Of a stretch of DNA of 64,000 bases, positions 1 through 64,000 are shown in pieces. This stretch comes from an uncultured Actinomycetes bacterium (lineage in GTDB: Bacteria > Actinomycetota > Acidimicrobiia > IMCC26256 > DASPTH01), in contig CAWFXC010000005.1 in NCBI GenBank assembly GCA_963819735.1, positions 556,460-620,459 on the forward strand, given 5' to 3'. The notes below the pieces were generated by a model. That model was not told where the DNA came from, did not search any database, and saw nothing but the letters and a program-made list of their open reading frames with translations. Each line of letters begins with the position of its first letter. Positions within the stretch are counted from its first letter, which is position 1. The position numbers and the translations under genes were made by a program.

Positions 1-551
1 GCAGCGGCTCGCACGCCATGGCCGTCGACACCAGCGCCGCGCTGGGCACCATCAGTTCGGTGCTGGCAGCCGGCAACGATCCCAACATCGACCTCGGGGT
101 GTCACCGATGCCCGCGCCGAGCGCGGGCGCCAAGGGCGGCGTACTGGTGAGCGGCGGTGCGATGTACATGGTGAACAAATCTTCGCCGGCGAAGCAGGCG
201 GCGGCGTGGGAGTACCTGAAGTTCCTCGACCAGCCTGACAGCCTCACCACGTGGGCCATCGGCACCGGCTACCTCCCGATCCGCAAGGCGTCGGCGAGCA
301 GCAGCGCGATGCAGGCCTACTGGAGCCAGAACCCCACCTACAAAGTGGCGTACGACCAATTGGTCAACGGTCCCAACAACGCGGCGACGGCGGGGTCGGT
401 GATCGGTGACTACACCGGCGTGCGCGACGCGGTGCGCGACGCCGAGAACACGATGTTCCTGCAGGGCAAGGCGCCGGCCGCGGCGTTGAAGGCCGCGTCG
501 CAGAACAGCACGGCCGCAATGGACGACTACAACACCCGCATCGGCAAGTGA
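1..551 (+). CDS. ABC transporter substrate-binding protein (extracellular solute-binding family), C-terminal fragment; 5' end lies outside the window
   Basis: The open frame runs from base 3 to the stop at 549-551. The C-terminal region (e.g. ...WEYLKFLDQPDS...GTGYLPI...) is typical of sugar-type periplasmic binding proteins. No stop is seen upstream within the window. Confidence 0.65.
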   Translation, partial: SGSHAMAVDTSAALGTISSVLAAGNDPNIDLGVSPMPAPSAGAKGGVLVSGGAMYMVNKSSPAKQAAAWEYLKFLDQPDSLTTWAIGTGYLPIRKASASSSAMQAYWSQNPTYKVAYDQLVNGPNNAATAGSVIGDYTGVRDAVRDAENTMFLQGKAPAAALKAASQNSTAAMDDYNTRIGK

Positions 552-561
552 TGCCGACGCG

Positions 562-1860
<1,299 letters not shown>

Positions 1861-1960
1861 GGGATCTCCTCCTCGTCAGCGCCACAGAGTACCCGGCGAC
1901 ACCCGGAGTTCCCCGAGACAGGGGCACGGTCGCGGCGGCGCGCTGGCGTACGGTGTCGCG

Positions 1961-3047
1961 GTGTCGGTCAGTGAACGCGACCTGTCGGAATCGGGCCCGA
2001 CCGCCGGGCGCGTCTCCGCACTGCGAGCGGCGTTCCCGTGGACGGGGGTGGTCGCGCCATGGCTGCTGTCCCGCGTGATCTCGATCGTGGTGCTCATGGT
2101 GGCGGTCAACGACCCGACCCGCGGCTCGCGCTTCGATCAGGTCGCGACGCTGCTGGGACGGTGCCTTCTACCTCGACATCGCGCGGAACGGCTACGGGCC
2201 GGTGGCGGTGCCGTTCCCGAAGTGGCCGTTCTTCCCCGGGCTCCCGGCCGTCATCCGGTTGCTGAGCGAGTTCGCCGACGACAAGACCGCCATCTTCGTG
2301 CTGAACCAACTGGTGTTCCTGGTGGCGTTGGCCGGCCTCTACCGCCTGGCTCGCCGCCACGGCACGCCGCGGGTCGCGTCACTCGCGGTGTGGTCGCTGG
2401 CGCTGTTCCCGGCATCGTTCGTGTTCTCGATGACGTACCCGTCGGCCATCTTCCTGGCCGCGTCGGTGTGGGGCTTCGTGCTGGTGGAGGACCACCTCGA
2501 CCTCGCCGCCGGCATCCTCGCCGCCGGCGCGGCGATGGTGCGGCCCAACGGGTTGGTCGTCGCGCTGGCGTTGATCGTGGCGGTGCGGTCGTGGCGGCGG
2601 GCACTGCTGGTCGCGGGGCCGGTGGTGATCGCGGTGGCCGCCTGGTGCTGGTACTGCGCCGACCGCACCGGGGACGCCTTCGTGTTCCTCACCACCAAGG
2701 CCCGCTGGCAGGAGATCACGCTCGTCGGGCTGTTCCAGGGCCACGTGAAGTGGTCGGTGCTGCCGCACCTGGTCCTCGCGTTCGCGGCGCTGGCCGTGCT
2801 CGTCGTGCAGCGGAAGCGGCTGCCGGTGGCGTGGCTGGTGTTCGCAGTGATCTACCTCATCCCGTCGTTGCAGCTGGGCATGGTGGGGGTGGGCCGCTAC
2901 GCCAACGAGTGCTTCCCACCCTTCGTGGCCGCGGGCCAGATCCTCGACCGATGGCCCCGGCGGGCCTACGTGGCCGCGCTGGGGTTGTCGACGGTCGGGC
3001 TCGTCCTGTTCGCGTTCGTCGCCGGCCGCTACGAACTGGTGCCCTAG
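1961..3047 (+). pseudogene. polytopic membrane protein, probable GT-C-type glycosyltransferase (mannosyltransferase-like); frame disrupted near 2150-2165
   Basis: The N-terminal part (VSVSERDL...VLMVAVNDPTRGSRFDQVATLL) is in frame 2. It continues in frame 0 as WDGAFYLDIARNGYGPVAVPFPKWPFFPGLP... to the stop at 3047. The two frames join cleanly with a 1-nt shift, and the product is multi-TM throughout. Confidence 0.45.
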
Positions 3048-3121
3048 CGCGCGGTGGTTTCGCGCCACGTGGTGTCGCGCGAGGCGCGGTCGCACGGCGT
3101 GCGGCCGCGCGGTGTGCGTTC

Positions 3122-3577
3122 ATGCAGGGCGGGCTCAACCAATTCCGGCCGACTGCCGATGAACGCGTCATGGATCTCATCGCTGCCACGGGAGTCCGTA
3201 CCCTGCCGATCGCCGCCGGCTTCCTCATCGGGATCGGCGCCTTCGCGGCCTGGATCTCCTGGATGGTGAAATCGACGCCGCCGGTCCGCACCGTCGGCAA
3301 GCTCCCGGCTCCGCTGCCGTTGCCGACGCCGATCCCGCTCTCGCCCGCCCGGCGCGCTTTGGTGTCGCCGCCGGTGGCCGATGTTGCGCCCGCGCCCGAG
3401 CCCACGATCGATCTCCGGGAGGACGATCGGGTCCACGTCGTGCGCGCCGGCGCGTTCTGCCCGGTGCAGGGAGCCTTCGGGGTCACGGCCACCGGCGCCG
3501 AGGTCGAGTGCACGAGCATCGCCGGGGCCCGGCCCCGCTGGCTCAAGCGCCGTCCGGTGTTCGCCGAGAGCGCCTGA
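3122..3577 (+). CDS. hypothetical membrane-anchored protein
   Basis: ATG at 3122 is in the frame of the stop at 3575-3577. The product has an N-terminal TM helix (LPIAAGFLIGIGAFAAWISWMV), a Pro-rich linker and a small C-terminal domain. Third-position codon bias fits high-GC coding. No family was recognised. Confidence 0.4.
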   Translation: MQGGLNQFRPTADERVMDLIAATGVRTLPIAAGFLIGIGAFAAWISWMVKSTPPVRTVGKLPAPLPLPTPIPLSPARRALVSPPVADVAPAPEPTIDLREDDRVHVVRAGAFCPVQGAFGVTATGAEVECTSIAGARPRWLKRRPVFAESA

Positions 3578-3578
3578 G

Positions 3579-4328
3579 CTACTCGAGCACGCTGTCGTCG
3601 AGGGGTGCCTCGGCCGGCCCGCACAGGGTGCCCGGGGCCGGGGTCATGAGCTCCTCGCGCCAACGGGTGGTCCACGTGCGGGCCAACTGGTGCCAGGCGG
3701 CGAACCGCGGATCGCCGTCGACCCCGGATGCCGACGCCACGCCGCGCGCGACGTCGCGCGCCTTGCCCGCCCGCACGTGGTCTTCGGCCTCGGTGGCCCA
3801 CACCGTGCACACCTCGTAGTCGTTCATCATGATCTCGTAGAGGCCCACCAACTCGTGGCCGTAGTCGGCCAGCAACGGGGCACGGACTTCGCGCACCGCG
3901 GCGAGGTAGTCGAGCGCGGAGCCCGGGACCACCTCGGTGAGCTCGTGCACGAACAGACTTCCTTGCACGCCGTCGGCGGCCAACGACGCCATGTTCGGGC
4001 AACCGGGGGCGGCGGCGAGCAAGCGGTCGAACCCGCCGGATCGGTACTCGTAGGCCGTCGTCCACCAGCCCTCGAGATGGGCGTTGGTCGTGCGCTTCAT
4101 GCCCAGCCGGTCGATCTTGCCGTACCAGCCCTCCCACCCGTCCGGGATCTCCCAGATGTTGATCACCTGCGGCCACCGACCGGTGATCCCCATCGTGTAC
4201 CAGGTGCCGAGGAGCTCGAAGTCGACCTTCTCGTGGCCGGCCTGGGCCTTGGCGTGCTCCATGTAGTTCCACTGGTGCTGGGCGCGGATGTCGATGATCT
4301 CGTGCAGGAACAGGTCACGGTCGGTCAC
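3579..4328 (-). CDS. hypothetical protein, possibly a tandem dimeric alpha/beta-barrel (NIPSNAP-like)
   Basis: Complete 249-aa ORF with non-degenerate composition and two internally similar halves. The family assignment is tentative. Confidence 0.55.
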   Translation of the reverse strand: MTDRDLFLHEIIDIRAQHQWNYMEHAKAQAGHEKVDFELLGTWYTMGITGRWPQVINIWEIPDGWEGWYGKIDRLGMKRTTNAHLEGWWTTAYEYRSGGFDRLLAAAPGCPNMASLAADGVQGSLFVHELTEVVPGSALDYLAAVREVRAPLLADYGHELVGLYEIMMNDYEVCTVWATEAEDHVRAGKARDVARGVASASGVDGDPRFAAWHQLARTWTTRWREELMTPAPGTLCGPAEAPLDDSVLE

Positions 4329-4332
4329 TTGG

Positions 4333-5073
4333 TCATCCGCCCATCAGGGTGTGCCACTGGTCGAGGCTGTGGATCCGGAACACGATGTTCCGCTCGCGCG
4401 TCACGCCCATCGTGGCCGACGGATCCTGCGAGTAGAGGTGACCGGGATAGAGGATCGTGGAGTCGGGCACGGTGGCGAGCCGCTGGGTGAGGCTCTCGTA
4501 CATCGCGTCGGGATCGGAGCCCGGGAGGTCGGTGCGCCCGCAGCCGTCGAGGAACAGCGTGTCGCCGGCGATGAGCTTGCCGGCCACCACGAAACACTGA
4601 CTGCCAGGGGTGTGCCCCGGGGTGTGCATCAACGTGATCGGGATCTCACCGACGTGTACGACGTCGCCACTGTTGTGCACCGTGAGATCGGAGTCGGACA
4701 CGCCGGTACCGCGCTTGACCCACTCGGCTTCGTCGCGTTGCACGTGGATGGGCGCGGCCATGCCGTCGATCGCGAGCAGTTCGCGCAGCCCCTCGATCGA
4801 GTAGCCCATGATGTCGCCGCCGCAGTGATCGGCGTGATAGTGCGTGGCGAGCACGCCGGTGAGGCGGAAGCCGTCGGCGTCGAGCAGCTCGACCAACTCC
4901 TGTACGCCATACGCGGGATCGACGGCGACGGCTTCGCCGGTCTCGCGGTCGCCTACGAGGTAGACGAAGTTCACCATCTGGCGCGCGATCGGGTCGTCGG
5001 TCGCGAAGTCGCGTCCGGCGAGGAGTTGACGGAAGTAGAGACGGTCGTTGTCGGTGTTCGCGGTCGTGCTCAT
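4333..5073 (-). CDS. MBL-fold metallo-hydrolase (hydroxyacylglutathione hydrolase-like)
   Basis: The THYHADHCGG metal-binding motif is present, in the C-terminal 246 aa of a 662-aa six-frame ORF. Its ATG overlaps the stop of the upstream ADH gene as ATGA at 5070-5073. Confidence 0.85.
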   Translation of the reverse strand: MSTTANTDNDRLYFRQLLAGRDFATDDPIARQMVNFVYLVGDRETGEAVAVDPAYGVQELVELLDADGFRLTGVLATHYHADHCGGDIMGYSIEGLRELLAIDGMAAPIHVQRDEAEWVKRGTGVSDSDLTVHNSGDVVHVGEIPITLMHTPGHTPGSQCFVVAGKLIAGDTLFLDGCGRTDLPGSDPDAMYESLTQRLATVPDSTILYPGHLYSQDPSATMGVTRERNIVFRIHSLDQWHTLMGG

Positions 5074-6311
5074 CGGAAGTCGAATGCCACCTTGATCGCG
5101 CCGGTGTCGCGTTGCTCGGCGATGGTTGTGAACGCGGCGCGCCAGTCGGCGAGCCGAAATGTGTGGGTGAGCATGGGCGCGATGTCGACGCGGCCGTCGG
5201 CCGCGAGGTCGAGGTAGTGCTGCAGCCCGTGCTTGCGCACGCCGTCGACCTCCTCGATGCCGAACGTGTTGGATCCGACGACGTTGACCTCGCGGAAGTA
5301 CCACGGCGACCACTCGAACCGGCCCGCGGCGTGAACGCCGCTCACCGCGAGGGTGGCGCGCGGCGCGAGCACCCGGAGCGCGACCTCGAGCGTGCCCGGC
5401 GAGCCGACGGTGTCGTAGGCGGCGTCGATGCGACCGGGGTGGGTGATCGGCAGACCCGCCCACGGCTTCAGGACGGTGGCCCCCGACCACTCGGCCAGCG
5501 CGACCACGAGCTCCTCGTCGGTCTGGTCGGCCGCGATCACGTGGGCGCCGAGCTTCCGCGCCAGCGCTTGTTGCGCGGGGTGCAGCACCACTGCGGCAAC
5601 GTCGACCGTCGGGTAGAGCGCGCCGAGGATCGCGACGGCCGAGGTGCCGAGCGCGCCGCCGCCCCACACCAGCGCGCGCCCACCGGCTGGCGGGGGATGT
5701 CGAGTGATTGAGTGGAGTGACACCGCGAACGGGTCGGCGAGCACCGCGACCTCGTCGGGGAGACCGTCGGGTACGGGGATCGCCTGCGACACGTGCGCGG
5801 GCATGAGGTCGGCGAACCCACCGGTGGCGTCGCTCGAGTTGCCGGTGTGGATGCCCGGCGCGAGCCGACCCCGGGTGAAGTTCCAGCACAACGAGAAGTC
5901 GCCGGCCGCGCACGCGGGGCACACCGGATCGATGCCGCGTGGTGCGCACGACAGCCAGCACTGCAGCACCACGCGGGTGCCGGGCTCGAGGTCGTGCACC
6001 GCGGGACCCACTTCGACGACGTCGGCCACCACCTCGTGCCCCAGTACCTGCGGGAAGGAGATGAACGCGGTCATCGAGAAGTCGGTGGCGTCGCCGCCCA
6101 TGTCCATGAACACCTGCTTGGCGTCGGAGCCGCAGATTCCGGTGAGCCGGGGCCGCAGCACGACCCAGTCGGGGGCGAGGATGGCCGGGTCGGGCAGGTC
6201 GCGCAGCGCCATCGGCGTGGCCGCCAGCCCGGCGAGGAGCGGGTTGGCGGACTGCGGCGCGGGTGCCGGCGGCGTGAACTTCGGGTCGTCGCCGAACACC
6301 AGGGCCTTCAC
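5070..6311 (-). CDS. zinc-dependent alcohol dehydrogenase family oxidoreductase (MDR)
   Basis: The 413-aa product has a GHE..G catalytic-zinc region and a GxGxxG Rossmann motif. Its stop overlaps the MBL start (ATGA) and its start overlaps the SDR stop (ATGA). Confidence 0.9.
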   Translation of the reverse strand: MKALVFGDDPKFTPPAPAPQSANPLLAGLAATPMALRDLPDPAILAPDWVVLRPRLTGICGSDAKQVFMDMGGDATDFSMTAFISFPQVLGHEVVADVVEVGPAVHDLEPGTRVVLQCWLSCAPRGIDPVCPACAAGDFSLCWNFTRGRLAPGIHTGNSSDATGGFADLMPAHVSQAIPVPDGLPDEVAVLADPFAVSLHSITRHPPPAGGRALVWGGGALGTSAVAILGALYPTVDVAAVVLHPAQQALARKLGAHVIAADQTDEELVVALAEWSGATVLKPWAGLPITHPGRIDAAYDTVGSPGTLEVALRVLAPRATLAVSGVHAAGRFEWSPWYFREVNVVGSNTFGIEEVDGVRKHGLQHYLDLAADGRVDIAPMLTHTFRLADWRAAFTTIAEQRDTGAIKVAFDFR

Positions 6312-7120
6312 GGTCGCTCATCCTCGCGCGCCGGACGGAGCCGGCCCATGAGGTCGAGGAACGCTTGGGGGTCGGTGGTCTTGCCGACCACGATGTCGTG
6401 CTGCGAGCCCATGCCGCCGGGGAGATCGGGTGGTGCGTAGAACTCGAAGCCCGTCGTGGTGATGGCGGCGACGATCGACGCCGCGCACTCGGCCGCGGGT
6501 ACGAGCGGACCGTCGTAGGCCGCGGCGTCGTTGCCGGGCTGATCCCATATTTCCGTATCGATCGGGCCGGGCAGCACCAACTTCACCTCGACGCCACTGC
6601 CGTGCAGGTCGATGGCCATGACCTCGCTCCAGCCGCAGAGCGCGAACTTGCTCGCGCAGTAGGACGCCTCCTGCGCGATCCCGATCCGGCCCCCGAGGCT
6701 GGCGACGTTGACGACGACACCCGACCGGCGCGCCAGCCACCGGGGAAGGAGCGCGAGCGTCATGCGCACCGGGGCGTGGAAGTTCACGTCCATCACGCGC
6801 GTCACGTCGACGCCGGTGAGCCGCGGTACCGGGATGCGTCCGGGCATGCCGGCGTTGTTGATCAGGCCGTCGACCCCGCCGAACGCGTCGGCGGCTTCGC
6901 GCGCGACGGCTTCGGCGCGATCGAGATCGGCGAGATCAGCGGTGAACGCGCGCGACGCAGGTGCGTGCACGCGGCACTTTTCGAGCACGGCGTCGAGCCG
7001 ATCGGCGCGTCGGGCGACGAGCCCGACGGTGGCGCCGCGCGCGGTGAGCATCGGGGCGAGTGCCGCACCGATGCCCGACGACGCGCCCGTGACCAGGAAG
7101 GTGGAACCTTTGATCCTCAC
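6308..7120 (-). CDS. SDR family oxidoreductase
   Basis: TGASSGIG glycine-rich NAD(P)-binding motif, NNAG, and the YxxxK catalytic dyad (YCASK). It is the first gene of the SDR-ADH-MBL coupled set. Confidence 0.9.
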   Translation of the reverse strand: MRIKGSTFLVTGASSGIGAALAPMLTARGATVGLVARRADRLDAVLEKCRVHAPASRAFTADLADLDRAEAVAREAADAFGGVDGLINNAGMPGRIPVPRLTGVDVTRVMDVNFHAPVRMTLALLPRWLARRSGVVVNVASLGGRIGIAQEASYCASKFALCGWSEVMAIDLHGSGVEVKLVLPGPIDTEIWDQPGNDAAAYDGPLVPAAECAASIVAAITTTGFEFYAPPDLPGGMGSQHDIVVGKTTDPQAFLDLMGRLRPAREDERP

Positions 7121-7190
7121 CCGAACCTGATCCTCACCCGAACTTGATCCTCACGCGATCATCCTCCGATCAGCTCGTGCGAGGTACCGC

Positions 7191-8003
7191 TCAGGCGACG
7201 ATGTCGACCGGAGTTCCGAGCGGGAGCTGCTTCGCCAGCATCGTGATCGCCGCGTTGTCCATGCGCACGCAGCCGTGGGTCGCGTCCTTGCCGAGCACCG
7301 ACGGATCGTTGTTGCCGTGGATGCCGATTTCGGCGTCGCCCCCCTCGAACGTGTCGAGCGCGTCGGAGTGACTCGACAGCCCGTAGGCATACGGCCCGTA
7401 GACCGTGGTGGGATCGGGCGCCTGGATCAGCACCCGGAGGTAGTAGGTGCCGGTCGGCGTGGGCGTGGGCTTGCTCGCGTCGGGGAGCGGCGGGTTGGTG
7501 GCCCCGACCGCGACCGGGCCCTGGTAGATCGGCTGGCCATGGTTGGTGACGGTGATCGTGTGGGCACCGAGGGCGACCACGATGTGGAACGTGTTCTGCG
7601 TGATGTCGACATCGGACGCCTTGACCCAACCGGTGCTGCCGTTCGGGCGCACCGGGAGCAGGACCTGCACCCACCCGTCCTGCTGCGACTGCACGAGGAA
7701 GACCTGCGCCACCTTCGACGTAGGCACCTGCGGATCGACGAGCCAGGGGTTGGGGAGCTGCTGCGCGGGCTGCAGTGACTGCGGCGTGGCGTAGATCCCG
7801 ACGGTGGTGACAGTGGGCTTCGCGGTGGCGATGAACGTGACGTACGGATTCGGCGCGACGGTCGTGGTCGGGGCCGGAGGCGCGGGGCTACCGGCCGGGG
7901 CGGCACTTCCGCCGCCACCCCCGCCACAACTCGCGAGCAGCAGCACGCACGTGCACACGATCGCGGCTGCGCCCGGCAGTGGGAGAAGACGGCTGCGACG
8001 CAC
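7191..8003 (-). CDS. L,D-transpeptidase (YkuD domain) lipoprotein
   Basis: The C-terminal YkuD catalytic region (...HGCVRMDNAAI...) is present. The GTG at 8003 gives MRRSRLLPLPGAAAIVCTCVLLLASCGGG, a lipoprotein signal with a lipobox. The longer ORF reaching 8633 would overlap alkA on the other strand. Confidence 0.8.
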   Translation of the reverse strand: MRRSRLLPLPGAAAIVCTCVLLLASCGGGGGGSAAPAGSPAPPAPTTTVAPNPYVTFIATAKPTVTTVGIYATPQSLQPAQQLPNPWLVDPQVPTSKVAQVFLVQSQQDGWVQVLLPVRPNGSTGWVKASDVDITQNTFHIVVALGAHTITVTNHGQPIYQGPVAVGATNPPLPDASKPTPTPTGTYYLRVLIQAPDPTTVYGPYAYGLSSHSDALDTFEGGDAEIGIHGNNDPSVLGKDATHGCVRMDNAAITMLAKQLPLGTPVDIVA

Positions 8004-8051
8004 CGCTCGGAGACTACCGGCCTGCTCCCGGCGGTAGCCGTCGGCGCTACG

Positions 8052-8684
8052 GTGCCCGACGTGGCGAATCGGGCAGATGTGGTCGAAGCGAGCGCGGAGC
8101 TGGCGCGCACGCAACCCGCGTTCCGGGCGATCGTGGAGTCGGCCGGTCCGGCCGGGCTGCGGCGGGCGCGCCCTCGCCACACGTACTTCTCGGAATTGGT
8201 GCGGGAGATCTGTTTCCAACAACTCGCGGGTGCCGCCGCGCGCACCATCCACGGACGGCTGGTGGCCGCGCTCGACGGCAACCCGACCCCCGAATCGGTG
8301 CTCGCGCTGCCCGTCGACCAGCTCCGGGCCGCGGGATTGTCGGCCAACAAGGCGGCGTCGATCCGTGACCTGTCCGACAAGGTGCTGGCCGGCGAGGTGC
8401 AGCTCGATCGGCTCAGCCGCTTGCCCGACGCCGAGATCGTCCGCGAGCTCACCCTGGTGAGGGGAATCGGGCGCTGGACCGCGGAGATGTTCCTCATGTT
8501 CCAGCTCGGGCGGCTCGACGTGTGGCCGGTCGACGACCTCGGCGTGCGCAAGGGGTACGCGCGTCTCTACGGCCTGGTGCCGCCGCCCACCGCGCGCGAG
8601 CTCGAACCGCTGGGCGACGCGTTCCGACCGCACCGTTCGATCGCGGCGTGGTACTGCTGGCGGGCGGCCGACACCCAGCTCTGA
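8052..8684 (+). CDS. alkA: DNA-3-methyladenine glycosylase II / HhH-GPD family base-excision repair protein
   Basis: Helix-hairpin-helix motif LTLVRGIGRWTAEMFLMF, followed by the catalytic Asp region (WPVDDLGVRKG). Confidence 0.85.
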   Translation: MPDVANRADVVEASAELARTQPAFRAIVESAGPAGLRRARPRHTYFSELVREICFQQLAGAAARTIHGRLVAALDGNPTPESVLALPVDQLRAAGLSANKAASIRDLSDKVLAGEVQLDRLSRLPDAEIVRELTLVRGIGRWTAEMFLMFQLGRLDVWPVDDLGVRKGYARLYGLVPPPTARELEPLGDAFRPHRSIAAWYCWRAADTQL

Positions 8685-8690
8685 CCAGAC

Positions 8691-9179
8691 TCAGCTCCGA
8701 TCGGAGCGGGCGCGCCACTGCTCGGCCATGGTGGCCGCGTGCTCGGTGAACTTCGGGAGCCCGAGGCGCAGGCGGCGCGCGTCGACCGCGGCGGGATCGT
8801 CGACCGGCCACGGCACCAGATCGCCGCGCTCGTCGAGCACGAACTGCGATCCGTAGAGCTGATCGCGCCCGTCGGCCATGCGGACCCGGTCGAGAAGGTA
8901 CGCCAGGTGCACGGGATCGGCGTCGCCGTACGCGACCGCGCCTTCGAGTGCCTCGAGGCAGCGCTTCTGCAGCCCGACGTCTTCGATCGCCCGTTGGGTG
9001 ACGAGCCACGCCGCGCGCGAGCCGTCGGCACCGACCAGCGCGTACCCCGGCCAGCACTCGTAGTCGTCGAGGATCTCCCAGAGGCGTTCCGCGTCGCGCG
9101 GATCGCGGGGTGCGTGGTCGGCCATCGCGAGCAGCTCGTCGCGGAGTGCGGGGTCACGAATTTCCCGGGAGCCGGGCAC
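8691..9179 (-). CDS. hypothetical protein
   Basis: Complete 162-aa ORF with balanced composition. It is divergent from the ABC-F gene. No family was recognised. Confidence 0.5.
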   Translation of the reverse strand: MPGSREIRDPALRDELLAMADHAPRDPRDAERLWEILDDYECWPGYALVGADGSRAAWLVTQRAIEDVGLQKRCLEALEGAVAYGDADPVHLAYLLDRVRMADGRDQLYGSQFVLDERGDLVPWPVDDPAAVDARRLRLGLPKFTEHAATMAEQWRARSDRS

Positions 9180-9269
9180 GAGCCGAGGATACGCTGACGC
9201 GGTGTAGCTGACGGTTCCGCTCGTGCCCGCCCACCCGGGTTCCTCCTCTCTTCCCCTCGGGATCGTCCT

Positions 9270-10955
9270 ATGCCGTCTGCCTCCGCCTCCTCGTCATCCG
9301 CTGGCTCGTTCTCGCTCGTCGCCCGCGATCTCGCGCTCGAGCGGGGCAGCTTCACCGTGCTCGACGGCGTCGACCTTGCCGTCGGCCCCCGCACCCGGCT
9401 CGGCGTCGTGGGGCCGAACGGCGTGGGCAAGACCACGTTGCTGCGTCTCCTCACCGGCGCGGTCGCGCCCGACCGTGGGAGTGTCGTCCGCACGCGCGCC
9501 ACCCTCCGGGTCGGCTACCTCCCGCAGGAACCCGACCGTGGCGACGAGACCCTGCTGGCGTTCCTGAGCCGCCGCACCGGGGTTGCCGCAGCCGAAGCCG
9601 AGCTCGAACGCGCCGCGGCTGCGCTGGGCGGTGACGGGAACGACGGCGGCCCTGATCCGGCGGACGTGTACGACGCCGCGCTCGACGACTTCCTCCGGGC
9701 CGGCGGCCCCGACCTCGACGCGCGCGCCCGCACGGTGTGTGCCGACCTCGGCTTGCCCGAAGCGTCGCTCGACGTCGCGACGGCGCGATTGTCGGGTGGG
9801 CAGGCGGCGCGCGCGTCGCTGGCCGCGATCCTGCTCAGCCGGTTCGACGTGTTCCTCCTCGACGAACCGACCAACGACCTCGACTTCGCGGGCCTGGCCC
9901 GGCTCGAGACGTTCCTGGACGAGTTGGCCGGCGGCGTGGTCATCGTGAGCCACGACCGCGCGTTCCTCGAACGCACCGTGCTCCGGGTGCTCGAGCTCGA
10001 CGAGCACACGCGACGCGGCACCGAGTTCGGGGGTGGATGGTCCGGCTACCTCGACGCGCGCGCGACGGCGCGCCGTCACGCGGAGGAGGACTACGAGTCG
10101 TACCGATCCGAACGCGATCGGCTGCAGTCGCGCGCGCGGACGCAACGGCAATGGTCGGTGCAGGGCGCGGCGAAGGCGAAGCGCGATCCCAACGAGAGGG
10201 ACAAGAACATCCGCCAGTTCAAGGTCGCGACCTCCGAGAAGGTGGCGGCGAAGGCCAAGGCGACCGAGCGCGCCATCGCCCGCCTCGACGCGGTAGAGAA
10301 GCCGTGGGAGGGCTGGGACCTGCGCTACCAACTGGCGGGCGCGCCGCGCAGCGGCGACGTCGTGATGCGCCTGCGCGGCGCGGTGCTGGAACGCGGCAGC
10401 TTCCGGCTCGGCCCCGTCGACCTCGAGATCGGCTGGGGGGAGCGGGTCGGGATCGTCGGGCCGAACGGGTCGGGGAAGACCACGTTGCTCCTGGCCCTGC
10501 TCGGCCGTCTGCCGCCGACGGCGGGGGAGCGGTGGATCGGCCCCGGCGTGGTGGTGGGGGAGATGGACCAGGCCCGCGAGGCGTTCGCCGGCAGTGGGAG
10601 CCTGCTCGACGGCTTCGTGCAGGCGACCGGCCTACTCGTGCCCGACGCCCGCTCGCTGCTGGCCAAGTTCGGCCTCGGCGCCGACCACGTGGTGCGCCCG
10701 AGCAGCACGCTCTCACCGGGTGAGCGGACCCGTGCGGTGCTCGCCCGCTTCGCCGCGCAGGGCGTGAACTGCCTGGTGCTCGACGAGCCGACCAACCATC
10801 TCGATCTGCCCGCCATCGAGCAGCTCGAGCAGGCGCTCGAGGGCTACGAGGGCACCTTGCTCGTGGTCACGCACGACCGCCGGTTGTTGGAGACGGTTCG
10901 GCTCACGCGCGCGATCGAGGCGACCGGCGCCGAGGTCGAGGTCAGCGCGCGGTGA
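9270..10955 (+). CDS. ABC-F family ATP-binding cassette protein (two tandem NBDs, no TMD)
   Basis: Two Walker A motifs (GPNGVGKTT and GPNGSGKTT), two LSGG/LSPGE signature motifs, and an inter-domain linker. Total length is 561 aa. Confidence 0.9.
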   Translation: MPSASASSSSAGSFSLVARDLALERGSFTVLDGVDLAVGPRTRLGVVGPNGVGKTTLLRLLTGAVAPDRGSVVRTRATLRVGYLPQEPDRGDETLLAFLSRRTGVAAAEAELERAAAALGGDGNDGGPDPADVYDAALDDFLRAGGPDLDARARTVCADLGLPEASLDVATARLSGGQAARASLAAILLSRFDVFLLDEPTNDLDFAGLARLETFLDELAGGVVIVSHDRAFLERTVLRVLELDEHTRRGTEFGGGWSGYLDARATARRHAEEDYESYRSERDRLQSRARTQRQWSVQGAAKAKRDPNERDKNIRQFKVATSEKVAAKAKATERAIARLDAVEKPWEGWDLRYQLAGAPRSGDVVMRLRGAVLERGSFRLGPVDLEIGWGERVGIVGPNGSGKTTLLLALLGRLPPTAGERWIGPGVVVGEMDQAREAFAGSGSLLDGFVQATGLLVPDARSLLAKFGLGADHVVRPSSTLSPGERTRAVLARFAAQGVNCLVLDEPTNHLDLPAIEQLEQALEGYEGTLLVVTHDRRLLETVRLTRAIEATGAEVEVSAR

Positions 10956-11310
10956 CGGTGGCGTCGTCGAGCACGATCTCGACGCGATCGTTGTAGAAGG
11001 ACATGAGGCCGGTGATCGCGACCATCTCGGGGATGGGATCGGCGTAGCTCCACACGAGATCGGAGTGCTGCTCGCCTTCGACCTCGAGCGTCCAGTAGGA
11101 CGCATCGCCCTTGAACGGGCAATTGGTGCTCGTGTCGGTGCCGACGAGCAGGTCGGTGCGGACGTGTTCGCGCGGGAAGTAGTAGCGGGGCGGGAGCGAG
11201 CCCTCGTGCAGGACGCGGGTCTGCGTGGACTCGGCCACGACGACGCCGCCGACCTTCACCCGGACGGTTCCGGGTACGTCGGTGACGGTGATGCGGTGGG
11301 CGCTGGTCAT
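10942..11310 (-). CDS. DUF427 domain-containing protein
   Basis: About 120 aa from the internal ATG (MTSAHRITV...) containing a YYFP motif. Its ATG overlaps the upstream stop as ATGA at 11307-11310. Confidence 0.7.
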   Translation of the reverse strand: MTSAHRITVTDVPGTVRVKVGGVVVAESTQTRVLHEGSLPPRYYFPREHVRTDLLVGTDTSTNCPFKGDASYWTLEVEGEQHSDLVWSYADPIPEMVAITGLMSFYNDRVEIVLDDATVTAR

Positions 11311-12317
11311 GGGCACGAACCTCCCCAGGGGCCCATGCCCTCCCACTGGTAGAGGGTCCAGGCCATCTCGTCCTGATCGTAGGACGTTGCCGAGTTGGCG
11401 GGGACGCCGACGAGATCGGCGCGGCCGGAGTGGCTCGCGGTGACGTTCCAGGTGGCCTGCAGGAATTGATAGGCGCCGAGGTAGGGGCCGGAGGAGTTCA
11501 CCGCGCCGTAGTTCCCGCTGCTCTCCCGGTTGCGCACGCAGGTGAGGAAGGGATCGTCGTGGTGGGGGCTCGTACCACCCGTTCCGCTGTAGCTCGGCGG
11601 CGGTGGGGGCGCGGCGGCGACCGGGGCCGCGGTCGTGGTGGTGGGCGCGGCGGCGGCGACGCTGCTCTTCGGAACGGTCGTGGTGGCCGCGGCCACCTGG
11701 GCGGCGGCGGTGGCCGCGGCGGTGGCTTGTTCGGCCTGCTCGGCGCGGGCGAGCTTGCTGTCGATCTCGGCGCCCTGGTCGCGCAGCGAGGCCAGCGCGG
11801 CGGCTTCGGCCTGCCGGGTGGTCTCGAGCGCGTCCTGCTGCATGCGCAGGTCGTGGGTCGCGTTGTGCAGCTTGGTGAACGTCGCCTCGTCGCGTGCGTT
11901 CACGTGGTCGATGAGGTGGGCGCGACGCGCGGCGTCGACCGAGTTCGTGCCGTCGATCAGAACCGACAGCTGGATGCCCGACGTGCGATAGGCCACGATC
12001 GCACGCGCTTTGGCGTCGGCGCGTGCCTTGCGCGCGGCGGCCGACAGCTCACGAACCACCTGCTCGTCGCGGGTGATCTGGGCGTCGAGGGTTTGGAACT
12101 TCGTGAGCGCGTCGAAGTAGCGGTTCGCGAGCGCGTCGGCCTCGGCCCGCAGCGCGGTCGCGCTGCCGTCGCTCGTGGCCTGCGAGCTGACCTCCGCCGA
12201 CGCGAACGGCGCGCTCGCGACCGCGGCGACGGCGAGGCCGACGACGACCGCGATCACGGCGACCGGTCCGAGCACGTGCGACGCCGCCGGACGACGGGGA
12301 GTCGATCGATGGCGCAA
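11307..12317 (-). CDS. Rpf-like transglycosylase domain protein with N-terminal signal/TM and coiled-coil region
   Basis: The C-terminal domain (LTCVRNRESSGNYGAVNSSGPYLGAYQF...TW) resembles the resuscitation-promoting-factor transglycosylase-like fold. The N-terminus has a hydrophobic segment, and the central region is Ala/Glu/Gln-rich. Confidence 0.7.
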   Translation of the reverse strand: MRHRSTPRRPAASHVLGPVAVIAVVVGLAVAAVASAPFASAEVSSQATSDGSATALRAEADALANRYFDALTKFQTLDAQITRDEQVVRELSAAARKARADAKARAIVAYRTSGIQLSVLIDGTNSVDAARRAHLIDHVNARDEATFTKLHNATHDLRMQQDALETTRQAEAAALASLRDQGAEIDSKLARAEQAEQATAAATAAAQVAAATTTVPKSSVAAAAPTTTTAAPVAAAPPPPPSYSGTGGTSPHHDDPFLTCVRNRESSGNYGAVNSSGPYLGAYQFLQATWNVTASHSGRADLVGVPANSATSYDQDEMAWTLYQWEGMGPWGGSCP

Positions 12318-12537
12318 ACTCGTGCGTCCTCCTCGGGGCCGTGATCGGGGTCCCGGACGGGACGCTCGCGACTCAACCCTGCGGGCGTGCGGAATCCCGT
12401 CACGCTAGCGGCCGGGCTACCGCCCCGCTCGGGTCGGGGCTGCTCGAGGAGCCGCTCAGGGGCCGATCGGGGCCGTCGGGAGCCCCGATATCGGCCGTTC
12501 TCCCTGGTCAGGGGCGTGTTCGGTAGCGTGGGCCGGA

Positions 12538-13218
12538 GTGCCCACCGAGCCCCCGCCGAGCCGTTGGATCCTGCCGCCGGCCGACAATGTGGCCGACGCC
12601 GAGATCGCCGGGGTCGGTGGCGACCTGGCGCCGGGAACGCTGCTGGCCGCCTACCGCCAGGGGTTGTTCCCGATGCGCCTGCGGCCCCGGGGCCCGATCG
12701 GATGGTGGTCGCCCGACCCCCGCGGCATCATCCCGATCGACGGGCTGCGCGTGAGCCGGTCGCTGCGGCGTTCGTGCCGGCGGTTCGACGTGAAGGTGGA
12801 CACCGCGTTCGAGCAGGTGATGCGCGGCTGTGCCGACCCGCGTCGTCCGCACGGTTGGATCGACAAGAAGTTCATCGCCGCGTACACCGAGTTGCACCAC
12901 CTCGGATGGGCGCACAGCGTCGAGACGTGGCAGACCGACGCCGAGGGCGAGAGCGCGTTGGTCGGCGGGCTCTACGGCGTCGCCATCGGCAGTCTGTTCG
13001 CGGCGGAGTCGAAGTTCCATCGCGTTGCCGACGCGTCGAAGGTCGCGCTGGTGGGATTGGTCGAGTTGCTGCAATCGGGTGGGGCGACATTGCTCGACGT
13101 GCAGTGGACGACGCCTCACCTGCTGTCACTCGGCGCGGTCGACGTGCCGCGCGCGGAGTATCTCGACCGTCTCGCCGACGCCATCGCACGCGCACCGATG
13201 ACGACGTTCGTCGGGTGA
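12538..13218 (+). CDS. aat: leucyl/phenylalanyl-tRNA--protein transferase
   Basis: The GLFPM...WWSPDPRG motifs are characteristic of Aat. Length is 226 aa. Confidence 0.9.
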   Translation: MPTEPPPSRWILPPADNVADAEIAGVGGDLAPGTLLAAYRQGLFPMRLRPRGPIGWWSPDPRGIIPIDGLRVSRSLRRSCRRFDVKVDTAFEQVMRGCADPRRPHGWIDKKFIAAYTELHHLGWAHSVETWQTDAEGESALVGGLYGVAIGSLFAAESKFHRVADASKVALVGLVELLQSGGATLLDVQWTTPHLLSLGAVDVPRAEYLDRLADAIARAPMTTFVG

Positions 13219-13240
13219 GCGTCGGGGTAGCCTGCGCGCC

Positions 13241-13594
13241 ATGGAAACCATGCAGGTGTACTTCAACCCGAGTTGCAGCAAGGCCCGTGGTGCGGTCGAG
13301 ATCCTCCGCGACAAAGGGGTCGAGCTCGACATCGTGGAGTACCTGAAGCAGCACCCCACGCGGGCTGATCTCGAGCGGATCGTCGACGCGATCCCCGACC
13401 CGCCGGCGGCGTTGGTGCGCAAGGACAAGCGCTTCGCCGAGCTGGGCCTCTCCGTCGCCGACTACCAGACGAAGGCGCAGGTGGTTGCGGTGCTGCTCGA
13501 GTACCCCGAGCTCATGGAACGCCCGGTCGTGTTCCGCGGTGATCGCGCGGTGATCGCGCGTCCGAGCGAGAAGGTGCTCGAACTTCTCGACTGA
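13241..13594 (+). CDS. ArsC/Spx-family protein (YffB-like arsenate reductase family)
   Basis: The N-terminal motif MQVYFNPSCSKAR, with its CxxK/R signature, is typical of the ArsC/Spx thioredoxin-like family. Length is 117 aa. Confidence 0.8.
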   Translation: METMQVYFNPSCSKARGAVEILRDKGVELDIVEYLKQHPTRADLERIVDAIPDPPAALVRKDKRFAELGLSVADYQTKAQVVAVLLEYPELMERPVVFRGDRAVIARPSEKVLELLD

Positions 13595-15835
13595 CTAGAC
13601 CCCGCTCGACACCGGCTCGCGTACCGGCTCCACCTCGGGCGTCGGCTTCGGGCCGTCGCCCTCGATGTCGATGCGGGGCAGGAAGTCGAGCCACTTCGGG
13701 AACCACCAGTTGGCGTCGCCGAGGATCTCCATGATCGACGGCACGAGCATCATGCGCACGATGGTCGCGTCGACGAGCACCGCGAACGCGAGCCCGAGGC
13801 CGAACATCTTCACTTCGGGCGAGTAGTTGGCCACGAACGCGCCGAACACGAAGATCATGATCAGCGCGGCCGACGTGATGACGCGCGCGGTGCGCGAGAG
13901 CCCGCGCACGACGGCGAGCCGGGTGTTCCCGGTGTTGTCGTACTCCTCGCGGATGCGGGTGAGTAGGAACACCTGGTAGTCCATCGAGAGTCCGAAGAGG
14001 ACGGCGAACATCATCATCGGGATGAACGCCACGATGGGCACCGTGCCCTGCAGCCCGATCAGGCCCTTCATCCACCCCCACTGGAACACCGCGACGGTGG
14101 CGCCGTAGGCGGCCGCGACCGACAGCAGGTTCATGGCGGCCGCGGTGAGCGGGACGAGCACGGAGTGGAACACCAGCATCAGCAGGATGAACGACAGGAA
14201 GACGACCGCGGCGATGAAGTACGGCAGGCGGTCGCTGATCCGGTTGCCGATGTCGATGAACGTCGCGGTCTGACCGCCGACGTACGCCGTGGCCCCGCTC
14301 GTGCCGACCGCCGCCGGGATCACGTCGTTGCGCAACGTGCCGACGAGGTCTGCGGTCTGGGCGCTGTCGGGGGAGGACGACGGCAGGACGCCGATCTCGG
14401 CCACCGTCTTGTCCGGGCTGAGCCGGGGCGGCAGCACCGACTGCACGCCCGCGGTCTTGGAGATGGCTGACGTGATGTCGGCGAGCACGGCGTCGTCGCC
14501 GGCCGACGGCAGCGCGACCACGACGAGCAGTGGCCCGTTCGTGCCCGGCCCGAAGCCGTCGGCGATGAGGTCGTAGGCCTGTCGTTGCGTCGCCGACTTC
14601 GGGAGGTTGCCGTCGTCGGACTGCCCCAGCCGCATCGACAGCACCGGGAGGGCGAGCACGATCAGGATGGTGATGCCGAGGATCGCAAACGGCCACGCGT
14701 GCTTCGCCACCAGCGTGGCCCAACGCTCCCAGACGCTGGCGCGGGGGGAGATGGCGTCGTCGCCGCCCGCGGCGGCGGCCGCGGCCTGGGCCCGATCCGG
14801 ATGGTGGATGAGGCTCGGTACCTTCCAGCGGTCGATGCCCTTGCCCACGAGCCCGATGACCGCGGGAAGCAGGGTGAGCGCGGCCAGCATCATCACCGCC
14901 ACGACGACCGCGGCCATGTAGCCCAGCTTGGCGACGTAGGGGATGCCGGCGATGGCGAGGCCGCAGATCGCGATGACCACCGTTGTGCCGGCGAAGAGCA
15001 CTGCCGATCCGGCCGTCGCCACGGAACGACCCGTGGCGGCTTCGGTGTCCATGCCCGCGGCGCGGTTCTCGCGGTAGCGGGTGACGATGAACAACGAGTA
15101 GTCGATGCCCACGCCGAGACCGATCATCGTGGCGAGGGTCGGCGCAAGGGTGCCGATCTCGGTGACTGCAGCGAAGATGTTGATGATCGCGATGCCGACG
15201 CCGAGGCCGAGCAGCGCGGTGAGGATCGGCAGCCCCATCGCGACCACCGAGCCGAACGCGAACAGCAGGATGATGACCGCGGCGAGGAGACCGATGAGAT
15301 CGGCGTTGCCCTCGGGCGGACGATCGGCGTAGTCGACGACCTCGCCGCCGTAGGCCACCTTGGCGCCGGCCTGACGCGCCGACGCGGTCGCATCCTGGAG
15401 TTGAGCGAACGTGTTGCTCGGGAGCTTCTGCGCCTGGGTGTCGTACTGCACGGTGACGAGCGCGATCTTGCCGTCCTTCGAGATCAGCGCGTTGCCGAAC
15501 GGCCCGAATGGATCGCTGACGCTGGTGACGTGCGGGATCTTCTCGAGCGCGGCGACGCTGGCGGTGATCCCCGCGGCGACAGCCGGACTCTTGATGCCAT
15601 CAGCGGCCTGGAACACGACGGTGGCGCTGTCGCCCGACGCGGTCGGGAACTGCTGCTCGAGGAGGTCGAGCGCCTGCTGCGACTGTGCGCCCGGGATGCG
15701 GAAGTTGTCGGTGGTCTTGCCGTCGAGGCCGATCGCGAGCGCGACGACCACGAACACCGCCACCACCCACGCACCGATGAACCACCAGTGGTGGCGCGCC
15801 GCGCGTCTCCCCAGTCGGTCGAGCAGTCCGGACAC
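13595..15835 (-). CDS. MMPL family transporter
   Basis: Two 6-TM bundles each follow a large extracytoplasmic loop, giving typical RND/MMPL topology. The GTG at 15835 gives VSGLLDRLGRRAARHHWWFIGAWVV, preceded by AAGGGG. The longer ORF would run antisense through the thioesterase gene. Confidence 0.85.
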   Translation of the reverse strand: MSGLLDRLGRRAARHHWWFIGAWVVAVFVVVALAIGLDGKTTDNFRIPGAQSQQALDLLEQQFPTASGDSATVVFQAADGIKSPAVAAGITASVAALEKIPHVTSVSDPFGPFGNALISKDGKIALVTVQYDTQAQKLPSNTFAQLQDATASARQAGAKVAYGGEVVDYADRPPEGNADLIGLLAAVIILLFAFGSVVAMGLPILTALLGLGVGIAIINIFAAVTEIGTLAPTLATMIGLGVGIDYSLFIVTRYRENRAAGMDTEAATGRSVATAGSAVLFAGTTVVIAICGLAIAGIPYVAKLGYMAAVVVAVMMLAALTLLPAVIGLVGKGIDRWKVPSLIHHPDRAQAAAAAAGGDDAISPRASVWERWATLVAKHAWPFAILGITILIVLALPVLSMRLGQSDDGNLPKSATQRQAYDLIADGFGPGTNGPLLVVVALPSAGDDAVLADITSAISKTAGVQSVLPPRLSPDKTVAEIGVLPSSSPDSAQTADLVGTLRNDVIPAAVGTSGATAYVGGQTATFIDIGNRISDRLPYFIAAVVFLSFILLMLVFHSVLVPLTAAAMNLLSVAAAYGATVAVFQWGWMKGLIGLQGTVPIVAFIPMMMFAVLFGLSMDYQVFLLTRIREEYDNTGNTRLAVVRGLSRTARVITSAALIMIFVFGAFVANYSPEVKMFGLGLAFAVLVDATIVRMMLVPSIMEILGDANWWFPKWLDFLPRIDIEGDGPKPTPEVEPVREPVSSGV

Positions 15836-15967
15836 GGTCGCCCCTTGGTAGATAGCCGGTGTGCAAAGCCGGCGTTGCCAGCCGAATTGTCCCCGTCTAT
15901 GTCCTTCGACCGCCGGAGAGGGGGGCTTGACCGCTCTCTCGGCCCTCGCCAGGCCGATTCCGGGCCG

Positions 15968-16864
15968 ATGACGCCGGTGAGGATACGCCTGCGCGACCAT
16001 GGCCCGGGGGACACGTCGGAGGAGGAGCGGGGAGTGCCGGTCGAGTACGTCGCTGCACCCATACACGGGCGCGTCTACCGCACCAGCCGGCGGGTGTACC
16101 TCGGCGACGTGGATCGTGGCGCCCACCTCCGGCTGGAGGCGCTGGCCCGTTTCCTCCAGGACACCGCGACCGACGACGTCGACGACGTCGGGATCCCCGA
16201 CCGCGGTGGGGTGTGGGTGGTGCGCCGGGTCAACCTCGAGATCACCGCGCGGCCTCGCTATCTCGATCGCGTCGGGCTCGAGACGTTCTGCAGCGGTATC
16301 GGCCCACGGTGGGCCGAGCGCCGCACCACGATGCTCGGTGCCGACGGGCCCCTGGTGGAGGCGGCCGCCATCTGGGTGTTCATCGACGGTGCGGGCGGGC
16401 GGCCGCTCCCACTCGACGACGACTTCGAGCAGTTCTACGCCGAAGCGGCGGGCGGTCGCCGGGTCAGCGGCCGCCTGGAGCATCCGCGCCCCGCCGAGGG
16501 AGTCGCGACGCGGCCGTGGCCGGTGCGGGAGAGCGACTTCGACATCCTCGACCACATCAACAACGCGCGCTATCTGGAAGCGATCGAGGACGAGCTGGCG
16601 CGACGGCTCCCGAACCGGTCGGTGGTGCGCGCGAGCATCGAGTACCGGGGGGCGGTCGAGCGCCGCGACACCGTCGAGCTCGCGGCCGAGGTGGTCGGGC
16701 CGGTGGGTGACGGCGCCGGTGACGGTGGGGACGGTGAGCGGCAGCTGACTGTGTGGCTCCTGGCCGGCGGCGAGGTCCGGATGTCGGCGGTGGTCACGAC
16801 GGTCCCGAGTCCGCGGCCCATGCAGCGGCGGGGGTCACCGACCGAACGGGCACCGGTCGCGTAG
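15968..16864 (+). CDS. acyl-ACP thioesterase family protein (hot-dog fold)
   Basis: The 298-aa product from ATG 15968 has two hot-dog halves (YRTSRRVYLGDVD... and WPVRESDFDILDHINNARY). It is divergent from the MMPL gene. The exact start is uncertain. Confidence 0.6.
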   Translation: MTPVRIRLRDHGPGDTSEEERGVPVEYVAAPIHGRVYRTSRRVYLGDVDRGAHLRLEALARFLQDTATDDVDDVGIPDRGGVWVVRRVNLEITARPRYLDRVGLETFCSGIGPRWAERRTTMLGADGPLVEAAAIWVFIDGAGGRPLPLDDDFEQFYAEAAGGRRVSGRLEHPRPAEGVATRPWPVRESDFDILDHINNARYLEAIEDELARRLPNRSVVRASIEYRGAVERRDTVELAAEVVGPVGDGAGDGGDGERQLTVWLLAGGEVRMSAVVTTVPSPRPMQRRGSPTERAPVA

Positions 16865-16865
16865 G

Positions 16866-17924
16866 CTGATCAGCGCTCTGGACCCCTTCTTCCGCGATGC
16901 CCTCGCCGGGCGCCGGTGCCTCGTCACCGGAGGACTCGGATTCATCGGATCGAACCTGGCGCTGGCCCTTGCCGACCTCGGCGCGCAGGTGACGGTCCTC
17001 GACTCGCGCGTGGAGCGCCACGGCGCGAATCCGTGCAACCTGGTTCCCGGCCTGGGTGCGGCCCCGTCGCCGGGTGCGGCGGGCGTGGGTGCGGGTGCGG
17101 GCATCACGGTGATCGAGGCCGATCTCGGTGACGTCGGGCGCGACGACCTCCGCCGCGCCGCGATCGAGGCCGAGATGATCTTCAACCTCGCGGGGCAGGT
17201 GAGCCACGTCGACTCGATGGACGATCCGCTCTTCGACCTGGGGGTGAACACCACGAGCCAGTTCGCGTTCCTCGAGCTCCTGCGCAAGGAGAACGCCGAC
17301 GCGCGCGTCGTCTACACGTCGACCCGTCAGATCTTCGGCAAGCCGCGGTACCTCCCGGTCGACGAAGAGCACCCGGTCGCGCCGGTCGACGTCAACGGGA
17401 TCACGAAGTACGCGACCGAACAGCTCCACCTCCTGTATCACGACGTGTACGGCCTGCGGTCGTCCGCGGTCCGCCTCACGAACGTGTTCGGCCCGCGTCA
17501 GCGTGTGCGCGACGACCTACAGGGCTTCCTGCCGATCTTCGTGCGCCTCGCACTCGCCGACGACGTGATCGCGGTGTTCGGCGACGGCGCGCAGCAGCGC
17601 GACTGTCTCTACGTCGACGACGTCGTCGAGTGTCTGTTGCTCGCCGCGATCACCGACGACGCCGCGGGGGAGATCTTCAACGTCGGCAACGACGAGCGGC
17701 TCTCGCTCAGCGAGATTGCCGACGCGGTCGTGCTCGCCGCCGGCACCGGTCGGGTGGAGCACGTGCCGTGGCCCCCGGATCGCGACGCGATCGACATCGG
17801 CTCGTACTTCGGTGACTCGTCGAAGGCGAAGCGCATGCTCTCGTGGGAGCCGCGCACGTCGTTCGCCGAAGGCATCGAGCGCACGATCGCGTTCTACCGC
17901 GCGCGTTCGCAGTGGTATTTGTGA
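16866..17924 (+). CDS. NAD-dependent epimerase/dehydratase family protein; start codon unresolved
   Basis: The Rossmann motif LVTGGLGFIGSNL lies in frame at 16920-16960, upstream of the first canonical start (GTG 16989). In-frame CTG is at 16866 and ATC at 16869. There are no ATG, GTG or TTG codons between the in-frame stop at 16746 and 16989. Confidence 0.7.
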   Translation: MISALDPFFRDALAGRRCLVTGGLGFIGSNLALALADLGAQVTVLDSRVERHGANPCNLVPGLGAAPSPGAAGVGAGAGITVIEADLGDVGRDDLRRAAIEAEMIFNLAGQVSHVDSMDDPLFDLGVNTTSQFAFLELLRKENADARVVYTSTRQIFGKPRYLPVDEEHPVAPVDVNGITKYATEQLHLLYHDVYGLRSSAVRLTNVFGPRQRVRDDLQGFLPIFVRLALADDVIAVFGDGAQQRDCLYVDDVVECLLLAAITDDAAGEIFNVGNDERLSLSEIADAVVLAAGTGRVEHVPWPPDRDAIDIGSYFGDSSKAKRMLSWEPRTSFAEGIERTIAFYRARSQWYL

Positions 17925-18964
17925 CGGAAGCCGAGTCGCGCATCCCGGTCGTCGATCTGGCCCGCCGCGCGGCATCACTCGAGCCGGAGCTCTCGGAAGC
18001 GGTGGCGCGGGTGGCTCGTTCCGGCACCTATCTGTTCGGCCCCGAGCTCGACGCGTTCGAGGCCGAGTTCGCCGAGTTCACCGGCCGCCGCTACGCGGTA
18101 GGTGTCGCGTCGGGCACCGATGCGCTCCGCCTCTCACTGCTCGCGCTCGGGGTGGGCCCGGGCGACGAGGTCATCGTGCCCGCGTTCACCGCGGTGCCCA
18201 CTGCGGCGGCCGTGTGCGCGACCGGGGCGACGCCGGTGTTCGTCGACGTCGATCCCGACACCGCGGCCATCGACCACGCGGCCGCGGCCGACGCGGTGAG
18301 CAAACGCACGCGCGCGGTGATCCCGGTACACCTCTACGGTCGTCCGACCGCGTTGCCCGAGCTCGGCGTTCCCGTCGTCGAAGATGCCGCGCAGGCGCAC
18401 GGTGCGCTCGACCCGCGGTCGGGGTCGGCGGCCGCGGCCTACAGCTTCTATCCCACGAAGAACCTGGGCGGAGTCGGCGACGGCGGCGCGGTCGTGACCG
18501 ACGACGCCGAGCTCGCGGCGACGGTGCGGTTGTTGCGCGCGCACGGCGTCACCGAGGGCTACGTGCACACCCGCATCGCGACGAACGCGCGGCTGTCGGA
18601 CATCGCGGCGGCCGCGTTGCGTGTCGGCCTCCGCGGGCTCGAAGCCGGGAACCGGCGCCGACGTGAGATCGCGAGCTGCTACCGCGCCGCCGCGCCTCAC
18701 CTCCGGTGGCAGGCGGCGCACGAACGGCACGTGTACCACTTGTGCGTGGCCCGGGTCACCGACCGCGAGACCTTTCGGGATCGGGTTCCCTTCGGAACGG
18801 GCGTGCACTATCCGCTCGCGTTGACGCAACAGCCCGCCTACCTGCACTTCGTCCGCGCCGCGTGCCCGGTGGCGGAGTCGTGGGCCGCGGAGTGCGTATC
18901 GTTCCCGTGCTTCCCCGAGTTGACCGACGACGAGATCGAGGCGGTGTGTCGAGCGATCCCGTGA
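17921..18964 (+). CDS. DegT/DnrJ/EryC1/StrS family aminotransferase (sugar aminotransferase, ArnB-like)
   Basis: PLP-dependent sugar aminotransferase motifs (SGTDAL, DEVIVPAFT, YPTKNLG with the Lys in this region). Its GTG overlaps the epimerase stop as GTGA at 17921-17924. Confidence 0.9.
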   Translation: MTEAESRIPVVDLARRAASLEPELSEAVARVARSGTYLFGPELDAFEAEFAEFTGRRYAVGVASGTDALRLSLLALGVGPGDEVIVPAFTAVPTAAAVCATGATPVFVDVDPDTAAIDHAAAADAVSKRTRAVIPVHLYGRPTALPELGVPVVEDAAQAHGALDPRSGSAAAAYSFYPTKNLGGVGDGGAVVTDDAELAATVRLLRAHGVTEGYVHTRIATNARLSDIAAAALRVGLRGLEAGNRRRREIASCYRAAAPHLRWQAAHERHVYHLCVARVTDRETFRDRVPFGTGVHYPLALTQQPAYLHFVRAACPVAESWAAECVSFPCFPELTDDEIEAVCRAIP

Positions 18965-19899
18965 ACCCGGCCGTCCACGCCATCTCCGCGTTCTTCCCCT
19001 GCTTCAACGACGAAGCGACGATCGAGCGGATGGTGGATGTGGCCTTCGCGACGCTCGAACGCGTCGGGGTCGACGACTGCGAAGTGATCGTGGTCAACGA
19101 CGGGTCGACCGACGGTTCGGCGAAGGTGCTCGACGCGATCGGCGAACGCGAGCCGCGGCTGCGCGTGGTCACCCACGAGCACAACCGCGGGTACGGCGGG
19201 GCTCTGCTGTCCGGGTTCGAGGCGGCGAAGAAGCAGTGGGTCTTCTACACCGACGGCGACGGCCAGTTCGATCCGGCGGAGCTGGAGCAACTCGTGCAGC
19301 ACGCGTCGGATGCGGTCGACGTGGTGCAGGGCTACAAGATCCGGCGGGCCGACGGTCCGCTCCGCTCGGTGATCGGCCGGGTGTACCACCGGTTCGTGTC
19401 GTTCTTCTTCGGCCTGCACATCCGCGACACCGACTGCGACTTCCGCCTCATCCGGCGGGCCAAGCTCGACGAGGTCGAGCTGGTGTACACGACCGGTGTG
19501 ATCTGCGTCGAGCTCGTGCGCAAGCTGCAGGACGCGGGCGCCCGGTTCACCGAGGTGGGGGTGCACCACTACCGACGGGTGTTCGGCAAGTCGGAGTTCT
19601 TCCGGCTGGGTGCCATCGTGCGCACGTTGTGGGACCTCGCCGGGCTGTGGGTCCAGCTCGTGGTGCTCCGCCGTGGTCGCGACTCGGGATCGGTCAGGGT
19701 CGCGTTCGCGACGATGAGCACGGAGGTCCCGAACGGCACGTCGGCGCGCGCCAACACGCGGCGTTCGACGCCGGCGAGGGGCGCGAACACCCGATCGAGC
19801 TCGCGTTTGTCGACGTCGGAGCCCGTGGGCGTGTCGGCCCGGTTCCGGAGCCGTTCGATACCCGCCAGTGCGGCCGCGGGTGGGGCGAGGAACGAATAG
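18961..19899 (+). CDS. family 2 glycosyltransferase, polyprenyl-phosphate sugar transferase type (ArnC/DPM1/GtrB-like); 3' end uncertain
   Basis: GT-A motifs VVNDGSTDGS, DGDGQ and DxD, with a C-terminal amphipathic/TM segment (FFRLGAIVRTLWDLAGLWVQLVVL). Its GTG overlaps the aminotransferase stop as GTGA. The reading frame stays open about 60 codons past the recognisable domain, antisense to the methyltransferase gene. Confidence 0.8.
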   Translation: MNPAVHAISAFFPCFNDEATIERMVDVAFATLERVGVDDCEVIVVNDGSTDGSAKVLDAIGEREPRLRVVTHEHNRGYGGALLSGFEAAKKQWVFYTDGDGQFDPAELEQLVQHASDAVDVVQGYKIRRADGPLRSVIGRVYHRFVSFFFGLHIRDTDCDFRLIRRAKLDEVELVYTTGVICVELVRKLQDAGARFTEVGVHHYRRVFGKSEFFRLGAIVRTLWDLAGLWVQLVVLRRGRDSGSVRVAFATMSTEVPNGTSARANTRRSTPARGANTRSSSRLSTSEPVGVSARFRSRSIPASAAAGGARNE

Positions 19900-20423
19900 G
19901 CGTACGTCGACCGCTGCACCGTGAGGCCGGCACGCTCGGCGAGGGCGGACAGCGTGGCCCGTCGGTAGCGGCGGCGACCGTGGACGGTGGTGTCGTGGGC
20001 GCGTCGCAGTGATTCGAACGCCGGTTCGACGAGCACGACCGCACCTCCGGGCCGGACGACGCGGGCCAACTCGGCCATCGCGCGCGCGTCGTCGTCGACC
20101 GCGTACAGCAGCGTGATGCCGAGCGCGATGTCGAACCGGCCGTCGGCGAACGGCAGCGCTTCGACTCCGGCGCGTGCGGGAATGGTGTCGGGGCGGCGGG
20201 CACGGACGTAGGCGAGCGCGTCGGGCGAGAGGTCGACTCCCACCACGGTGCCGTGCGCGGCCAACCAGGCGCCGTTCCCGCCCGGTCCACACCCGGCGTC
20301 GAGGATCAACTCCGCGGTCGGGAGCCAGGGCGCGAGCACGTCGGCGACGAGCGCGCGCGTGTTGCGGTACCACCAGTGGTCGTCTTCGACCGCGGCGATC
20401 CGGGCGTACTCCTCGACCTCCAC
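19569..20423 (-). CDS. class I SAM-dependent methyltransferase
   Basis: The SAM-binding motif DAGCGPGGN and following motifs are present. The recognisable domain ends near 19700. The frame stays open to 19569, antisense to GT2. Confidence 0.75.
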   Translation of the reverse strand: MEVEEYARIAAVEDDHWWYRNTRALVADVLAPWLPTAELILDAGCGPGGNGAWLAAHGTVVGVDLSPDALAYVRARRPDTIPARAGVEALPFADGRFDIALGITLLYAVDDDARAMAELARVVRPGGAVVLVEPAFESLRRAHDTTVHGRRRYRRATLSALAERAGLTVQRSTYAYSFLAPPAAALAGIERLRNRADTPTGSDVDKRELDRVFAPLAGVERRVLARADVPFGTSVLIVANATLTDPESRPRRSTTSWTHSPARSHNVRTMAPSRKNSDLPNTRR

Positions 20424-20439
20424 GCGGCGAGGGTACCGG

Positions 20440-23454
<3,015 letters not shown>

Positions 23455-23500
23455 GTCCCTCCGTATCGGCCGGGAAGCCCTTCAGCTGTAGGGTCAGTCG

Positions 23501-24019
23501 ATGGCGATCTACACGCTCGGGGATTCCGAGCCCCGGATCCATCCGGACGCGTACGTGCACCCGGATGCGACCGTGATCGGCAACGTCACCATCGGCGCGG
23601 ATGCAACGATCTGGCCCCAGACCGTCCTCCGCGGCGACTACGGCTTCATCGAGATCGGTGCGCGCACCTCGATCCAGGACGGGTCCGTCGTGCACACCAC
23701 CGCGGCGTTCCCGACGCTCGTCGGGGCCGACTGCGTGGTGGGGCACCTGGCCCACCTCGAGTGCTGCACCATCCACGACGGCGCCCTCGTCGGCACCGGC
23801 TCGATCGTCCTGCACCAGGCGGTGGTGGAGACGGGAGCGCTGGTGGGCGCGGGCGCGGTGGTGCCGAACGGCATGCTCGTGCCGAGCGGCGCGATGGCGC
23901 TCGGGGTGCCGGCGAAACTGCGGCTCGACGCTGTCGACAACGCGGAGATCACCCGCATCGTCGGCCTCTACGTCGGAAACGCGACCCGTTACCGCGCCGA
24001 GCTCCGTCGGCTCGAGTAA
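23501..24019 (+). CDS. gamma-class carbonic anhydrase family protein (left-handed beta-helix; PaaY/YrdA-like)
   Basis: Hexapeptide repeats and a conserved His triad region (HPDAYVHPDATVIG...HLAHLEC). Length is 172 aa. Confidence 0.9.
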   Translation: MAIYTLGDSEPRIHPDAYVHPDATVIGNVTIGADATIWPQTVLRGDYGFIEIGARTSIQDGSVVHTTAAFPTLVGADCVVGHLAHLECCTIHDGALVGTGSIVLHQAVVETGALVGAGAVVPNGMLVPSGAMALGVPAKLRLDAVDNAEITRIVGLYVGNATRYRAELRRLE

Positions 24020-24044
24020 GTGCTCGGCCCGTTGCCGGCGCGTC

Positions 24045-25349
24045 CTACCCCTTGACGTACGCGAATTTCTCCGCCACCAGACCGTCGCGCACCCGGATCA
24101 CGTCGACGCCGCGCAGCTCGCTCGTGGTGCCGTCGTCGTTGGTCCAGGTGTAGAGCCACTGCACGACGCACCGGTCGCCGGTGGCGATCACGTCCTCGCT
24201 CGCGAAGTGCGCGCTCGGCGACGCAGCGAAGAAGTCCTTCCACGCCTGGCGCACCGCGTCCTGACCCTCGAACCGTTCACCGTGCGGCGGCGACGTGCTC
24301 TCGAACACGCAGTCGTCGGTCATCGCCGCCATCACCGCGTCGACGTCGTGGCGGTTGAACGCCTCGTTGAAGCGATCGACCGCGGCGAGCGTGGCCGTCG
24401 TGCCTTCTGCCATCGGGGGCTCCTCGTGGTCGCGTCGGCGGTTGGGGTCGTAGAGGTCGGGTTCGATGAAGATCGATCTCGCGATGGGTGTCGAGGTTCG
24501 CACACGCGCCTCGACCGTGTCGATCGCGCGCGCCAGCGCGGGGATCGTGTCGCACGCGAATTCGAGTTTGGTCGCGAGCAGCACGTCGTCGGGGCCGAGG
24601 TGCAGCGTGCGCAGGTGGATGACGCGCGTCACTTCGGTGCCGTCGAGGATCGCGGCGCGGATCCGTTCCTCGACGATCGGTGACACCGCCTCGCCGATCA
24701 GCAGACTCTTCATCTCGATGGCGAGGACCACGGCGATCACGCCGAGCAGCAGCCCGATGCCGATGCTCCCCATCGCGTCCCACCGCGGGTTCCCCGTGAT
24801 CTCGGCCAGGCTGATGCCGACGAACGCGAACACCAAGCCGACGAGCGCGCCGGAATCCTCCAGCAACACGACCGGGAGCTCGGGACTCTTGGTGGTGTGG
24901 ATGAACTTCCACCACGATCGCCCGCGGCACGTCGGGTTCGCCTCGCGCAGCGCGGTCCGGAACGAGAGTCCCTCGAGCACGATCGCGATGCCGAGCACCG
25001 CGAACGCCACGATCGGTGAGTCGAGATCCTTCGGGTGGATGAGCTTCTCGACGCCTTCGTAGAGCGCGAACATCGAACCGAGGGTGAACAGCACGAGGGC
25101 GACGATGAACGCCCAGAAGTAGCGCTCGGTCCCGAAGCCGAACGGGTGCTCGTCGGTGGGAGCCTTGCGGCTGCGCTTCCCGCCGAGGAACAACAACCCC
25201 TGGTTCCCGGTGTCGGCCACCGAATGGATCGACTCCGCCAGCATCGACGCCGATCCCGTGATCGCGAACGCGGCGAACTTCGACACTGCGATCCCGAGGT
25301 TGGCGAGGAAGGCGGCGATGATCGCCCGCCGGGTCCCTTCAGCCGACAT
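24045..25349 (-). CDS. cation diffusion facilitator (CDF) family transporter with an in-frame C-terminal SnoaL/NTF2-like domain
   Basis: ATG at 25349 gives MSAEGTRRAIIAAF.... There are six TMs with HSVADTGNQ and HLGPDD motifs, then a cytoplasmic C-terminal domain. No stop occurs before a 122-aa NTF2/SnoaL-like segment (MAEGTTATLAAVDRFNEAFNRHDVDAV...), which has its own internal ATG at 24413. Confidence 0.6.
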   Translation of the reverse strand: MSAEGTRRAIIAAFLANLGIAVSKFAAFAITGSASMLAESIHSVADTGNQGLLFLGGKRSRKAPTDEHPFGFGTERYFWAFIVALVLFTLGSMFALYEGVEKLIHPKDLDSPIVAFAVLGIAIVLEGLSFRTALREANPTCRGRSWWKFIHTTKSPELPVVLLEDSGALVGLVFAFVGISLAEITGNPRWDAMGSIGIGLLLGVIAVVLAIEMKSLLIGEAVSPIVEERIRAAILDGTEVTRVIHLRTLHLGPDDVLLATKLEFACDTIPALARAIDTVEARVRTSTPIARSIFIEPDLYDPNRRRDHEEPPMAEGTTATLAAVDRFNEAFNRHDVDAVMAAMTDDCVFESTSPPHGERFEGQDAVRQAWKDFFAASPSAHFASEDVIATGDRCVVQWLYTWTNDDGTTSELRGVDVIRVRDGLVAEKFAYVKG

Positions 25350-26091
25350 CGACGTTGCGGACCGCCCACACTGCGCTCGTCGGGACCCGGATGACGGTTT
25401 GGTCGTCGACGGTCGGCCCGATGCCGACACCGACGCCGATGCGCAGGGTGGCGGCGCCGCGTTCGTAGCCGTGGAACACGCCGCAAACCTCGAGCGGCTC
25501 GCCCGCGGGGTCGCGGTACGACACCGCGAGGACCCGGCCCTTGCCGAGCCGCAGCCGTTCGTCCCAGCCGTAGTGCATCCGGCCGTCAGGCCCGACACGC
25601 GGCGGCCGGGCCACGTGCACGCCGTGGTCGCGGTACGAGGCGGCCAGGACCGCCGCCCGGTCGGCCCCGCAGAACTCGCCGATGGCGTCGAGCAGTACCC
25701 GCGCGAACGTGCGCCCGTGGTGCGGGAGGCCGGAGTCGATCCCGAGGGCCCAGTGTGTGAGCTCGTGGAGGACGACCGCCTTCGTGCGGTACCGACGGGG
25801 CAGCGTGATGGTGGCGCCGGTCTCCTCCTCGCGGTAGAAGGCCTGACGCGCGCCCTGCCCCGGGCGCATGCGCGGGACGGATCCGAGCCCGTGGTCGGGG
25901 AAGCGTTCGTGCCACCACAACGTGCCGACGACGCGGTCGGCGAACCGCGCGCACGCATCGAGACCGGCGAGCGGACTCGACGGCAGCGGTGTCTCGGCCA
26001 GGTACACGCGGCGTCGTTGGGCGTCGCGCGGGCGGCGCCGGGGTGCCGACGCGGCGGCTGCAGGGGTGGGGGAGTTCGATGCCGCGTCCAC
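25339..26091 (-). CDS. HExxH-motif putative zinc metallohydrolase
   Basis: The 250-aa product carries VLHELTHWALGIDSGLPHHGRTF (HExxH plus a downstream His). It overlaps the CDF start by 11 bp. It is the real content of the N-terminal half of the six-frame ORF 24045..26195. Confidence 0.65.
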   Translation of the reverse strand: MDAASNSPTPAAAASAPRRRPRDAQRRRVYLAETPLPSSPLAGLDACARFADRVVGTLWWHERFPDHGLGSVPRMRPGQGARQAFYREEETGATITLPRRYRTKAVVLHELTHWALGIDSGLPHHGRTFARVLLDAIGEFCGADRAAVLAASYRDHGVHVARPPRVGPDGRMHYGWDERLRLGKGRVLAVSYRDPAGEPLEVCGVFHGYERGAATLRIGVGVGIGPTVDDQTVIRVPTSAVWAVRNVDVG

Positions 26092-26182
26092 GGTGCCACG
26101 CTACGCTCGCCGGAGTGCTCTCTTCGCGCAAGTCGAACCGCGCGCCTTGGACCGGACCGCGGACCGCGCTGCGGACCGAGTC

Positions 26183-27136
26183 GTGACGGCTGCATCTCCG
26201 GACGCGGCCCAGTCCACCGGAACGGGCGAATCCGTCGTCGAGATCGTCGGGCTGTCGAAGCGGTTCTCGTCGGCGGTGCTCGCAGTCGACAATCTCAGCT
26301 TCACCGTCGAACGCGGGCAGGTGTGCGGCCTGCTCGGGCCGAACGGCGCGGGGAAGACCACCTGCCTCCGCATGCTGCTCGGCCTGATCCGGCCGACGGC
26401 GGGCGAGACCCGCTTGTTCGGCGAGCAGGTCCGGCCCGGGAGCGTGCAGCTCCGGCACGTCGGCGCGCTGATCGAGTCGTCGGCGTTCGTGCCCCACCTC
26501 TCGGGGATGCGCAACCTGCGCATGTGGTGGGAGGAAGGCGGCGCGCGGTGGCGCGACGCCAACATCGACGAAGCGCTCGCCATCGCCGATCTCGACACCG
26601 CGATCGACCGCAAGGTGAAGACGTACTCGCAGGGCATGCGCCAGCGCCTCGGGTTGGCGCGGGTGCTGCTCGGCAAGCCGGAGATCCTGGTGCTCGACGA
26701 GCCCACCAACGGGCTCGACCCGCAGGAGATGCGCGAGGTCCGCCAACTCGTGCACCGCGTTGCCGACGCCGGCGCGACCGTGCTCTTCTCGAGCCACGTG
26801 CTCGCCGAAGTCGAGCAGACGTGCACCCACGCGGTCGTGATGGACCGCGGCAAGTTCGTCGCCGGTGGATCGGTGGCCGCGCTCATCGGTACGTCGGGTT
26901 CGGTCTACCTCGAGGTGAGCAACATCGCGCGGGCGCAGGCCGTGCTGGCCGATCTGCCGTTCGTGGTTGCGGTCACGCCCGAGCCCCCAGGCCTGTCGGT
27001 CGAGCTGCAGGATCACAGCTCCCGCGCTGCGATGGTGAAAGCGCTGGTCGACGCCGAGATCGGCGTCGACACGGTGATGTTGCGCCGCCGGCTCGAGGAC
27101 GCGTTCCTCGGCCTCGTGGATGCCGAGCGCGCGTGA
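26183..27136 (+). CDS. ABC transporter ATP-binding protein (ABC-2 exporter type)
   Basis: Walker A (GPNGAGKTT), ABC signature (YSQGMRQRL), Walker B (LVLDEPTNGLD), and H-loop. GTG at 26183 lies 18 aa before the conserved N-terminal beta-strand. The longer ORF would overlap the divergent metallohydrolase. Confidence 0.85.
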   Translation: MTAASPDAAQSTGTGESVVEIVGLSKRFSSAVLAVDNLSFTVERGQVCGLLGPNGAGKTTCLRMLLGLIRPTAGETRLFGEQVRPGSVQLRHVGALIESSAFVPHLSGMRNLRMWWEEGGARWRDANIDEALAIADLDTAIDRKVKTYSQGMRQRLGLARVLLGKPEILVLDEPTNGLDPQEMREVRQLVHRVADAGATVLFSSHVLAEVEQTCTHAVVMDRGKFVAGGSVAALIGTSGSVYLEVSNIARAQAVLADLPFVVAVTPEPPGLSVELQDHSSRAAMVKALVDAEIGVDTVMLRRRLEDAFLGLVDAERA

Positions 27137-27963
27137 CTGCACTGCTGCGGGTCGAGCTCTTCAAGGCGCTCAAGCGGCTGCGCACGTACGTGGCGTTCGC
27201 GATCGTGATCGCCATCCCGGTGATCATGACCATCGCGATCAACGCCAACCCGCCCGATGCGCGCGGTGGGGGCAACGGGCCCGGCGGTGGTCTCTTCTTC
27301 CTGTCGACGCAGACCGGCCTGATCATGCCCGCGGCGGCGCTGCGGCTCATGAGCGGGTTCCTGCTCGTGATCATCGTGGCGGTGTTCGGGGGCGACGCGA
27401 TCGCCGGCGAAGCATCGTGGGGCAACCTGCGTTACCTGTTGATGCGACCGATCGGTCGCATCCGGCTGGTGGCCACCAAGTTCGTGGTGGCGGTGATCTG
27501 CGCGTGGATCGCCACCGTGCTGGTGGTGGTCGCGGGCGCGGTCGCCGGTGGCATCGCGTTCGGCATCCACGGGCTCGACATCCCGATCTTCACGTCGCTC
27601 TCGCAGTCGTCCGGCGAGCTGATCGGCCACCTCGGTATTGCGACGGCCTACGTGGCGTGGAGCCTCACCGGCGTCGTCGCGTTCTCGTTCCTGGTGTCGT
27701 GCCTCACCGACGCGCCCGCGGGGGCGATCTTCGCCGGCGTCGGCCTCTACATCACGTCGACGATCCTCGACGCCATCGACTCGGTGCCCAGCGGCATCCG
27801 CAAGGTGCTGCCCACGCACTACTTCGACTCGTGGGTCGACATGTTCACGCACAACCACGTGAGTGGCGACATGACCAAGGGCGTGTTCCTGCAACTGGCC
27901 TACGTCGTCGTGTTCATGGCCATCGCGCTCTGGTACTTCCGCCGGAAAGACATCCTGAGCTGA
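27133..27963 (+). CDS. ABC-2 family transporter permease
   Basis: The 276-aa product has six predicted TM helices. Its GTG overlaps the ATPase stop as GTGA at 27133-27136. Confidence 0.8.
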   Translation: MTALLRVELFKALKRLRTYVAFAIVIAIPVIMTIAINANPPDARGGGNGPGGGLFFLSTQTGLIMPAAALRLMSGFLLVIIVAVFGGDAIAGEASWGNLRYLLMRPIGRIRLVATKFVVAVICAWIATVLVVVAGAVAGGIAFGIHGLDIPIFTSLSQSSGELIGHLGIATAYVAWSLTGVVAFSFLVSCLTDAPAGAIFAGVGLYITSTILDAIDSVPSGIRKVLPTHYFDSWVDMFTHNHVSGDMTKGVFLQLAYVVVFMAIALWYFRRKDILS

Positions 27964-28610
27964 TGGCGGATTGGTCGACGATCGCGTCGATGTCGACCGC
28001 AGTCGGCACCTTGGTGCTCGCGTTCGCCACGTTCTCGGCGACGCGCTCGTCGAACCGGTCGGCGCGCATCGCGGAACGGGCTTTGGAGGCGGGCCTCCGA
28101 CCCGTCCTCGTGCCGTCGCGCCTCGAAGACCCGCCCGAGAAGCTCATGTGGGTCGACCGGCACTGGACGACGGTGGCCGGCGGCCGCGCCGCGGTCGAGC
28201 TGGGCGACGACGCGGTGTACCTGGCGATGTCATTGCGCAACGTGGGGACCGGTATGGCCGTGATTCACGGGTGGTGCGGCTTTCCGTCGATCATCCTCTC
28301 GATGACCGAGCATTCGCCCCCGGAGAACTTCCGGCCGCAGACGCGCGACCTCTACGTGCCGCCGGGCGACACGAGCTTCTGGCAGGGTGCGTTCCGGGGC
28401 GACGAGCCCGAACGGCTGCCAATGGTCGACGTGATCGAACGGCGCGAAGCGTTCACGGTGGAGCTGCTCTACGGCGATCACGAAGGCGGGCAGCGCACGA
28501 TCAGCCGGTTCACGCTGGTCCCGCGCGGCGACACGTCGAAGCCCGACCCCGACTCTTGGCTGGTCACCGTCTCACGGCACTGGAACCTCGACCGCCCCGA
28601 TCCGCGCTAG
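27963..28610 (+). CDS. hypothetical membrane-anchored protein co-transcribed with the ABC-2 exporter
   Basis: ATG overlaps the permease stop (TGATG). The product has an N-terminal TM (STIASMSTAVGTLVLAFATF) and a roughly 180-aa soluble domain of unknown family. Confidence 0.6.
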   Translation: MADWSTIASMSTAVGTLVLAFATFSATRSSNRSARIAERALEAGLRPVLVPSRLEDPPEKLMWVDRHWTTVAGGRAAVELGDDAVYLAMSLRNVGTGMAVIHGWCGFPSIILSMTEHSPPENFRPQTRDLYVPPGDTSFWQGAFRGDEPERLPMVDVIERREAFTVELLYGDHEGGQRTISRFTLVPRGDTSKPDPDSWLVTVSRHWNLDRPDPR

Positions 28611-29537
28611 CCGAGCTCCGGAAGGTCCTGGTCCTCGGCGAGGCTGCCCGCGTAGAGGTCGCCGTGCTCCTCGACCCGCTGGAGCACGCGGAGCGGATCG
28701 AAGACCAACGAAGACGCATCACCGGAGTCGACCGCGGTCGTGAGCTCGTCCCACGACACCGGGGTCGACACGCCGGGCGTGGGCGTGGCCCGCAACGAGT
28801 ACGCGCACACGGTCGTCTTGTGCCGGTCGTTCTGGCTCCAGTCGACGAAGACCTTCCCCCGCCGCTGATCGCGCGCCATGGTCACGGTGACGCGCTCTGG
28901 CTCGCGCGACTCGAGGACGCGGCCGAGGGCCTGCGCGAACGCCTTGGTGGTTTCCGCGTCGACCGACGGCCGGATGCCCACCGAGAGGTGCAGACCCTTC
29001 GAGCCCGACGTCTTGGCCACTGCGGTGAGGCCGAGCTGGGCCAGCAGCTCGTGGAGATCGAGGGCGACGCGGCGCGCAGTCGACGAGGTCGGCGCCGGGG
29101 CCGGGATCGAGGTCGAACACGATCGCGGTGGGGTGCCACGGATCGTCGGCGCGGGCCTGCGGGGTGTGCAGCTCCAGCGCCGCCAGGTTGGCGGTCCACA
29201 CGAGGCTGGGCACCTCGTCGATGGAGCAGGCGGCGATGTCGGAGTCGGCGTCGAGCGGAACCGTTGGGAGCCACTCGGGCCGGTGGCGCGGGCAGCGCTT
29301 CTCGAAGAACCGTTCGCCCTCGACCCCGTCGGGGAGGCGCAGCATCGTGACCGGGCGGCCCCGGAGGTGGGGGAGCGCCGCCGGCGCGATCCGGGTGTAG
29401 TAGTCGACGACCTGACCTTTGGTGAAGCCCGTCGCCGGGTAGAGCACCTTGTCGAGATTGGTGACCCGCAGCCGCCGGCCGCCGACGACAACCTCGATGG
29501 GGGTGCCACCCCCCGTACTCTTGGACCGCGACGCCAC
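28607..29537 (-). pseudogene. LigD polymerase/primase domain (stand-alone NHEJ PolDom), reading frame broken about 29068-29076
   Basis: N-terminal 155 aa (MASRSKSTGGGTPIEVVVGGRRLRVTNLDKVLYP...FDLDPGPGADLVDCA) are in one frame. The remainder (RVALDLHELLAQLGLTAVAKTSGSKGLHLSVG...DWSQNDRHKTT...) is in the +1 frame. An extra G/C in gcgccgcg explains the break. Confidence 0.75.
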
Positions 29538-29584
29538 GACCTGCGAAGGTAGTAGGAGCAGGCCACGACCTCGGGAGCATCGAC

Positions 29585-30571
29585 TTGCCCAGTGCCATTT
29601 GGACGGGATCCATCAGCTTCGGGCTGGTGACGGTACCGGTACGGCTGGTCTCCGCCACCCGTTCGCAGGACGTCCGTTTCAATCAACTCGAGGCCGAGAC
29701 CGGTGCCCGCATCCGATATCGCCGGGTGTCGGAGCAGACGGGCGAAGAGGTCCCGAACGATCAGATCGTGAAGGGATACGACCTCGGCGGCGGCCAGTAC
29801 GTCGTGCTCGACAACGACGAGTTGGCCGCGCTCAAGCCCAAGTCCAGCCGCCAGATCGAGATCGAGGACTTCGTCGACCTCTCCGAGATCGACCCCGTCT
29901 ACTTCGAGCAGCCCTACTACCTGGTGCCCGACCAGGACTCCGCCAAGGCCTACCGACTCCTCGCCGAGGTGATGACGGAGGAGAACAAGGTGGCGATCGG
30001 CCGGTTCGTGCTGCGGTCGAAGGAAGCGTTGGTGGCGATCCGCCCGGTCGACGGCGCGCTGTGCCTGGAGACGATGCGCTACGCCGACGAGGTGCTCGCG
30101 CCCGGGGGTGAGGCGGGGGTACCCGAGCCCGGAGCCGCGCCGACCGAACGCGAGCTCGACATGGCGCGCCAACTCGTGGAGACGTTGTCGGGGCACTTCG
30201 ATCCCGAGAAGTACCGCGACGAGTACCGCGACGAGGTGCTGGCCCTGATCGACCGCAAGGCCGCCGGCGAGGAGATCATCGCCCCGGCCGCGCCGGAGGA
30301 GCCGGCCAAGGTGCTCGACCTCATGGCCGCGCTCGAAGCCAGCTTGGCCCGCACCGGCGCCAAGCAGTCGGCGAGCGGTGCGGCGGATGACGACGAGACC
30401 GACGCGGCCGACGAGCCGAGGCCGACGGCGAAGCGCGCCGGCGCCACCAAGAAGGCGGCGGCCAAGAAGGCACCGGCGAAGAAGGCGGCGGCCAAGAGCA
30501 CGAGGAAGACGGCGGCGAAGAAGACCGCGACCGGTCAGACCGCCGCCAAGCGGGTCCGCAAGTCGGCCTGA
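29585..30571 (+). CDS. ku: Ku protein (non-homologous end joining) with lysine-rich C-terminal tail
   Basis: AIWTGSISFGLVTVPVRL is the Ku core. The start is TTG at 29585. The C-terminal tail is KRAGATKKAAAKKAPAKKAAAKSTRKTAAKK. It is divergent from the PolDom gene, 48 bp away. Confidence 0.9.
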   Translation: MPSAIWTGSISFGLVTVPVRLVSATRSQDVRFNQLEAETGARIRYRRVSEQTGEEVPNDQIVKGYDLGGGQYVVLDNDELAALKPKSSRQIEIEDFVDLSEIDPVYFEQPYYLVPDQDSAKAYRLLAEVMTEENKVAIGRFVLRSKEALVAIRPVDGALCLETMRYADEVLAPGGEAGVPEPGAAPTERELDMARQLVETLSGHFDPEKYRDEYRDEVLALIDRKAAGEEIIAPAAPEEPAKVLDLMAALEASLARTGAKQSASGAADDDETDAADEPRPTAKRAGATKKAAAKKAPAKKAAAKSTRKTAAKKTATGQTAAKRVRKSA

Positions 30572-30596
30572 CCCGGCCGAAGGGGGAATGGCCTCG

Positions 30597-30812
30597 CTAC
30601 GACGCCCGGCGCTCCGGCATGGCAACGGCCGGGCGGGCGCGGCGGCGCCGGACGAGCGGCAGCGGCACCGGGGCGGCCAGGAACTCGGGGTGATCGTCCT
30701 CCAACCAGCCGCAGTCGCAGACCACGAGATCCGCGGCGTCGAGGGTGAGATCGGCGGAGGGGCGGAACCCGCTGCACGGCTCGTAGCGCATCGAATCGGA
30801 CGTGGGACTCAT
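30597..30812 (-). CDS. small hypothetical Cys-containing protein (71 aa)
   Basis: The ATG is preceded by an AAAGGA SD-like sequence about 9 nt upstream. Cys residues are arranged C...CDC. It lies downstream of the flotillin gene on the same strand. No homology was recognised. Confidence 0.3.
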   Translation of the reverse strand: MSPTSDSMRYEPCSGFRPSADLTLDAADLVVCDCGWLEDDHPEFLAAPVPLPLVRRRRARPAVAMPERRAS

Positions 30813-30964
30813 GGCGGCGATCCTTTCCGTTCCTCGAGCGACGACCCTGTGGACAATGGCCCCGGAATCACACTCGTGTAACTCGTGTGGTCAATGTAAC
30901 GGTTGTGGCTGCTGATCAGGTGGAACTCCACCCACCACACCCTCGCACCGAGGTATGACACTCA

Positions 30965-33037
30965 TCACGGCATCGGCTTCGCGCCGTTTCCCCCGTCGCT
31001 CTCGTCTTCCGCGAGCTCGGCCGACTCGATCGAGGTTGGGGCGGTCACGGGCACCTTCGGCGGGGCCGGCGGTGGCCCGGCCTGCCCGTTGGTGAGGTAG
31101 CGCATGAGGGTGGCGGCCAAGCCGTCGAACGAACCTCCGCCCCCGCCGGTGACCAGCACCTCGGGGACGACGGTTATGTGGCCGTCGGCCACCGCGTTCG
31201 CCACTGCCACCACCGCGGTGGCGGGCCCGCCCAGCGCCTCCTTCTGCGCGTTGAACCCGATCGCCCGGGCCAGGCCGAGGGCCTCGGTGGCCTTGGCCTC
31301 GCCGAGCCCGATGGCCTGGCGCCGGGCGCCCTCGGCGGCACCGGTGAGTTGCACGTAGGCCGCCTCGCCCTTGGCCTCCGCCTCACGGGCTTCCGCCTCG
31401 TTGGTCTTGATCTGCACGCCCACCTGCGCGCTGGCGAGCTGCGACTGCATGTTGGCTGTGCCCTTGGCCTTCTCCATCTCGATGCGCGACGTCTCGGCGC
31501 GTTGCTGCTCTTCGAACGTGGCCTTCTCCTGGTTGGCGATCTCGCGCTGGGTCAGCACGAGCACCAACTCCTGCGGGAACGCGACGTCCTGGATGTAGAC
31601 GCCCTTGGTCTCGACCTCGTACTGGCTGAGGTACCGCGTGATCGCTTCGAACGCGGCGGCCTGCACCTCACGGCGGGTCTCGATGAACTTGATCGCCTCG
31701 AGCGCCTGCAGCGTGTTGCGGAAGTGGTTGCCCACCGCGCTCTGCAGCACTTCGCTGACCAGGTTGCGCATCGTGCCGACCATCGAGATCACCTTCGGCG
31801 CCTTCGTGTCGGGCACGTGGATCTGCACCTGGAGGTCGATCTGGAACACGAAGCCCTCACGGCTCTTGCCGACGATCGACGAGAGCTGCGCGTCGAGGTC
31901 GTGCGCCTCCGACGTCGCGTCGGCCCAGTTGAGGGTCAGGATGAACGTGGGCACGATCTCCGCCGCGTACACGCGCGGGTTGATCGCGTACTTGCCGGTA
32001 CGGAGTGGTTCCTGCCAGATCCCGCGGTGGCCGGGGCGCACGATCGAGCCGAACTTGAACTCGGTGCCCGAGGTGTCGGCGGTGGGGAGGCCGACGAAGC
32101 CCTTGATCACCGCGACCTCGCCCTGGTTCACCACCAGCATCGGCACGAGGTCGACCCGGATCAGGAACGGGTTCAGGAGATAGGCGCCGTAGAGCAGCGT
32201 GTCGTGCTGCAGCCCGATCTTGCCGCCGGCGTCGAGGAACGCCTGGAAGTCCTGGTAGTTGTTGTGCAACGTGTTCTTGCTGCCGAGCAGCAGGTCGATG
32301 AGCTGGGCGTCGGTGGTGGTGGTGTCGCCGTCGGCATTCGACGCCTCGATCGCGGCGACGTCCTCGAAGCCGCCGAGCCGGCTGGCGATGTCGCCCGAGG
32401 GCAACGGCTCGCCCTCGAGCGCGGTGACCACGCCGACGAGGTCGACGCCTGCGTCGGGGGCGATGATCATCACCCGCAGCTGATCGGGGGTGAGGCCGAA
32501 CGACTCCGGGCTCAGGGAGTTGTTCTTGGCCTGATCGGCGAGCTCGGGCGACACCGGGGCGCCGTAGACCGTCTGCGGGGTGAGCACCAGGAACGCCACC
32601 GGGTGGATCGGCACCAGCGTGCCGGGCGGGAGCACCGGCCGTTGCACGCCCTTCTGGCCGCCGAGGTCGACGAAGCTGTGGAGGTTGGAGAAGTTGGCGA
32701 GCTCGGGCCGGTAGACCGCGCTCTTGGCGCCGATGGGCAGCGGCGAACCGACCTGCGCGATGACCACGCCGATCTCGCCCGCGGGCACCTGCACCCACGG
32801 GTACTTCTTCACGCCGAACAGCGGCCAGAGCTTCACCCGCAGCCCCGGCATCAGCAGCGTGGCCTGGTAGCCGGCCTCGCCACGGAAGGCGATGGGGTTG
32901 TCCTGGCCCAGCTTGCGTAACGCGAACCGCTTGGTGACCAGGCCCACCTCGGTGGCGCCGACCGAGTGGATCGACTTCCACAACACGAACGCGATCACCA
33001 CCACCACGACGATGATCACGATGAGTCCGCTGCCCAT
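30965..33037 (-). CDS. SPFH/band-7 (flotillin-like) family protein
   Basis: The 690-aa product has an N-terminal TM, an SPFH domain, a long Ala/Glu/Gln-rich coiled-coil 'flotillin' region (EEQQRAETSRIEMEKAKGTA...) and a Pro-rich tail. AAAGGCGGAG lies upstream of the ATG. Confidence 0.85.
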   Translation of the reverse strand: MGSGLIVIIVVVVVIAFVLWKSIHSVGATEVGLVTKRFALRKLGQDNPIAFRGEAGYQATLLMPGLRVKLWPLFGVKKYPWVQVPAGEIGVVIAQVGSPLPIGAKSAVYRPELANFSNLHSFVDLGGQKGVQRPVLPPGTLVPIHPVAFLVLTPQTVYGAPVSPELADQAKNNSLSPESFGLTPDQLRVMIIAPDAGVDLVGVVTALEGEPLPSGDIASRLGGFEDVAAIEASNADGDTTTTDAQLIDLLLGSKNTLHNNYQDFQAFLDAGGKIGLQHDTLLYGAYLLNPFLIRVDLVPMLVVNQGEVAVIKGFVGLPTADTSGTEFKFGSIVRPGHRGIWQEPLRTGKYAINPRVYAAEIVPTFILTLNWADATSEAHDLDAQLSSIVGKSREGFVFQIDLQVQIHVPDTKAPKVISMVGTMRNLVSEVLQSAVGNHFRNTLQALEAIKFIETRREVQAAAFEAITRYLSQYEVETKGVYIQDVAFPQELVLVLTQREIANQEKATFEEQQRAETSRIEMEKAKGTANMQSQLASAQVGVQIKTNEAEAREAEAKGEAAYVQLTGAAEGARRQAIGLGEAKATEALGLARAIGFNAQKEALGGPATAVVAVANAVADGHITVVPEVLVTGGGGGSFDGLAATLMRYLTNGQAGPPPAPPKVPVTAPTSIESAELAEDESDGGNGAKPMP

Positions 33038-33134
33038 GGCTCCGCCTTTCCGGCTGACTGATCAGCGTGTGCGCGGCGGCGCCGTGTCCGTGCTCATCGG
33101 CCTGGGTCCGTACGCGCATCGTACAGTGAGCGCG

Positions 33135-33437
33135 ATGTGGGTGGGTCCGGGGCGTCGTCGGGTTCGCGGTCGGGTCGCGAGCGTGACGGCCGCGTTGTTC
33201 GTGGCGCTGTGCACCGCGTCGATCGGGGCGCTGTTCGCGGGCCCGGCGGGCGCCGCCGACGGCGGCCCCTCGTTGACGCAGGTGCCGGTGCGCCTGCACG
33301 AACACGACACCAGCTGGCCGCCGGTCCTCGTGTTCTGCGCGTTGGTGGTGGTGTTCGGCGGCGTCTTCGCCGCCGTCCTGTTCATGCGCCGCGTCCGCCA
33401 GTCGCTGGGTTCGGGGAACGGGAGCCGCTCGCGGTGA
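33135..33437 (+). CDS. small secreted/membrane protein (signal peptide plus C-terminal TM anchor)
   Basis: MWVGPGRRRVRGRVASVTAALFVALCTASIGALFAGPAGAADG ... VLVFCALVVVFGGVFAAVLFMRRVRQ. Its stop overlaps the start of the downstream acetyltransferase as GTGA. Confidence 0.45.
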   Translation: MWVGPGRRRVRGRVASVTAALFVALCTASIGALFAGPAGAADGGPSLTQVPVRLHEHDTSWPPVLVFCALVVVFGGVFAAVLFMRRVRQSLGSGNGSRSR

Positions 33438-34159
33438 CGCCGAGCGACCGCTTCCTCGACCCGCTCCGGCGTGCTGCGGGTGACGCGATCGGTATCGCGT
33501 CGGCCGCGCTCGCGAAGCAAGCCACCATCGGGCCGCGGAGCGCGCGGGCGCGTCGATTCCGCCGGTTCGGTGACGGATCGGCCATCTGCTTTCCCGTCGC
33601 CGCGCTCTACGGCGAGGAGTACATCGAGCTGGGGGAGGGCTGCATCATCGGCCCGTACTCGTCACTGTCGGCGGGCGTGATGCCGGGGCACGTGATCGAC
33701 CACTCGCCGGTCGTCACCATCGGGGACCGCGTGCTGATCGGGAAGGGCAGCGGAGTCGTCGGGCACCACTCGGTCGAGATCGGTGACGACGTGTTCACCG
33801 GCCATCACGTCTACATCACCGACGCCAACCACGGCTACGAGGACGTCACGCTCCCGATCGGCAAGCAGTTCGCGGCGCCACGTCCGGTGCGCATCGGCGC
33901 GGGCACGTGGCTCGGCCACGGCACGGTCGTGCTCCCGGGCGCCGACATCGGCCGCCACGTCGCGGTCGGCGCCGGATCGGTGGTCACCGGCGCGCTGCCG
34001 GACTTCTGCGTGGCCGTCGGCAACCCGGCGCGGGTGATCCGCCGCTACGTCGAGGGCCGCGGGTGGGAGAAGGCGGGCTACTTGGACGACGCCGATCCCG
34101 GCTCCGAGGTCGGCGGGATAGACGGGGTCGCGGCCGGGGATGCCGCGGGCGACGGGTAG
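33433..34159 (+). CDS. hexapeptide-repeat acyltransferase (maltose/galactoside O-acetyltransferase-like)
   Basis: Left-handed beta-helix repeats (IGDRVLIGKGSGVVGHHSVEIGDDVFTGHHVYITDANH...IGAGTWLGHGTVVLPGADIGRHVAVGAGSVV). GTG at 33433 overlaps the upstream stop. Confidence 0.8.
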
Positions 34160-35839
34160 CTCGGCGGCTGGTCGGCGGGCGGGAGCTTGGTGAGCACACC
34201 GATCGACGTGTTCACGTCGAACAGCGGGATCGGGGCCGACGGCCACTGCCCGGGGAGGTAGCGCTTGCCGTCGTCGGCGTAGCGGTAGAGGCCCTTGCCC
34301 ACGGTGCCCACCTCGTCGGGCCCGACGGCGGTCGGGATCCCACCAGATCACGGTGGCGTCGTCGCCGCCGGTGTAGTCGACCCCCGGCCAGATGCCGTGA
34401 CGCCCCCACGAGAAGTGCAGGCGGGTGGGGGTCGTGGTCGGCGACGACGGGAACCGGAACATGCCGTCGCGGAACGTCTGCGCGGTGAGGTGCGGACCGG
34501 CGAGGTGCACGCCGGTGAAGAAGAGGAGCGGGGCCTGCACCAGCTCGCGGAACGTCTTGGCCGCGGGCGGCTGCCCGGTCTGCCAGGTGATCAGGTTGCC
34601 CAGCTCGTCGAGCGCGTCGGTGGTGCGGGCGGGTAGGAGTGACACGCCGAACGCGTGCGCCCACTGCTTCTGGTCGTACTGGCGCCCGAAGATCGCGGTG
34701 TCGGTGTAGGCGTAGCCGAGCACGACCCACTCGGGGAAGTAGCCCTGGGTGGTCGCGTCCTTGGTGAGGAAGGTCGGGAACACCGGGTCGCCGGCGAGGA
34801 TCACGCTGGTCACGCCCGAGCTCTTCAGCTTGGCGATCACGTTGGTCGCGTCCTGTTGCGCGGTGGAGAGATCGAGCGCGTACGGGACGGTGACCGCGGG
34901 TTTCACCTTGTACCCGGCGAGGCGTTGCTCGAAGTGCTTGACGCTCTGGGCGAAGGTGCCCGCGTCGTCGTCGTAGTGCACGACCCCGAACACGCGTCGC
35001 TTGGTCCGCAGATCCTGGCTGCCCGCGTGCGTGGCCTTGCGCCCCGCGAGCTGCTTGCCGACGAACGCGGCCCAGTGTTCGCTCGCCTGCTCGGGAGACG
35101 CGGTCGTCGGCCACACGTAGGGGGCGTGCGAGTCGAGGAACGACTGCGGCTCCGCGATCACGCAGTCGCCGACGCACAGCACGCCGCGGGCCGCGAGCTC
35201 GTCGGCGTACGCGGTGGTCTGGCCCGGCCCGCCGAACGACGCGAAGGCGTGGATCTCGGTGGCCACCTTGATCGCGTCGGCCTTGGCGGCGACGTCGTCG
35301 TCGGGCGCGCCGCTCGCCTTGACGGTGACGAGCTTGACCGTGCGGCCGTAGAGCTCGTAGTGCGCGGAGAAGTAGTCGACGTACTGCTGCGTGGTCTCGC
35401 GTTCGTTGGCCAGGCTCTCGTCGCTCCCGGTGTTCTTGAAGAACGCCTGCTGGAGGAGATCGGGCTGGGCCTGGTAGAGGGCGACGGTGATGGTGGTCTT
35501 CGTGACGCCGGGGGCGGTGGCGCCGCCGTTGTCGCCGCCCTTCCAGGGTGCGACACAGGGGGGTGCGTACCCGCTGGGGACGGCGACCTTGCCGGTGGTG
35601 GTGTCGCAGTTGGGGCCCCAGTCGACCTGCTTGCCTTCGGCCTTGGCTTCGTCGAAGGTGAGCGGGCCCGGATCGCGGCGGGCGGCGCGGGCGGTGTGCG
35701 CCGGGGTCGCGGGCGCGGCGGTGGCCGGGACGACGGTGCTCGCCCCGAGGGCGACGGTGACGGCGACGATCACGGGGCCGACCACCGAGCCGATGGTGGA
35801 GCGAAGGAACGGCCGCGGGACGCGGCGCGGGGGACGCAC
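34078..35839 (-). pseudogene. ABC transporter substrate-binding protein, Leu/Ile/Val-type (PBP1), secreted; -1 frameshift about 34337-34342
   Basis: There is a signal peptide and a PBP1-like fold (FASFGGPGQTTAYADELAARGVLCV...). The frame breaks in gggatccc. The C-terminus (VGTVGKGLYRYADDGKRYLPGQWPSAPIPLFDVNTSIGVL...) continues in another frame. It lies immediately downstream of the fused Liv transporter. Confidence 0.65.
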
Positions 35840-35877
35840 AGCCGGAGATGGTCGCGCGCCGGGGCGGCGTCGGTGGG

Positions 35878-38800
35878 TCAGGTCCCGAGATAGGCGCGCA
35901 CGACGGCGGGGTGGGCGAGGACCTCATCGGCGGGGCCGGTGGCCACGACCCGGCCGAGGTCGAGCGCGAGCAGCCGGTCGGACACCGCGCGGAGCAGGGT
36001 GAGATCGTGCTCGATCACGAGCAGGCTGGCGCCGAGTGCATCGCGGAGGTCGCGCAGCATGGGGGCGAGCGCTTCGGCCTCACGCTGGGCGATGCCGCTC
36101 GAGGGCTCGTCGAGGAGCACGACCGTCGGTTCGTGCGCGAGCACGCAGGCGAGGTCGACGACTCTCCGCGTGCCGGTCGACAGCTCGTGGACGAACTTGT
36201 CGGCGTACGCGCCCAACCCGAGGAGGTCGAGGAGCTCGTCGACCCGGGCGCGCACCGCGGCCTCGGAGCGGCCGACCGCCGGGAGGTGGAGCGCGGCGGC
36301 GACCGGGTTGCGCACCCGGACCGCATGTTCGCGGGCCACCGCGATGGTCTCGCTCACGGTCAGCGCGGGGAAGAGGCGGCCGTCCTGGAACGATCGTCCG
36401 AGGCCCAGGCGGGCGCGGGCGTGGGCGGGCAGGGCGCCGATCTCGCGGCGGGCCGTGCTGCCGCCGCCGGCGTCGGCGTTGGCGTTGGGGTCGACGAGGG
36501 CGACGCTCCCGGCGTCGGCGCGCACGAATCCGGAGATCACGTCGAACAACGTGGTCTTGCCCGCGCCGTTCGGCCCGAGGACGCCGAGGATCTCGCCCGC
36601 GCCGAGGGAGAAGGAGATGTCGTCGAGCGCGACCACACCGCCGAAGTGCTTCGTGATCCCGGTAACGGCGAGTCGGGGTGCGGCGGCGGTCGTGGCCGGT
36701 TCCGGGGCGACGGGGGCCGGGTCACCCCGCGGCGCGGCACCAGCCCTGATGTCGGCGCCCGCACCGGTGCCGGCGCGGCCGCCGCCGAGGAACACCGCCC
36801 GGACCAGTTCGGGATGGTCGAGGAGCTCACCCGCCGGCCCCGCGAAGCGCACTTCGCCCTTGTCGAGGAAATAGGCCCGGTCGGCGATGGCCAACGCGAG
36901 GTCGACCGACTGCTCGACGAGGATCACGGTGGTGCCGCGATCGCGGAGGTCGGCGATGAGGCGCTGCATCCGCGTCACCAACGCGGGCGACAGCCCGAGC
37001 GACAACTCGTCGATCATGAGCAGACGCGGTTGCCCGCGGAGTGCCATCGCCACCGTCAACATCTGTTGCTCGCCGCCCGAGAGATTCCCCGCGCGCTCCC
37101 TGGCGCGTGCCACCAGCGCGGGGAAGATCTCGAGTACCTCGTCGTCGTCGATCGCGGTCGGAAGCGGCGCGGCGCGGCCGCGGGTCCATCCGGCGAGGCG
37201 GAGGTTTTCGGCGACGGTCAGCGAGGGGAACACGCCGTGGCCGCCGGGAGCCTGGACCACGCCGAGGGCGGCGATCCGTTCCGGGCGCGCGTGCGTGGTG
37301 GGCCGGCCGTCGAAGATCACGGAGCCGTGGTCGGGGTCGAGCAGGCCGGAGATCGTGCGCAGCAGCGTCGACTTGCCGGAGCCGTTGGTGCCGAGCAGCG
37401 CCACGATCTCGCCTGCCGTCACGTCGAGATCGACCCCGAACAGGACCTGCACCCCGTCGTAGTCGACGTCGAGGCCGCGCACCACCAGGAACGGATCCCC
37501 CGTTCCGTCGGAGCGAATCGCCGACCGATTCGGTGAAATCGGCCGATTCGCCCAACGATTCGCCCACCGAATTGGCGAATTCCACCGATTCGGCGGCCGA
37601 TTCGGTGCGACGGATTGCGTCGCTCGTATTGCGGCCTCCGGGGCGGGGCGGCCGTCGGGGCCGATCCGCACGTCGGCCACGAGGCTCGGCACCACGAGCT
37701 TGCGCCGGGCTGCGACCCGGCGCAGCGCCAGGTCGCGCACGTCGGCGAACGCCGCCCCGAATCCACCGCGGAACACGAGGAGCACCACGAGCATCCCGGC
37801 TCCGGTGGCCAGGATCTGCCACTCGACCGGGAGCCACCACGTGACGCCGCGCACGAACAGCGCGCCGAGCAGCGCGCCCGGGATCGAGCCGAGACCGCCG
37901 ATCACGACCATGGCGAACACGACCAGGCTCTCGCCCGCGGTGTACGAGTCGAGCTGCAGCCCGTTCTGATGATGCACGAACAGCGCCCCCGCGAACGCGG
38001 CGAGGAATCCGGAGATCGCGAACGCGGCGAGCGTGGTGCGTCGCGGGTTCACCCCGTACACGCTCGCGGCTTCGTCGTTCTCGCGGATGGCGACCCACAC
38101 GCGCCCCGTGCGACTTCGCCGGATCCCGCGCACCGCGAACACGGCGAGGCCGAGCGCGATCAGACAGAGGTAGTAGTACCGACTCTCGGATCGCACGTCG
38201 ATGAAGCCGAAGAGATCAGGACGCTCGACCCGGGCCGGGGGCAGCCAGTCGAGGAGCCGGCCGTCGCCGAACACCTGCGGGTTGAGCAGCCACGACGTGG
38301 TCGCGAGCGCGAGGGCCAGCGTGACCACCGCCAGGGTGAGGCCGCGTCGCCGCAACACCGGGAGCCCGATCAGCGCCGCCACCGCCGCGCCCACCAGCCC
38401 GGCGCCGAGCAGGCCGAGGGACAGGTCCCACCCCCAGCGGGCGGTCATCGAGCCGCCGGCGGCGGCGCCGATGGCGACGAACGCCATCTGACCCAGGCTG
38501 ATCTCGCCGGCCCACCCGGTGAGCACGACGAGCGACAGCGCGATCACGCCGTAGATCACCGCGACCGCAGCCAGATCGGTCCGGCTCTCGGTGAAGACGA
38601 CCGGCACCGCCGCGAGCAGCAGCGCGACCAGCGCCACCAGCCCCGCGGCCGTCCATCGGACCTCGGGCAGCCGCGCCAACTCGCGCGGCACCGGGCGCGG
38701 TTCGCGGATGGCGCGCCAGGTCGAAGGTTCGATCCGGCCGCGCAACCCGGCGCCCACCGGCGTGAGCCACACCGCGACGAGCACGATCACGAAGAGCACC

Positions 38801-39687
38801 GGGTCGACGTACTGCGGCTGGTTCCAACCCCACACCACTGACTGCTCGACGATGCCGAGCGCGATGGCCGCGATCGCGATCGTGGGTAAGCGCTCCATGC
38901 GTCCGATGACGGCGGCGGCCAGCGCGGGTAGGAGCAGCGCGGGCCCGAGCACCGTGCCGATGGAGAGGCCGACGATGCCGGCTCGCAGGAACACGGCCAG
39001 GAAGCCGAGGAGCGACGCGACCATCCAAACGATGGAGTGCACCCGGCGCACGGGGATGCCGAGCAGCGACGCGCGATCGGCGTCGTCGGCGCAGGCCCGC
39101 ATGGCGATCCCCATGCGGGTCCGCAGGAACAGCGCGAGCCCGACGAATGCGAGCGGGATCACGATCAGCGCGACCACGTCGTTGCCGCCGAACCGCAACG
39201 GCTCGATGGTGAACGACAGATCGAAGGGCGCGGGGAAGCTCTGGGGTGGCACCGAAACGTCGAACCAGCGGGGCAGGAGGAGTCCGAGGCCGGCCAGCAC
39301 CTGCGCGAGTCCGATCGTCGCGACGGTGAGGATCAACCGCGGCGCGCGGAAGAATCGGCGGATCACCACGAACTCCACGACCGCACCCAACACGACGGCG
39401 GCCACCACCCCGGTGGTGAACGCCACCAGCCAACTCGCGCCGCTGCTCACCACCAGCAGCACGGCCAACGACGCCGGCGCCGCGCCGAGATCGCCCTGGG
39501 CGAAGTTGAGGATCCGGTTGGCCCGGTACACCAGCGCGAGCCCGAGGGCGAGGAGCGAGCTCAGCCCTCCGAGCAGTGCACCCTGGGCGATGATGCCCGC
39601 CGGCGGCCCCCAGAGGGCCTGGACCAGCACAAAGAACGCGGCGGTTCCGGCGATCGCGGCAAATGTCCGCGTCCATCCGAGCTTCAA
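35878..39687 (-). CDS. branched-chain amino acid (Liv-type) ABC importer, all four domains in one polypeptide: permease (LivH-like) - permease (LivM-like) - ATPase (LivF-like) - ATPase (LivG-like)
   Basis: A single stop-free frame spans about 3.8 kb. TMD1 contains ILNFAQGDLG. TMD2 contains VLTGWAGEISLGQMAFVAIGAAAGG. NBD1 has GTNGSGKSTLL, LSGGEQQML and LLMIDE. NBD2 has GPNGAGKTTLFDVISG, LSTGTRRVV and VLLDEPSSG. The proposed start is the in-frame TTG at 39687 (MKLGWTRTFAAIAG...). ATG at 39963 would overlap the divergent gene at 39727. Confidence 0.7.
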   Translation of the reverse strand: MKLGWTRTFAAIAGTAAFFVLVQALWGPPAGIIAQGALLGGLSSLLALGLALVYRANRILNFAQGDLGAAPASLAVLLVVSSGASWLVAFTTGVVAAVVLGAVVEFVVIRRFFRAPRLILTVATIGLAQVLAGLGLLLPRWFDVSVPPQSFPAPFDLSFTIEPLRFGGNDVVALIVIPLAFVGLALFLRTRMGIAMRACADDADRASLLGIPVRRVHSIVWMVASLLGFLAVFLRAGIVGLSIGTVLGPALLLPALAAAVIGRMERLPTIAIAAIALGIVEQSVVWGWNQPQYVDPVLFVIVLVAVWLTPVGAGLRGRIEPSTWRAIREPRPVPRELARLPEVRWTAAGLVALVALLLAAVPVVFTESRTDLAAVAVIYGVIALSLVVLTGWAGEISLGQMAFVAIGAAAGGSMTARWGWDLSLGLLGAGLVGAAVAALIGLPVLRRRGLTLAVVTLALALATTSWLLNPQVFGDGRLLDWLPPARVERPDLFGFIDVRSESRYYYLCLIALGLAVFAVRGIRRSRTGRVWVAIRENDEAASVYGVNPRRTTLAAFAISGFLAAFAGALFVHHQNGLQLDSYTAGESLVVFAMVVIGGLGSIPGALLGALFVRGVTWWLPVEWQILATGAGMLVVLLVFRGGFGAAFADVRDLALRRVAARRKLVVPSLVADVRIGPDGRPAPEAAIRATQSVAPNRPPNRWNSPIRWANRWANRPISPNRSAIRSDGTGDPFLVVRGLDVDYDGVQVLFGVDLDVTAGEIVALLGTNGSGKSTLLRTISGLLDPDHGSVIFDGRPTTHARPERIAALGVVQAPGGHGVFPSLTVAENLRLAGWTRGRAAPLPTAIDDDEVLEIFPALVARARERAGNLSGGEQQMLTVAMALRGQPRLLMIDELSLGLSPALVTRMQRLIADLRDRGTTVILVEQSVDLALAIADRAYFLDKGEVRFAGPAGELLDHPELVRAVFLGGGRAGTGAGADIRAGAAPRGDPAPVAPEPATTAAAPRLAVTGITKHFGGVVALDDISFSLGAGEILGVLGPNGAGKTTLFDVISGFVRADAGSVALVDPNANADAGGGSTARREIGALPAHARARLGLGRSFQDGRLFPALTVSETIAVAREHAVRVRNPVAAALHLPAVGRSEAAVRARVDELLDLLGLGAYADKFVHELSTGTRRVVDLACVLAHEPTVVLLDEPSSGIAQREAEALAPMLRDLRDALGASLLVIEHDLTLLRAVSDRLLALDLGRVVATGPADEVLAHPAVVRAYLGT
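37511..37620. repeat. 12-bp tandem repeats of the gattcgNNNNcc / cgaatcgg family inside the TMD2-NBD1 linker of the fused Liv transporter
   Basis: gcgaatcgccgaccgattcggtgaaatcggccgattcgcccaacgattcgcccaccgaattggcgaattccaccgattcggcggccgattcggtgcgacggattgcg. It is in frame and translated as PNRWNSPIRWANRWANRPISPNR in the transporter. The motif is the same as at 21811-21895 and 22801-22865. Confidence 0.8.
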
Positions 39688-39726
39688 GTGCTCAAGTATG
39701 CGCGCGCCGCCGTAAATTCCCCGTCC

Positions 39727-40485
39727 ATGCGCATCCGACCGGGAATTCGGCCGAGAACTCGACCGAGTCGACTCCGCGTTCTCCTGGTCGGCGTGGTGAC
39801 GGCCGGCGCAGTGATCGCTGCGACCGCCGGCACCGCCGCGGCCGCGCCGGCGTCGCGGTCTTCGGATCAGCAGTTGGCGAAGGCCGGCGTGCTCGTACGC
39901 AGCGACTTCCCCAGCGGCTGGTCGCAGGCGAAGCGCGACGACTCCTCGGACGACAGCGTCCAACAGGCCGCCACGAAGATCCCCGGGTGCGCGCAGTTCG
40001 TGAAGTTCTCCAAGACCAACAAGCAGAACCCGCGCGCCGAGTCGCCGGAGTTCACGCTCGGGCAGTCGAGCGTCGACAACACCGCGAATGTCTTCCCGTC
40101 CGTGAAGGCCGCCACCGCGGCGATGACCACCTTCGGGAGCTCGGCCCTGCCCGCGTGCCTCGACAAGCTCTTCACCTCGGTGTTCAACGCGCAGTTCGCC
40201 GCCGATCCCAAGACCGCTGAGCAGATCACCGGGCTCGGGGTGAAGATCAATCGTCTGCGTGGGATCAAGATCGGCGACAAGGCCGTGGCTTACGAGGGCG
40301 TGGTCGATGTGAACCTCACCGACGGCTCGACCGAGACCATCGGCCTCGGCTACATCGCGATCCAGGTCGGGCGCGCGGTTTCCGGGTTCACCTACTCGTC
40401 CGACAGCGACATCTCTTCCGCGCTGCAGCCGGCGATCGTGTCGTCGGTCGCCCGCCTGAAGAAGGCCGTCGGTACCTCGTCGTAG
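39727..40485 (+). CDS. secreted hypothetical protein
   Basis: ATG at 39727. The signal peptide is MRIRPGIRPRTRPSRLRVLLVGVVTAGAVIAATAGTAAAAPA. The mature domain is about 210 aa with balanced composition and no recognised family. Confidence 0.6.
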   Translation: MRIRPGIRPRTRPSRLRVLLVGVVTAGAVIAATAGTAAAAPASRSSDQQLAKAGVLVRSDFPSGWSQAKRDDSSDDSVQQAATKIPGCAQFVKFSKTNKQNPRAESPEFTLGQSSVDNTANVFPSVKAATAAMTTFGSSALPACLDKLFTSVFNAQFAADPKTAEQITGLGVKINRLRGIKIGDKAVAYEGVVDVNLTDGSTETIGLGYIAIQVGRAVSGFTYSSDSDISSALQPAIVSSVARLKKAVGTSS

Positions 40486-40495
40486 CGACCGGGTC

Positions 40496-41272
40496 TCACC
40501 CGGGCATCCATACCTGGCCCTCGCGCAACAGCACGGGATCGGTGACCGCCGGCAGGGCGAGCAACTCGTCGGCGTGACGCGACATCACGATCGCCGACGC
40601 CGCGGCGTCGAAGGCATCCTCACTGTCAACCGCGAGATCGTGCAGCGAGCCCCGGAGTCCGGGCTCGAGCCGCGCCAGGTACTCGTGGCGCGCCGCGGCG
40701 CTCGACTTGACCACCACGCCCGTGAGCGCCCGCGGGTAGATCTCGACGACGACCGGCGCCACCGCGGGCGCGTCGAACGGCCAGATCGCGAATCCGGCGG
40801 CGCGCAGCCGAGCCAGCACGGGGAATCCACGGATCGACCCGGTTCCCACGCTGCCCGCCCCGCCGATCTGGAACGTCGACTTGGGCCGGATGCCGCCGAC
40901 CGCGTCGAGCGTGGCCTCGGTGCGGCGCAGGTGTTCCGGGAGCACCGGTCGCGGCTTCCCCGGGCGACCCCAGAACGGAGGCCGGCACTCCCGCAGCCAC
41001 TGCTCGCCGTCGCGCGTCGCCGCGTCCCAGAGATCGGCGGCGCCGGTGTACCCGTGCTCGTCGAGGAACCAAGCGGGGAGCGAGAACGAGAAGTCGAAGC
41101 CGACGACCAGCTCGCGGTCGTGCTCCGCGCGCTCGACGAGATGATCGGCGACCTCCGTGCGGGTGCGGCCACATTCGAGACGCAGCAGCGTGCCCGCGGC
41201 CGCTTCGGCCAACCAGAGGTGACGTCGCTCGCCCGCGGCGCGGCCCGACCAGTCGATCGCCAGCACCGCCAC
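40496..41272 (-). CDS. DUF429 domain-containing protein (predicted RNase H-like)
   Basis: The 258-aa product has an N-terminal MAVLAIDWSG motif characteristic of DUF429. Confidence 0.7.
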   Translation of the reverse strand: MAVLAIDWSGRAAGERRHLWLAEAAAGTLLRLECGRTRTEVADHLVERAEHDRELVVGFDFSFSLPAWFLDEHGYTGAADLWDAATRDGEQWLRECRPPFWGRPGKPRPVLPEHLRRTEATLDAVGGIRPKSTFQIGGAGSVGTGSIRGFPVLARLRAAGFAIWPFDAPAVAPVVVEIYPRALTGVVVKSSAAARHEYLARLEPGLRGSLHDLAVDSEDAFDAAASAIVMSRHADELLALPAVTDPVLLREGQVWMPG

Positions 41273-41299
41273 CTCGCCGACCGGGTGACGCCGGCGCCG

Positions 41300-42010
41300 T
41301 CAGGCCGTGGCCCAGATGAGCACTTCGCCGCCGTCGGCGCCGCCGGTGAGCGTCGGTGCGCCCGAGTCGGTGAGCCGCACGGCGTCGCCCGTCGCGAGGG
41401 GCGTGTCGTCGAGCGCGGCGCTTCCCGCGGCCACGAACACGTGCACGTGCGGAGTCTCCGGCACCGAGATCGACTCACCCGGCGACAGGCGAGCGACGTA
41501 GAGCGCGGCGTCACGCTGATGCAGGGTGACCGCGCCCTCATGGCCCTGCCCGGACGCGACGACCACCAGCCCGCCCTTCCCGAGCGCGTCGCTGAGGTCG
41601 CGTTGCTCGTAGCTCGGCGGGATCCCGTTGGTGTCGGGCAGCACCCACATCTGCACGAGATGCACGTCGGCGCTGGTGCTCGCATTCATCTCGGAGTGTT
41701 GGATCCCCGAGCCCGCGCTCATGCGTTGGGCGAGGCCCGGATAGATCACGTCGTCGGTGCCGATGCTGTCGCGGTGGCGCAGCTCGCCGTCGAGCACCCA
41801 GGTGACGATCTCCATGTTCTGGTGCGAGTGCGTGCCGAAGCCCCCGCCGGCGCGCACGATGTCGTCGTTGTTGACGAGCAGGAGTCCGTGGTGGGTGTTG
41901 GCGGCGTCGTAGTGGGGCCCGAAGCTGAAGCTGTGCCACGAATCGAGCCAGCCGAGCTCGGTGTGGGGGCGGGTGGCGGCCGGGCGCAGGTCGATGGTCA
42001 TACGCCGCAT
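41300..42010 (-). CDS. pirin family protein
   Basis: Cupin metal-binding motifs (GFGTHSHQNMEIVTWVLDGELRHRDS). Start is ATG at 42010 (MRRMTIDL...), with an alternative at 42001. The longer ORF reaching 42343 is unsupported. Confidence 0.85.
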   Translation of the reverse strand: MRRMTIDLRPAATRPHTELGWLDSWHSFSFGPHYDAANTHHGLLLVNNDDIVRAGGGFGTHSHQNMEIVTWVLDGELRHRDSIGTDDVIYPGLAQRMSAGSGIQHSEMNASTSADVHLVQMWVLPDTNGIPPSYEQRDLSDALGKGGLVVVASGQGHEGAVTLHQRDAALYVARLSPGESISVPETPHVHVFVAAGSAALDDTPLATGDAVRLTDSGAPTLTGGADGGEVLIWATA

Positions 42011-42101
42011 AATAGTTGCTCGCGCAAATAAAAGCGAGGGGGTGCGAAGGGTGTCCGGCACCGGCCCGGGGCGTCGCAGCCCGGTCTCTAGACTCCCCCC
42101 G

Positions 42102-42617
42102 ATGCCGCACGTGGTCACGCTCTGCACCGGGAACGCCGCCCGGTCCGTGATGGCGGGCGCGATCCTCGCCGAGCACGTTCCCACCTTGCTGGTCACCACC
42201 CGCGGGACCCACGTGATCGAGGGCATGCCGATGAGTTGGCGCACCCGCGACGCCATCGAGGGCCTGGGCGCCAGCGCCGACGGCCATCGCAGCCGGCAAC
42301 TGGGATCAGTCGACCTCGGCGGCGCCGACCTCGTCCTGGCCATGGCGCGCGAGCACGTCGCCTACGTGCGTCGCCGTCATCCCGAGGCGGCCGCCCGCAC
42401 CGGCACCCTCAAGCGCCTCGCCCGCGACCTGCCCGGCACCACGGGGACCCTCCCCGAGCGGATCGCCGCGCTGCACCTCGACGAAGTCGGGCTCGAGCCC
42501 TGGGAAGACGTCGAGGATCCCGCCGGGGGCGACGCCGCGGTGTTCCACGAGTGCGCGGCCGAGATCCACGAGCTGCTGGTGGTGCTCCGGCCGTTCCTCG
42601 AAGAGGTCATTGCGTGA
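42102..42617 (+). CDS. low-molecular-weight protein-tyrosine-phosphatase / arsenate reductase (LMWP) family protein
   Basis: P-loop VTLCTGNAARSVMAGA (CxGNxxRS). Length is 171 aa. Its stop overlaps the downstream substrate-binding protein start as GTGA. Confidence 0.8.
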   Translation: MPHVVTLCTGNAARSVMAGAILAEHVPTLLVTTRGTHVIEGMPMSWRTRDAIEGLGASADGHRSRQLGSVDLGGADLVLAMAREHVAYVRRRHPEAAARTGTLKRLARDLPGTTGTLPERIAALHLDEVGLEPWEDVEDPAGGDAAVFHECAAEIHELLVVLRPFLEEVIA

Positions 42618-43849
42618 CCCTGCGGTTGCTCGCCGCGACCGGTGTGGTCGCGGCGTTACTGGCCGCGTCCGTCGGCATCACGAGCGGCGCGGGCGCCCGG
42701 GCCGAGCCGGCGAAGGCGAAAGTGAAGGGCCCGCGCGGCATCACCGCGACGACGATCCGAGTCAGCGGTCTCGGCGACGCGCTGCTGTACGGCGGCGCCG
42801 ACATCGGCGCCCGAGCGCGGTTCCAGCGGGCGAACGCCGACGGCGGTGTCAACGGTCGCACGATCGACTACGTCGGCTTCCGCGACGACGGCGGCGACCC
42901 CGCGTCCGACACCGCCGCCGCCGCCGCGTTGGCGCGCCCCGGTGGAGTCTTCGCCGTGGTGCCCACCGTCGCCCCCGACCTCGCCGGTGCCTCGGTGTTG
43001 GTGAAGCGGCAGGTGCCGTACTTCGGCTGGGCGCTGTCGTCGAACTTCTGCGGCACTGCCCTCGGCTTCGGGTTCACCGGCTGCCAGGCCTCGAGTGGCA
43101 GTACGAGCAACGTGTGGGGACTGCTCGTCCGCCAGGCGTTCGGCCCGGGTCCGCAGTCGACGGGCAAGACCGCGGCGATCCTCACCGAGAGCACGCCGTC
43201 GGGGGAGTACGAGCTGCGAGCGCTGAAAGCCGGGTTGGCGTCGGCCCGCCTCACCGTCGTCTCCGGCGCCAGCTCACTGCCGGTGCCGGCGATCGCCGAC
43301 TACTCCGGCATCGTGGGCGGCGTGCTCACCAGCGCCGGCGGCCACCAGCCCGACTCGGTGTTCGTGGTGGGCTCAGCCTCCAGCGTGCTCGGGGTGCAAC
43401 AGGCATTGCGCGCCGCGAGCTACGTCGGGGTCTTCACCAACGTCCTGGAGTACGACCCGAACCTGGTCGCGCCGGCCGGCGGCGCGTTCGTCGCCATCCA
43501 GACGGCCGCCACCGAGACCGCGCCGCAGAACCCCGCGATGCAGCAGTTGATCACCGACGTCCAGAAGGTGGCCCCCGATCAGCCGATCGACCAGGCCGTC
43601 GTCGCCGGGTACTTCTCCGCCGACCTGTTCCTCGACGCAGTGAGGAAGGCAGGCAAGCACCTGACCGCGGCCGGCCTGGTGCAGGTGGCGAATCGGATCA
43701 CCTACCGCGTCGCGAACACGGTTGGCCCGACGACGTTCCCGGCCGCGCACGATCAACCAACACCGTGCGGCTCGTTGGTTGCGAGCAACGGCGTCGCGTT
43801 CACCGTGCCCGTGCCGTACATGTGCGGCAAAGTCGTTGCGGTCAAGTAG
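42614..43849 (+). CDS. ABC transporter substrate-binding protein, Leu/Ile/Val-type (PBP1), paralog 1
   Basis: GTG at 42614. Signal peptide VTLRLLAATGVVAALLAASVGITSGAGA. PBP1-like fold. Confidence 0.8.
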   Translation: MTLRLLAATGVVAALLAASVGITSGAGARAEPAKAKVKGPRGITATTIRVSGLGDALLYGGADIGARARFQRANADGGVNGRTIDYVGFRDDGGDPASDTAAAAALARPGGVFAVVPTVAPDLAGASVLVKRQVPYFGWALSSNFCGTALGFGFTGCQASSGSTSNVWGLLVRQAFGPGPQSTGKTAAILTESTPSGEYELRALKAGLASARLTVVSGASSLPVPAIADYSGIVGGVLTSAGGHQPDSVFVVGSASSVLGVQQALRAASYVGVFTNVLEYDPNLVAPAGGAFVAIQTAATETAPQNPAMQQLITDVQKVAPDQPIDQAVVAGYFSADLFLDAVRKAGKHLTAAGLVQVANRITYRVANTVGPTTFPAAHDQPTPCGSLVASNGVAFTVPVPYMCGKVVAVK

Positions 43850-45107
43850 CCGGCGACGCGGGCGGTTCACCGCGGTCGCGCTGTTGGTGGCGGCACTCGT
43901 TCTCTGCGCCGACACCGCGGCGAGCGCAGAGCACGCGACGCGCGCGGCGACCGCACCCGTCGCCGCCACCGGGATCACCGCCCGCACGGTGACGGTCGGC
44001 GGCCTGCTCGGAGCCGACGCGTCAGCCTCCGGCGCCGACGTCGGCGCCCAGGCCCGCTTCCGGCGGGCCAACGCCCACGGCGGCGTGGCCGGCCGGACCA
44101 TCGTGTACGCCGGTACCGAGCACGACGCCGGCGACCCCGCGCCGGACGCGGCGGCGGTGGAGAAGCTCCGCGCCGAGGTGTTCGCGGTGGTGCCCGCGGT
44201 TGGCAGCACGGTCGACACCGCCGCGCTGGCTGCCGCGCAACTCCCGTTCTTCGGCGCCTCCGCGACACCCGGCTGGGACGCCAACCGCTTCGGGTTCGGG
44301 TTCGCCGGCGCGCAGGCCGTGCGACAGACCCGCGTCGTCAGCCCGGCGTGGGGAGTGCAACTCCGCGCGCTGCTGGGCTCAGCCAGGGGCACCCGGGTCG
44401 CCCTCGCGACCGACGACGATGCGCTCGGAGCGTCGCGCGCCGCGCAGACCCGCGTGTCGTTGCGCGCCGCCGGGTTCACGGTGGCGGCGCCGGTGACCCT
44501 CCCGACGCCGCCCGCCCCGTTGCCCGACCTCGCGCCGATCGCCGCCGGGCTCGTGGCCGCGTCACCCGTCGCCGTGGTCCTGCTCACCTCGTCGGCGACC
44601 ACGGCCGGCATCGCCGGACAACTCGCGGCCCGCAGCTACGCGGGCACGGTGGCAACGACGGAGACGTTCTACCAACCCACGCTCCCCGCACTGGCGAACG
44701 GGCTCACCGTGCTCGTGCCGTACGCGCCGTTCGAGCAGGCGACGGCCGCGAACCGGCGCCTGGCCGCCGACGTGAAGGCCTTCGCCCCCGGTACGCCGCT
44801 CACGCCCGGCGTGGCCGCGGGGTACTGGGCCGCCGATCTCTTCGTCGCCGCGCTCACCCGGACCGGCCGACGCCTCACGCCGGCCCGCTTCCTCGCCCTC
44901 GCGAACCGGGGCACGTTCTCGCACTCGGCGCCAGAGACCGTCGGGCCGTCGACGTGGCCCGCGATGCACACGCAGGCGGTGCCGTGTGGCGCCCTCGTGC
45001 AGAGCGACGGCTCGCGCTACTTCGTGGCCGAGCCGTACCGCTGCGGCGCGCCGATCGTGGCGAAGCCGGCCGCCCAGTCGAAGGCGAAGTCGCCGTCGTC
45101 GACCTGA
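43836..45107 (+). CDS. ABC transporter substrate-binding protein, Leu/Ile/Val-type (PBP1), paralog 2
   Basis: In-frame TTG at 43836 gives MRSSSRRRGRFTAVALLVAALVLCADTAASA, a signal peptide. The mature region parallels paralog 1. It overlaps the upstream gene by 14 bp. Confidence 0.7.
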   Translation: MRSSSRRRGRFTAVALLVAALVLCADTAASAEHATRAATAPVAATGITARTVTVGGLLGADASASGADVGAQARFRRANAHGGVAGRTIVYAGTEHDAGDPAPDAAAVEKLRAEVFAVVPAVGSTVDTAALAAAQLPFFGASATPGWDANRFGFGFAGAQAVRQTRVVSPAWGVQLRALLGSARGTRVALATDDDALGASRAAQTRVSLRAAGFTVAAPVTLPTPPAPLPDLAPIAAGLVAASPVAVVLLTSSATTAGIAGQLAARSYAGTVATTETFYQPTLPALANGLTVLVPYAPFEQATAANRRLAADVKAFAPGTPLTPGVAAGYWAADLFVAALTRTGRRLTPARFLALANRGTFSHSAPETVGPSTWPAMHTQAVPCGALVQSDGSRYFVAEPYRCGAPIVAKPAAQSKAKSPSST

Positions 45108-45117
45108 CCGACCGCAG

Positions 45118-45357
45118 TTACTCGCTGTCGGCGGAGTCGCCGTCCTCGAGCCGGAACCCGACCTTCATGGTCACCTGGTAGAACGCGATCGCCCCGTCGT
45201 TCATGGCGCCGCGGATGTCGGTGACCTCGAACCAATCGAGGTTGCGGAGGGTCTTGGCCGCCCGGCCGATCCCGTTCTTGACCGCGTCGTCGATGGTGTG
45301 CTCCGACGACCCGACGATCTCGGTGACCTTGTAGGTGTGCTCCACGCGACGCTCCAT
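45118..45357 (-). CDS. dodecin family protein
   Basis: The 79-aa product MERRVEHTYKVTEIVGSSEHTIDDAVKNGIGRAAKTLRNLDWFEVTDIRGAMNDGAIAFYQVTMKVGFRLE matches the dodecin flavin-binding fold. Confidence 0.85.
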   Translation of the reverse strand: MERRVEHTYKVTEIVGSSEHTIDDAVKNGIGRAAKTLRNLDWFEVTDIRGAMNDGAIAFYQVTMKVGFRLEDGDSADSE

Positions 45358-45390
45358 CCTGCTCGGGCGCCGAACGATAGCGTCGGCTCC

Positions 45391-46539
45391 ATGACCGTCG
45401 CCATCGAACCTTTCCGCATCGACATCCCTGAGGCCGCGCTCGTCGACCTGCGCGAACGACTCGCCCGCGTCCGCCTCTCCGACCAGTTGCCCGACGCCGG
45501 GTGGGACTACGGGACCGAGCGCGGCTACCTCGAGGAGTTCGTCACCTACTGGCGCGACGAGTACGACTGGCGACGCGCCGAAGCGCAGTTGAACGGGTTC
45601 GAGCACTTCCTCACCGAGGTCGACGGCACGCGCGTCCACTTCATCCACGCCCGCTCACCCGAGCCCGATGCGTTCCCGCTCGTGATCACGCACGGCTGGC
45701 CCGGCTCGATCGTGGAGTTCCTCGAGATCATCAGGCCGTTGTCCGACCCGCGCGCGCACGGTGGTGATCCCGCCGACGCGTTCCACGTGGTGTGCCCGTC
45801 GATCCCGGGGTACGCGTTCTCCGGGCCCACCCGCGAACGGGGTTGGGGCCCGCGTCGGATCGCCGAGGCGTGGGCGCAGCTGATGGCCGGCCTCGGCTAC
45901 GAGCGCTACGGCGCCCAGGGCGGCGACTGGGGCTCGATGATCTCCACCCAACTCGGCCTTGCCGATCCCGCGCACGTCGCCGGGATCCACCTCAACATGA
46001 TCGTGGCGCCCCCGCCGGCCGACCTCGATGTCACCAACCTCCGGGAGGACGAGCAGGCGGCCCTCGCCTCGTTCGACTACTACGCGCGCGTCGACTCGGG
46101 GTACTCGAAGATCCAGGGCACCAAGCCGCAGACCATCGGCTACGCCCTCGACGACTCCCCGGCCGGGCTGGCGGCCTGGATCGTCGAGAAGTTCCGCACC
46201 TGGAGCGACTGCGACGGCGACGTCGAACGCCGCTTCACCAAGGACCAGCTCCTCGACAACATCATGCTCTACTGGCTCACCGCCACCGCCCACTCCGCCG
46301 GTCGCCTCTACTACGAGGCCGAACAGACCGCCGGCTTCGTCCCCGATGAGCGGGTGGAGGTGCCGGTAGGCGTGGCCGCGTTCCCGCACGAGATCATCCG
46401 CTCGCCCCGCCACTGGGCGGAGTCGCGGTACGACATCGTGCGGTGGACGGAAATGCCTCGCGGAGGGCATTTCGCCGCCTTCGAGGAGGGTGGCCTCCTG
46501 GTCGACGACGTGCGGGCGTTCTTTTCAGCGCTGCGGTAG
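45391..46539 (+). CDS. epoxide hydrolase (microsomal-type N-terminal domain plus alpha/beta-hydrolase core)
   Basis: The N-terminal EH domain (FRIDIPEAALVDLRERLARVRLSDQLPDAGWDYG) and HGWPGS oxyanion motif are present. The catalytic nucleophile region GGDWG and the C-terminal His (GGHFAAFE) are present. Length is 382 aa. Confidence 0.9.
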   Translation: MTVAIEPFRIDIPEAALVDLRERLARVRLSDQLPDAGWDYGTERGYLEEFVTYWRDEYDWRRAEAQLNGFEHFLTEVDGTRVHFIHARSPEPDAFPLVITHGWPGSIVEFLEIIRPLSDPRAHGGDPADAFHVVCPSIPGYAFSGPTRERGWGPRRIAEAWAQLMAGLGYERYGAQGGDWGSMISTQLGLADPAHVAGIHLNMIVAPPPADLDVTNLREDEQAALASFDYYARVDSGYSKIQGTKPQTIGYALDDSPAGLAAWIVEKFRTWSDCDGDVERRFTKDQLLDNIMLYWLTATAHSAGRLYYEAEQTAGFVPDERVEVPVGVAAFPHEIIRSPRHWAESRYDIVRWTEMPRGGHFAAFEEGGLLVDDVRAFFSALR

Positions 46540-46599
46540 ACCGCTACTCTGTGACGCCTCCGGGGCCCTGAATCGGGCACCCCAACACCCAGAGTGGTT

Positions 46600-46626
46600 A
46601 AATTTCGGCTCCCTACCCCGAAATTT
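46600..46626. promoter_or_regulatory. perfect AT-rich palindrome AAATTTCGG-N9-CCGAAATTT upstream of the LAXTG protein gene (candidate operator)
   Basis: The palindrome is read directly from the sequence. AT-rich 9-bp arms are conspicuous in a roughly 70% GC genome. It lies about 120 bp upstream of the proposed start at 46744. Confidence 0.3.
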
Positions 46627-46743
46627 GCAGTTTCCGGTTGGAGTTGACCGCGAAGTGTGGCAGGATGTACCGCAGAGAGTGGTGACGGCTGCGGGAAGTG
46701 GTCGCCAGAAGCGGTCGAAGAGCGGAAGCCAGGAGGCAGAGCC

Positions 46744-47274
46744 GTGCGTAGGTCCATCCGGATGCTCATGATGAGTGCAGTGGTCGTCGGAACACTCGGC
46801 GCGTTCGTCGGTGGTTCGGCGGTCGCCGCCAGTGCCCAGACGACGGGCGACACCGCAGGACAGTGTGTGGTCCTGTCGCCGGCGCCGCCGTTGCCGGCGG
46901 GTGCCGTTCAGGTCAAGGGCACCGCGCCCATCGGCTCGACGGTGCAGTTCTTCGACGCCGCCGGTACCGCCGGGCCCACCGCGGTCACCGACGGTTCTGG
47001 GAACTTCTTGATCAACGTCACCAACTCGCCCGGCCAGTACAGCGTGAACTTCACGCTCCAGGAAGGCAACGGCTACGCCAGCGGCTGTGTCGACCCTGCG
47101 GCCGACGTCGTGGTGAAGCCGGTCAGCGTGACCACGCCGGCGGCCACCGCTGCGGCCCTGGCCTTCACCGGTTCCTCGGAGACGTCCACCTACGTGCTCG
47201 TGGGTCTGGCGGCCCTGGTGCTCGGCACCGTGCTCATCGTGGCGGCCCGCCGACGCTCACACGTCACCTCGTAG
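46744..47274 (+). CDS. LAXTG-anchored cell-surface protein (class E sortase substrate)
   Basis: GTG at 46744 is preceded by AGGAGG. There is a signal peptide. The C-terminus is LAFTGSSETSTYVLVGLAALVLGTVLIVAARRRS: LAxTG motif, hydrophobic stretch, basic tail. Confidence 0.65.
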   Translation: MRRSIRMLMMSAVVVGTLGAFVGGSAVAASAQTTGDTAGQCVVLSPAPPLPAGAVQVKGTAPIGSTVQFFDAAGTAGPTAVTDGSGNFLINVTNSPGQYSVNFTLQEGNGYASGCVDPAADVVVKPVSVTTPAATAAALAFTGSSETSTYVLVGLAALVLGTVLIVAARRRSHVTS

Positions 47275-47298
47275 CGCTCCCGCCTCGTACTTCGGCAC

Positions 47299-47341
47299 GG
47301 GCCCGCACCGACCTCCGCACGGGAGGCGGTGCGGGCCTTGT
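47299..47341 (+). terminator. GC-rich stem-loop (11-bp perfect stem ggcccgcaccg/cggtgcgggcc) followed by TTGT
   Basis: Lies 25 bp after the LAXTG gene stop. The inner loop also self-pairs (cctcc...ggagg). Confidence 0.4.
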
Positions 47342-47449
47342 CGCGTCCCGGCCCTTGCGCGAATTCGGGCGCGCGGCGCTCCCGGGTGCGAGGATGCCGA
47401 GCGCGACACGGGGGAGTTAGCATCGGCCCCCTCACTACTTGGAGGCACA

Positions 47450-47650
47450 ATGGCCTGGAAGGTCGTGGTCGATTTCGACCTCTGCGAGAGCAACGCCATC
47501 TGCATGGGGATCGTCCCGGAAGTGTTCGAGGTCCGCGACGACAACTTCCTGTACGTCCTGCAGGAGAACCCGCCGGACGACCTGCGCGAGAAGGTGGACC
47601 AGGCCGTCCGCCAGTGTCCGAAGCAGGCCATCAGCATCGACGAGAGCTGA
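47450..47650 (+). CDS. ferredoxin (single-cluster, P450-partner type)
   Basis: The 66-aa product is MAWKVVVDFDLCESNAICMGIVPEVFEV...QCPKQAISI. The C-x(5)-C...C-P pattern is typical of 3Fe-4S ferredoxins. GGAGG SD lies 8 nt upstream. Confidence 0.85.
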   Translation: MAWKVVVDFDLCESNAICMGIVPEVFEVRDDNFLYVLQENPPDDLREKVDQAVRQCPKQAISIDES

Positions 47651-47657
47651 GTTCGCC

Positions 47658-47685
47658 GACGTCCCGCTAGCGAGGGCGGGACGTC
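47658..47685 (+). terminator. perfect 10-bp stem hairpin gacgtcccgc-tagcgagg-gcgggacgtc after the ferredoxin gene
   Basis: Lies 8 bp after the ferredoxin stop. There is no U-tract, so it may be a Rho-dependent or stabilising hairpin. Confidence 0.3.
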
Positions 47686-47743
47686 TCGCGTCCGGGCGCA
47701 CTCGCGCCGGTCGCGCGCGGAAGCGTGGCTACGGTGCTGACGC

Positions 47744-48856
47744 ATGACCTTGCCCCGGGCCGACGGGCGTCCGACGCGGCGCCGGCGCCGGCGGGCGGTC
47801 GTGATCGGTGCGGTAATCGCGGTGCTCGTGGTCGCGGGCACCGTGGTGGCGTTCGCCCGCACCGACGGTGACGGCGGATCCGACGCCCACCGGGCCGCCG
47901 CCGCGCCCTTGCCCTCGTCGACGACGCGCACCACGCCCACCACGAGCCTCGCGCCGCCGACGACCGCCGCGCCCACGACCACCGCGCCGGTCGACATCGA
48001 CCGCGTCTACGCGGTCGGCACCCGGACGCTCACGTTCGTCGATCCGTCGCGTCCGACGTCGGCCAACGGCGACTTCGGCGGTGCGCCCACCCGCACCGTG
48101 CCCACCGAGTTCTGGTATCCCGCCGAGGGCGCGGGCGGCGGGAGCCCCCAGGCCGACGCCGCCCCCGATCGGGCGCACGGTCCGTATCCATTGGTGGTGT
48201 TCTCGCACGGCTACAACGTCACCCCCGACTTCTACGCGCCGTTGCTCGAGCGGTGGGCGGCCGCCGGTTTCGTGGTGGCGGCGCCGGTGTACCCGATCCT
48301 GAGCGGCTCGCCGGGGGGCGCCAGCCACGTCGACTACGAGCAGACGTTCGCCGACACGTCGTTCGTGATCACCCAGGTGGAGGGGCTCGGGAGCGGGGAG
48401 CTGCTCGCCGGGATCGTCGACCCGAACCGGGTCGCCGCCGCCGGCCACTCCGACGGCGAGGTCATCTCGTTCGGCGTCGGCTTCCTCGAGTGCTGTCGGG
48501 ACCCGAGGGTGAAGTCGGTGATCGCGATGGCGGGCGATCTCGCCAACGCCAACAACCCGAGCGTGCGCGACACCGGCACCCCGATCCTGCACATCATGGA
48601 GACCAACGACGAGTACGACCCGTACCCGGCGTCGATCGCGTGGGACCGCGAGAACCTGACCGCGCCCCGGTGGATGCTGACGCTGTTCTCCAGCCACGTG
48701 CCGCCGTACACCCAGCCGGGGGTGCCCGCGTTCGAGCTGGTGAGCAAGGTGACGATCGACTACCTCGACGGCACCCTCCTCGGCCGCACCGATCGCCTCG
48801 ATCGCGTGACCGCCGACGTCGCCGCCGTCCCCGACGTCGGCACCCTCGAACGCTGA
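47744..48856 (+). CDS. membrane-anchored alpha/beta hydrolase (PAF-acetylhydrolase/lipase-like)
   Basis: N-terminal TM, Thr/Pro-rich linker, then the hydrolase core with a GHSDG nucleophile elbow (GxSxG). Confidence 0.75.
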   Translation: MTLPRADGRPTRRRRRRAVVIGAVIAVLVVAGTVVAFARTDGDGGSDAHRAAAAPLPSSTTRTTPTTSLAPPTTAAPTTTAPVDIDRVYAVGTRTLTFVDPSRPTSANGDFGGAPTRTVPTEFWYPAEGAGGGSPQADAAPDRAHGPYPLVVFSHGYNVTPDFYAPLLERWAAAGFVVAAPVYPILSGSPGGASHVDYEQTFADTSFVITQVEGLGSGELLAGIVDPNRVAAAGHSDGEVISFGVGFLECCRDPRVKSVIAMAGDLANANNPSVRDTGTPILHIMETNDEYDPYPASIAWDRENLTAPRWMLTLFSSHVPPYTQPGVPAFELVSKVTIDYLDGTLLGRTDRLDRVTADVAAVPDVGTLER

Positions 48857-48882
48857 CCCGCACACCCCTTCTCACGAACGTG

Positions 48883-48928
48883 CGTCGCACGAGGCCCCTA
48901 TACGGCCTCTGCCGACGCTGGTTCGGTG
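48883..48928. repeat. about 45-bp palindromic element, copy A (cgtcgcacgaggcccctatacggcctctgccgacgctggttcggtg)
   Basis: Forms a hairpin (gaggcc/ggcctc stem, outer cgtcg/cgacg). Lies between the convergent stops of the alpha/beta hydrolase and ACS1. A near-identical inverted copy is at 53400-53445. Confidence 0.6.
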
Positions 48929-48940
48929 GTGAGTGCAGTA

Positions 48941-50368
48941 CTAGTCGGCGAGGTCGGTGCGGACCTGGCGGCGGAGGATCTTGCCCGTCGCGGTCTGCGG
49001 GATCTCGTCGCACACCACGATGAGCTCGGGTGTCTTGAGCGAGCCGAGGCGTTCACGCACCCACTCGCGCACGTGGTCGAGGTCGACCTCGTCGACGCCC
49101 GGTCGCAGCGAGATCATGGCCGCGATGCGCTCGCCGTACTGCTCGTCGTCGAGACCGACGACCGCGGCCGACGAGATGGCGTCGTGCTGCAGGAGCGCGT
49201 CCTCGATCTCGGCCGGCGCGATGTTCTCCCCGCCCCGGATGATGGTGTCGTCGGCGCGACCCGCGCAGAAGAGGTAGCCCTCGACGTCGAGCCACCCGCG
49301 GTCGCCGGTGTGGAGCCAGCCGTCGACATCGGTCTTGGAATCGGTGCCGACGTATCTGCCGCTCACCTGGTCGCCGCGGATCTGGATCTCGCCGGGCAGG
49401 TCGGGACCCACGGCGGTGCCGACGTCGTCGACGATGCGGATCTCGATGCCGGGCACGGCCTGACCGACCGACGACAGCCGGGCCTTGAAGAGCGGCTCGT
49501 CGCTGTAGAGCGCGAGGCGGTGGTCGTCGGGCCCGAGGATCGCGACGGTGCTGCTGGTTTCGGTGAGGCCGTACGCATTGACGAAGTCGACCTCGGGGAA
49601 CAGGTGCAACGCACGCTCGAGGATCGGCGCGGGCATTCGGGACCCGCCGTAGGACAACGCGCGCAGGCTCGGGACCCGCAGCTCCGGGTTCGCCTCCATG
49701 GCCTCGACGATCTTCCCCAACATCGTCGGCACGAGCATGGCGTGCGTGATGGCCTCGTCGCGTGCGATGACCAGCCAGTCTTCGGCCGAGAACCGCACCC
49801 CGGGTACCGGCACGATGCGCCGCCCGACGTAGGTGTTGCTCAGCACCGCGGCGACGCCGGCCACGTGGAACGGCGGCACGATCACGATGGCCGCTTCGTC
49901 GTCGCCGGCAGAGGCGAACTCGAGCGTGTTGAACACGTAGGCCAGGAGCTGGTCGTGCTCGAGGACGGCCGCCTTCGGCTCGGCCGACGTACCGCTGGTG
50001 AACAGCAGCACCGCGGGGTGGCTGGGGGAGTCGGGGAAGGCCCGGCCGCTCGGCTCCTTGCTCTCGAGCCAGTTCGGACCGGCGACGAGCGCGGGCTCGA
50101 TGCGGGCGACGAGCGCGTCGAGCGCGGGCTCGGGCAGGCGGTAGTTGAGCGGGGCGTAGCTCACTCCGGCCCACGCGGCCCCGAACAACGTCGCCGGCAC
50201 GATGGGTCCGTTGGGCTCCATGAGCGCGAGGCGCTCGGCGCCCGAGCCCTCGACCCGATCGGCGACGGCCCGCGCCGCGGTGCGCAGGGCGTCGTACGAG
50301 AGGCCGTCGGCGCGGGTGCCGAACGCGATGCGGTCGCCCAGGGCGTCGGCCGCCATCTCGAGGATCAT
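48941..50368 (-). CDS. acyl-CoA synthetase (AMP-binding, FadD-like); frame open upstream to 50572 through a zinc-ribbon-like extension
   Basis: MILEMAADALGDRIAFG... carries the AMP-binding motif LLFTSGTSAEPKAA, YGLTETS, and a C-terminal GWLHTGD...GRADD...TATGKILR. No stop separates it from the upstream MANQMGKRYVCGTCEATVLVTKAGDGA... segment. Confidence 0.8.
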   Translation of the reverse strand: MILEMAADALGDRIAFGTRADGLSYDALRTAARAVADRVEGSGAERLALMEPNGPIVPATLFGAAWAGVSYAPLNYRLPEPALDALVARIEPALVAGPNWLESKEPSGRAFPDSPSHPAVLLFTSGTSAEPKAAVLEHDQLLAYVFNTLEFASAGDDEAAIVIVPPFHVAGVAAVLSNTYVGRRIVPVPGVRFSAEDWLVIARDEAITHAMLVPTMLGKIVEAMEANPELRVPSLRALSYGGSRMPAPILERALHLFPEVDFVNAYGLTETSSTVAILGPDDHRLALYSDEPLFKARLSSVGQAVPGIEIRIVDDVGTAVGPDLPGEIQIRGDQVSGRYVGTDSKTDVDGWLHTGDRGWLDVEGYLFCAGRADDTIIRGGENIAPAEIEDALLQHDAISSAAVVGLDDEQYGERIAAMISLRPGVDEVDLDHVREWVRERLGSLKTPELIVVCDEIPQTATGKILRRQVRTDLAD

Positions 50369-50576
50369 GGCGATGTTCACTCGGCGCCCCCCTGAGCGAG
50401 GTCGAACGGCGGTTGGTGGGCGGCGGGTCAGTCGGAGGAGGGGAGCGGCTTGGCCTGGGCGATCTCCATCGCCTGACCGTGACACGTCGAGCGCGCCGTC
50501 GCCGGCCTTGGTGACCAGCACCGTCGCTTCGCACGTGCCACACACGTAGCGCTTGCCCATCTGGTTCGCCATGTTC

Positions 50577-50699
50577 CTACCCCTCGCGAGGAGCCATGGG
50601 CTCCTCGCAACATGACACCTCGCCGTCGGTGCCCTTCACCACGATGATCTCGGTTTCGCACTGCGCACAGCGCAATCTGGTTCCTGCTGCGGTGGCCAT
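50577..50699 (-). CDS. mini zinc-ribbon-like protein (40 aa, CxxC...CC)
   Basis: MATAAGTRLRCAQCETEIIVVKGTDGEVSCCEEPMAPREG. It is paralogous to the N-terminal extension of ACS1 (RYVCGTCEATVLVTKAGDGALDV). Confidence 0.35.
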   Translation of the reverse strand: MATAAGTRLRCAQCETEIIVVKGTDGEVSCCEEPMAPREG

Positions 50700-50810
50700 G
50701 AGCCGCAGGATACCCAATGACGCATACGTGTCGGGGAGTCGAGATGGACGCGGCCCGTGGGCGGGCACGGGGGTCGGCCTGCGCAGGCCGGTCCGGTAGC
50801 GTCCCCGGGC

Positions 50811-51710
50811 GTGGAAACGGGCGGAGCTGCGGACGTCGTCGAGCCCGAGGTCGTCCACGTCGAGCACGAGGGGCTGCGGATCGGCGCGCTCGACTGGGGC
50901 GGCGACGGCCCGCCGCTGCTCCTCATGCACCCGAACGGCTTCTGCGCCGGTGTGTTCGACCCGCTCGCGCAGCGCCTGCGCGCCGACTACCGCGTGCTCG
51001 GGATCGACGTGCGCGGTCACGGCCTCAGCGATGCCCCCGAGCACAAGGCCGATTGCACGTTCACCCTCGCCGCCGGCGACGTCCTCGCCGTGCTCGACGC
51101 CATGGGCATCCCCGAGGTGCTCGCGCTGGGCGAGTCGCTCGGGGGCGGGGTCACCGTGCTGGTCGACGACCTGCGGCCCGGCACCGTGCGCCGGGCATTG
51201 CTGTGCGAGGCGATCGCCATCGCCGCGCCCGATGGCCGGCCCGGGGCTCCCGTGCTCCCCGGCGGCGGCACCGGCGACAACCCGATGGCCGCGGCCGCCC
51301 GTCGGCGGCGCGCGGTGTGGGCCGACCGGGCGACCGTGCGCGAGTCCTACGGCCGCCGGCCCCCGCTCGACGTGCTCGAGCCGGCCGCGCTCGCCGGGTA
51401 CGTGCGGTGGGGTTTTCGCGACCGGCCCGACGGCCAGGTCGAGCTCTCCTGCCCGCCCGAGGTCGAGGCCTGGTACTTCGAGGGTGGGGTCGACGCCGAC
51501 GGTGGCCCGCGTGCGTTCGCCCACCTGCCGTCGTTCAGTGCTCCGGCCACGGTCGTGTGCGGTGACGGCTCCAACCTCGCGGTCGAGATGTTCCGCGCCC
51601 AGGCCGACGCGCTGGGCGTGCCACTGCTGACCGTGGCCGGCTCCCACTTCTTCCTGCAGGAGGACAGCGACCGGGCCGCCGCGCTCGTCCGCGAGCACCT
51701 GCAGTGGTGA
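50811..51710 (+). CDS. alpha/beta hydrolase fold protein
   Basis: HGLS plus a GESLGG nucleophile motif, and a C-terminal His region. The start is uncertain: GTG at 50757 or 50811. Confidence 0.7.
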   Translation: METGGAADVVEPEVVHVEHEGLRIGALDWGGDGPPLLLMHPNGFCAGVFDPLAQRLRADYRVLGIDVRGHGLSDAPEHKADCTFTLAAGDVLAVLDAMGIPEVLALGESLGGGVTVLVDDLRPGTVRRALLCEAIAIAAPDGRPGAPVLPGGGTGDNPMAAAARRRRAVWADRATVRESYGRRPPLDVLEPAALAGYVRWGFRDRPDGQVELSCPPEVEAWYFEGGVDADGGPRAFAHLPSFSAPATVVCGDGSNLAVEMFRAQADALGVPLLTVAGSHFFLQEDSDRAAALVREHLQW

Positions 51711-51720
51711 CGCGCGCTCG

Positions 51721-53379
51721 CTATTGGCGGGGGCGCACTTCCTGCAGCGCGCGGCGCGCCCATTCGTAGTCGAGCTTGCCCACGGTCGTGCGGCCCACCT
51801 CGTCGGTGAGCACGATGCGGCGCGGCCGTTTGTACCCGGCGAGACGTTCGCCCACCCAGTCCGAAAGCGTGGCCTCGTCGACCTGCTCCGCGCGTGCGAT
51901 GGCGACGACCGCGGCGACGATCTCACCCCACTCGTCGTCGGCCAAGCCCATCACGACCGCGTCGACGACCGCGGGATGCTCCTTCAGCACCTCTTCGACC
52001 TCCTCCGGCCACACCTTCTCGCCCCCGGAATTGATGCAGTTGGAGCCTCGGCCGAGCAGCGTGAGCGTGCCGTCGACCTCGACGGTGGCGAAGTCGCCGG
52101 GTATCGCGTGGAGGACACCGTCGATGGTGCGGAACGTGATCGCGCTGCGTTGCGGATCCTTGTAGTAGCCGATCGCGCACGACTGCCGAACCGCGAGCAC
52201 CCCGGCTTCGCCCGAGCCGGGCACGACGTCGCGGTCGCCGTCGGCGAGCACGCGCGCGTTCGGTCCGAGCTTGAAGCGTGCGGTCTCGCTCTCGCCCGGC
52301 CCGGTCGTGAGCGCGACCCCGAACCCGACCGCTTCGCTCGACCCCAGCGAGTCGTAGATGTGCATCGTGCCGCGCGAGAGCAGCGCGTCCTTCAGCGGCG
52401 CGCTCACCATCGCGCCGGAGTTGTGGATGCGTTGGAGTGACGACAGGTCGTACGGTTCGCCCCGGGCCTCCGCGGCCACGAGCGTCTGCGCGACCCGGCG
52501 CATGAGTACGTCGCCGACGATCTCGAGCACGCTCGGACGCTCGCGTTCGATCGTCGCGCACACGACGTCGCCTGTGATGTGACCGCGTTCGAGGAGCACG
52601 ATGGTGCCGCCGACCGCGAACGCGGTGTTGGCCTGGTGCACGGCGGTGGCGTGCACCAGCGGAGTGGTGAGCAGCGAGATCAGTGGTGTGCCGCGGGCGC
52701 GCCAACGGCGTACGTCGTCGATCAGTTGCGGTACGGAGTCGGCGACGGGCTCGTTCTGCAGCGCGTAGGCCGCGATCAGGCCGTACCCCAAGAGTGTGCC
52801 CTGGTGCCAGAGCACACCCTTCGGGAGGCCGGTGGTGCCACCGGTGTACCAGAGTAGGAAGTCGTCGCCCGAGCGTTCGATGCGCGGCTGCGGCTCGTGA
52901 TCGCGGATGAGCTGCTCGTACGCGACCGCGTCGTCGACCGCCGGGTGTGGATCGAGCGACGCGGAGGTCTCGGCGCTCGGTTCGTCGTCGATCTCGATGA
53001 AGCGGCGGATGCCCGGCATGTGGTCGCGCGCGCCGGCGACGCGCTCGGCCAGGGAGCGGTGGTACACGAGCACTTCGGCGTCGGCGTTGTCGACGAGGAA
53101 CGCGAGCTCCGCGCCGAGGTAGCGGAAGTTGACGTTGGCCGGCACCGCCCGCAGCTTCGAGCAGGCGAACAGGCACTCCATGTACTCGGGGCAGTTGAAC
53201 AGGAACAGCGCAATGTGCGTGCCGGGCCCTGCCCCGTCGGCCGCGAGTGCGCTCGCCAGCCGGGCGGCGCGGTCCTCGGTGGCCCCGTAGGTGACGCGCC
53301 GGTCGCCCTGGACGACGGCGGAGGCGTCGGGGATCGCGTCGGCGACCAACTCCCAGACGCTGGCGAAGCTCTCGTACAC
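51721..53379 (-). CDS. acyl-CoA synthetase / AMP-dependent synthetase-ligase (FadD-like)
   Basis: The 552-aa product has WYTGGTTGLPKGV (AMP motif), YGLTE-like and GRGSNCINSGGEKV motifs, and a C-terminal lysine region. Confidence 0.9.
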   Translation of the reverse strand: MYESFASVWELVADAIPDASAVVQGDRRVTYGATEDRAARLASALAADGAGPGTHIALFLFNCPEYMECLFACSKLRAVPANVNFRYLGAELAFLVDNADAEVLVYHRSLAERVAGARDHMPGIRRFIEIDDEPSAETSASLDPHPAVDDAVAYEQLIRDHEPQPRIERSGDDFLLWYTGGTTGLPKGVLWHQGTLLGYGLIAAYALQNEPVADSVPQLIDDVRRWRARGTPLISLLTTPLVHATAVHQANTAFAVGGTIVLLERGHITGDVVCATIERERPSVLEIVGDVLMRRVAQTLVAAEARGEPYDLSSLQRIHNSGAMVSAPLKDALLSRGTMHIYDSLGSSEAVGFGVALTTGPGESETARFKLGPNARVLADGDRDVVPGSGEAGVLAVRQSCAIGYYKDPQRSAITFRTIDGVLHAIPGDFATVEVDGTLTLLGRGSNCINSGGEKVWPEEVEEVLKEHPAVVDAVVMGLADDEWGEIVAAVVAIARAEQVDEATLSDWVGERLAGYKRPRRIVLTDEVGRTTVGKLDYEWARRALQEVRPRQ

Positions 53380-53399
53380 GGCTCGGGGAGTCTACGAGG

Positions 53400-53445
53400 C
53401 ACCCGAACTTGCGTCGGCAGAGGCCGTATAGGGCCTGTCGCGACG
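53400..53445. repeat. about 45-bp palindromic element, copy B (inverted relative to copy A)
   Basis: cacccgaacttgcgtcggcagaggccgtatagggcctgtcgcgacg is the reverse complement of copy A with 3-4 mismatches. It lies in the 5' leader of ACS2. Confidence 0.6.
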
Positions 53446-53476
53446 CCGGGTGGAGGAAGACTGGAGCGAGCGAGGG

Positions 53477-54319
53477 TCAGGTGGCGCCCATGCCGAGGAG
53501 GCGTTCGCGGGAGACTGCCTTCGACGCGCGCCACAGCGCGAACGTGGCCGCGATCCAGGCCAGGCCGCCGATGGCGAAGGCCACCGCCTGCCCGCGGAAC
53601 AAGGTGCCGCTGGACACGCCGTAGGCGATGATGATCAACGGGAGCGTGGCCAGTGCCGACGCCTGCTGCGCCGCCGCCGCGCTCGAGACGCGTGCCGAGA
53701 TCGCGAGGATCACCGCGAGGGCGAGCGCGATGAAGGGCGGCAAGACCCAGAGCATGAGGATCCACCAGTTGCTCGTCGGGAAGAACCAGCCGCCGAGCTT
53801 GGGGCCGACGATGAGGTTCACGACCAGCGAGTACAGACCGAACCCGACCGCGGCGGTGAAGTAGCCGGGAATGAGGCTGGCCATGAGCTTGCCGAGATAG
53901 ATCTGGCGTTCGGTGGCGGGGGAGTGCGACAGGAACTCGCCGCTCCCGCGCTCGCGTTCGCCGACGATCGTGTGCGCGCCCACCGCCGACGACACGGTCA
54001 GTGGCACGATGATCGCGAGCGGGGCGAAGAGGTACACCGCGAGCGCGTACGACGCGCTCGCCGGTCCCTTCTGCCCGTGCACGTTGGCCTGCAGGTTCTT
54101 GGGGAGGCTGCCGACGACGTCACTCAGCTTGTTGGCGAGGTTGGCGTCCTTGACCGAGCCGAGGATGAGCAACAGGAACGTCGGGATGATCACGAAGAAG
54201 AGCAGGGCGACGACGGTCAGCGGGAGCCAGAAGTCGCGCGCCTGCATGAGCTGACGCAGGTCGGTCCGGGCGATCACCCACGACGGATGCGGTTGCCTCG
54301 ACTTGTCGGCGCGACTCAC
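53477..54319 (-). CDS. ABC-2 family transporter permease
   Basis: GTG at 54319 overlaps the ATPase stop as GTGA. The product has six TMs. The longer ORF has an Arg-rich artefactual extension. Confidence 0.8.
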   Translation of the reverse strand: MSRADKSRQPHPSWVIARTDLRQLMQARDFWLPLTVVALLFFVIIPTFLLLILGSVKDANLANKLSDVVGSLPKNLQANVHGQKGPASASYALAVYLFAPLAIIVPLTVSSAVGAHTIVGERERGSGEFLSHSPATERQIYLGKLMASLIPGYFTAAVGFGLYSLVVNLIVGPKLGGWFFPTSNWWILMLWVLPPFIALALAVILAISARVSSAAAAQQASALATLPLIIIAYGVSSGTLFRGQAVAFAIGGLAWIAATFALWRASKAVSRERLLGMGAT

Positions 54320-55257
54320 CGGTTCTCCTTGCGGATCGCGAAGTACAGCTCTTCGAGGCTCGGAGCCTGCGGTTCGACGCGCGTCAACCGGGCGCCGGCG
54401 CCGACGAGGGCGTCGACGAGATCGGGAACGTCGGTCTCGTGTTCGAGGTCGACGAGGGCGACGCCGTTGCGTTCGTACGCGCGGACGAACGGCAGCCCGC
54501 GAGCCGAGTCGAGCAGCGCGGGGTCGTCGGCATCGAGGACGACGCGCACCGCGGGCCAGTACTGCCGCGTGAGCTCCTTCGGCGAGCCGGAGACGATCGC
54601 CTGACCGTGATCCATCACGACGACCTGGTCGGCGAGACCCTCGGCCTCGAGCAGCAGGTGCGTGCACATGAGGACGGTCTTGCCGCCCTCGGCCATCTCG
54701 TCGATGAGACCGAGGACGGTGCGCGCCGACTCGGGGTCGAGGCCGGCGGTGGGTTCGTCGAGCAGGAGGAGATCGGGTTCGTGGAGCACGGCGCGGGCGA
54801 GGGCGAGCCGGGCCCGCATGCCGGTGGAGTAGCCGCCGACCCGCTGGCCGAGCGCGTCGGAGATGCCGAACCGGTCGGCGGCCTCGGCGATCCGGGCGTC
54901 GGTGAGGCGGGGTTCCACCCGGAACAGCTGGGCGGCGTAGAGGAGGTTGTCGATGCCCGACAAGCGGTCGTAGAGCGCGGGCCGGGCGGGCACCACGCCG
55001 CAGCGGGTGCGGATCTCGGTGCCCTCGGCGGGGACCTCGGGATCGAGCCCGAGGGTGCGCACGGTGCCCCCGTGCGGATGCAGGGCGCCGGTCACGAGCC
55101 GCACGACCGTGGTCTTCCCGGCGCCGTTCGGGCCGAGCAGCACGGTCACGGTGCCGCGCGGTACCTCGAGGGTGAGATCGTCGACCGCGAGCACGTCGCC
55201 GAAGGCGCGGCGCACGCCTCCGAGCGCGACTGCCGGAGCGCCGGAATCCAATGGCAT
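54316..55257 (-). CDS. ABC transporter ATP-binding protein
   Basis: Walker A (GPNGAGKTT), signature (YSTGMRARL), Walker B (LLLLDEPTAGLD). The start is taken at the internal ATG 55257 because the longer ORF would run through the tRNA-Cys gene. Confidence 0.85.
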   Translation of the reverse strand: MPLDSGAPAVALGGVRRAFGDVLAVDDLTLEVPRGTVTVLLGPNGAGKTTVVRLVTGALHPHGGTVRTLGLDPEVPAEGTEIRTRCGVVPARPALYDRLSGIDNLLYAAQLFRVEPRLTDARIAEAADRFGISDALGQRVGGYSTGMRARLALARAVLHEPDLLLLDEPTAGLDPESARTVLGLIDEMAEGGKTVLMCTHLLLEAEGLADQVVVMDHGQAIVSGSPKELTRQYWPAVRVVLDADDPALLDSARGLPFVRAYERNGVALVDLEHETDVPDLVDALVGAGARLTRVEPQAPSLEELYFAIRKENR

Positions 55258-55329
55258 ACCGGTGTTTCGGCGCGGGAGCACGCGGAGTGAAGGGCTAACC
55301 TCGGCCCTCGCCGTGCGAGAGCACGCGGC

Positions 55330-55404
55330 GGCGGCGTAGCCGAGTGGCTCAGGCAAGGGTCTGCAAAACCCTGGACACGGGTTCGATTCCCGTCGCCGCC
55401 TCCA
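55330..55404 (+). tRNA. tRNA-Cys (anticodon GCA)
   Basis: A manual fold was made. The 7-bp acceptor stem (GGCGGCG/CGCCGCC) closes, U8 and A9 are in place, and the D-stem is short (3 bp plus G.A). The anticodon arm is AGGGT-CUGCAAA-ACCCT with anticodon GCA at 55363-55365. The T-arm is ACGGG-UUCGAUU-CCCGU. Discriminator U73 is the Cys identity element, and a CCA is encoded. Confidence 0.85.
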
Positions 55405-56356
55405 AGAGTTGCAACGGGTCTACGGCGGTGACACTCCCGCCCGTGACCAGCGTGGTCACAGAATGGTCACAGCAGGAAAGCGCGGCGTCGCATGGCTCGA
55501 CGGATCCTCTCGGAGCGCAGTGAAGGCGCATCGCGCGACGACGCGCTTCATGAAGGAACGCCACCGTGGCTACTGGGCACGTTGATCGACTTCGTATCGC
55601 CGTTGCTCGGCTCTCCCGACAACTACGACGACGAGATCGTCGATCTGGAACGCGTTCGAGAGATGGAACGCCGACTGCGGATTCAACTCGGGGACCGAAG
55701 CCCCAAGTACCTACGCAGTGACCTAATCGGCGAACTCTCGGGTGGAGGCGACAGGATGCTGGACGCGGTTGATATGTGCCTTGAGTGGTACAGCGAAGCC
55801 GCGATGCGAGAAGGCAGCCTGCCTCCGTGCGGTCGCGTCACTTGCGGTCGCGCTCGACCAGGCTGGCTCCGTTTGGACGGTTGGGCTGACTGGCAACGAC
55901 GAATTGTGCCTCGAGCGCCGGGTGGATCCCGTGGCGAAGGCGTCGTATAAAGCTGCTGTCGGCGACGGTGACCTCGCGGGGTACTCCTGAACGCGGCGTG
56001 GCATGCCGCGTACGGTCGTGAGTCGTCTGCCAGCGAGGCCTACCGCGAGGCTGTGCGGGCGGTCGAGGCTGCCGTGATTCCCGTGGTTCTTCCCGAACAA
56101 TCCAAAGGCGACCCTCGGCACGGTGATCGTGGCGCTCCGCGAAAGGGTTCCCTCGGCTACCCGACCCAGACCGGTATAGGCGAGGGGGTGACAAATCGTC
56201 GTCGTTGCGGCGGCGAAGATCCCTCAAACCCAACCGACCCGCGGTTGGTCATTTGAGGCGATTGACGTGAGGTTCCTCGAGGCGTTCGCGGAAGGTCAGG
56301 TTGATGGTCGCCACCGTCGGGGTCGAACAAACGAACGGACGCCTTGGAGCGCCAGG

Positions 56357-57040
56357 TCAGCGTCCGACGACGTGAGTCCACGTGTTCATCCAGCCCGAGT
56401 TGATGACGACAATCGCGAGCACGATTCCCGTGATGAGGGTCGCCCCGGTCGCGAGGCGCCGCAACCGCGCTCCGGAGACAGGTTGGGCTCCAGGGCGGGC
56501 GCGGTAGTCGGCAAGTGCCAGAGCGGGGGTGTCGAGGACGTGCCCGAGTACGTGCACTGTCATCGCGACGAACCAGACGATGAAGCTTGCTTTGTGAAGA
56601 TCGATGAGCCAGCGCGCGGAGCGGCCAGACGCGAGACCCGCGATACCGGTGGCAAGTACTGCGATTGTGCTGAGCACGACAATCGGGCCGTCTACCCGCA
56701 GAGCAGGATGCGGGGCGCCCTTCCGCACGTATGCCGGGTCGCCGATGTAATAGCGCGCGAATCGGTAGCCGACGCTCCCGAGCTTCGTGACAACGAACGC
56801 TGTCGTGGCGATCCCGACGAAGACATGCGCGGTGATCAGGTCATGGATGCGCAGGATGGTTACGCCCTCGGCTGCGAGCAGCGCGAAGAGCGCGGCACCT
56901 GTCGCGGCTGTGAGTCGGGCGTTGCCTTCGACGCCTCCCGCGGCGAGCGCGAGGTCGGCATCGTTCGCGTGGATCACACCGTCGACCACGTGCACCTCCT
57001 CGCGGCGAACTCGCCAACGCGGCGCGCACAATAACGACAC
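56357..57040 (-). CDS. hypothetical polytopic membrane protein
   Basis: The 227-aa product has 4-5 hydrophobic helices (TAATGAALFALLAA..., IVVLSTIAVLATGIAGL, FIVWFVAMTVHVLGHVL, ATLITGIVLAIVVI). It lies inside the islet. The start is uncertain. Confidence 0.4.
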   Translation of the reverse strand: MSLLCAPRWRVRREEVHVVDGVIHANDADLALAAGGVEGNARLTAATGAALFALLAAEGVTILRIHDLITAHVFVGIATTAFVVTKLGSVGYRFARYYIGDPAYVRKGAPHPALRVDGPIVVLSTIAVLATGIAGLASGRSARWLIDLHKASFIVWFVAMTVHVLGHVLDTPALALADYRARPGAQPVSGARLRRLATGATLITGIVLAIVVINSGWMNTWTHVVGR

Positions 57041-57242
57041 GCGGGCGAGCGGAGGCGCTGGTGGGAGCGTTCTTAGAAAGTTCTTACCTCATGCCGGATT
57101 TGTGCCTGGCCCTCGCTCACAGAACGAGGCCGCGTTGGTCGAGTTGCTCGGAGCTCAGGCGTGGCGGCCGAGTTACAGCGTCGCTGCGCTAAACGCGGAA
57201 CACGCAGAACGACTGTCGCTCGGCGCAACGCTCGACCGGCGT

Positions 57243-57467
57243 TCATCGTTGTCGAAGCCGCCTGATCGAGGTTTCGTTATGCGCCTCGTCGGCGCTGCGC
57301 CCAGCGACCTTCGCGCTGACGGCGCCGCCCACAACCCCGAACGCGAACGTCCACAGCCACACCGGTACCGCCCAGAGCACCGCGCCGACGATCACGAGCG
57401 CGATCAGACCAAGCACAACCAGGGAGACCAGCATCAACCCAGACGACTTCTTCGTTGCTCGACTCAT
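57243..57467 (-). CDS. small membrane protein (74 aa, 2 TM)
   Basis: Its start overlaps the stop of the upstream small ORF (TGATG). Hydrophobic helices: LMLVSLVVLGLIALVIVGAVLW and VWLWTFAFGVVGGAV. Confidence 0.35.
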   Translation of the reverse strand: MSRATKKSSGLMLVSLVVLGLIALVIVGAVLWAVPVWLWTFAFGVVGGAVSAKVAGRSADEAHNETSIRRLRQR

Positions 57468-57679
57468 CAGTCCGCGCTGATAGCCCGGTGGTTCCTCGCG
57501 CCGACAAGCACCATCGTGAGTCCAAAGGCGACGAACACGGTCCCGGCGATGCCATCGCCTTCAGCCAGCGCAATCGCGGTGCCGATCGAAGCAAGCAGCG
57601 CGCCGACCGCGGGCCCGACCACGGGCCAGCGTTCGGGCCACTCCATGGATCGGTCGGTGATAGGCGCGCTCGGGCTCAT
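57467..57679 (-). CDS. small membrane protein (70 aa, 2 TM)
   Basis: Coupled to the 57243..57467 ORF. It is divergent from the large membrane protein gene. Confidence 0.35.
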   Translation of the reverse strand: MSPSAPITDRSMEWPERWPVVGPAVGALLASIGTAIALAEGDGIAGTVFVAFGLTMVLVGARNHRAISAD

Positions 57680-57753
57680 GAGACGACTCTGCCGTGCTCT
57701 CGATGAGGCACAGATGAACGGCTCGGGCGAGTCACTCGACCCTTACCTGGTTC

Positions 57754-59379
57754 TTGATTTGGGGCGCGATTGTGCGGGGAATGGCCGCCTCGGCGCCCGT
57801 ACTCGCCGTCCACCCGCCGCGCCGCTCGGCGCCGCACATTCCATGGCGCACGTTCATCGTCATCGCGCTCGCGGCCAGCGGCGTCGCCGTCGTGTGGCGG
57901 GTCGGTTGGCGAGGCTCTGACGTCCCGGCTCAGCTGTATCGGCTCGAGATATTCCGGACGTCCGGCTTCGCGATTTGGGACAACCACTGGTACGCGGGCC
58001 ACTACCTCTTGTCCTATTCGGCGCTGTTTCCGCCACTCGGCGCAACGATCGGCATGTACGGCACGGCCGCGCTCGCGGCAGTGACGGCCGCCTGGGCGGT
58101 GGAGCGTCTGCTCGGCGATGTGCTCGGAACCCGATCGCTCCTCGCGGCTGGAGCGTTCGCACTCGCGCTCATGGTGCCGGTTGCGATCGGTCAGCTTCCG
58201 TTCTTGTGCGGCGAAGCAGCGGGTCTCGTCGCGCTCGTGTCGCTCCGCCGCCACCACCGGCTGCTCGCGCTGATCTTCGCAGCGTGTTGCCCTTTATTCA
58301 GCCCGGTCAGCGGTGTCTTCCTCCTCATCGCCATCGCGGCAATCGCGATTGCCGAGTGCGGCGCGACCCGTTGGTTTGCCGTACAGGTCGGGGCGATGGT
58401 GGCGCTTCCCCTGGTCATCGCGATGGTGGCGTTTCCGGATCCCGGCACCTTCCCGTTCCCCGTTGGCGATCTCATCACGACGCTTGGGGTTGTCGCCGCG
58501 CTCTGGTGGATCGCCCCCCATGAGTGGCGGGCGTTGCGCGTCGGGATCTTCCTCTACGGGCTGCTCGCGATCGCCGACTTCACCATGCCGAACGCACTGG
58601 GAGGTAACTACCAGCGTCTCGCGTTGGCGATGAGCCCGGCCCTCGCTCTCGCGTTCGCGACACTGCCACGACGGCGCTGGGTCGTGCTCCTCGCGCTACC
58701 GCTGCTCGTTTGGCAATGGAGCCCCGCCCTCCCCGCGATCTCAGCCACCGCGAGCGCACCGACCAGCCAAGCGTCCTACTACCAGCCGCTCGTCGCCTAC
58801 CTCGAGGCGCAACCCACGGTGGGCCGCGTCGAGATCCCCTTCACCCAAGCTCACTGGGAAACGGCCTACGTCGCCCCGAAGGTACCGCTCGCTCGCGGAT
58901 GGGAGCGCCAACTCGACGTGGCCGACAACCCCATCTTCTACGCGGCGACACCACTCACCGCGACCTCATACGAACGGTGGCTCGTCGACCAGGGCGTGAG
59001 TTGGGTCGCGCTCCCTGACGCCCCGCTCGACTATTCGTCGCGTGCCGAAGGCACACTGCTACGCACCGGGACGATCTCCGACCTTCATGAGGTCTGGCAC
59101 AACGCCCACTGGACCGTCTGGCAAGTCAGAAACTCACCGGGGATCGTGTCGCCGCCGACGCGCCTCGTCTCACTCGGAACCTCGAAGTTCGTGATCGTCG
59201 CGCCGGCTGCCGGGCGAATCACCATTCGGATCCATTACACCAGCGCATGGAACATCACATCCGGCGACGCATGCGTCGAAGGCACCAACGCTGGCTGGAC
59301 AGGACTGATCGTGAACAAGCCGGGACGCATCGCGGTCAGCGCCGCGCTCTTGAGCGCATCCACCTGCCCGTCACCGTGA
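57754..59379 (+). CDS. large integral membrane protein (about 10 TM) with C-terminal extracytoplasmic domain; glycosyltransferase-like topology
   Basis: The 541-aa product has multiple TMs in the first 330 aa, followed by a soluble beta-rich C-terminal domain. No named family was recognised. Confidence 0.65.
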   Translation: MIWGAIVRGMAASAPVLAVHPPRRSAPHIPWRTFIVIALAASGVAVVWRVGWRGSDVPAQLYRLEIFRTSGFAIWDNHWYAGHYLLSYSALFPPLGATIGMYGTAALAAVTAAWAVERLLGDVLGTRSLLAAGAFALALMVPVAIGQLPFLCGEAAGLVALVSLRRHHRLLALIFAACCPLFSPVSGVFLLIAIAAIAIAECGATRWFAVQVGAMVALPLVIAMVAFPDPGTFPFPVGDLITTLGVVAALWWIAPHEWRALRVGIFLYGLLAIADFTMPNALGGNYQRLALAMSPALALAFATLPRRRWVVLLALPLLVWQWSPALPAISATASAPTSQASYYQPLVAYLEAQPTVGRVEIPFTQAHWETAYVAPKVPLARGWERQLDVADNPIFYAATPLTATSYERWLVDQGVSWVALPDAPLDYSSRAEGTLLRTGTISDLHEVWHNAHWTVWQVRNSPGIVSPPTRLVSLGTSKFVIVAPAAGRITIRIHYTSAWNITSGDACVEGTNAGWTGLIVNKPGRIAVSAALLSASTCPSP

Positions 59380-59568
59380 CAGGACACGCGCGCGATCATC
59401 GGATCCGACAGCCCAACCGCGAGGCGACCACTCCGAACGCGTGGCTGCCCATCCCGCGCACCACGTCGAGTACAGAACGCGCGCACCTAACGTTCGCCGA
59501 GGGGCCACCGCGGGCCGCGCGTAACGGCACATCACTTGCGTGGTGGTGATCGCGTTGGTCGAACCGGT

Positions 59569-61026
59569 TCAGTCCAACCACGGAGTGAGGGTCGGTGCAG
59601 GGTAGAGACGGTCGGTGAGGGCCTGCATCTCGGCGGAGACTCGGAACGCGTCGGGTTCGGGGTCTTCGGCCGCGAGCGTGGGTTCGTTTGTGCACGGAGG
59701 GGTGGGCCGTAGGACAGACACGTCGAGATTTACGTCGGCGTCCTTGTGGTTCCACAGGCTGCGCCCGACGTTGTGCGCGTAGCGGTCCCGTTTGGAGAGG
59801 GCCCAGCTCGTTGTGCCGACGTGACCGGGACCTTCCGCTGGCGCGCCGAGAAATCGCCAGTGGAGGAAGCGCATGATCGAGGTGTGGTCGTAGACGGTGT
59901 GGTCGACCGCGCCGCGCCGCGCGTAGGGCGACGCGACGATCGAGGGCACGCGGAACCCGGCCTGCCCGAAGTTGTTCGCGTCGACCTTGCTCGCGCGGTC
60001 ATCGGCGAGGATCGGCGGTCGGACGTGGTCGAAGAAGCCGCCCCATTCGTCGTAGCAGAGTACGAAGAGTCCCCGCTGCCACTGTGGGCTCTGCACGAAC
60101 GCGCCGAACGTTTCGAGCACGAACCGCTCACCGACGTTGATGCAGCCACGCGGGTGGTTGTCGGTGCGATACGGGCCACTGAACGAAGGTGCCACGAACG
60201 TGAAGTTCGGCAGGGTGCCGTTCGCGCAGTCCTCGAAGTAGCGGTCGAGCACCCGGATATACGGGTGCATTCGCACACCGTAGAGCAGGATCGACGCCGG
60301 CGTGTCTCCGTAGTAGTACGCGGCAGGGACCCGTGCGGCGGTGAGCCGGTCCCAGATAGTGAGGTCATCGAACACGCCAGGACGCAACGGCCCCGGGTCC
60401 CGTTTGCGACCCTCGGATTGCGCCGAATGGAAGTACATGCGGTTCGGGAACGTCGGGCCCAATAACGAGGCGAAATGATGATCGTTCACCGTGAAACGAC
60501 GGGCGAGCGCCGCGTGCACGGGAACATCGGCGGCGTTGTAGTAGCCGATCGCACTCTCAGCGTTGCGCGAACCCTTCGACAAGAACCCGTGGTCGCGTTG
60601 CGCGCGCCCTGCGTTCCAGCCATGCGCCGGTTCAGGTCCCGAGCAGATGCGGTACGGGTTCGGTTCATCGGGTCGCGTTGTGAGCGCCTCCGTCGCAACC
60701 AGATTGCCCGTGGGGTCGCGGTACTGGGCGTGCTGACGCGCCTCGACCGAGAAGCCGGACCCCCAGCGCCGCCGACCGGCGTCAAGATACGCCTGGTCGT
60801 GGCCGAGCCATCCGAGGTAGTGGTCGAACGAGCGGTTCTCCATCATCAACACGACGACGGTGTCGATCGGACATTCGGTCGCGGCGCCGGAAAGGAGCGG
60901 CTCACCCTGCGTCGCGGCACCGGCCGCTTCGGCACGAAGGAGCGTCGGGCCGAGTGCGGCACCTCCCGCAACGAGCGCAGCACGACGACCGAACTCTCTC
61001 CTGGTCATCGGCTCCGCCACTACCAC
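59569..61026 (-). CDS. phosphoesterase family protein (phospholipase C / acid phosphatase AcpA-like), Tat-secreted
   Basis: Twin-arginine signal TRREFGRRAALVAGGAALG. The phosphoesterase-family motifs VVLMMENRSFDHYLGW and HPRG...DEWGGFFDHV are present. Confidence 0.85.
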   Translation of the reverse strand: MVVAEPMTRREFGRRAALVAGGAALGPTLLRAEAAGAATQGEPLLSGAATECPIDTVVVLMMENRSFDHYLGWLGHDQAYLDAGRRRWGSGFSVEARQHAQYRDPTGNLVATEALTTRPDEPNPYRICSGPEPAHGWNAGRAQRDHGFLSKGSRNAESAIGYYNAADVPVHAALARRFTVNDHHFASLLGPTFPNRMYFHSAQSEGRKRDPGPLRPGVFDDLTIWDRLTAARVPAAYYYGDTPASILLYGVRMHPYIRVLDRYFEDCANGTLPNFTFVAPSFSGPYRTDNHPRGCINVGERFVLETFGAFVQSPQWQRGLFVLCYDEWGGFFDHVRPPILADDRASKVDANNFGQAGFRVPSIVASPYARRGAVDHTVYDHTSIMRFLHWRFLGAPAEGPGHVGTTSWALSKRDRYAHNVGRSLWNHKDADVNLDVSVLRPTPPCTNEPTLAAEDPEPDAFRVSAEMQALTDRLYPAPTLTPWLD

Positions 61027-61257
61027 CAGGATGCCCGGTCATTCAAGCGAATCTGGCAACAGGCGTACAGATTTCCGGGATCGCGCTCGTTCCGGTAGGT
61101 CTCATAGCGCAACTGAGCCCGTCCTCTGCAGTCCTCGTCTCCGCGCCTAACAGGCGAGCAGCATCAGATAACCCGGCTTCGGTCGGGGTAATCGCGTTCA
61201 GGACCCACAGGGAACCGTCGACAATGCAAGAGCGCGCCTGGACGGGCTGGGCGGCGC

Positions 61258-61521
61258 TCAGCTCCCGGTCGTCCGCGCTCGTGGCGCGGCGGCGCCTTGT
61301 CGGGAGCTGCTCGGGCCGCCATTGTGGGCGCCATCGGCGCCGTGCTGGTCACGACCGCGGTCATGCGTTTCTTGAGCCGACGACTGGCGGTCGCGGCCGT
61401 CCGAGTGCCCATGACCGCCGGAGACCGCGTTCGCGACACCGAAGCCGCCCACGAACAAGACCACCGCGCCGACTGCGACCGCGACCCAACGAGGAATCAG
61501 CACCCCACGCCGCGCCTTCAC
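61258..61521 (-). CDS. small membrane-anchored protein with His/Gly/Asp-rich tail (87 aa)
   Basis: GTG overlaps the stop of the upstream mini-ORF as GTGA. N-terminal TM is VLIPRWVAVAVGAVVLFVGGFGV. The tail is GGHGHSDGRDRQ...HDRGRDQHGADGAHNG. Confidence 0.4.
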   Translation of the reverse strand: MKARRGVLIPRWVAVAVGAVVLFVGGFGVANAVSGGHGHSDGRDRQSSAQETHDRGRDQHGADGAHNGGPSSSRQGAAAPRARTTGS

Positions 61522-61664
61522 GGGTCCGGCACGATTGGCGCGGGCGCGACCGCTTCGGGTCCAGGCGCGGCGGTATCGGTTGCGGATGCGGGCGCGACGG
61601 GTTCCGCCACAGGTTCGGCCGCGGGTGTTGTAGAGGTGGGTTCTCGGGGAGTCTGATCGCTCAT
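61518..61664 (-). CDS. Pro/Ala/Thr-rich mini-protein (48 aa) with strong SD
   Basis: AAAGGAGAG lies 7 nt upstream of the ATG. MSDQTPREPTSTTPAAEPVAEPVAPASATDTAAPGPEAVAPAPIVPDP. It is translationally coupled to the downstream 87-aa ORF. Confidence 0.4.
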   Translation of the reverse strand: MSDQTPREPTSTTPAAEPVAEPVAPASATDTAAPGPEAVAPAPIVPDP

Positions 61665-61825
61665 CGCCGCGCTCTCCTTTGGGTCCCCGTGAATCGGGGA
61701 CCGATCAAGCATCGACTCCAGGGGTAAGACTCGATCAAGTGGCGGGCAAGAAGCACGCAAGTCGCTAACGCACAACGCGGTGCGTGTCCTGGGTTGGGGA
61801 AGAGGTCCGTGGTTCTGACCGGCGA

Positions 61826-63073
61826 TCATCTGATGGTTGTGTTGATGACGCCGTCGATCCATTGTTCGAGGGCTCGCACGTTTTGGTTGTCGGGTTCGAC
61901 GTTGTGGTCGCCGCTGGTGATCTCGTAGCGGACTCCACGCGACGCGGTGGGACGCGAGAGGTCGTGGCGGGCTCGCGCCCAGCGGTAGGCGAGCGGCGTG
62001 CCTTGGGTGGCGGGCGGGACGAGCACGTCGTTGGTGGCGTAGATCAGGTAGCCGGGCGGGTCCCCGGCGTTGAGCCAGTTCACCGGGCTCGACGCGCGGA
62101 TCACCGCCGGGGAGCAGGTCGTCGGGTCGGCTGGCGCGCACCCGAGGTACGCCGCCATGAGTCCGGGAGCCCAACCGCCCGCGGCGGCGAAGCTCGAGAA
62201 GTCGGACGGGCCCACCATGTCGATCACACCGATCACTGTGGGCGACACCGACTTGAGTTTCGCGGGCAGGGTGGGATCAACAAACCTTCCCGGAGCGACG
62301 GCCGCTAGGGTCGCGAGTTGCGCGCCCGCCGATCCTCCCCCGAGCAACACGCGGGTCGGGTCGAGGCCCCACCGCGGCGCGTTCGCTTTGACGAAACGCA
62401 CCGCGCGGTCGACGTCGTAGCTCGACGCGGGATACGAGTCTTCTGTGTTGCCGTTGCTGCCGGTGGTGACGAGGCGGTAATCGGCTGACACGACCGCGAT
62501 GCCCGCCCTGGTGACTTGGCGTTTGATCACCTCGGGAAACACTGGCTCGTTGCCCGCGATCCAACCACCCGAGTGCAGGTAGATGATGACCGGGAGTTTG
62601 TCGCTCGCCGCGTGTACAGGGGGCAGATAGATCGCGAGATGCTGCGCTGGGAGGGGCCCGTACGCGATGTTGGGGATCACATCGGTCGCCGGAGCGATGT
62701 AGCCGGTCGGCAACCTGTCGGCATCGGCCGACGTTCGCAGGTCGCCGGGGCGAGGGGCGGGCACGACGAAGTCAGCGAGCGGCGGGATCGTCGTCGTGGT
62801 CGGTGCAGTCGACTTGGTGTCTGCCGCGGGTGCGCTCCTCGCCGTCGCGTGCGATCCACCCGCGTCGCCGGGGCGCTCCACCAACAGTCCGGCCACGACC
62901 ATACCGACAAGCAAAACCACGGCGACCGCCGCCACAACGACCACGACGCGTCGCGTTCCCCGGTCCCTCCGTGTGCCGCGACGCGGTGGCGCGCCCTGAA
63001 TCGTTTCTTGAAGCGGGTGTAGCAGCGGCGACGCTATAGGCCGCCTGCCGCGCGTGGGCTCGTCGGTTTCCAA
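61826..63073 (-). CDS. membrane-anchored alpha/beta hydrolase (esterase/lipase, hydrolase fold-3 type)
   Basis: TTG start at 63073 with GGAAG upstream. N-terminal TM, Thr/Pro linker, then HSGGW oxyanion motif and GGSAG nucleophile (GxSxG). Confidence 0.8.
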   Translation of the reverse strand: METDEPTRGRRPIASPLLHPLQETIQGAPPRRGTRRDRGTRRVVVVVAAVAVVLLVGMVVAGLLVERPGDAGGSHATARSAPAADTKSTAPTTTTIPPLADFVVPAPRPGDLRTSADADRLPTGYIAPATDVIPNIAYGPLPAQHLAIYLPPVHAASDKLPVIIYLHSGGWIAGNEPVFPEVIKRQVTRAGIAVVSADYRLVTTGSNGNTEDSYPASSYDVDRAVRFVKANAPRWGLDPTRVLLGGGSAGAQLATLAAVAPGRFVDPTLPAKLKSVSPTVIGVIDMVGPSDFSSFAAAGGWAPGLMAAYLGCAPADPTTCSPAVIRASSPVNWLNAGDPPGYLIYATNDVLVPPATQGTPLAYRWARARHDLSRPTASRGVRYEITSGDHNVEPDNQNVRALEQWIDGVINTTIR

Positions 63074-63076
63074 TCG

Positions 63077-63271
63077 TTACTTCCGTTCGGGAAGCACCGG
63101 AGGTTCACGAAGGAGCGACACCAGCGCGATTAGGAGCAGGACGAGAATGACGAGGCCGAACAGCCACCACAACCACTCAGAGACACCAAGGTCAACATCG
63201 TGATGATGAGGCACCACGGGCAGGACCGCGACTGTCACGTTCGGATGGACGGGCGGGGTGCGCGCCGCCAT
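63077..63271 (-). CDS. small membrane protein (64 aa, C-terminal TM)
   Basis: MAARTPPVHPNVTVAVLPVVPHHHDVDLGVSEWLWWLFGLVILVLLLIALVSLL. There is no clear SD, so the call is tentative. Confidence 0.3.
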   Translation of the reverse strand: MAARTPPVHPNVTVAVLPVVPHHHDVDLGVSEWLWWLFGLVILVLLLIALVSLLREPPVLPERK

Positions 63272-63568
63272 TCGCGAACCACGACCCAGCAGAACGCCGC
63301 AACCAGCGCGACGGTAGCGAGCCAGGCAGTCGCGAAAGCCACCACCACGAACAGCACTAACCAGACCGCGGCAATGATCCAACGCGTCGACCAACGGTCG
63401 CTGGGCGGTTCAGTGATGTTCCCGGAGCGCGCATGCCCGAGTGCCACTTTCGAGACCGAGCAGCGGGAGCGGCCATCAATCTGGCGAGCGACCGTCACCC
63501 GGTCGTCGTTCAACCCGGTCGCTCGAGGTCTGGGTGCTGCGATCGTCCTGTTGTCGTCTCCGTTCATG
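63235..63568 (-). CDS. small membrane protein (111 aa) with strong SD
   Basis: AAGGAGG lies 7 nt upstream of the ATG (MNGDDNRTIAAP...). The C-terminus has two TM helices (WIIAAVWLVLFVVVAFATAWLATVALVAAFCWVVV). Confidence 0.5.
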
Positions 63569-63836
63569 TCTCCCACCTCCTTGTTCAGCCTGAGCGCCGC
63601 GGGCACCAGCGCCCAGAGCCTTTCGTCACTACTGGACGTTGGCCTGCGGTTGCCAGCCTGACCGCGAAATTCGCCTACGACGCCTGACGGCACAGTCGGC
63701 GGCACACCACGGCCCGTGTGGATGTGCCCCATCCCCAGGAAGTGTGAAGCATGTCCGGGGCCCGCGACCAGGGGCCTTCTTCCGCTTCGATGTCAGCTCA
63801 AGAGGGATGGGCCAGGCGTTGCGAGGTGGACGGTCA

Positions 63837-64000
63837 ATGTGCGCCAATGGTGAGGTGACGAAGCGTCGTACGCCGGAGGATCTCCGCCGACGGGGACTCC
63901 GCCTCGAATGGGCCACCAACATCTGGAACGCGATGGAGGTCGTCGTCACCATCTCGCTCGGCGTGCAGGCTGGTTCGCTGGCCCTCATCGCCTTCGGCCT
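63837..64000 (+). CDS. N-terminal fragment of a membrane transporter (cation-efflux/CDF-like first TM region); runs off the window
   Basis: ATG at 63837 gives MCANGEVTKRRTPEDLRRRGLRLEWATNIWNAMEVVVTISLGVQAGSLALIAFGL, a basic cytoplasmic start followed by TM1 with an N-x-x-E-x-x-V pattern. No stop is reached before the window end. Confidence 0.35.
   Translation, partial: MCANGEVTKRRTPEDLRRRGLRLEWATNIWNAMEVVVTISLGVQAGSLALIAFG

Follow-up and report, generated by a model that had tools for sequence, protein, structure and literature searches.

Within the window, the 64,000-nucleotide stretch of DNA analysed here (its nearest relatives are Acidimicrobiia MAGs), three plus-strand open reading frames encoding an SDR, a DegT aminotransferase and a GT2 are chained by short overlaps. 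These and the other features considered below are:

1961-3047, plus strand: compact GT-C-fold transferase of about 355 aa, PMT_2/PIG-V-like (tblastn of the P0125 membrane domain)
13595-15835, minus strand: MMPL-family RND transporter gene, transcribed divergently from that of the thioesterase (Pfam MMPL, 2.1e-93)
16034-16864, plus strand: acyl-ACP thioesterase-family gene, first of the operon in this lineage (Pfam Acyl-ACP_TE)
16866-17924, plus strand: atypical extended SDR with an NAD-binding fold (Pfam Epimerase, 5.7e-41)
17921-18964, plus strand: DegT-family PLP sugar aminotransferase, its start overlapping the SDR stop (Pfam DegT_DnrJ_EryC1, 1.9e-89)
18961-19899, plus strand: GT2 assigned to the polyprenyl-phosphate glycosyltransferases, with no transmembrane hairpin (Pfam Glycos_transf_2, 1.8e-29)
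19569-20423, minus strand: class I SAM methyltransferase with an EY..VE..HWWY motif at its N-terminus, the gene running towards that of the GT2 (Pfam Methyltransf_11, 2.1e-19)
19705-19706, unstranded: TT, against one T in the relative L085, whose GT2 is 98% identical (window/L085 DNA alignment)

The earlier note on this DNA described the chain as a three-gene cassette, and the chain is real: all three plus-strand frames have strong Pfam matches, and stop and start overlap as GTGA, read directly in the sequence, at 17921-17924 (SDR/DegT) and 18961-18964 (DegT/GT2), with identical 4-nt overlaps called in the syntenic relative L001. The limits that it gave to the cassette hold only in part. The stop at 19899 is real, but 16866 is a CTG rather than a canonical start and the GT2 family ends before 19899. 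Nor does the cassette consist of three genes only: the convergent methyltransferase gene and the upstream thioesterase gene had been overlooked. The latter likely starts at GTG 16034, with GGAGGAGGAG just before it, and its stop, TAG 16862-16864, places the end of the gene 1 nt before the co-oriented SDR frame; its N and C domains are both matched (E 1.5e-16 and 1.8e-08) and the GC third-position phase moves to its frame at 15920-16760. Sequence and relatives together point to the GTG at 15835 as the start of the MMPL gene.

The start of the SDR gene is uncertain (CTG 16866, ATC 16869 or CTG 16878). No ATG, GTG or TTG lies 5' of its Rossmann motif, the earliest, at 16989, falling within the fold. 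An ATG is present in the relatives L001, L003 and L004, while a canonical start is also absent in L006, L007 and L010, which suggests that this state is tolerated, with translation beginning at a CTG or coupled to the stop just upstream. The GT2 gene has an alternative start at GTG 18946. At its other end, the GT2 homologues (>100) stop at about 240-256 aa, and the conserved core of the window protein ends near 19680. In L085 the GT2 has 256 aa, the methyltransferase 242 aa, and the two genes overlap by 23 bp; in the window, one extra T at 19705/6 makes both run past their stops and overlap by 331 bp. The GT2 tail beyond this indel comprises the last ~60 codons, the ancestral stop being TGA 19715-19717, and the methyltransferase, whose core spans 19700-20423 and whose family alignment ends at LPFGLSV, has its ancestral stop at 19694-19696. 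The third codon positions of the two genes fall on one and the same genomic phase, which keeps each gene open through the other.

The association of these genes extends well beyond the present lineage. We compared 80 genome loci, all MAGs, from Acidimicrobiia, Chloroflexota, Acidobacteriota, Deltaproteobacteria, Binatia, CPR and Ignavibacteriota. Where at least 3 kb were available on either side (53 loci), the GT2 gene has the SDR as a neighbour in 45 cases, the DegT in 43, both in 40 and the methyltransferase in 32. Module loci show two different gene orders, usually with a polytopic or GT-C gene alongside. Relatives of the GT2 (35-64% identity) are also found fused to a PMT_2-type GT-C (five proteins), a YfhO GT-C (three), a DegT (two) or a methyltransferase (six: P0131, P0143, P0170, P0181, P0192 and P0256); in P0151, the fused DegT domain shares 45% identity with the window DegT. 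In one relative the fusion partner is an LPG_synthase_TM domain, which has no counterpart in the window. No GtrA-type or other flippase was seen near the cassette or in conserved neighbour clusters among ORFs of at least 80 aa. Judging from gene neighbourhoods, the methyltransferase, whose SAM core is flanked by N- and C-terminal segments peculiar to its family, belongs to the conserved module. The thioesterase gene, found only in the closest relatives (L001, 3, 4, 6, 7, 9 and 10), is by the same measure a lineage-specific addition outside the conserved module, and the MMPL transporter, whose adjacency is likewise confined to the closest relatives, is taken as genomic context. The five-part module proposed below leaves both of these neighbours unexplained.

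The class of the GT2 is supported by sequence and by predicted structure: (i), its best PDB sequence matches are ArnC (67 bits, residues 5-227) and then GtrB. (ii), its AF2 model (pLDDT 91) comprises a GT-A fold, a helix at 133-150 and a single long C-terminal helix at 216-242, with no transmembrane hairpin, and a hydropathy scan finds one weak segment, 218-236. (iii), the first 21 Foldseek matches of this model are ArnC, GtrB and PfDPMS (E 1e-17 to 8e-12, TM-scores 0.57-0.77, mostly 0.70-0.77), GpgS and polymerising GT2s ranking lower. (iv), D98, D100, Q102, R129 and R135 are invariant among 19 diverse family members, so that the protein has both the D-x-D-x-Q motif, whose counterparts in ArnC, GtrB and DPMS are DADLQN, DADLQD and DADLQH (10.1101/2025.01.29.634835), and the acceptor-phosphate arginines. 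The evidence thus supports a monotopic member of the ArnC/GtrB/DPMS class that lacks transmembrane segments. Transfer to polyprenyl phosphate is predicted from the PMT_2 and YfhO GT-C fusions and from the GT-C genes adjacent in many loci. More specific assignments failed: the protein is neither ArnC proper (no hairpin; NF007986, 76.2 bits vs 529, residues 4-226 aligning to positions 4-222 of 316) nor PpgS (NF058614, 41.1 bits vs a cut-off of 370), and its top NCBIfam match, PgfS, reaches 79 bits, far under the cut-off of 500. Nor does any other protein of the set attain a curated equivalog threshold.

A GT-C partner is predicted at 1961-3047, 14 kb from the cassette. This frameshifted gene and a polytopic protein at 57754-59379 had both been named as candidates; the latter has no detectable link to the cassette. 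In favour of the former, tblastn aligns the membrane part of the P0125 fusion protein with window positions 2151-2951 (48.5% identity, E 2e-64), and homologues of this type adjoin the cassette in 12 other loci. These homologues have 350-360 aa and carry PF13231, PF04188 or PF09594, the window copy scoring 26.0 vs a PMT_2 cut-off of 26.1; W55-D56-G57 is invariant among them after TM1. For the AF2 model of one, P0272, the first 33 Foldseek matches are all GT-C enzymes, at weak E-values (6e-4 and up), with ArnT 27th. The gene is thus placed in the GT-C superfamily, and its product would act on the periplasmic side in partnership with the cassette GT2. Its frameshift is confirmed, in the reading frames and in a DNA alignment with the intact 90% relative L086: a 1-nt insertion interrupts it at about 2150-2155, immediately 5' of the invariant WDG, where homologues read QVATRWDGAFY.

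The DegT protein has the PLP lysine, K180 in SFYPTKNLG, which is invariant among module DegTs, whereas dehydrases such as ColD and E1 have His. A profile of 16 module DegTs scores 516 bits against 7b0d, 464 against DesV, 436 against QdtB and 403 against WbpE, and 295 and 284 against ArnB. The enzyme therefore groups with the DesV/QdtB/WbpE C3-aminotransferases, and, judging by these similarity scores, it more likely acts at C3 than at C4. ArnB is nevertheless its top NCBIfam match; as ArnB itself it was rejected, with 184.5 bits vs an NF008658 cut-off of 631 and with C3-aminotransferases outscoring ArnB by 100-230 bits. The earlier note had held that an aminotransferase siding with dTDP-sugar enzymes would count against its Arn-like reading, and the scores (403-516 bits vs 284-295) go part of the way there. 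The closest characterised relatives use NDP-sugars throughout.

The SDR is atypical. Pfam Epimerase and GDP_Man_Dehyd both cover it at full length, and TGGLGFIGS (a TGxxGxxG Rossmann motif) and an invariant D46 place it in the extended-SDR superfamily. Aligned with 4zrm and 2hun, it has Thr-Asn-Lys in place of Thr-Tyr-Lys, the position of the catalytic Tyr being Asn. Of 64 family members, 55 share this Asn and 52-55 have STRQ, and N177, T153 and R154 are invariant across phyla. Two assignments were rejected: an ArnA C-terminal domain/UXS decarboxylase (STRQ for STSE and NGITK for Y-x3-K; 30.6 bits in NF008872, the ArnA-type decarboxylase model, whose cut-off is 294, that of ArnA being 777) and an NDP-hexose 4,6-dehydratase such as RmlB or GMD (no Thr-Asp-Glu or Thr-Ser-Glu and no Tyr; TIGR01181, 120.8 bits vs 365). 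That the protein has neither the catalytic Tyr nor the dehydratase/decarboxylase acid/base residues speaks against membership of the Arn pathway. Because the Tyr is absent, and the Lys too in 2 of 16 sequences, the SDR may not make a keto sugar at all. In Chloroflexus aurantiacus, a Tyr-less SDR of this type overlaps a DegT gene with no GT2 nearby, next to a canonical UDP-xylose synthase, a glucose-1-phosphate cytidylyltransferase and RmlC, a gene context that suggests that the SDR-DegT pair works at the nucleotide-sugar level.

The three-gene cassette is probably the cytoplasmic half of a widespread, uncharacterised lipid-carrier amino-sugar system serving a surface transferase. The general logic read from it earlier, namely sugar modification, transamination, transfer to polyprenyl phosphate and use by a GT-C, survives: the GT2 matches ArnC, then GtrB, then DPMS, has the D-x-D-x-Q motif and has relatives fused to GT-C and DegT domains. 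With moderate confidence, we propose a conserved surface glycosylation module of five parts, in which the cassette supplies the cytoplasmic half. Gene order and overlaps, family and fold assignments, co-occurrence and domain fusions are observed; the succession of steps, the regiochemistry, the part played by the methyltransferase, the lipid carrier and the acceptor are our reading of them. In the order that we infer, the Tyr-less SDR and the DegT would together turn a nucleotide-activated keto or hydroxy sugar into an amino sugar, with C3 a likelier site than C4 for the amino group. The SAM methyltransferase would then alter this sugar, probably by N-methylation, and the GT2 would load it onto polyprenyl phosphate at the inner membrane face. 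After flipping, the compact GT-C of 1961-3047 would pass the sugar to an envelope acceptor.

The frameshift in the GT-C gene and the lack of a canonical SDR start may impair the pathway in this particular genome. It is possible, though on the whole doubtful, that the system is decaying or inactive here, with the GT-C a pseudogene, the SDR start lost, and the GT2 and methyltransferase tails aberrant. The 1-nt insertion in the GT-C gene as against an intact 90% relative, the extra T as against L085 and the absence of an ATG, GTG or TTG start would all fit such decay. However, third-position GC bias is strong and identity to relatives high across all coding regions, the missing SDR start is seemingly tolerated in three other relatives, and both indels could be assembly errors, frameshifts being visible in the related assemblies L001, L002 and L086.

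A different order of events has also to be considered, in which the GT2 takes a common nucleotide sugar as its substrate before any tailoring, and the three modifying enzymes (SDR, DegT and methyltransferase) work at the membrane on the sugar once it is attached to lipid. Lipid-linked sugars are the substrates of DprE1/DprE2 and ArnD, the DegT-GT2 and methyltransferase-GT2 fusions bring the enzymes to the membrane beside the GT2, and the remodelled SDR active site and the extra methyltransferase segments could suit such a substrate. Substrate channelling would predict the fusions equally, and both the GT2-free context of the Chloroflexus aurantiacus SDR-DegT pair and the NDP-sugar use of the DegT's closest characterised relatives argue against this order, which we consider unlikely. 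Less probable again is an amino-sugar glycolipid or small-molecule glycoside made without polyprenyl carrier or GT-C, the GT2 acting on a fatty-acid-derived acceptor released by the thioesterase and the MMPL protein exporting the product. The position of the thioesterase gene directly ahead of the SDR frame and the divergent MMPL gene, an arrangement kept in the closest relatives, fit this idea, but they occur in one Acidimicrobiia subclade only, whereas the SDR-DegT-GT2-methyltransferase set crosses phyla, usually with a GT-C; moreover, GT2-GT-C fusions occur and the fold matches of the GT2 are polyprenyl-phosphate glycosyltransferases.

A true Arn orthologue, taking a UDP-GlcA-derived 4-keto-pentose through C4 Ara4N and undecaprenyl phosphate to a phosphorylated envelope lipid and conferring cationic-peptide resistance, is the least probable of all and very improbable: ArnC is the best match of the GT2 by sequence and fold, ArnB tops the NCBIfam matches of the DegT, and a UXS/ArnA-decarboxylase-like SDR adjoins the module in Vicinamibacterales, one CPR genome and Chloroflexus, but every Arn equivalog cut-off is missed 3- to 10-fold, the DegT profile favours C3-aminotransferases, the SDR has TRQ/N/K instead of TSE/Y/K, no UXS-like gene lies within the window, and the genes examined included no formyltransferase, deformylase or ArnE/F-type gene, a methyltransferase being conserved instead. 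Membership of the Arn pathway, as opposed to its logic, was thus not borne out, and we conclude from the sequence comparisons that the cassette probably works like the Gram-negative aminoarabinose pathway without being a member of it. The five-part module shares with Arn (PmrHFIJKLM; ArnA, ArnB, ArnC, ArnD, ArnE/F, ArnT) a DegT transamination, a D-x-D-x-Q GT2 working on polyprenyl phosphate, of which ArnC is the closest solved structure, and the use of a GT-C. Both also include an extra sugar modification, formylation in Arn and probably methylation here. They differ in the C3 clade of the aminotransferase, in the SDR, where both Tyr and the Ser-Glu/Arg set found in ArnA are missing, in the GT2, which has neither transmembrane helices nor a C-terminal hairpin, in the partner GT-C, 355-aa and PIG-V/PMT_2-like rather than GT83, and in their hosts, here Acidimicrobiia and other mostly uncultured phyla.

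Other known systems resemble different parts of the module. In GtrA/GtrB/GtrC, CsbB/YfhO and PgfS (Streptococcus mutans), a GtrB-like GT2 makes a polyprenyl-phosphate monosaccharide for an extracytoplasmic GT-C, and YfhO-GT2 fusions occur within the family of the cassette GT2. These systems, however, draw on common UDP-sugars, transferring Glc, GlcNAc or Gal as such, and include a GtrA flippase, while the cassette has its own tailoring enzymes (SDR, DegT and methyltransferase) and no GtrA among the neighbours examined. In the mycobacterial PpgS (Rv3631)/Rv3779 galactosamine, Francisella FlmF2/FlmK and Bordetella LgmA/B/C systems, a short GT2 makes a polyprenyl-phosphate amino-sugar donor from which a GT-C places a cationic sugar on an envelope polymer; PpgS is TM-less and about 240 aa long. 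A short TM-less GT2 (in PpgS) is thus shared, as an amino-sugar donor used by a GT-C would be, but in these systems the amino sugar arises by HexNAc deacetylation, not through a DegT, with no methyltransferase or SDR. The dTDP-3-amino-3,6-dideoxyhexose pathways (DesV/DesVI, TylB/TylM1 and QdtA/QdtB/QdtC) contain the closest relatives of the aminotransferase, DesV and QdtB, and in DesV/DesVI and TylB/TylM1 it is accompanied by a SAM methyltransferase, although DesVI and TylM1 match that of the cassette weakly (27-40 bits over the SAM core). Unlike these pathways, the cassette has no cupin 3,4-ketoisomerase, and its product would go to a polyprenyl-phosphate GT2 instead of a GT1 acting on a macrolide.

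As a tentative extension of the five-part module, the system might use polyprenyl phosphate to decorate the envelopes of numerous phyla, most of them uncultured, with a previously undescribed methylated 3-amino sugar. This sugar may be a pentose in some lineages and a 6-deoxyhexose in others, and the Tyr-less SDR would be a new enzyme class that feeds a DesV-type aminotransferase. If so, this SDR could oxidise C3 of an NDP-sugar directly. Alternatively, it could be a non-cupin 3,4-ketoisomerase acting on NDP-4-keto sugars supplied by UXS-, ArnA- or RmlB-type enzymes, which recur beside the module or fused to module proteins.

The cassette is part of a broad and uncharacterised module whose sugar is tailored by three enzymes: an SDR without the catalytic tyrosine (Tyr-less SDR), an aminotransferase of the DesV type and a methyltransferase (MT). 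The literature searched contained no description of this module, and the EPS clusters of Actinoplanes (PMC13390465) are different clusters. The genes concerned are as follows.

1961-3047, +, GT-C partner
13595-15835, -, MMPL transporter gene, divergent from the thioesterase gene
16034-16864, +, acyl-ACP thioesterase-family gene, directly upstream of the SDR
16866-17924, +, SDR (Pfam Epimerase, 5.7e-41)
17921-18964, +, DegT aminotransferase (Pfam match, 1.9e-89)
18961-19899, +, GT2 (Pfam match, 1.8e-29)
19569-20423, -, MT, convergent with GT2

The Pfam matches, the GTGA sites found at 17921-24 (SDR/DegT) and 18961-64 (DegT/GT2), and the identical 4-nt overlaps called in a syntenic relative (L001) together confirm the three genes chained by GTGA overlaps that the earlier note described. 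The boundaries given there hold at the overlaps but need three corrections, at the SDR start, at an upstream gene that had been missed and at the GT2 end. Regarding the SDR, no ATG, GTG or TTG lies 5' of the Rossmann motif GGLGFIGS, and position 16866 is a CTG situated one base past the TAG stop (16862-64) of the thioesterase gene. A canonical start is likewise absent in the relatives L006, L007 and L010, and in L001, L003 and L004 the SDR gene has an ATG, located three codons 3' of a conserved CTG (16878 in the window), which encodes the Leu of 'ALD'. The absence of a canonical start does not look like an artefact; the sequence rather suggests a tolerated non-canonical start or a termination-reinitiation coupling to the upstream stop. 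The missed gene encodes the thioesterase: its probable start is GTG 16034, preceded by GGAGGAGGAG, and its true frame is that of ORF 14585-16864. The ORF at 15999-16748 (+) was rejected as the thioesterase because it translates into Arg/Ser-rich junk. Adjacency of the thioesterase and MMPL genes to the cassette is confined to the closest relatives among the Acidimicrobiia; this divergent pair is an insertion 5' of the cassette, where other Acidimicrobiia have a GT-C gene and a methyltransferase gene.

The third correction involves the MT as well. More than 100 GT2 homologues measure 245-256 aa and terminate just past VVLRRGR. In L085, a related locus whose GT2 is 98% identical to that of the window, GT2 (256 aa) and the convergent MT (242 aa) overlap by 23 bp; at 19705/6 the window reads TT where L085 has a single T. 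This extra T sits inside the natural 23-bp overlap and bypasses both stops at once (GT2 TGA 19715-17; MT TCA 19694-96). GT2 and MT share the genomic phase for codon position 3 and therefore each remains open across the other, the outcome being a GT2 of 313 aa, an MT of 284 aa and a 331-bp overlap, with both long tails unconserved.

GT2 is a member of a distinct clade, devoid of TM segments, within the polyprenyl-phosphate GT class. This assignment follows from fold and motif matches, a missing hairpin and unreached cut-offs: (i), a PDB sequence search ranked ArnC first and GtrB second, and ranks 1-21 of a Foldseek search were exclusively ArnC, GtrB or PfDPMS. (ii), the invariant residues, D98-x-D100-x-Q102 plus two arginines, agree with the motif described for polyprenyl-phosphate GTs (10.1101/2025.01.29.634835). 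(iii), in the AF2 model (pLDDT 91), a GT-A fold is joined by a helix at 133-150 and a single long C-terminal helix at 216-242, and there is no TM hairpin. (iv), scores against curated models fell far below cut-off (PgfS 79/500, ArnC 76/529, PpgS 41/370). The family is large: among 1.84 billion representative proteins searched, 618 clusters of relatives (50% identity) scored at E < 1e-30, many of them long, and at least 598 matches were obtained among GTDB species representatives. Fusions tallied in 21 long GT2 relatives join GT2 to a methyltransferase (6/21, both orders seen), a PMT_2-type GT-C domain (5/21), YfhO, also a GT-C (3/21), DegT (2/21), an RmlB-type dehydratase (1/21) and an LPG_synthase_TM domain (1/21; P0200, 568 aa). 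The DegT domain of P0151, one of these related proteins, is 45% identical to the window DegT. LPG_synthase_TM is the flippase-like domain of MprF, and the P0200 fusion may hint at the flippase type used by some members of the GT2 family; a search for such a flippase found none in the window and one weak match in the related locus L022.

The PMT_2-type fusions bear directly on the GT-C partner, for which two candidates had been put forward. The first, at 1961-3047, holds up: the fusion P0125 shares 64% identity with the window GT2 in its GT2 domain, its membrane domain matches window positions 2151-2951 (48.5% identity, E 2e-64), and homologues of this GT-C immediately flank the cassette in L011, L013-L018, L033, L042, L051, L059 and L073. 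Homologues of the GT-C are 350-360 aa long with Pfam matches to PMT_2, PIG-V or GT87 and an invariant W-D-G following TM1; the first 33 fold matches of a model of the related protein P0272 are GT-C enzymes only, with weak E-values. The gene is indeed frameshifted, as had been noticed: one frame runs from 1961 and another from ~2151, where homologues read QVATRWDGAFY, and comparison with the intact, syntenic gene of L086 (90%) reveals one extra base at ~2150-2155. Programmed frameshifting at this lesion is unlikely: the site lacks a slippery or stop-codon context, and related genes read through without a break. The second candidate, at 57754-59379, encodes a polytopic protein that lacks a Pfam match and any link to the module, and was rejected as a demonstrable partner: none of the 80 related loci contains a homologue, and the protein is unlike all the fused GT-C domains. 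This gene (+) encodes 541 aa with at least seven hydrophobic segments, a C-terminal soluble domain of ~200 aa and the motif FAIWDNHWYAGHY, an architecture that is GT-C-like.

In the window, the pair of one-base insertions and the lack of a canonical SDR start may point either to an impaired system or to sequence errors. Frameshifts are present in the related long assemblies L001, L002 and L086 (ENA ERZ250395xx), in which many genes are split, among them the SDR gene of L001, the citrate synthase gene of L086 and most genes of L002. Data of this kind thus commonly carry indel errors, which bears on how the two insertions are read.

In its working, the cassette resembles both the GtrB/GT-C systems and the first half of the Arn pathway. 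The pathway logic of the Arn reading is supported, but membership tests placed the cassette outside ArnA, ArnB and ArnC. The aminotransferase, whose PLP lysine is invariant, is informative in this respect.

PDB entries ranked by a profile of 16 module DegT aminotransferases (bits)
7b0d: 516
DesV: 464
QdtB: 436
7n63: 419
WbpE: 403
5u1z (putative aminotransferase): 390
ArnB: 295 / 284
Perosamine synthase: 291
DesI: 211
WecE: 200

DesV, QdtB and WbpE are C3-aminotransferases and outrank ArnB, a sequence-based ranking that argues against Ara4N chemistry for the module DegT. The MT consists of a generic SAM core with family-specific termini. Searches did not identify it as a sugar N,N-dimethyltransferase: the single sequence and the profile matched the generic SAM core only, and DesVI and TylM1 scored 27-40 bits, under unrelated methyltransferases. 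Searches of the literature for the DVU_1556 methyltransferase family and for PDB entry 7B0D returned nothing relevant.

Alignment of the SDR to 4zrm and 2hun places an Asn (NGITK) at the catalytic Tyr and Arg-Gln after the Thr; the Asn is found in 55 of 64 family members and STRQ in 52-55 of 64. The NAD-binding motif is invariant, as are N177, T153 and R154, and the Lys is absent from 2 of 16 sequences. Against PDB, the family profile put 4-epimerases, CDP-tyvelose 2-epimerases, Pal and UXS on top with no clear winner. The neighbours provide leads on the sugar. Cultured Chloroflexus aurantiacus carries a Tyr-less SDR of the module type (P0449) whose gene overlaps a DegT gene; its locus (L083, 6871-12428) encodes, in order, DegT, the Tyr-less SDR, a canonical UDP-xylose synthase, a glucose-1-phosphate cytidylyltransferase, a GalE-like SDR and RmlC, and no GT2 was found near the pair. 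Six further loci have a UXS/ArnA-decarboxylase-like SDR no more than 10 kb away; in the window, a search for a second SDR of this type matched only the cassette SDR. The recurrent neighbours and fusion partner (UXS/ArnA-decarboxylase-like, RmlB-type) all produce NDP-4-keto sugars or UDP-xylose, which suggests that an intermediate of that type is processed by the Tyr-less SDR for the aminotransferase. In three Vicinamibacterales loci (L046, L049, L065), a second SDR (STSEVYG, YACSK; 39% identity to UXS) directly follows the DegT gene, scoring 171 bits with the UDP-4-keto-pentose/UDP-xylose synthase model and 181 with LegB, both below cut-off; it is possibly a 4-keto sugar supplier.

The nearest kin of the window (G+C ~70%) are Acidimicrobiia MAGs. 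The 80 loci fetched, every one a MAG, extend to Acidimicrobiia, Chloroflexota, Acidobacteriota, Deltaproteobacteria, Binatia, CPR and Ignavibacteriota, and the recurring quartet of SDR, DegT, GT2 and MT occurs in two gene orders. Where both flanks reach 3 kb or more (53 loci), GT2 is accompanied by SDR in 45, DegT in 43, both in 40, MT in 32 and all three in 26. Other polytopic or YfhO-like genes adjoin in loci without a window-type GT-C nearby. If the module works as proposed, this one conserved system puts a tailored amino sugar on the cell surface across several phyla and groups (among them Acidimicrobiia, Chloroflexota, Acidobacteriota, Deltaproteobacteria, Binatia, CPR) whose envelopes are almost unstudied. 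Its function would then parallel that of the aminoarabinose and galactosamine modifications, which govern cationic-peptide resistance in Gram-negative bacteria and mycobacteria. An SDR subfamily without the hallmark tyrosine, yet strictly coupled to a sugar aminotransferase, is also a concrete enzymology problem, and its chemistry is directly testable in Chloroflexus aurantiacus because this cultured bacterium carries the SDR-DegT pair.

Beyond the MT, 20440-23454 (-) encodes a protein of 1004 aa that carries an HTH_3/HTH_31 domain at its N terminus, followed by a long remainder without annotation; its L001 counterpart, at the same position, has 827 aa and a faint 3keto-disac_hyd match.

What the first reader, a model, noticed from the sequence alone, without database searches (positions are those of the whole stretch)
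55330..57750. Low-GC islet with broken ORFs directly downstream of tRNA-Cys
GC content drops sharply after the tRNA 3' end, with AT-rich runs and TATAAA-like sequences. The next 2.3 kb contains a gene that appears split across three frames (55492-55950, 55742-55990, 56053-56256), a polytopic membrane protein and two tiny coupled membrane ORFs. Composition returns to background at about 57750. tRNA 3' ends are classic integration sites, and this looks like a decayed integrated element. The decayed ORFs could have been accessory or defence genes.
Basis: partly seen in the sequence, partly recalled or inferred. Interest (0 to 1): 0.6.

Follow-up and report, generated by a model that had tools for sequence, protein, structure and literature searches.

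The report
Dead defence gene beside tRNA-Cys
Right after a tRNA-Cys gene this soil actinobacterial genome switches to lower-GC accessory DNA that runs at least to the window end; it opens with the wreck of a HEPN-type candidate phage-defence gene, followed by intact, horizontally shared membrane-protein genes, which is an ordinary decayed variable region rather than a discrete 2.3-kb islet.

Summary
tRNA-Cys(GCA) lies at 55330-55404. GC falls from 0.707 upstream to 0.649 in 55405-57750. The "gene split across three frames" is a true pseudogene.

The stated right boundary is wrong. GC stays at about 0.667 to the window end at 64000. Two metagenomic contigs run collinear straight across 57750.

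From about 56194 a separate intact block begins: a 210-aa membrane protein (cytochrome b561 resemblance only tentative), two 1-nt-overlapping small membrane ORFs, a 532-aa membrane protein and a phosphoesterase. It is shared at 87-97% nt identity with contigs whose DNA to the left is unrelated.

I found no integrase, transposase or attR in the window. Relatives keep the tRNA-Cys but carry different DNA after it, including one integrase and one empty-like site. Verdict: a decayed mosaic accessory region at a tRNA hotspot. Ordinary, low interest.

The parts
55330..55404 (+). tRNA-Cys (GCA). It is intact and marks the boundary of conserved synteny. Similarity to relatives continues about 20 nt past its 3' end and stops near 55428.
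55495..56146 (+). Pseudogene of a ~283-aa HEPN-domain, PDC-S32-like family. It has three frame switches, at about 55803-55823, 55975-55985 and 56092-56106. It has in-frame stops and has lost profile positions 216-288, which include the invariant R-H-G motif.
56194..56264 (.). Left edge of a shared accessory block. Nucleotide similarity to contigs L142, L144 and L145 starts here. The DNA to the left is unrelated between all four. The edge lies about 50 nt after the last recognisable pseudogene codon.
56357..56989 (-). Intact polytopic membrane protein. Homologs are about 210 aa, and the ORF extends to 57040. More than 500 homologs were found, the best at 92% identity. A few homologs weakly match cytochrome b561 (PF01292) below the curated cut-off.
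57467..57679 (-). Small two-TM membrane ORF of 70 aa. Its core is conserved in L144 and L145. Its stop codon overlaps the next ORF's start by 1 nt.
57243..57467 (-). Small one-TM membrane ORF of 74 aa. Only 7 relatives were found among 1.84 billion representatives. Its C-terminal tail differs by frame between the window, L144 and L145. It gives a weak sub-threshold Holin-X hit.
57781..59379 (+). Intact 532-aa integral membrane protein with no Pfam domain. It is 91% identical to P0166 (L144) and 99% identical over 68% of its length to P0170 (L145). The finding's right boundary at 57750 falls just upstream of it.
59569..61026 (-). Phosphoesterase (PF04185, E = 1.7e-62). It is the last gene of the block shared with L144, where 86.8% nt identity extends to 61045.
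61826..63073 (-). Esterase (BD-FAE / alpha-beta hydrolase). It lies in the same lower-GC stretch but is not shared with L144. It is only a 27-30% paralog of the esterase that follows tRNA-Cys in L004.

Best explanation
The 3' flank of tRNA-Cys is a variable, horizontally exchanged region of this Acidimicrobiia-like genome. From about 55428 to at least 64000 the DNA is lower-GC accessory material assembled in more than one event.

Its tRNA-proximal gene was a single-gene, HEPN-domain candidate abortive-infection gene, probably an RNase. This kind of gene travels at the tRNA-proximal edge of integrative elements.

The copy here is dead. It has three frameshifts, and its 3' end, which carries the invariant R-H-G motif, was cut off. 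The cut most likely came from the arrival or recombination of the neighbouring block that starts about 50 nt later.

That block is intact and probably functional. It encodes a 210-aa membrane protein (cytochrome b561 resemblance only tentative), two translationally coupled small membrane proteins, a 532-aa membrane protein and a phosphoesterase.

Shown: the composition shift, the pseudogene anatomy, the family's fold and its PDC-S32 relationship, the block's presence in other contexts, and the variability of this locus in relatives.

Inferred: that an integrase-bearing element once delivered the HEPN gene, that the block's insertion truncated it, and that the family acts in defence.
For: - The composition shift begins at the tRNA.
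- Pseudogene mapping by BLAST and by profile.
- 31 of 39 members hit PADLOC PDC-S32, best E = 1.4e-9. There are weak Abi_C and AbiJ_NTD4 hits.
- PDC systems are untested candidates found by guilt-by-embedding (bioRxiv 10.1101/2024.01.29.577857).
- Family members lie 93-107 nt after a same-strand tRNA in 5 of 35 informative metagenome loci. In L083 a member lies about 130 nt after tRNA-Ala and is followed by Phage_integrase, HTH_17, Rep and FtsK/SpoIIIE genes.
- The block edge falls at 56194-56264 in three other contigs whose left flanks are unrelated.
- Homologs of the block sit in IS-rich DNA (L142) and inside a tRNA-Leu + integrase island (L143).
- At the tRNA-Cys of relatives there is an integrase in L013, a transposase in L006, and an empty-like site in L004 against 7-9 kb of extra DNA in L001/L002.
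- Core genes at 44-55 kb match their orthologs in a single frame, so three frameshifts within 650 nt are not general assembly noise.
Against: - No integrase, excisionase, transposase or attR is present in the window. The far end of the region lies outside the window, so element status is unproven.
- Other tRNA-adjacent family members (L099, L111) also lack an integrase and att repeats. The gene may therefore persist as an islet without any element.
- The independent tRNA-adjacent cases number only about four, because L096, L099 and L111 share one spacer.
- The reconstructed window protein itself does not reach the PDC-S32 model.
- The family's R-H-G motif is not the canonical HEPN Rx4-6H.
- The relatives are different species, so rearrangement rather than insertion could explain some of the differences.
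- Related MAG contigs show long-read indel errors, so individual frameshifts in the window could be artefacts.
Confidence: 0.62

Rival explanations
1. This is a discrete small integrated element occupying 55405-57750, bounded by attL in the tRNA and attR near 57.5-58 kb.
For: - The GC minimum (0.649) lies in this interval.
- It starts at a tRNA 3' end.
Against: - There is no repeat of the tRNA 3' end anywhere in the window, even allowing 3 mismatches, and no convincing direct repeats.
- GC stays low after 57750.
- L144 and L145 are collinear with the window across 57750, over 56199-61045 and 56264-59526 respectively.
- The interval itself is a junction of two unrelated pieces at about 56194.
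Confidence: 0.04
2. This is an assembly or sequencing artefact. The frameshifts are long-read indel errors, and the gene is intact in the organism.
For: - The closest relatives come from long-read MAG projects. Several of their contigs show split-frame hits in conserved genes (L001, L013, L023, L024; L145).
- One frame switch lies at a GGGG run (55978-55981).
Against: - There are three switches within 650 nt, while about 11 kb of adjacent core genes match orthologs in one frame over their full length.
- The neighbouring 485-532-aa ORFs are intact.
- The C-terminal ~73 profile positions are missing in all frames, and unrelated shared DNA starts about 50 nt later. No indel error can produce this.
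Confidence: 0.08
3. This is an ancestral, vertically inherited region that merely has lower GC, for example because it encodes membrane or secreted proteins. The broken gene is an ordinary decaying chromosomal gene unrelated to mobile DNA.
For: - The 210-aa and 532-aa membrane proteins have hundreds of homologs in Acidimicrobiia and Actinomycetota.
- There are no mobility genes in the window.
Against: - None of 20 syntenic relatives carries any of these genes within 10 kb of tRNA-Cys, and none of their downstream genes occurs anywhere in the window.
- The block occurs with unrelated left flanks and next to transposases or an integrase elsewhere.
- GC3 is depressed in every gene after the tRNA.
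Confidence: 0.2

Closest known systems
tRNA-associated genomic islands and integrative elements, including actinomycete integrative and conjugative elements (AICEs, pSAM2 type)
   Same: - It starts at the 3' side of a tRNA gene.
- Its composition deviates from the rest of the genome.
- Its content is sporadic among relatives.
- In one other genome (L083) a family member lies between tRNA-Ala and an Int-Xis-Rep-FtsK/SpoIIIE module.
   Different: - No integrase, Xis, Rep or Tra gene and no att repeat is present in the window.
- The far end was not seen.
- The content is a mosaic of at least two pieces.
PADLOC phage defence candidate PDC-S32, a single-gene untested candidate (bioRxiv 10.1101/2024.01.29.577857)
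   Same: - 31 of 39 intact family members match the PDC-S32 models collinearly, best E = 1.4e-9.
- Their length is similar to the 285-position profile.
   Different: - The matches are weak and cover mostly the central region.
- The window's reconstructed protein gives no hit.
- PDC-S32 itself has no tested function.
HEPN-domain abortive-infection and toxin proteins (Abi_C/AbiJ, AbiV, RnlA/LsoA, Csm6, HepS)
   Same: - There are weak Abi_C and AbiJ_NTD4 sequence hits.
- The architecture is an N-terminal helical domain followed by HEPN, as in AbiJ-like proteins.
   Different: - The invariant motif is D-R-H-G with R and H adjacent, not the canonical Rx4-6H.
- No partner antitoxin gene is evident.
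- The window copy lacks the motif altogether.

Membership tests
tRNA-integrated genomic island / integrative element | Lies immediately at the 3' end of a tRNA gene | tested here: met
   Variable DNA starts about 20-25 nt after tRNA-Cys 55330-55404.
tRNA-integrated genomic island / integrative element | Encodes a site-specific recombinase (integrase) | tested here: not met
   There is no Phage_integrase or other recombinase among the ORFs of 55405-64000 (Pfam). tblastn with integrases and transposases from L013, L083, L143, L142, L006 and L084 finds nothing in the window. The region runs off the window, so an integrase further on cannot be excluded.
tRNA-integrated genomic island / integrative element | Flanked by direct repeats, with attR a copy of the tRNA 3' end | tested here: not met
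   There is no second copy of the 18-25 nt tRNA 3' end with up to 3 mismatches in the 64 kb. The far end may lie beyond 64000.
tRNA-integrated genomic island / integrative element | Composition differs from the host genome | tested here: met
   GC is 0.662 against 0.707. It is lower than any upstream 8.6-kb stretch. GC3 is about 0.70-0.81 against 0.85-0.95.
tRNA-integrated genomic island / integrative element | Absent from the same site in related genomes | tested here: met
   20 relatives have tRNA-Cys next to the ABC transporter but none of these genes. L004 is empty-like relative to L001/L002. These relatives are different species; no conspecific comparison was available.
HEPN-domain proteins | Four-helix up-down HEPN fold | tested here: met
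   [not shown]
HEPN-domain proteins | Conserved Rx4-6H catalytic motif | tested here: inconclusive
   The family has invariant R243-H244-G245 (adjacent R and H) after the third long helix, which is non-canonical spacing. In the window this segment is deleted.
PADLOC PDC-S32 | Significant match to the PDC-S32 profile | tested here: inconclusive
   31 of 39 family members match, best E = 1.4e-9, but most matches are weak. The window's reconstructed protein has no hit at E <= 0.1.
PADLOC PDC-S32 | Anti-phage activity | not testable with these tools
   PDC systems are untested candidates. The window copy is a pseudogene.
AICE (pSAM2-type) | Int, Xis, Rep and FtsK/SpoIIIE-type Tra genes | tested here: not met
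   tblastn with all nine L083 element proteins against 55405-64000 gave no window hit. tblastn of the L083 integrase against the whole window also found nothing. No such domains were found in the window ORFs.
Cytochrome b561 (PF01292), for the 210-aa membrane protein | Match above Pfam's gathering score | tested here: not met
   The window protein has no hit. Homolog P0093 scores 26.3 bits against a cut-off of 30.1. Some homologs carry a precomputed PF01292 label.

The most novel reading that the evidence does not exclude
The ~283-aa family is an uncharacterised HEPN nuclease defence gene of Actinomycetota that rides as cargo in the slot between the tRNA att site and the integrase of integrative elements, with a fixed spacing of about 95-130 nt. 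It can be left behind as an integrase-less "tRNA-flank defence islet" when the element decays.

A bolder variant is that its constant position just downstream of a tRNA reflects function. It might be expressed by tRNA read-through, or it might be a tRNA-directed nuclease linked to a spare tRNA copy.
Probability: 0.15. Interest if true: 0.5.

Novelty: new member of a known kind. Interest (0 to 1): 0.25.

Why it matters
For this genome it matters little. The locus is a decayed, mosaic accessory region of a familiar type, and its only defence-like gene is dead.

Two by-products are modestly useful.
- A conserved family with no Pfam annotation (invariant AYREAVRAVE and DRHG motifs) can now be described as a HEPN-domain, PDC-S32-related candidate defence protein. 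It recurs directly downstream of tRNA genes in soil Actinomycetota.
- The tRNA-Cys flank is shown to be an insertion/deletion hotspot in this little-studied Acidimicrobiia lineage.

Tried and rejected
- **attR search.** I searched for a 25-nt and an 18-nt tRNA 3' end with up to 3 mismatches, and ran general direct and inverted repeat scans of 55300-64000. Only chance-level repeats appeared.
- **Mobility gene remnants.** tblastn with integrases, transposases and neighbouring genes taken from L006, L013, L083, L084, L142 and L143 against the whole window found nothing.
- **Pfam, NCBIfam and PADLOC on the broken pieces and on the membrane ORFs**. There were no usable hits except a sub-threshold Holin-X hit for the 74-aa ORF.
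- **tblastx between the tRNA-Cys flanks of relatives**. It was swamped by high-GC compositional matches and discarded. I replaced it with clustering of GC3-filtered ORFs.
- **Looking up the source contig** by exact protein, to see beyond 64000. It is not on record.
- **Family in viral contigs**: none. **Family in the PDB by sequence**: nothing significant.
- **att repeats** around tRNA-adjacent family members L083, L099, L111, L112 and around the L013 integrase island: none within the DNA held.
- **Esterase orthology.** I considered whether the esterase at 61826-63073 is the ortholog of the esterase that follows tRNA-Cys in L004, L001 and L002, which would have marked the far end of an insert. 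Rejected: identity is only 27-30% and the orientation is opposite.
- **afdb50 fold library** was unavailable.
Full report
**1. What is in the sequence**

The window has about 70% GC. Its ABC-transporter ATPase (54316-55356, - strand) is 78-90% identical to orthologs in soil metagenome-assembled genomes labelled Acidimicrobiia or uncultured Actinomycetes.

The only tRNA in the 64 kb is tRNA-Cys(GCA) at 55330-55404 on the + strand. Rfam gives it 65.5 bits.

GC composition around it is as follows:

| Interval | GC |
|---|---|
| 1-55329 | 0.707 |
| 55405-57750 | 0.649 |
| 57751-64000 | 0.667 |
| 55405-64000 | 0.662 |

- No upstream 2.35-kb stretch is as low as 0.649; the minimum is 0.665.
- No upstream 8.6-kb stretch is below 0.693.
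- For 500-nt windows, Mann-Whitney p = 1e-7.

The drop is therefore real and starts at the tRNA, but composition does not return to background at 57750.

Third-position GC tells the same story. Most upstream genes have GC3 of 0.85-0.95. Every gene after the tRNA has 0.70-0.81.

The "AT-rich runs" are not there: no A/T run of 7 or more exists in the interval. There is one TATAAA, at 55946.

**2. The broken gene**

I concatenated the plausible pieces and searched the protein database. This gave 45 homologs of about 283 aa, covering up to 96% of the query (best E = 1e-37). None has a Pfam domain.

tBLASTn of intact homologs and a profile HMM of 39 of them map the remnant as follows:

| Profile positions | Window coordinates | Frame |
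|---|---|---|
| 2-105 | 55495-55803 | A |
| 108-~159 | 55823-~55980 | B |
| 160-202 | 55978-56106 | A |
| to 215 | ~56092-56146 | B |
| 216-288 | absent in every frame | - |

The missing positions include the invariant W237 and R243-H244-G245. This is a pseudogene with three frame switches, in-frame stops and a 3' truncation.

Could the switches be consensus errors? Related contigs do show split-frame hits in conserved genes. In the window, however, about 11 kb of adjacent core genes match orthologs in a single frame over their full length, and the neighbouring long ORFs are intact. The truncation cannot be an indel artefact. I give the pure-artefact reading a confidence of about 0.08.

**3. 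What the gene was**

An AlphaFold2 model of the intact member P0002, built from the 39-sequence alignment, is confident (mean pLDDT 92.7, pTM 0.84).

Sequence evidence points the same way:
- 31 of 39 members match PADLOC's PDC-S32 models, best E = 1.4e-9, and the matches are collinear.
- Two members weakly match Abi_C and one matches AbiJ_NTD4.

PDC systems are 145 untested candidates predicted by "guilt-by-embedding" within BREX, DISARM, type I RM and Hma loci (bioRxiv 10.1101/2024.01.29.577857).

The family's invariant residues form AYREAVRAVE and D-R-H-G motifs. The R-H pair is adjacent rather than the canonical Rx4-6H, so catalytic equivalence is not established.

The window's reconstructed protein no longer reaches the PDC-S32 model. 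No relatives were found in IMG/VR viral contigs or by sequence in the PDB.

**4. Where the family sits elsewhere**

In L083 the gene starts about 130 nt after tRNA-Ala(GGC). It is followed by Phage_integrase, HTH_17 (Xis-like), a faint Rep_1 and FtsK/SpoIIIE genes, which is the make-up of an actinomycete integrative and conjugative element.

A metagenome scan gave 35 loci with a near-complete N-terminus and at least 200 nt upstream. In five of them a same-strand tRNA ends 93-107 nt before the gene (Ala-CGC, Leu-CAA x3, Leu-TAA).

Three of these share one conserved spacer and so count as one lineage. With L083 and the window (87 nt after tRNA-Cys), that makes about four independent tRNA-adjacent occurrences. 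From general knowledge, this is well above what a random gene would show, but the sample is small.

L099 and L111 have neither an integrase downstream nor att repeats. Other members lie next to an IS110 transposase (L084) or among unannotated genes (L081).

**5. The rest of the finding's interval is a different, intact piece**

Nucleotide similarity to three metagenomic contigs begins at almost the same point:

| Contig | Window start | Extent | nt identity |
|---|---|---|---|
| L142 | 56194 | to 57364 | 89% |
| L144 | 56199 | to 61045 | 87-92% |
| L145 | 56264 | to 59526 | 97% |

L142 carries an extra ISL3-containing insert within this span. To the left of this edge, all four sequences are unrelated to one another. 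The edge lies about 50 nt after the last recognisable pseudogene codon. The simplest reading is that the event that placed this block also removed the 3' end of the HEPN gene. That is an inference.

The block encodes:
- **A membrane protein of about 210 aa** (56357-56989, - strand). It has more than 500 homologs. The cytochrome b561 match is only sub-threshold.
- **A 70-aa two-TM ORF and a 74-aa one-TM ORF** that overlap by one nucleotide (TGATG).
  - The same arrangement occurs in L144, and the 70-aa core is nearly invariant.
  - The 74-aa tail varies by frame.
  - Only 7 relatives were found in 1.84 billion representatives.
- **A 532-aa integral membrane protein** (57781-59379).
- **A PF04185 phosphoesterase** (59569-61026, - strand).

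Comparison of the 210-aa and 532-aa genes with their L144 counterparts shows abundant synonymous change, as expected for functional genes.

Homologs of the block lie among ISL3, IS110 and IS481 transposase genes (L142), beside a Mutator transposase (L144), and inside an island that starts with tRNA-Leu(TAA) plus an integrase (L143).

The finding's right boundary (57750) therefore has no compositional or syntenic meaning.

**6. The locus in relatives**

Twenty related genomes keep tRNA-Cys beside the ABC transporter.
- None has a homolog of any window gene from 55405-64000 within 10 kb downstream.
- None of their downstream genes occurs anywhere in the window (which returned no hits).
- Their own flanks differ from one another, apart from small clades.
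- L013 has a tyrosine integrase right after the tRNA. L006 has an IS256-type transposase and an HNH protein.
- In L004 an esterase block starts 185 nt after the tRNA. In L002 and L001 the same block (75-78% identity) lies 7.5 and 8.8 kb away. This is an insertion/deletion polymorphism at exactly this site.
- Alignment of the tRNA region shows that the window's similarity to relatives ends about 20 nt past the tRNA.

**7. What is missing**

There is no integrase, excisionase, transposase or replication/transfer gene in the window. There is no attR. The far end of the lower-GC DNA is beyond 64000, and the source contig could not be retrieved.

**8. Verdict**

The tRNA-Cys flank is a hotspot of accessory DNA.

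There is no self-contained 2.3-kb islet, and the membrane genes are not decayed. They belong to a larger, intact, horizontally shared block.

This is a new instance of a well-known kind of locus. Interest is low (0.25). The only thread worth pulling is the uncharacterised HEPN family and its recurrent position just downstream of tRNA genes.

Noticed in passing
window 56194-56264: The left edge of the shared accessory block falls at nearly the same nucleotide in the window and in contigs L142, L144 and L145. The DNA to the left is unrelated in all four. This suggests a discrete recombination or insertion end of unknown mechanism, and no terminal repeats were recognised.
   Followed up: partly
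L143 893-2149 and 10001-10630: tRNA-Leu(TAA) is followed directly by a tyrosine integrase and an HTH_17 gene. About 9 kb further in lies an 81%-identical homolog of the window's 210-aa membrane protein, and a PF04185 phosphoesterase lies at the locus end. This looks like a probable intact island carrying related cargo.
   Followed up: partly
L096 140-242, L099 5902-6000, L111 1102-1201: The same conserved ~95-nt spacer links the HEPN-family gene to tRNA-Leu(CAA) in two loci and to tRNA-Leu(TAA) in a third. Either the isoacceptor changed in place or the same element end uses both tRNAs.
   Followed up: no
L004 vs L001/L002, DNA after tRNA-Cys: L004 has an esterase/F33 block 185 nt after tRNA-Cys. 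L002 and L001 have the same block 7.5 and 8.8 kb away, with unexamined genes in between and no integrase detected by tblastn.
   Followed up: partly
window 57243-57467 (- strand): The 74-aa ORF's C-terminal third is read in different frames in the window, L144 and L145. L142 keeps only a broken remnant of it. It may be a decaying or fast-evolving small gene, whereas its 70-aa upstream partner is well conserved.
   Followed up: partly
window 54316-55356 (- strand): The listed ORF of the ABC ATPase runs 27 nt into the tRNA-Cys gene on the opposite strand. Orthologs match only from residues 11-19 onward, so the true start is probably further downstream.
   Followed up: no
window 50530-50750 vs 50772-51701: ORFs from three relatives hit the window in two frames here. 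This may be a frameshift in the window, or just an over-extended ORF in the relatives that overlaps the neighbouring antisense gene.
   Followed up: no
window 1-2000: A second lower-GC stretch (0.66) lies at the very start of the window. It was not examined.
   Followed up: no
L111 4098-4284 / 5012-5198 (also L112): A 187-nt direct repeat (83% identity), spaced 914 nt apart, lies downstream of the tRNA-Leu-adjacent HEPN-family gene.
   Followed up: no
L001, L013, L023, L024, L145: Conserved genes (ABC permease, ABC ATPase, the 210-aa membrane protein) appear split between frames in these contigs. These are probably long-read indel errors in public MAG assemblies, which is a caveat for any pseudogene call in this lineage.
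   Followed up: partly
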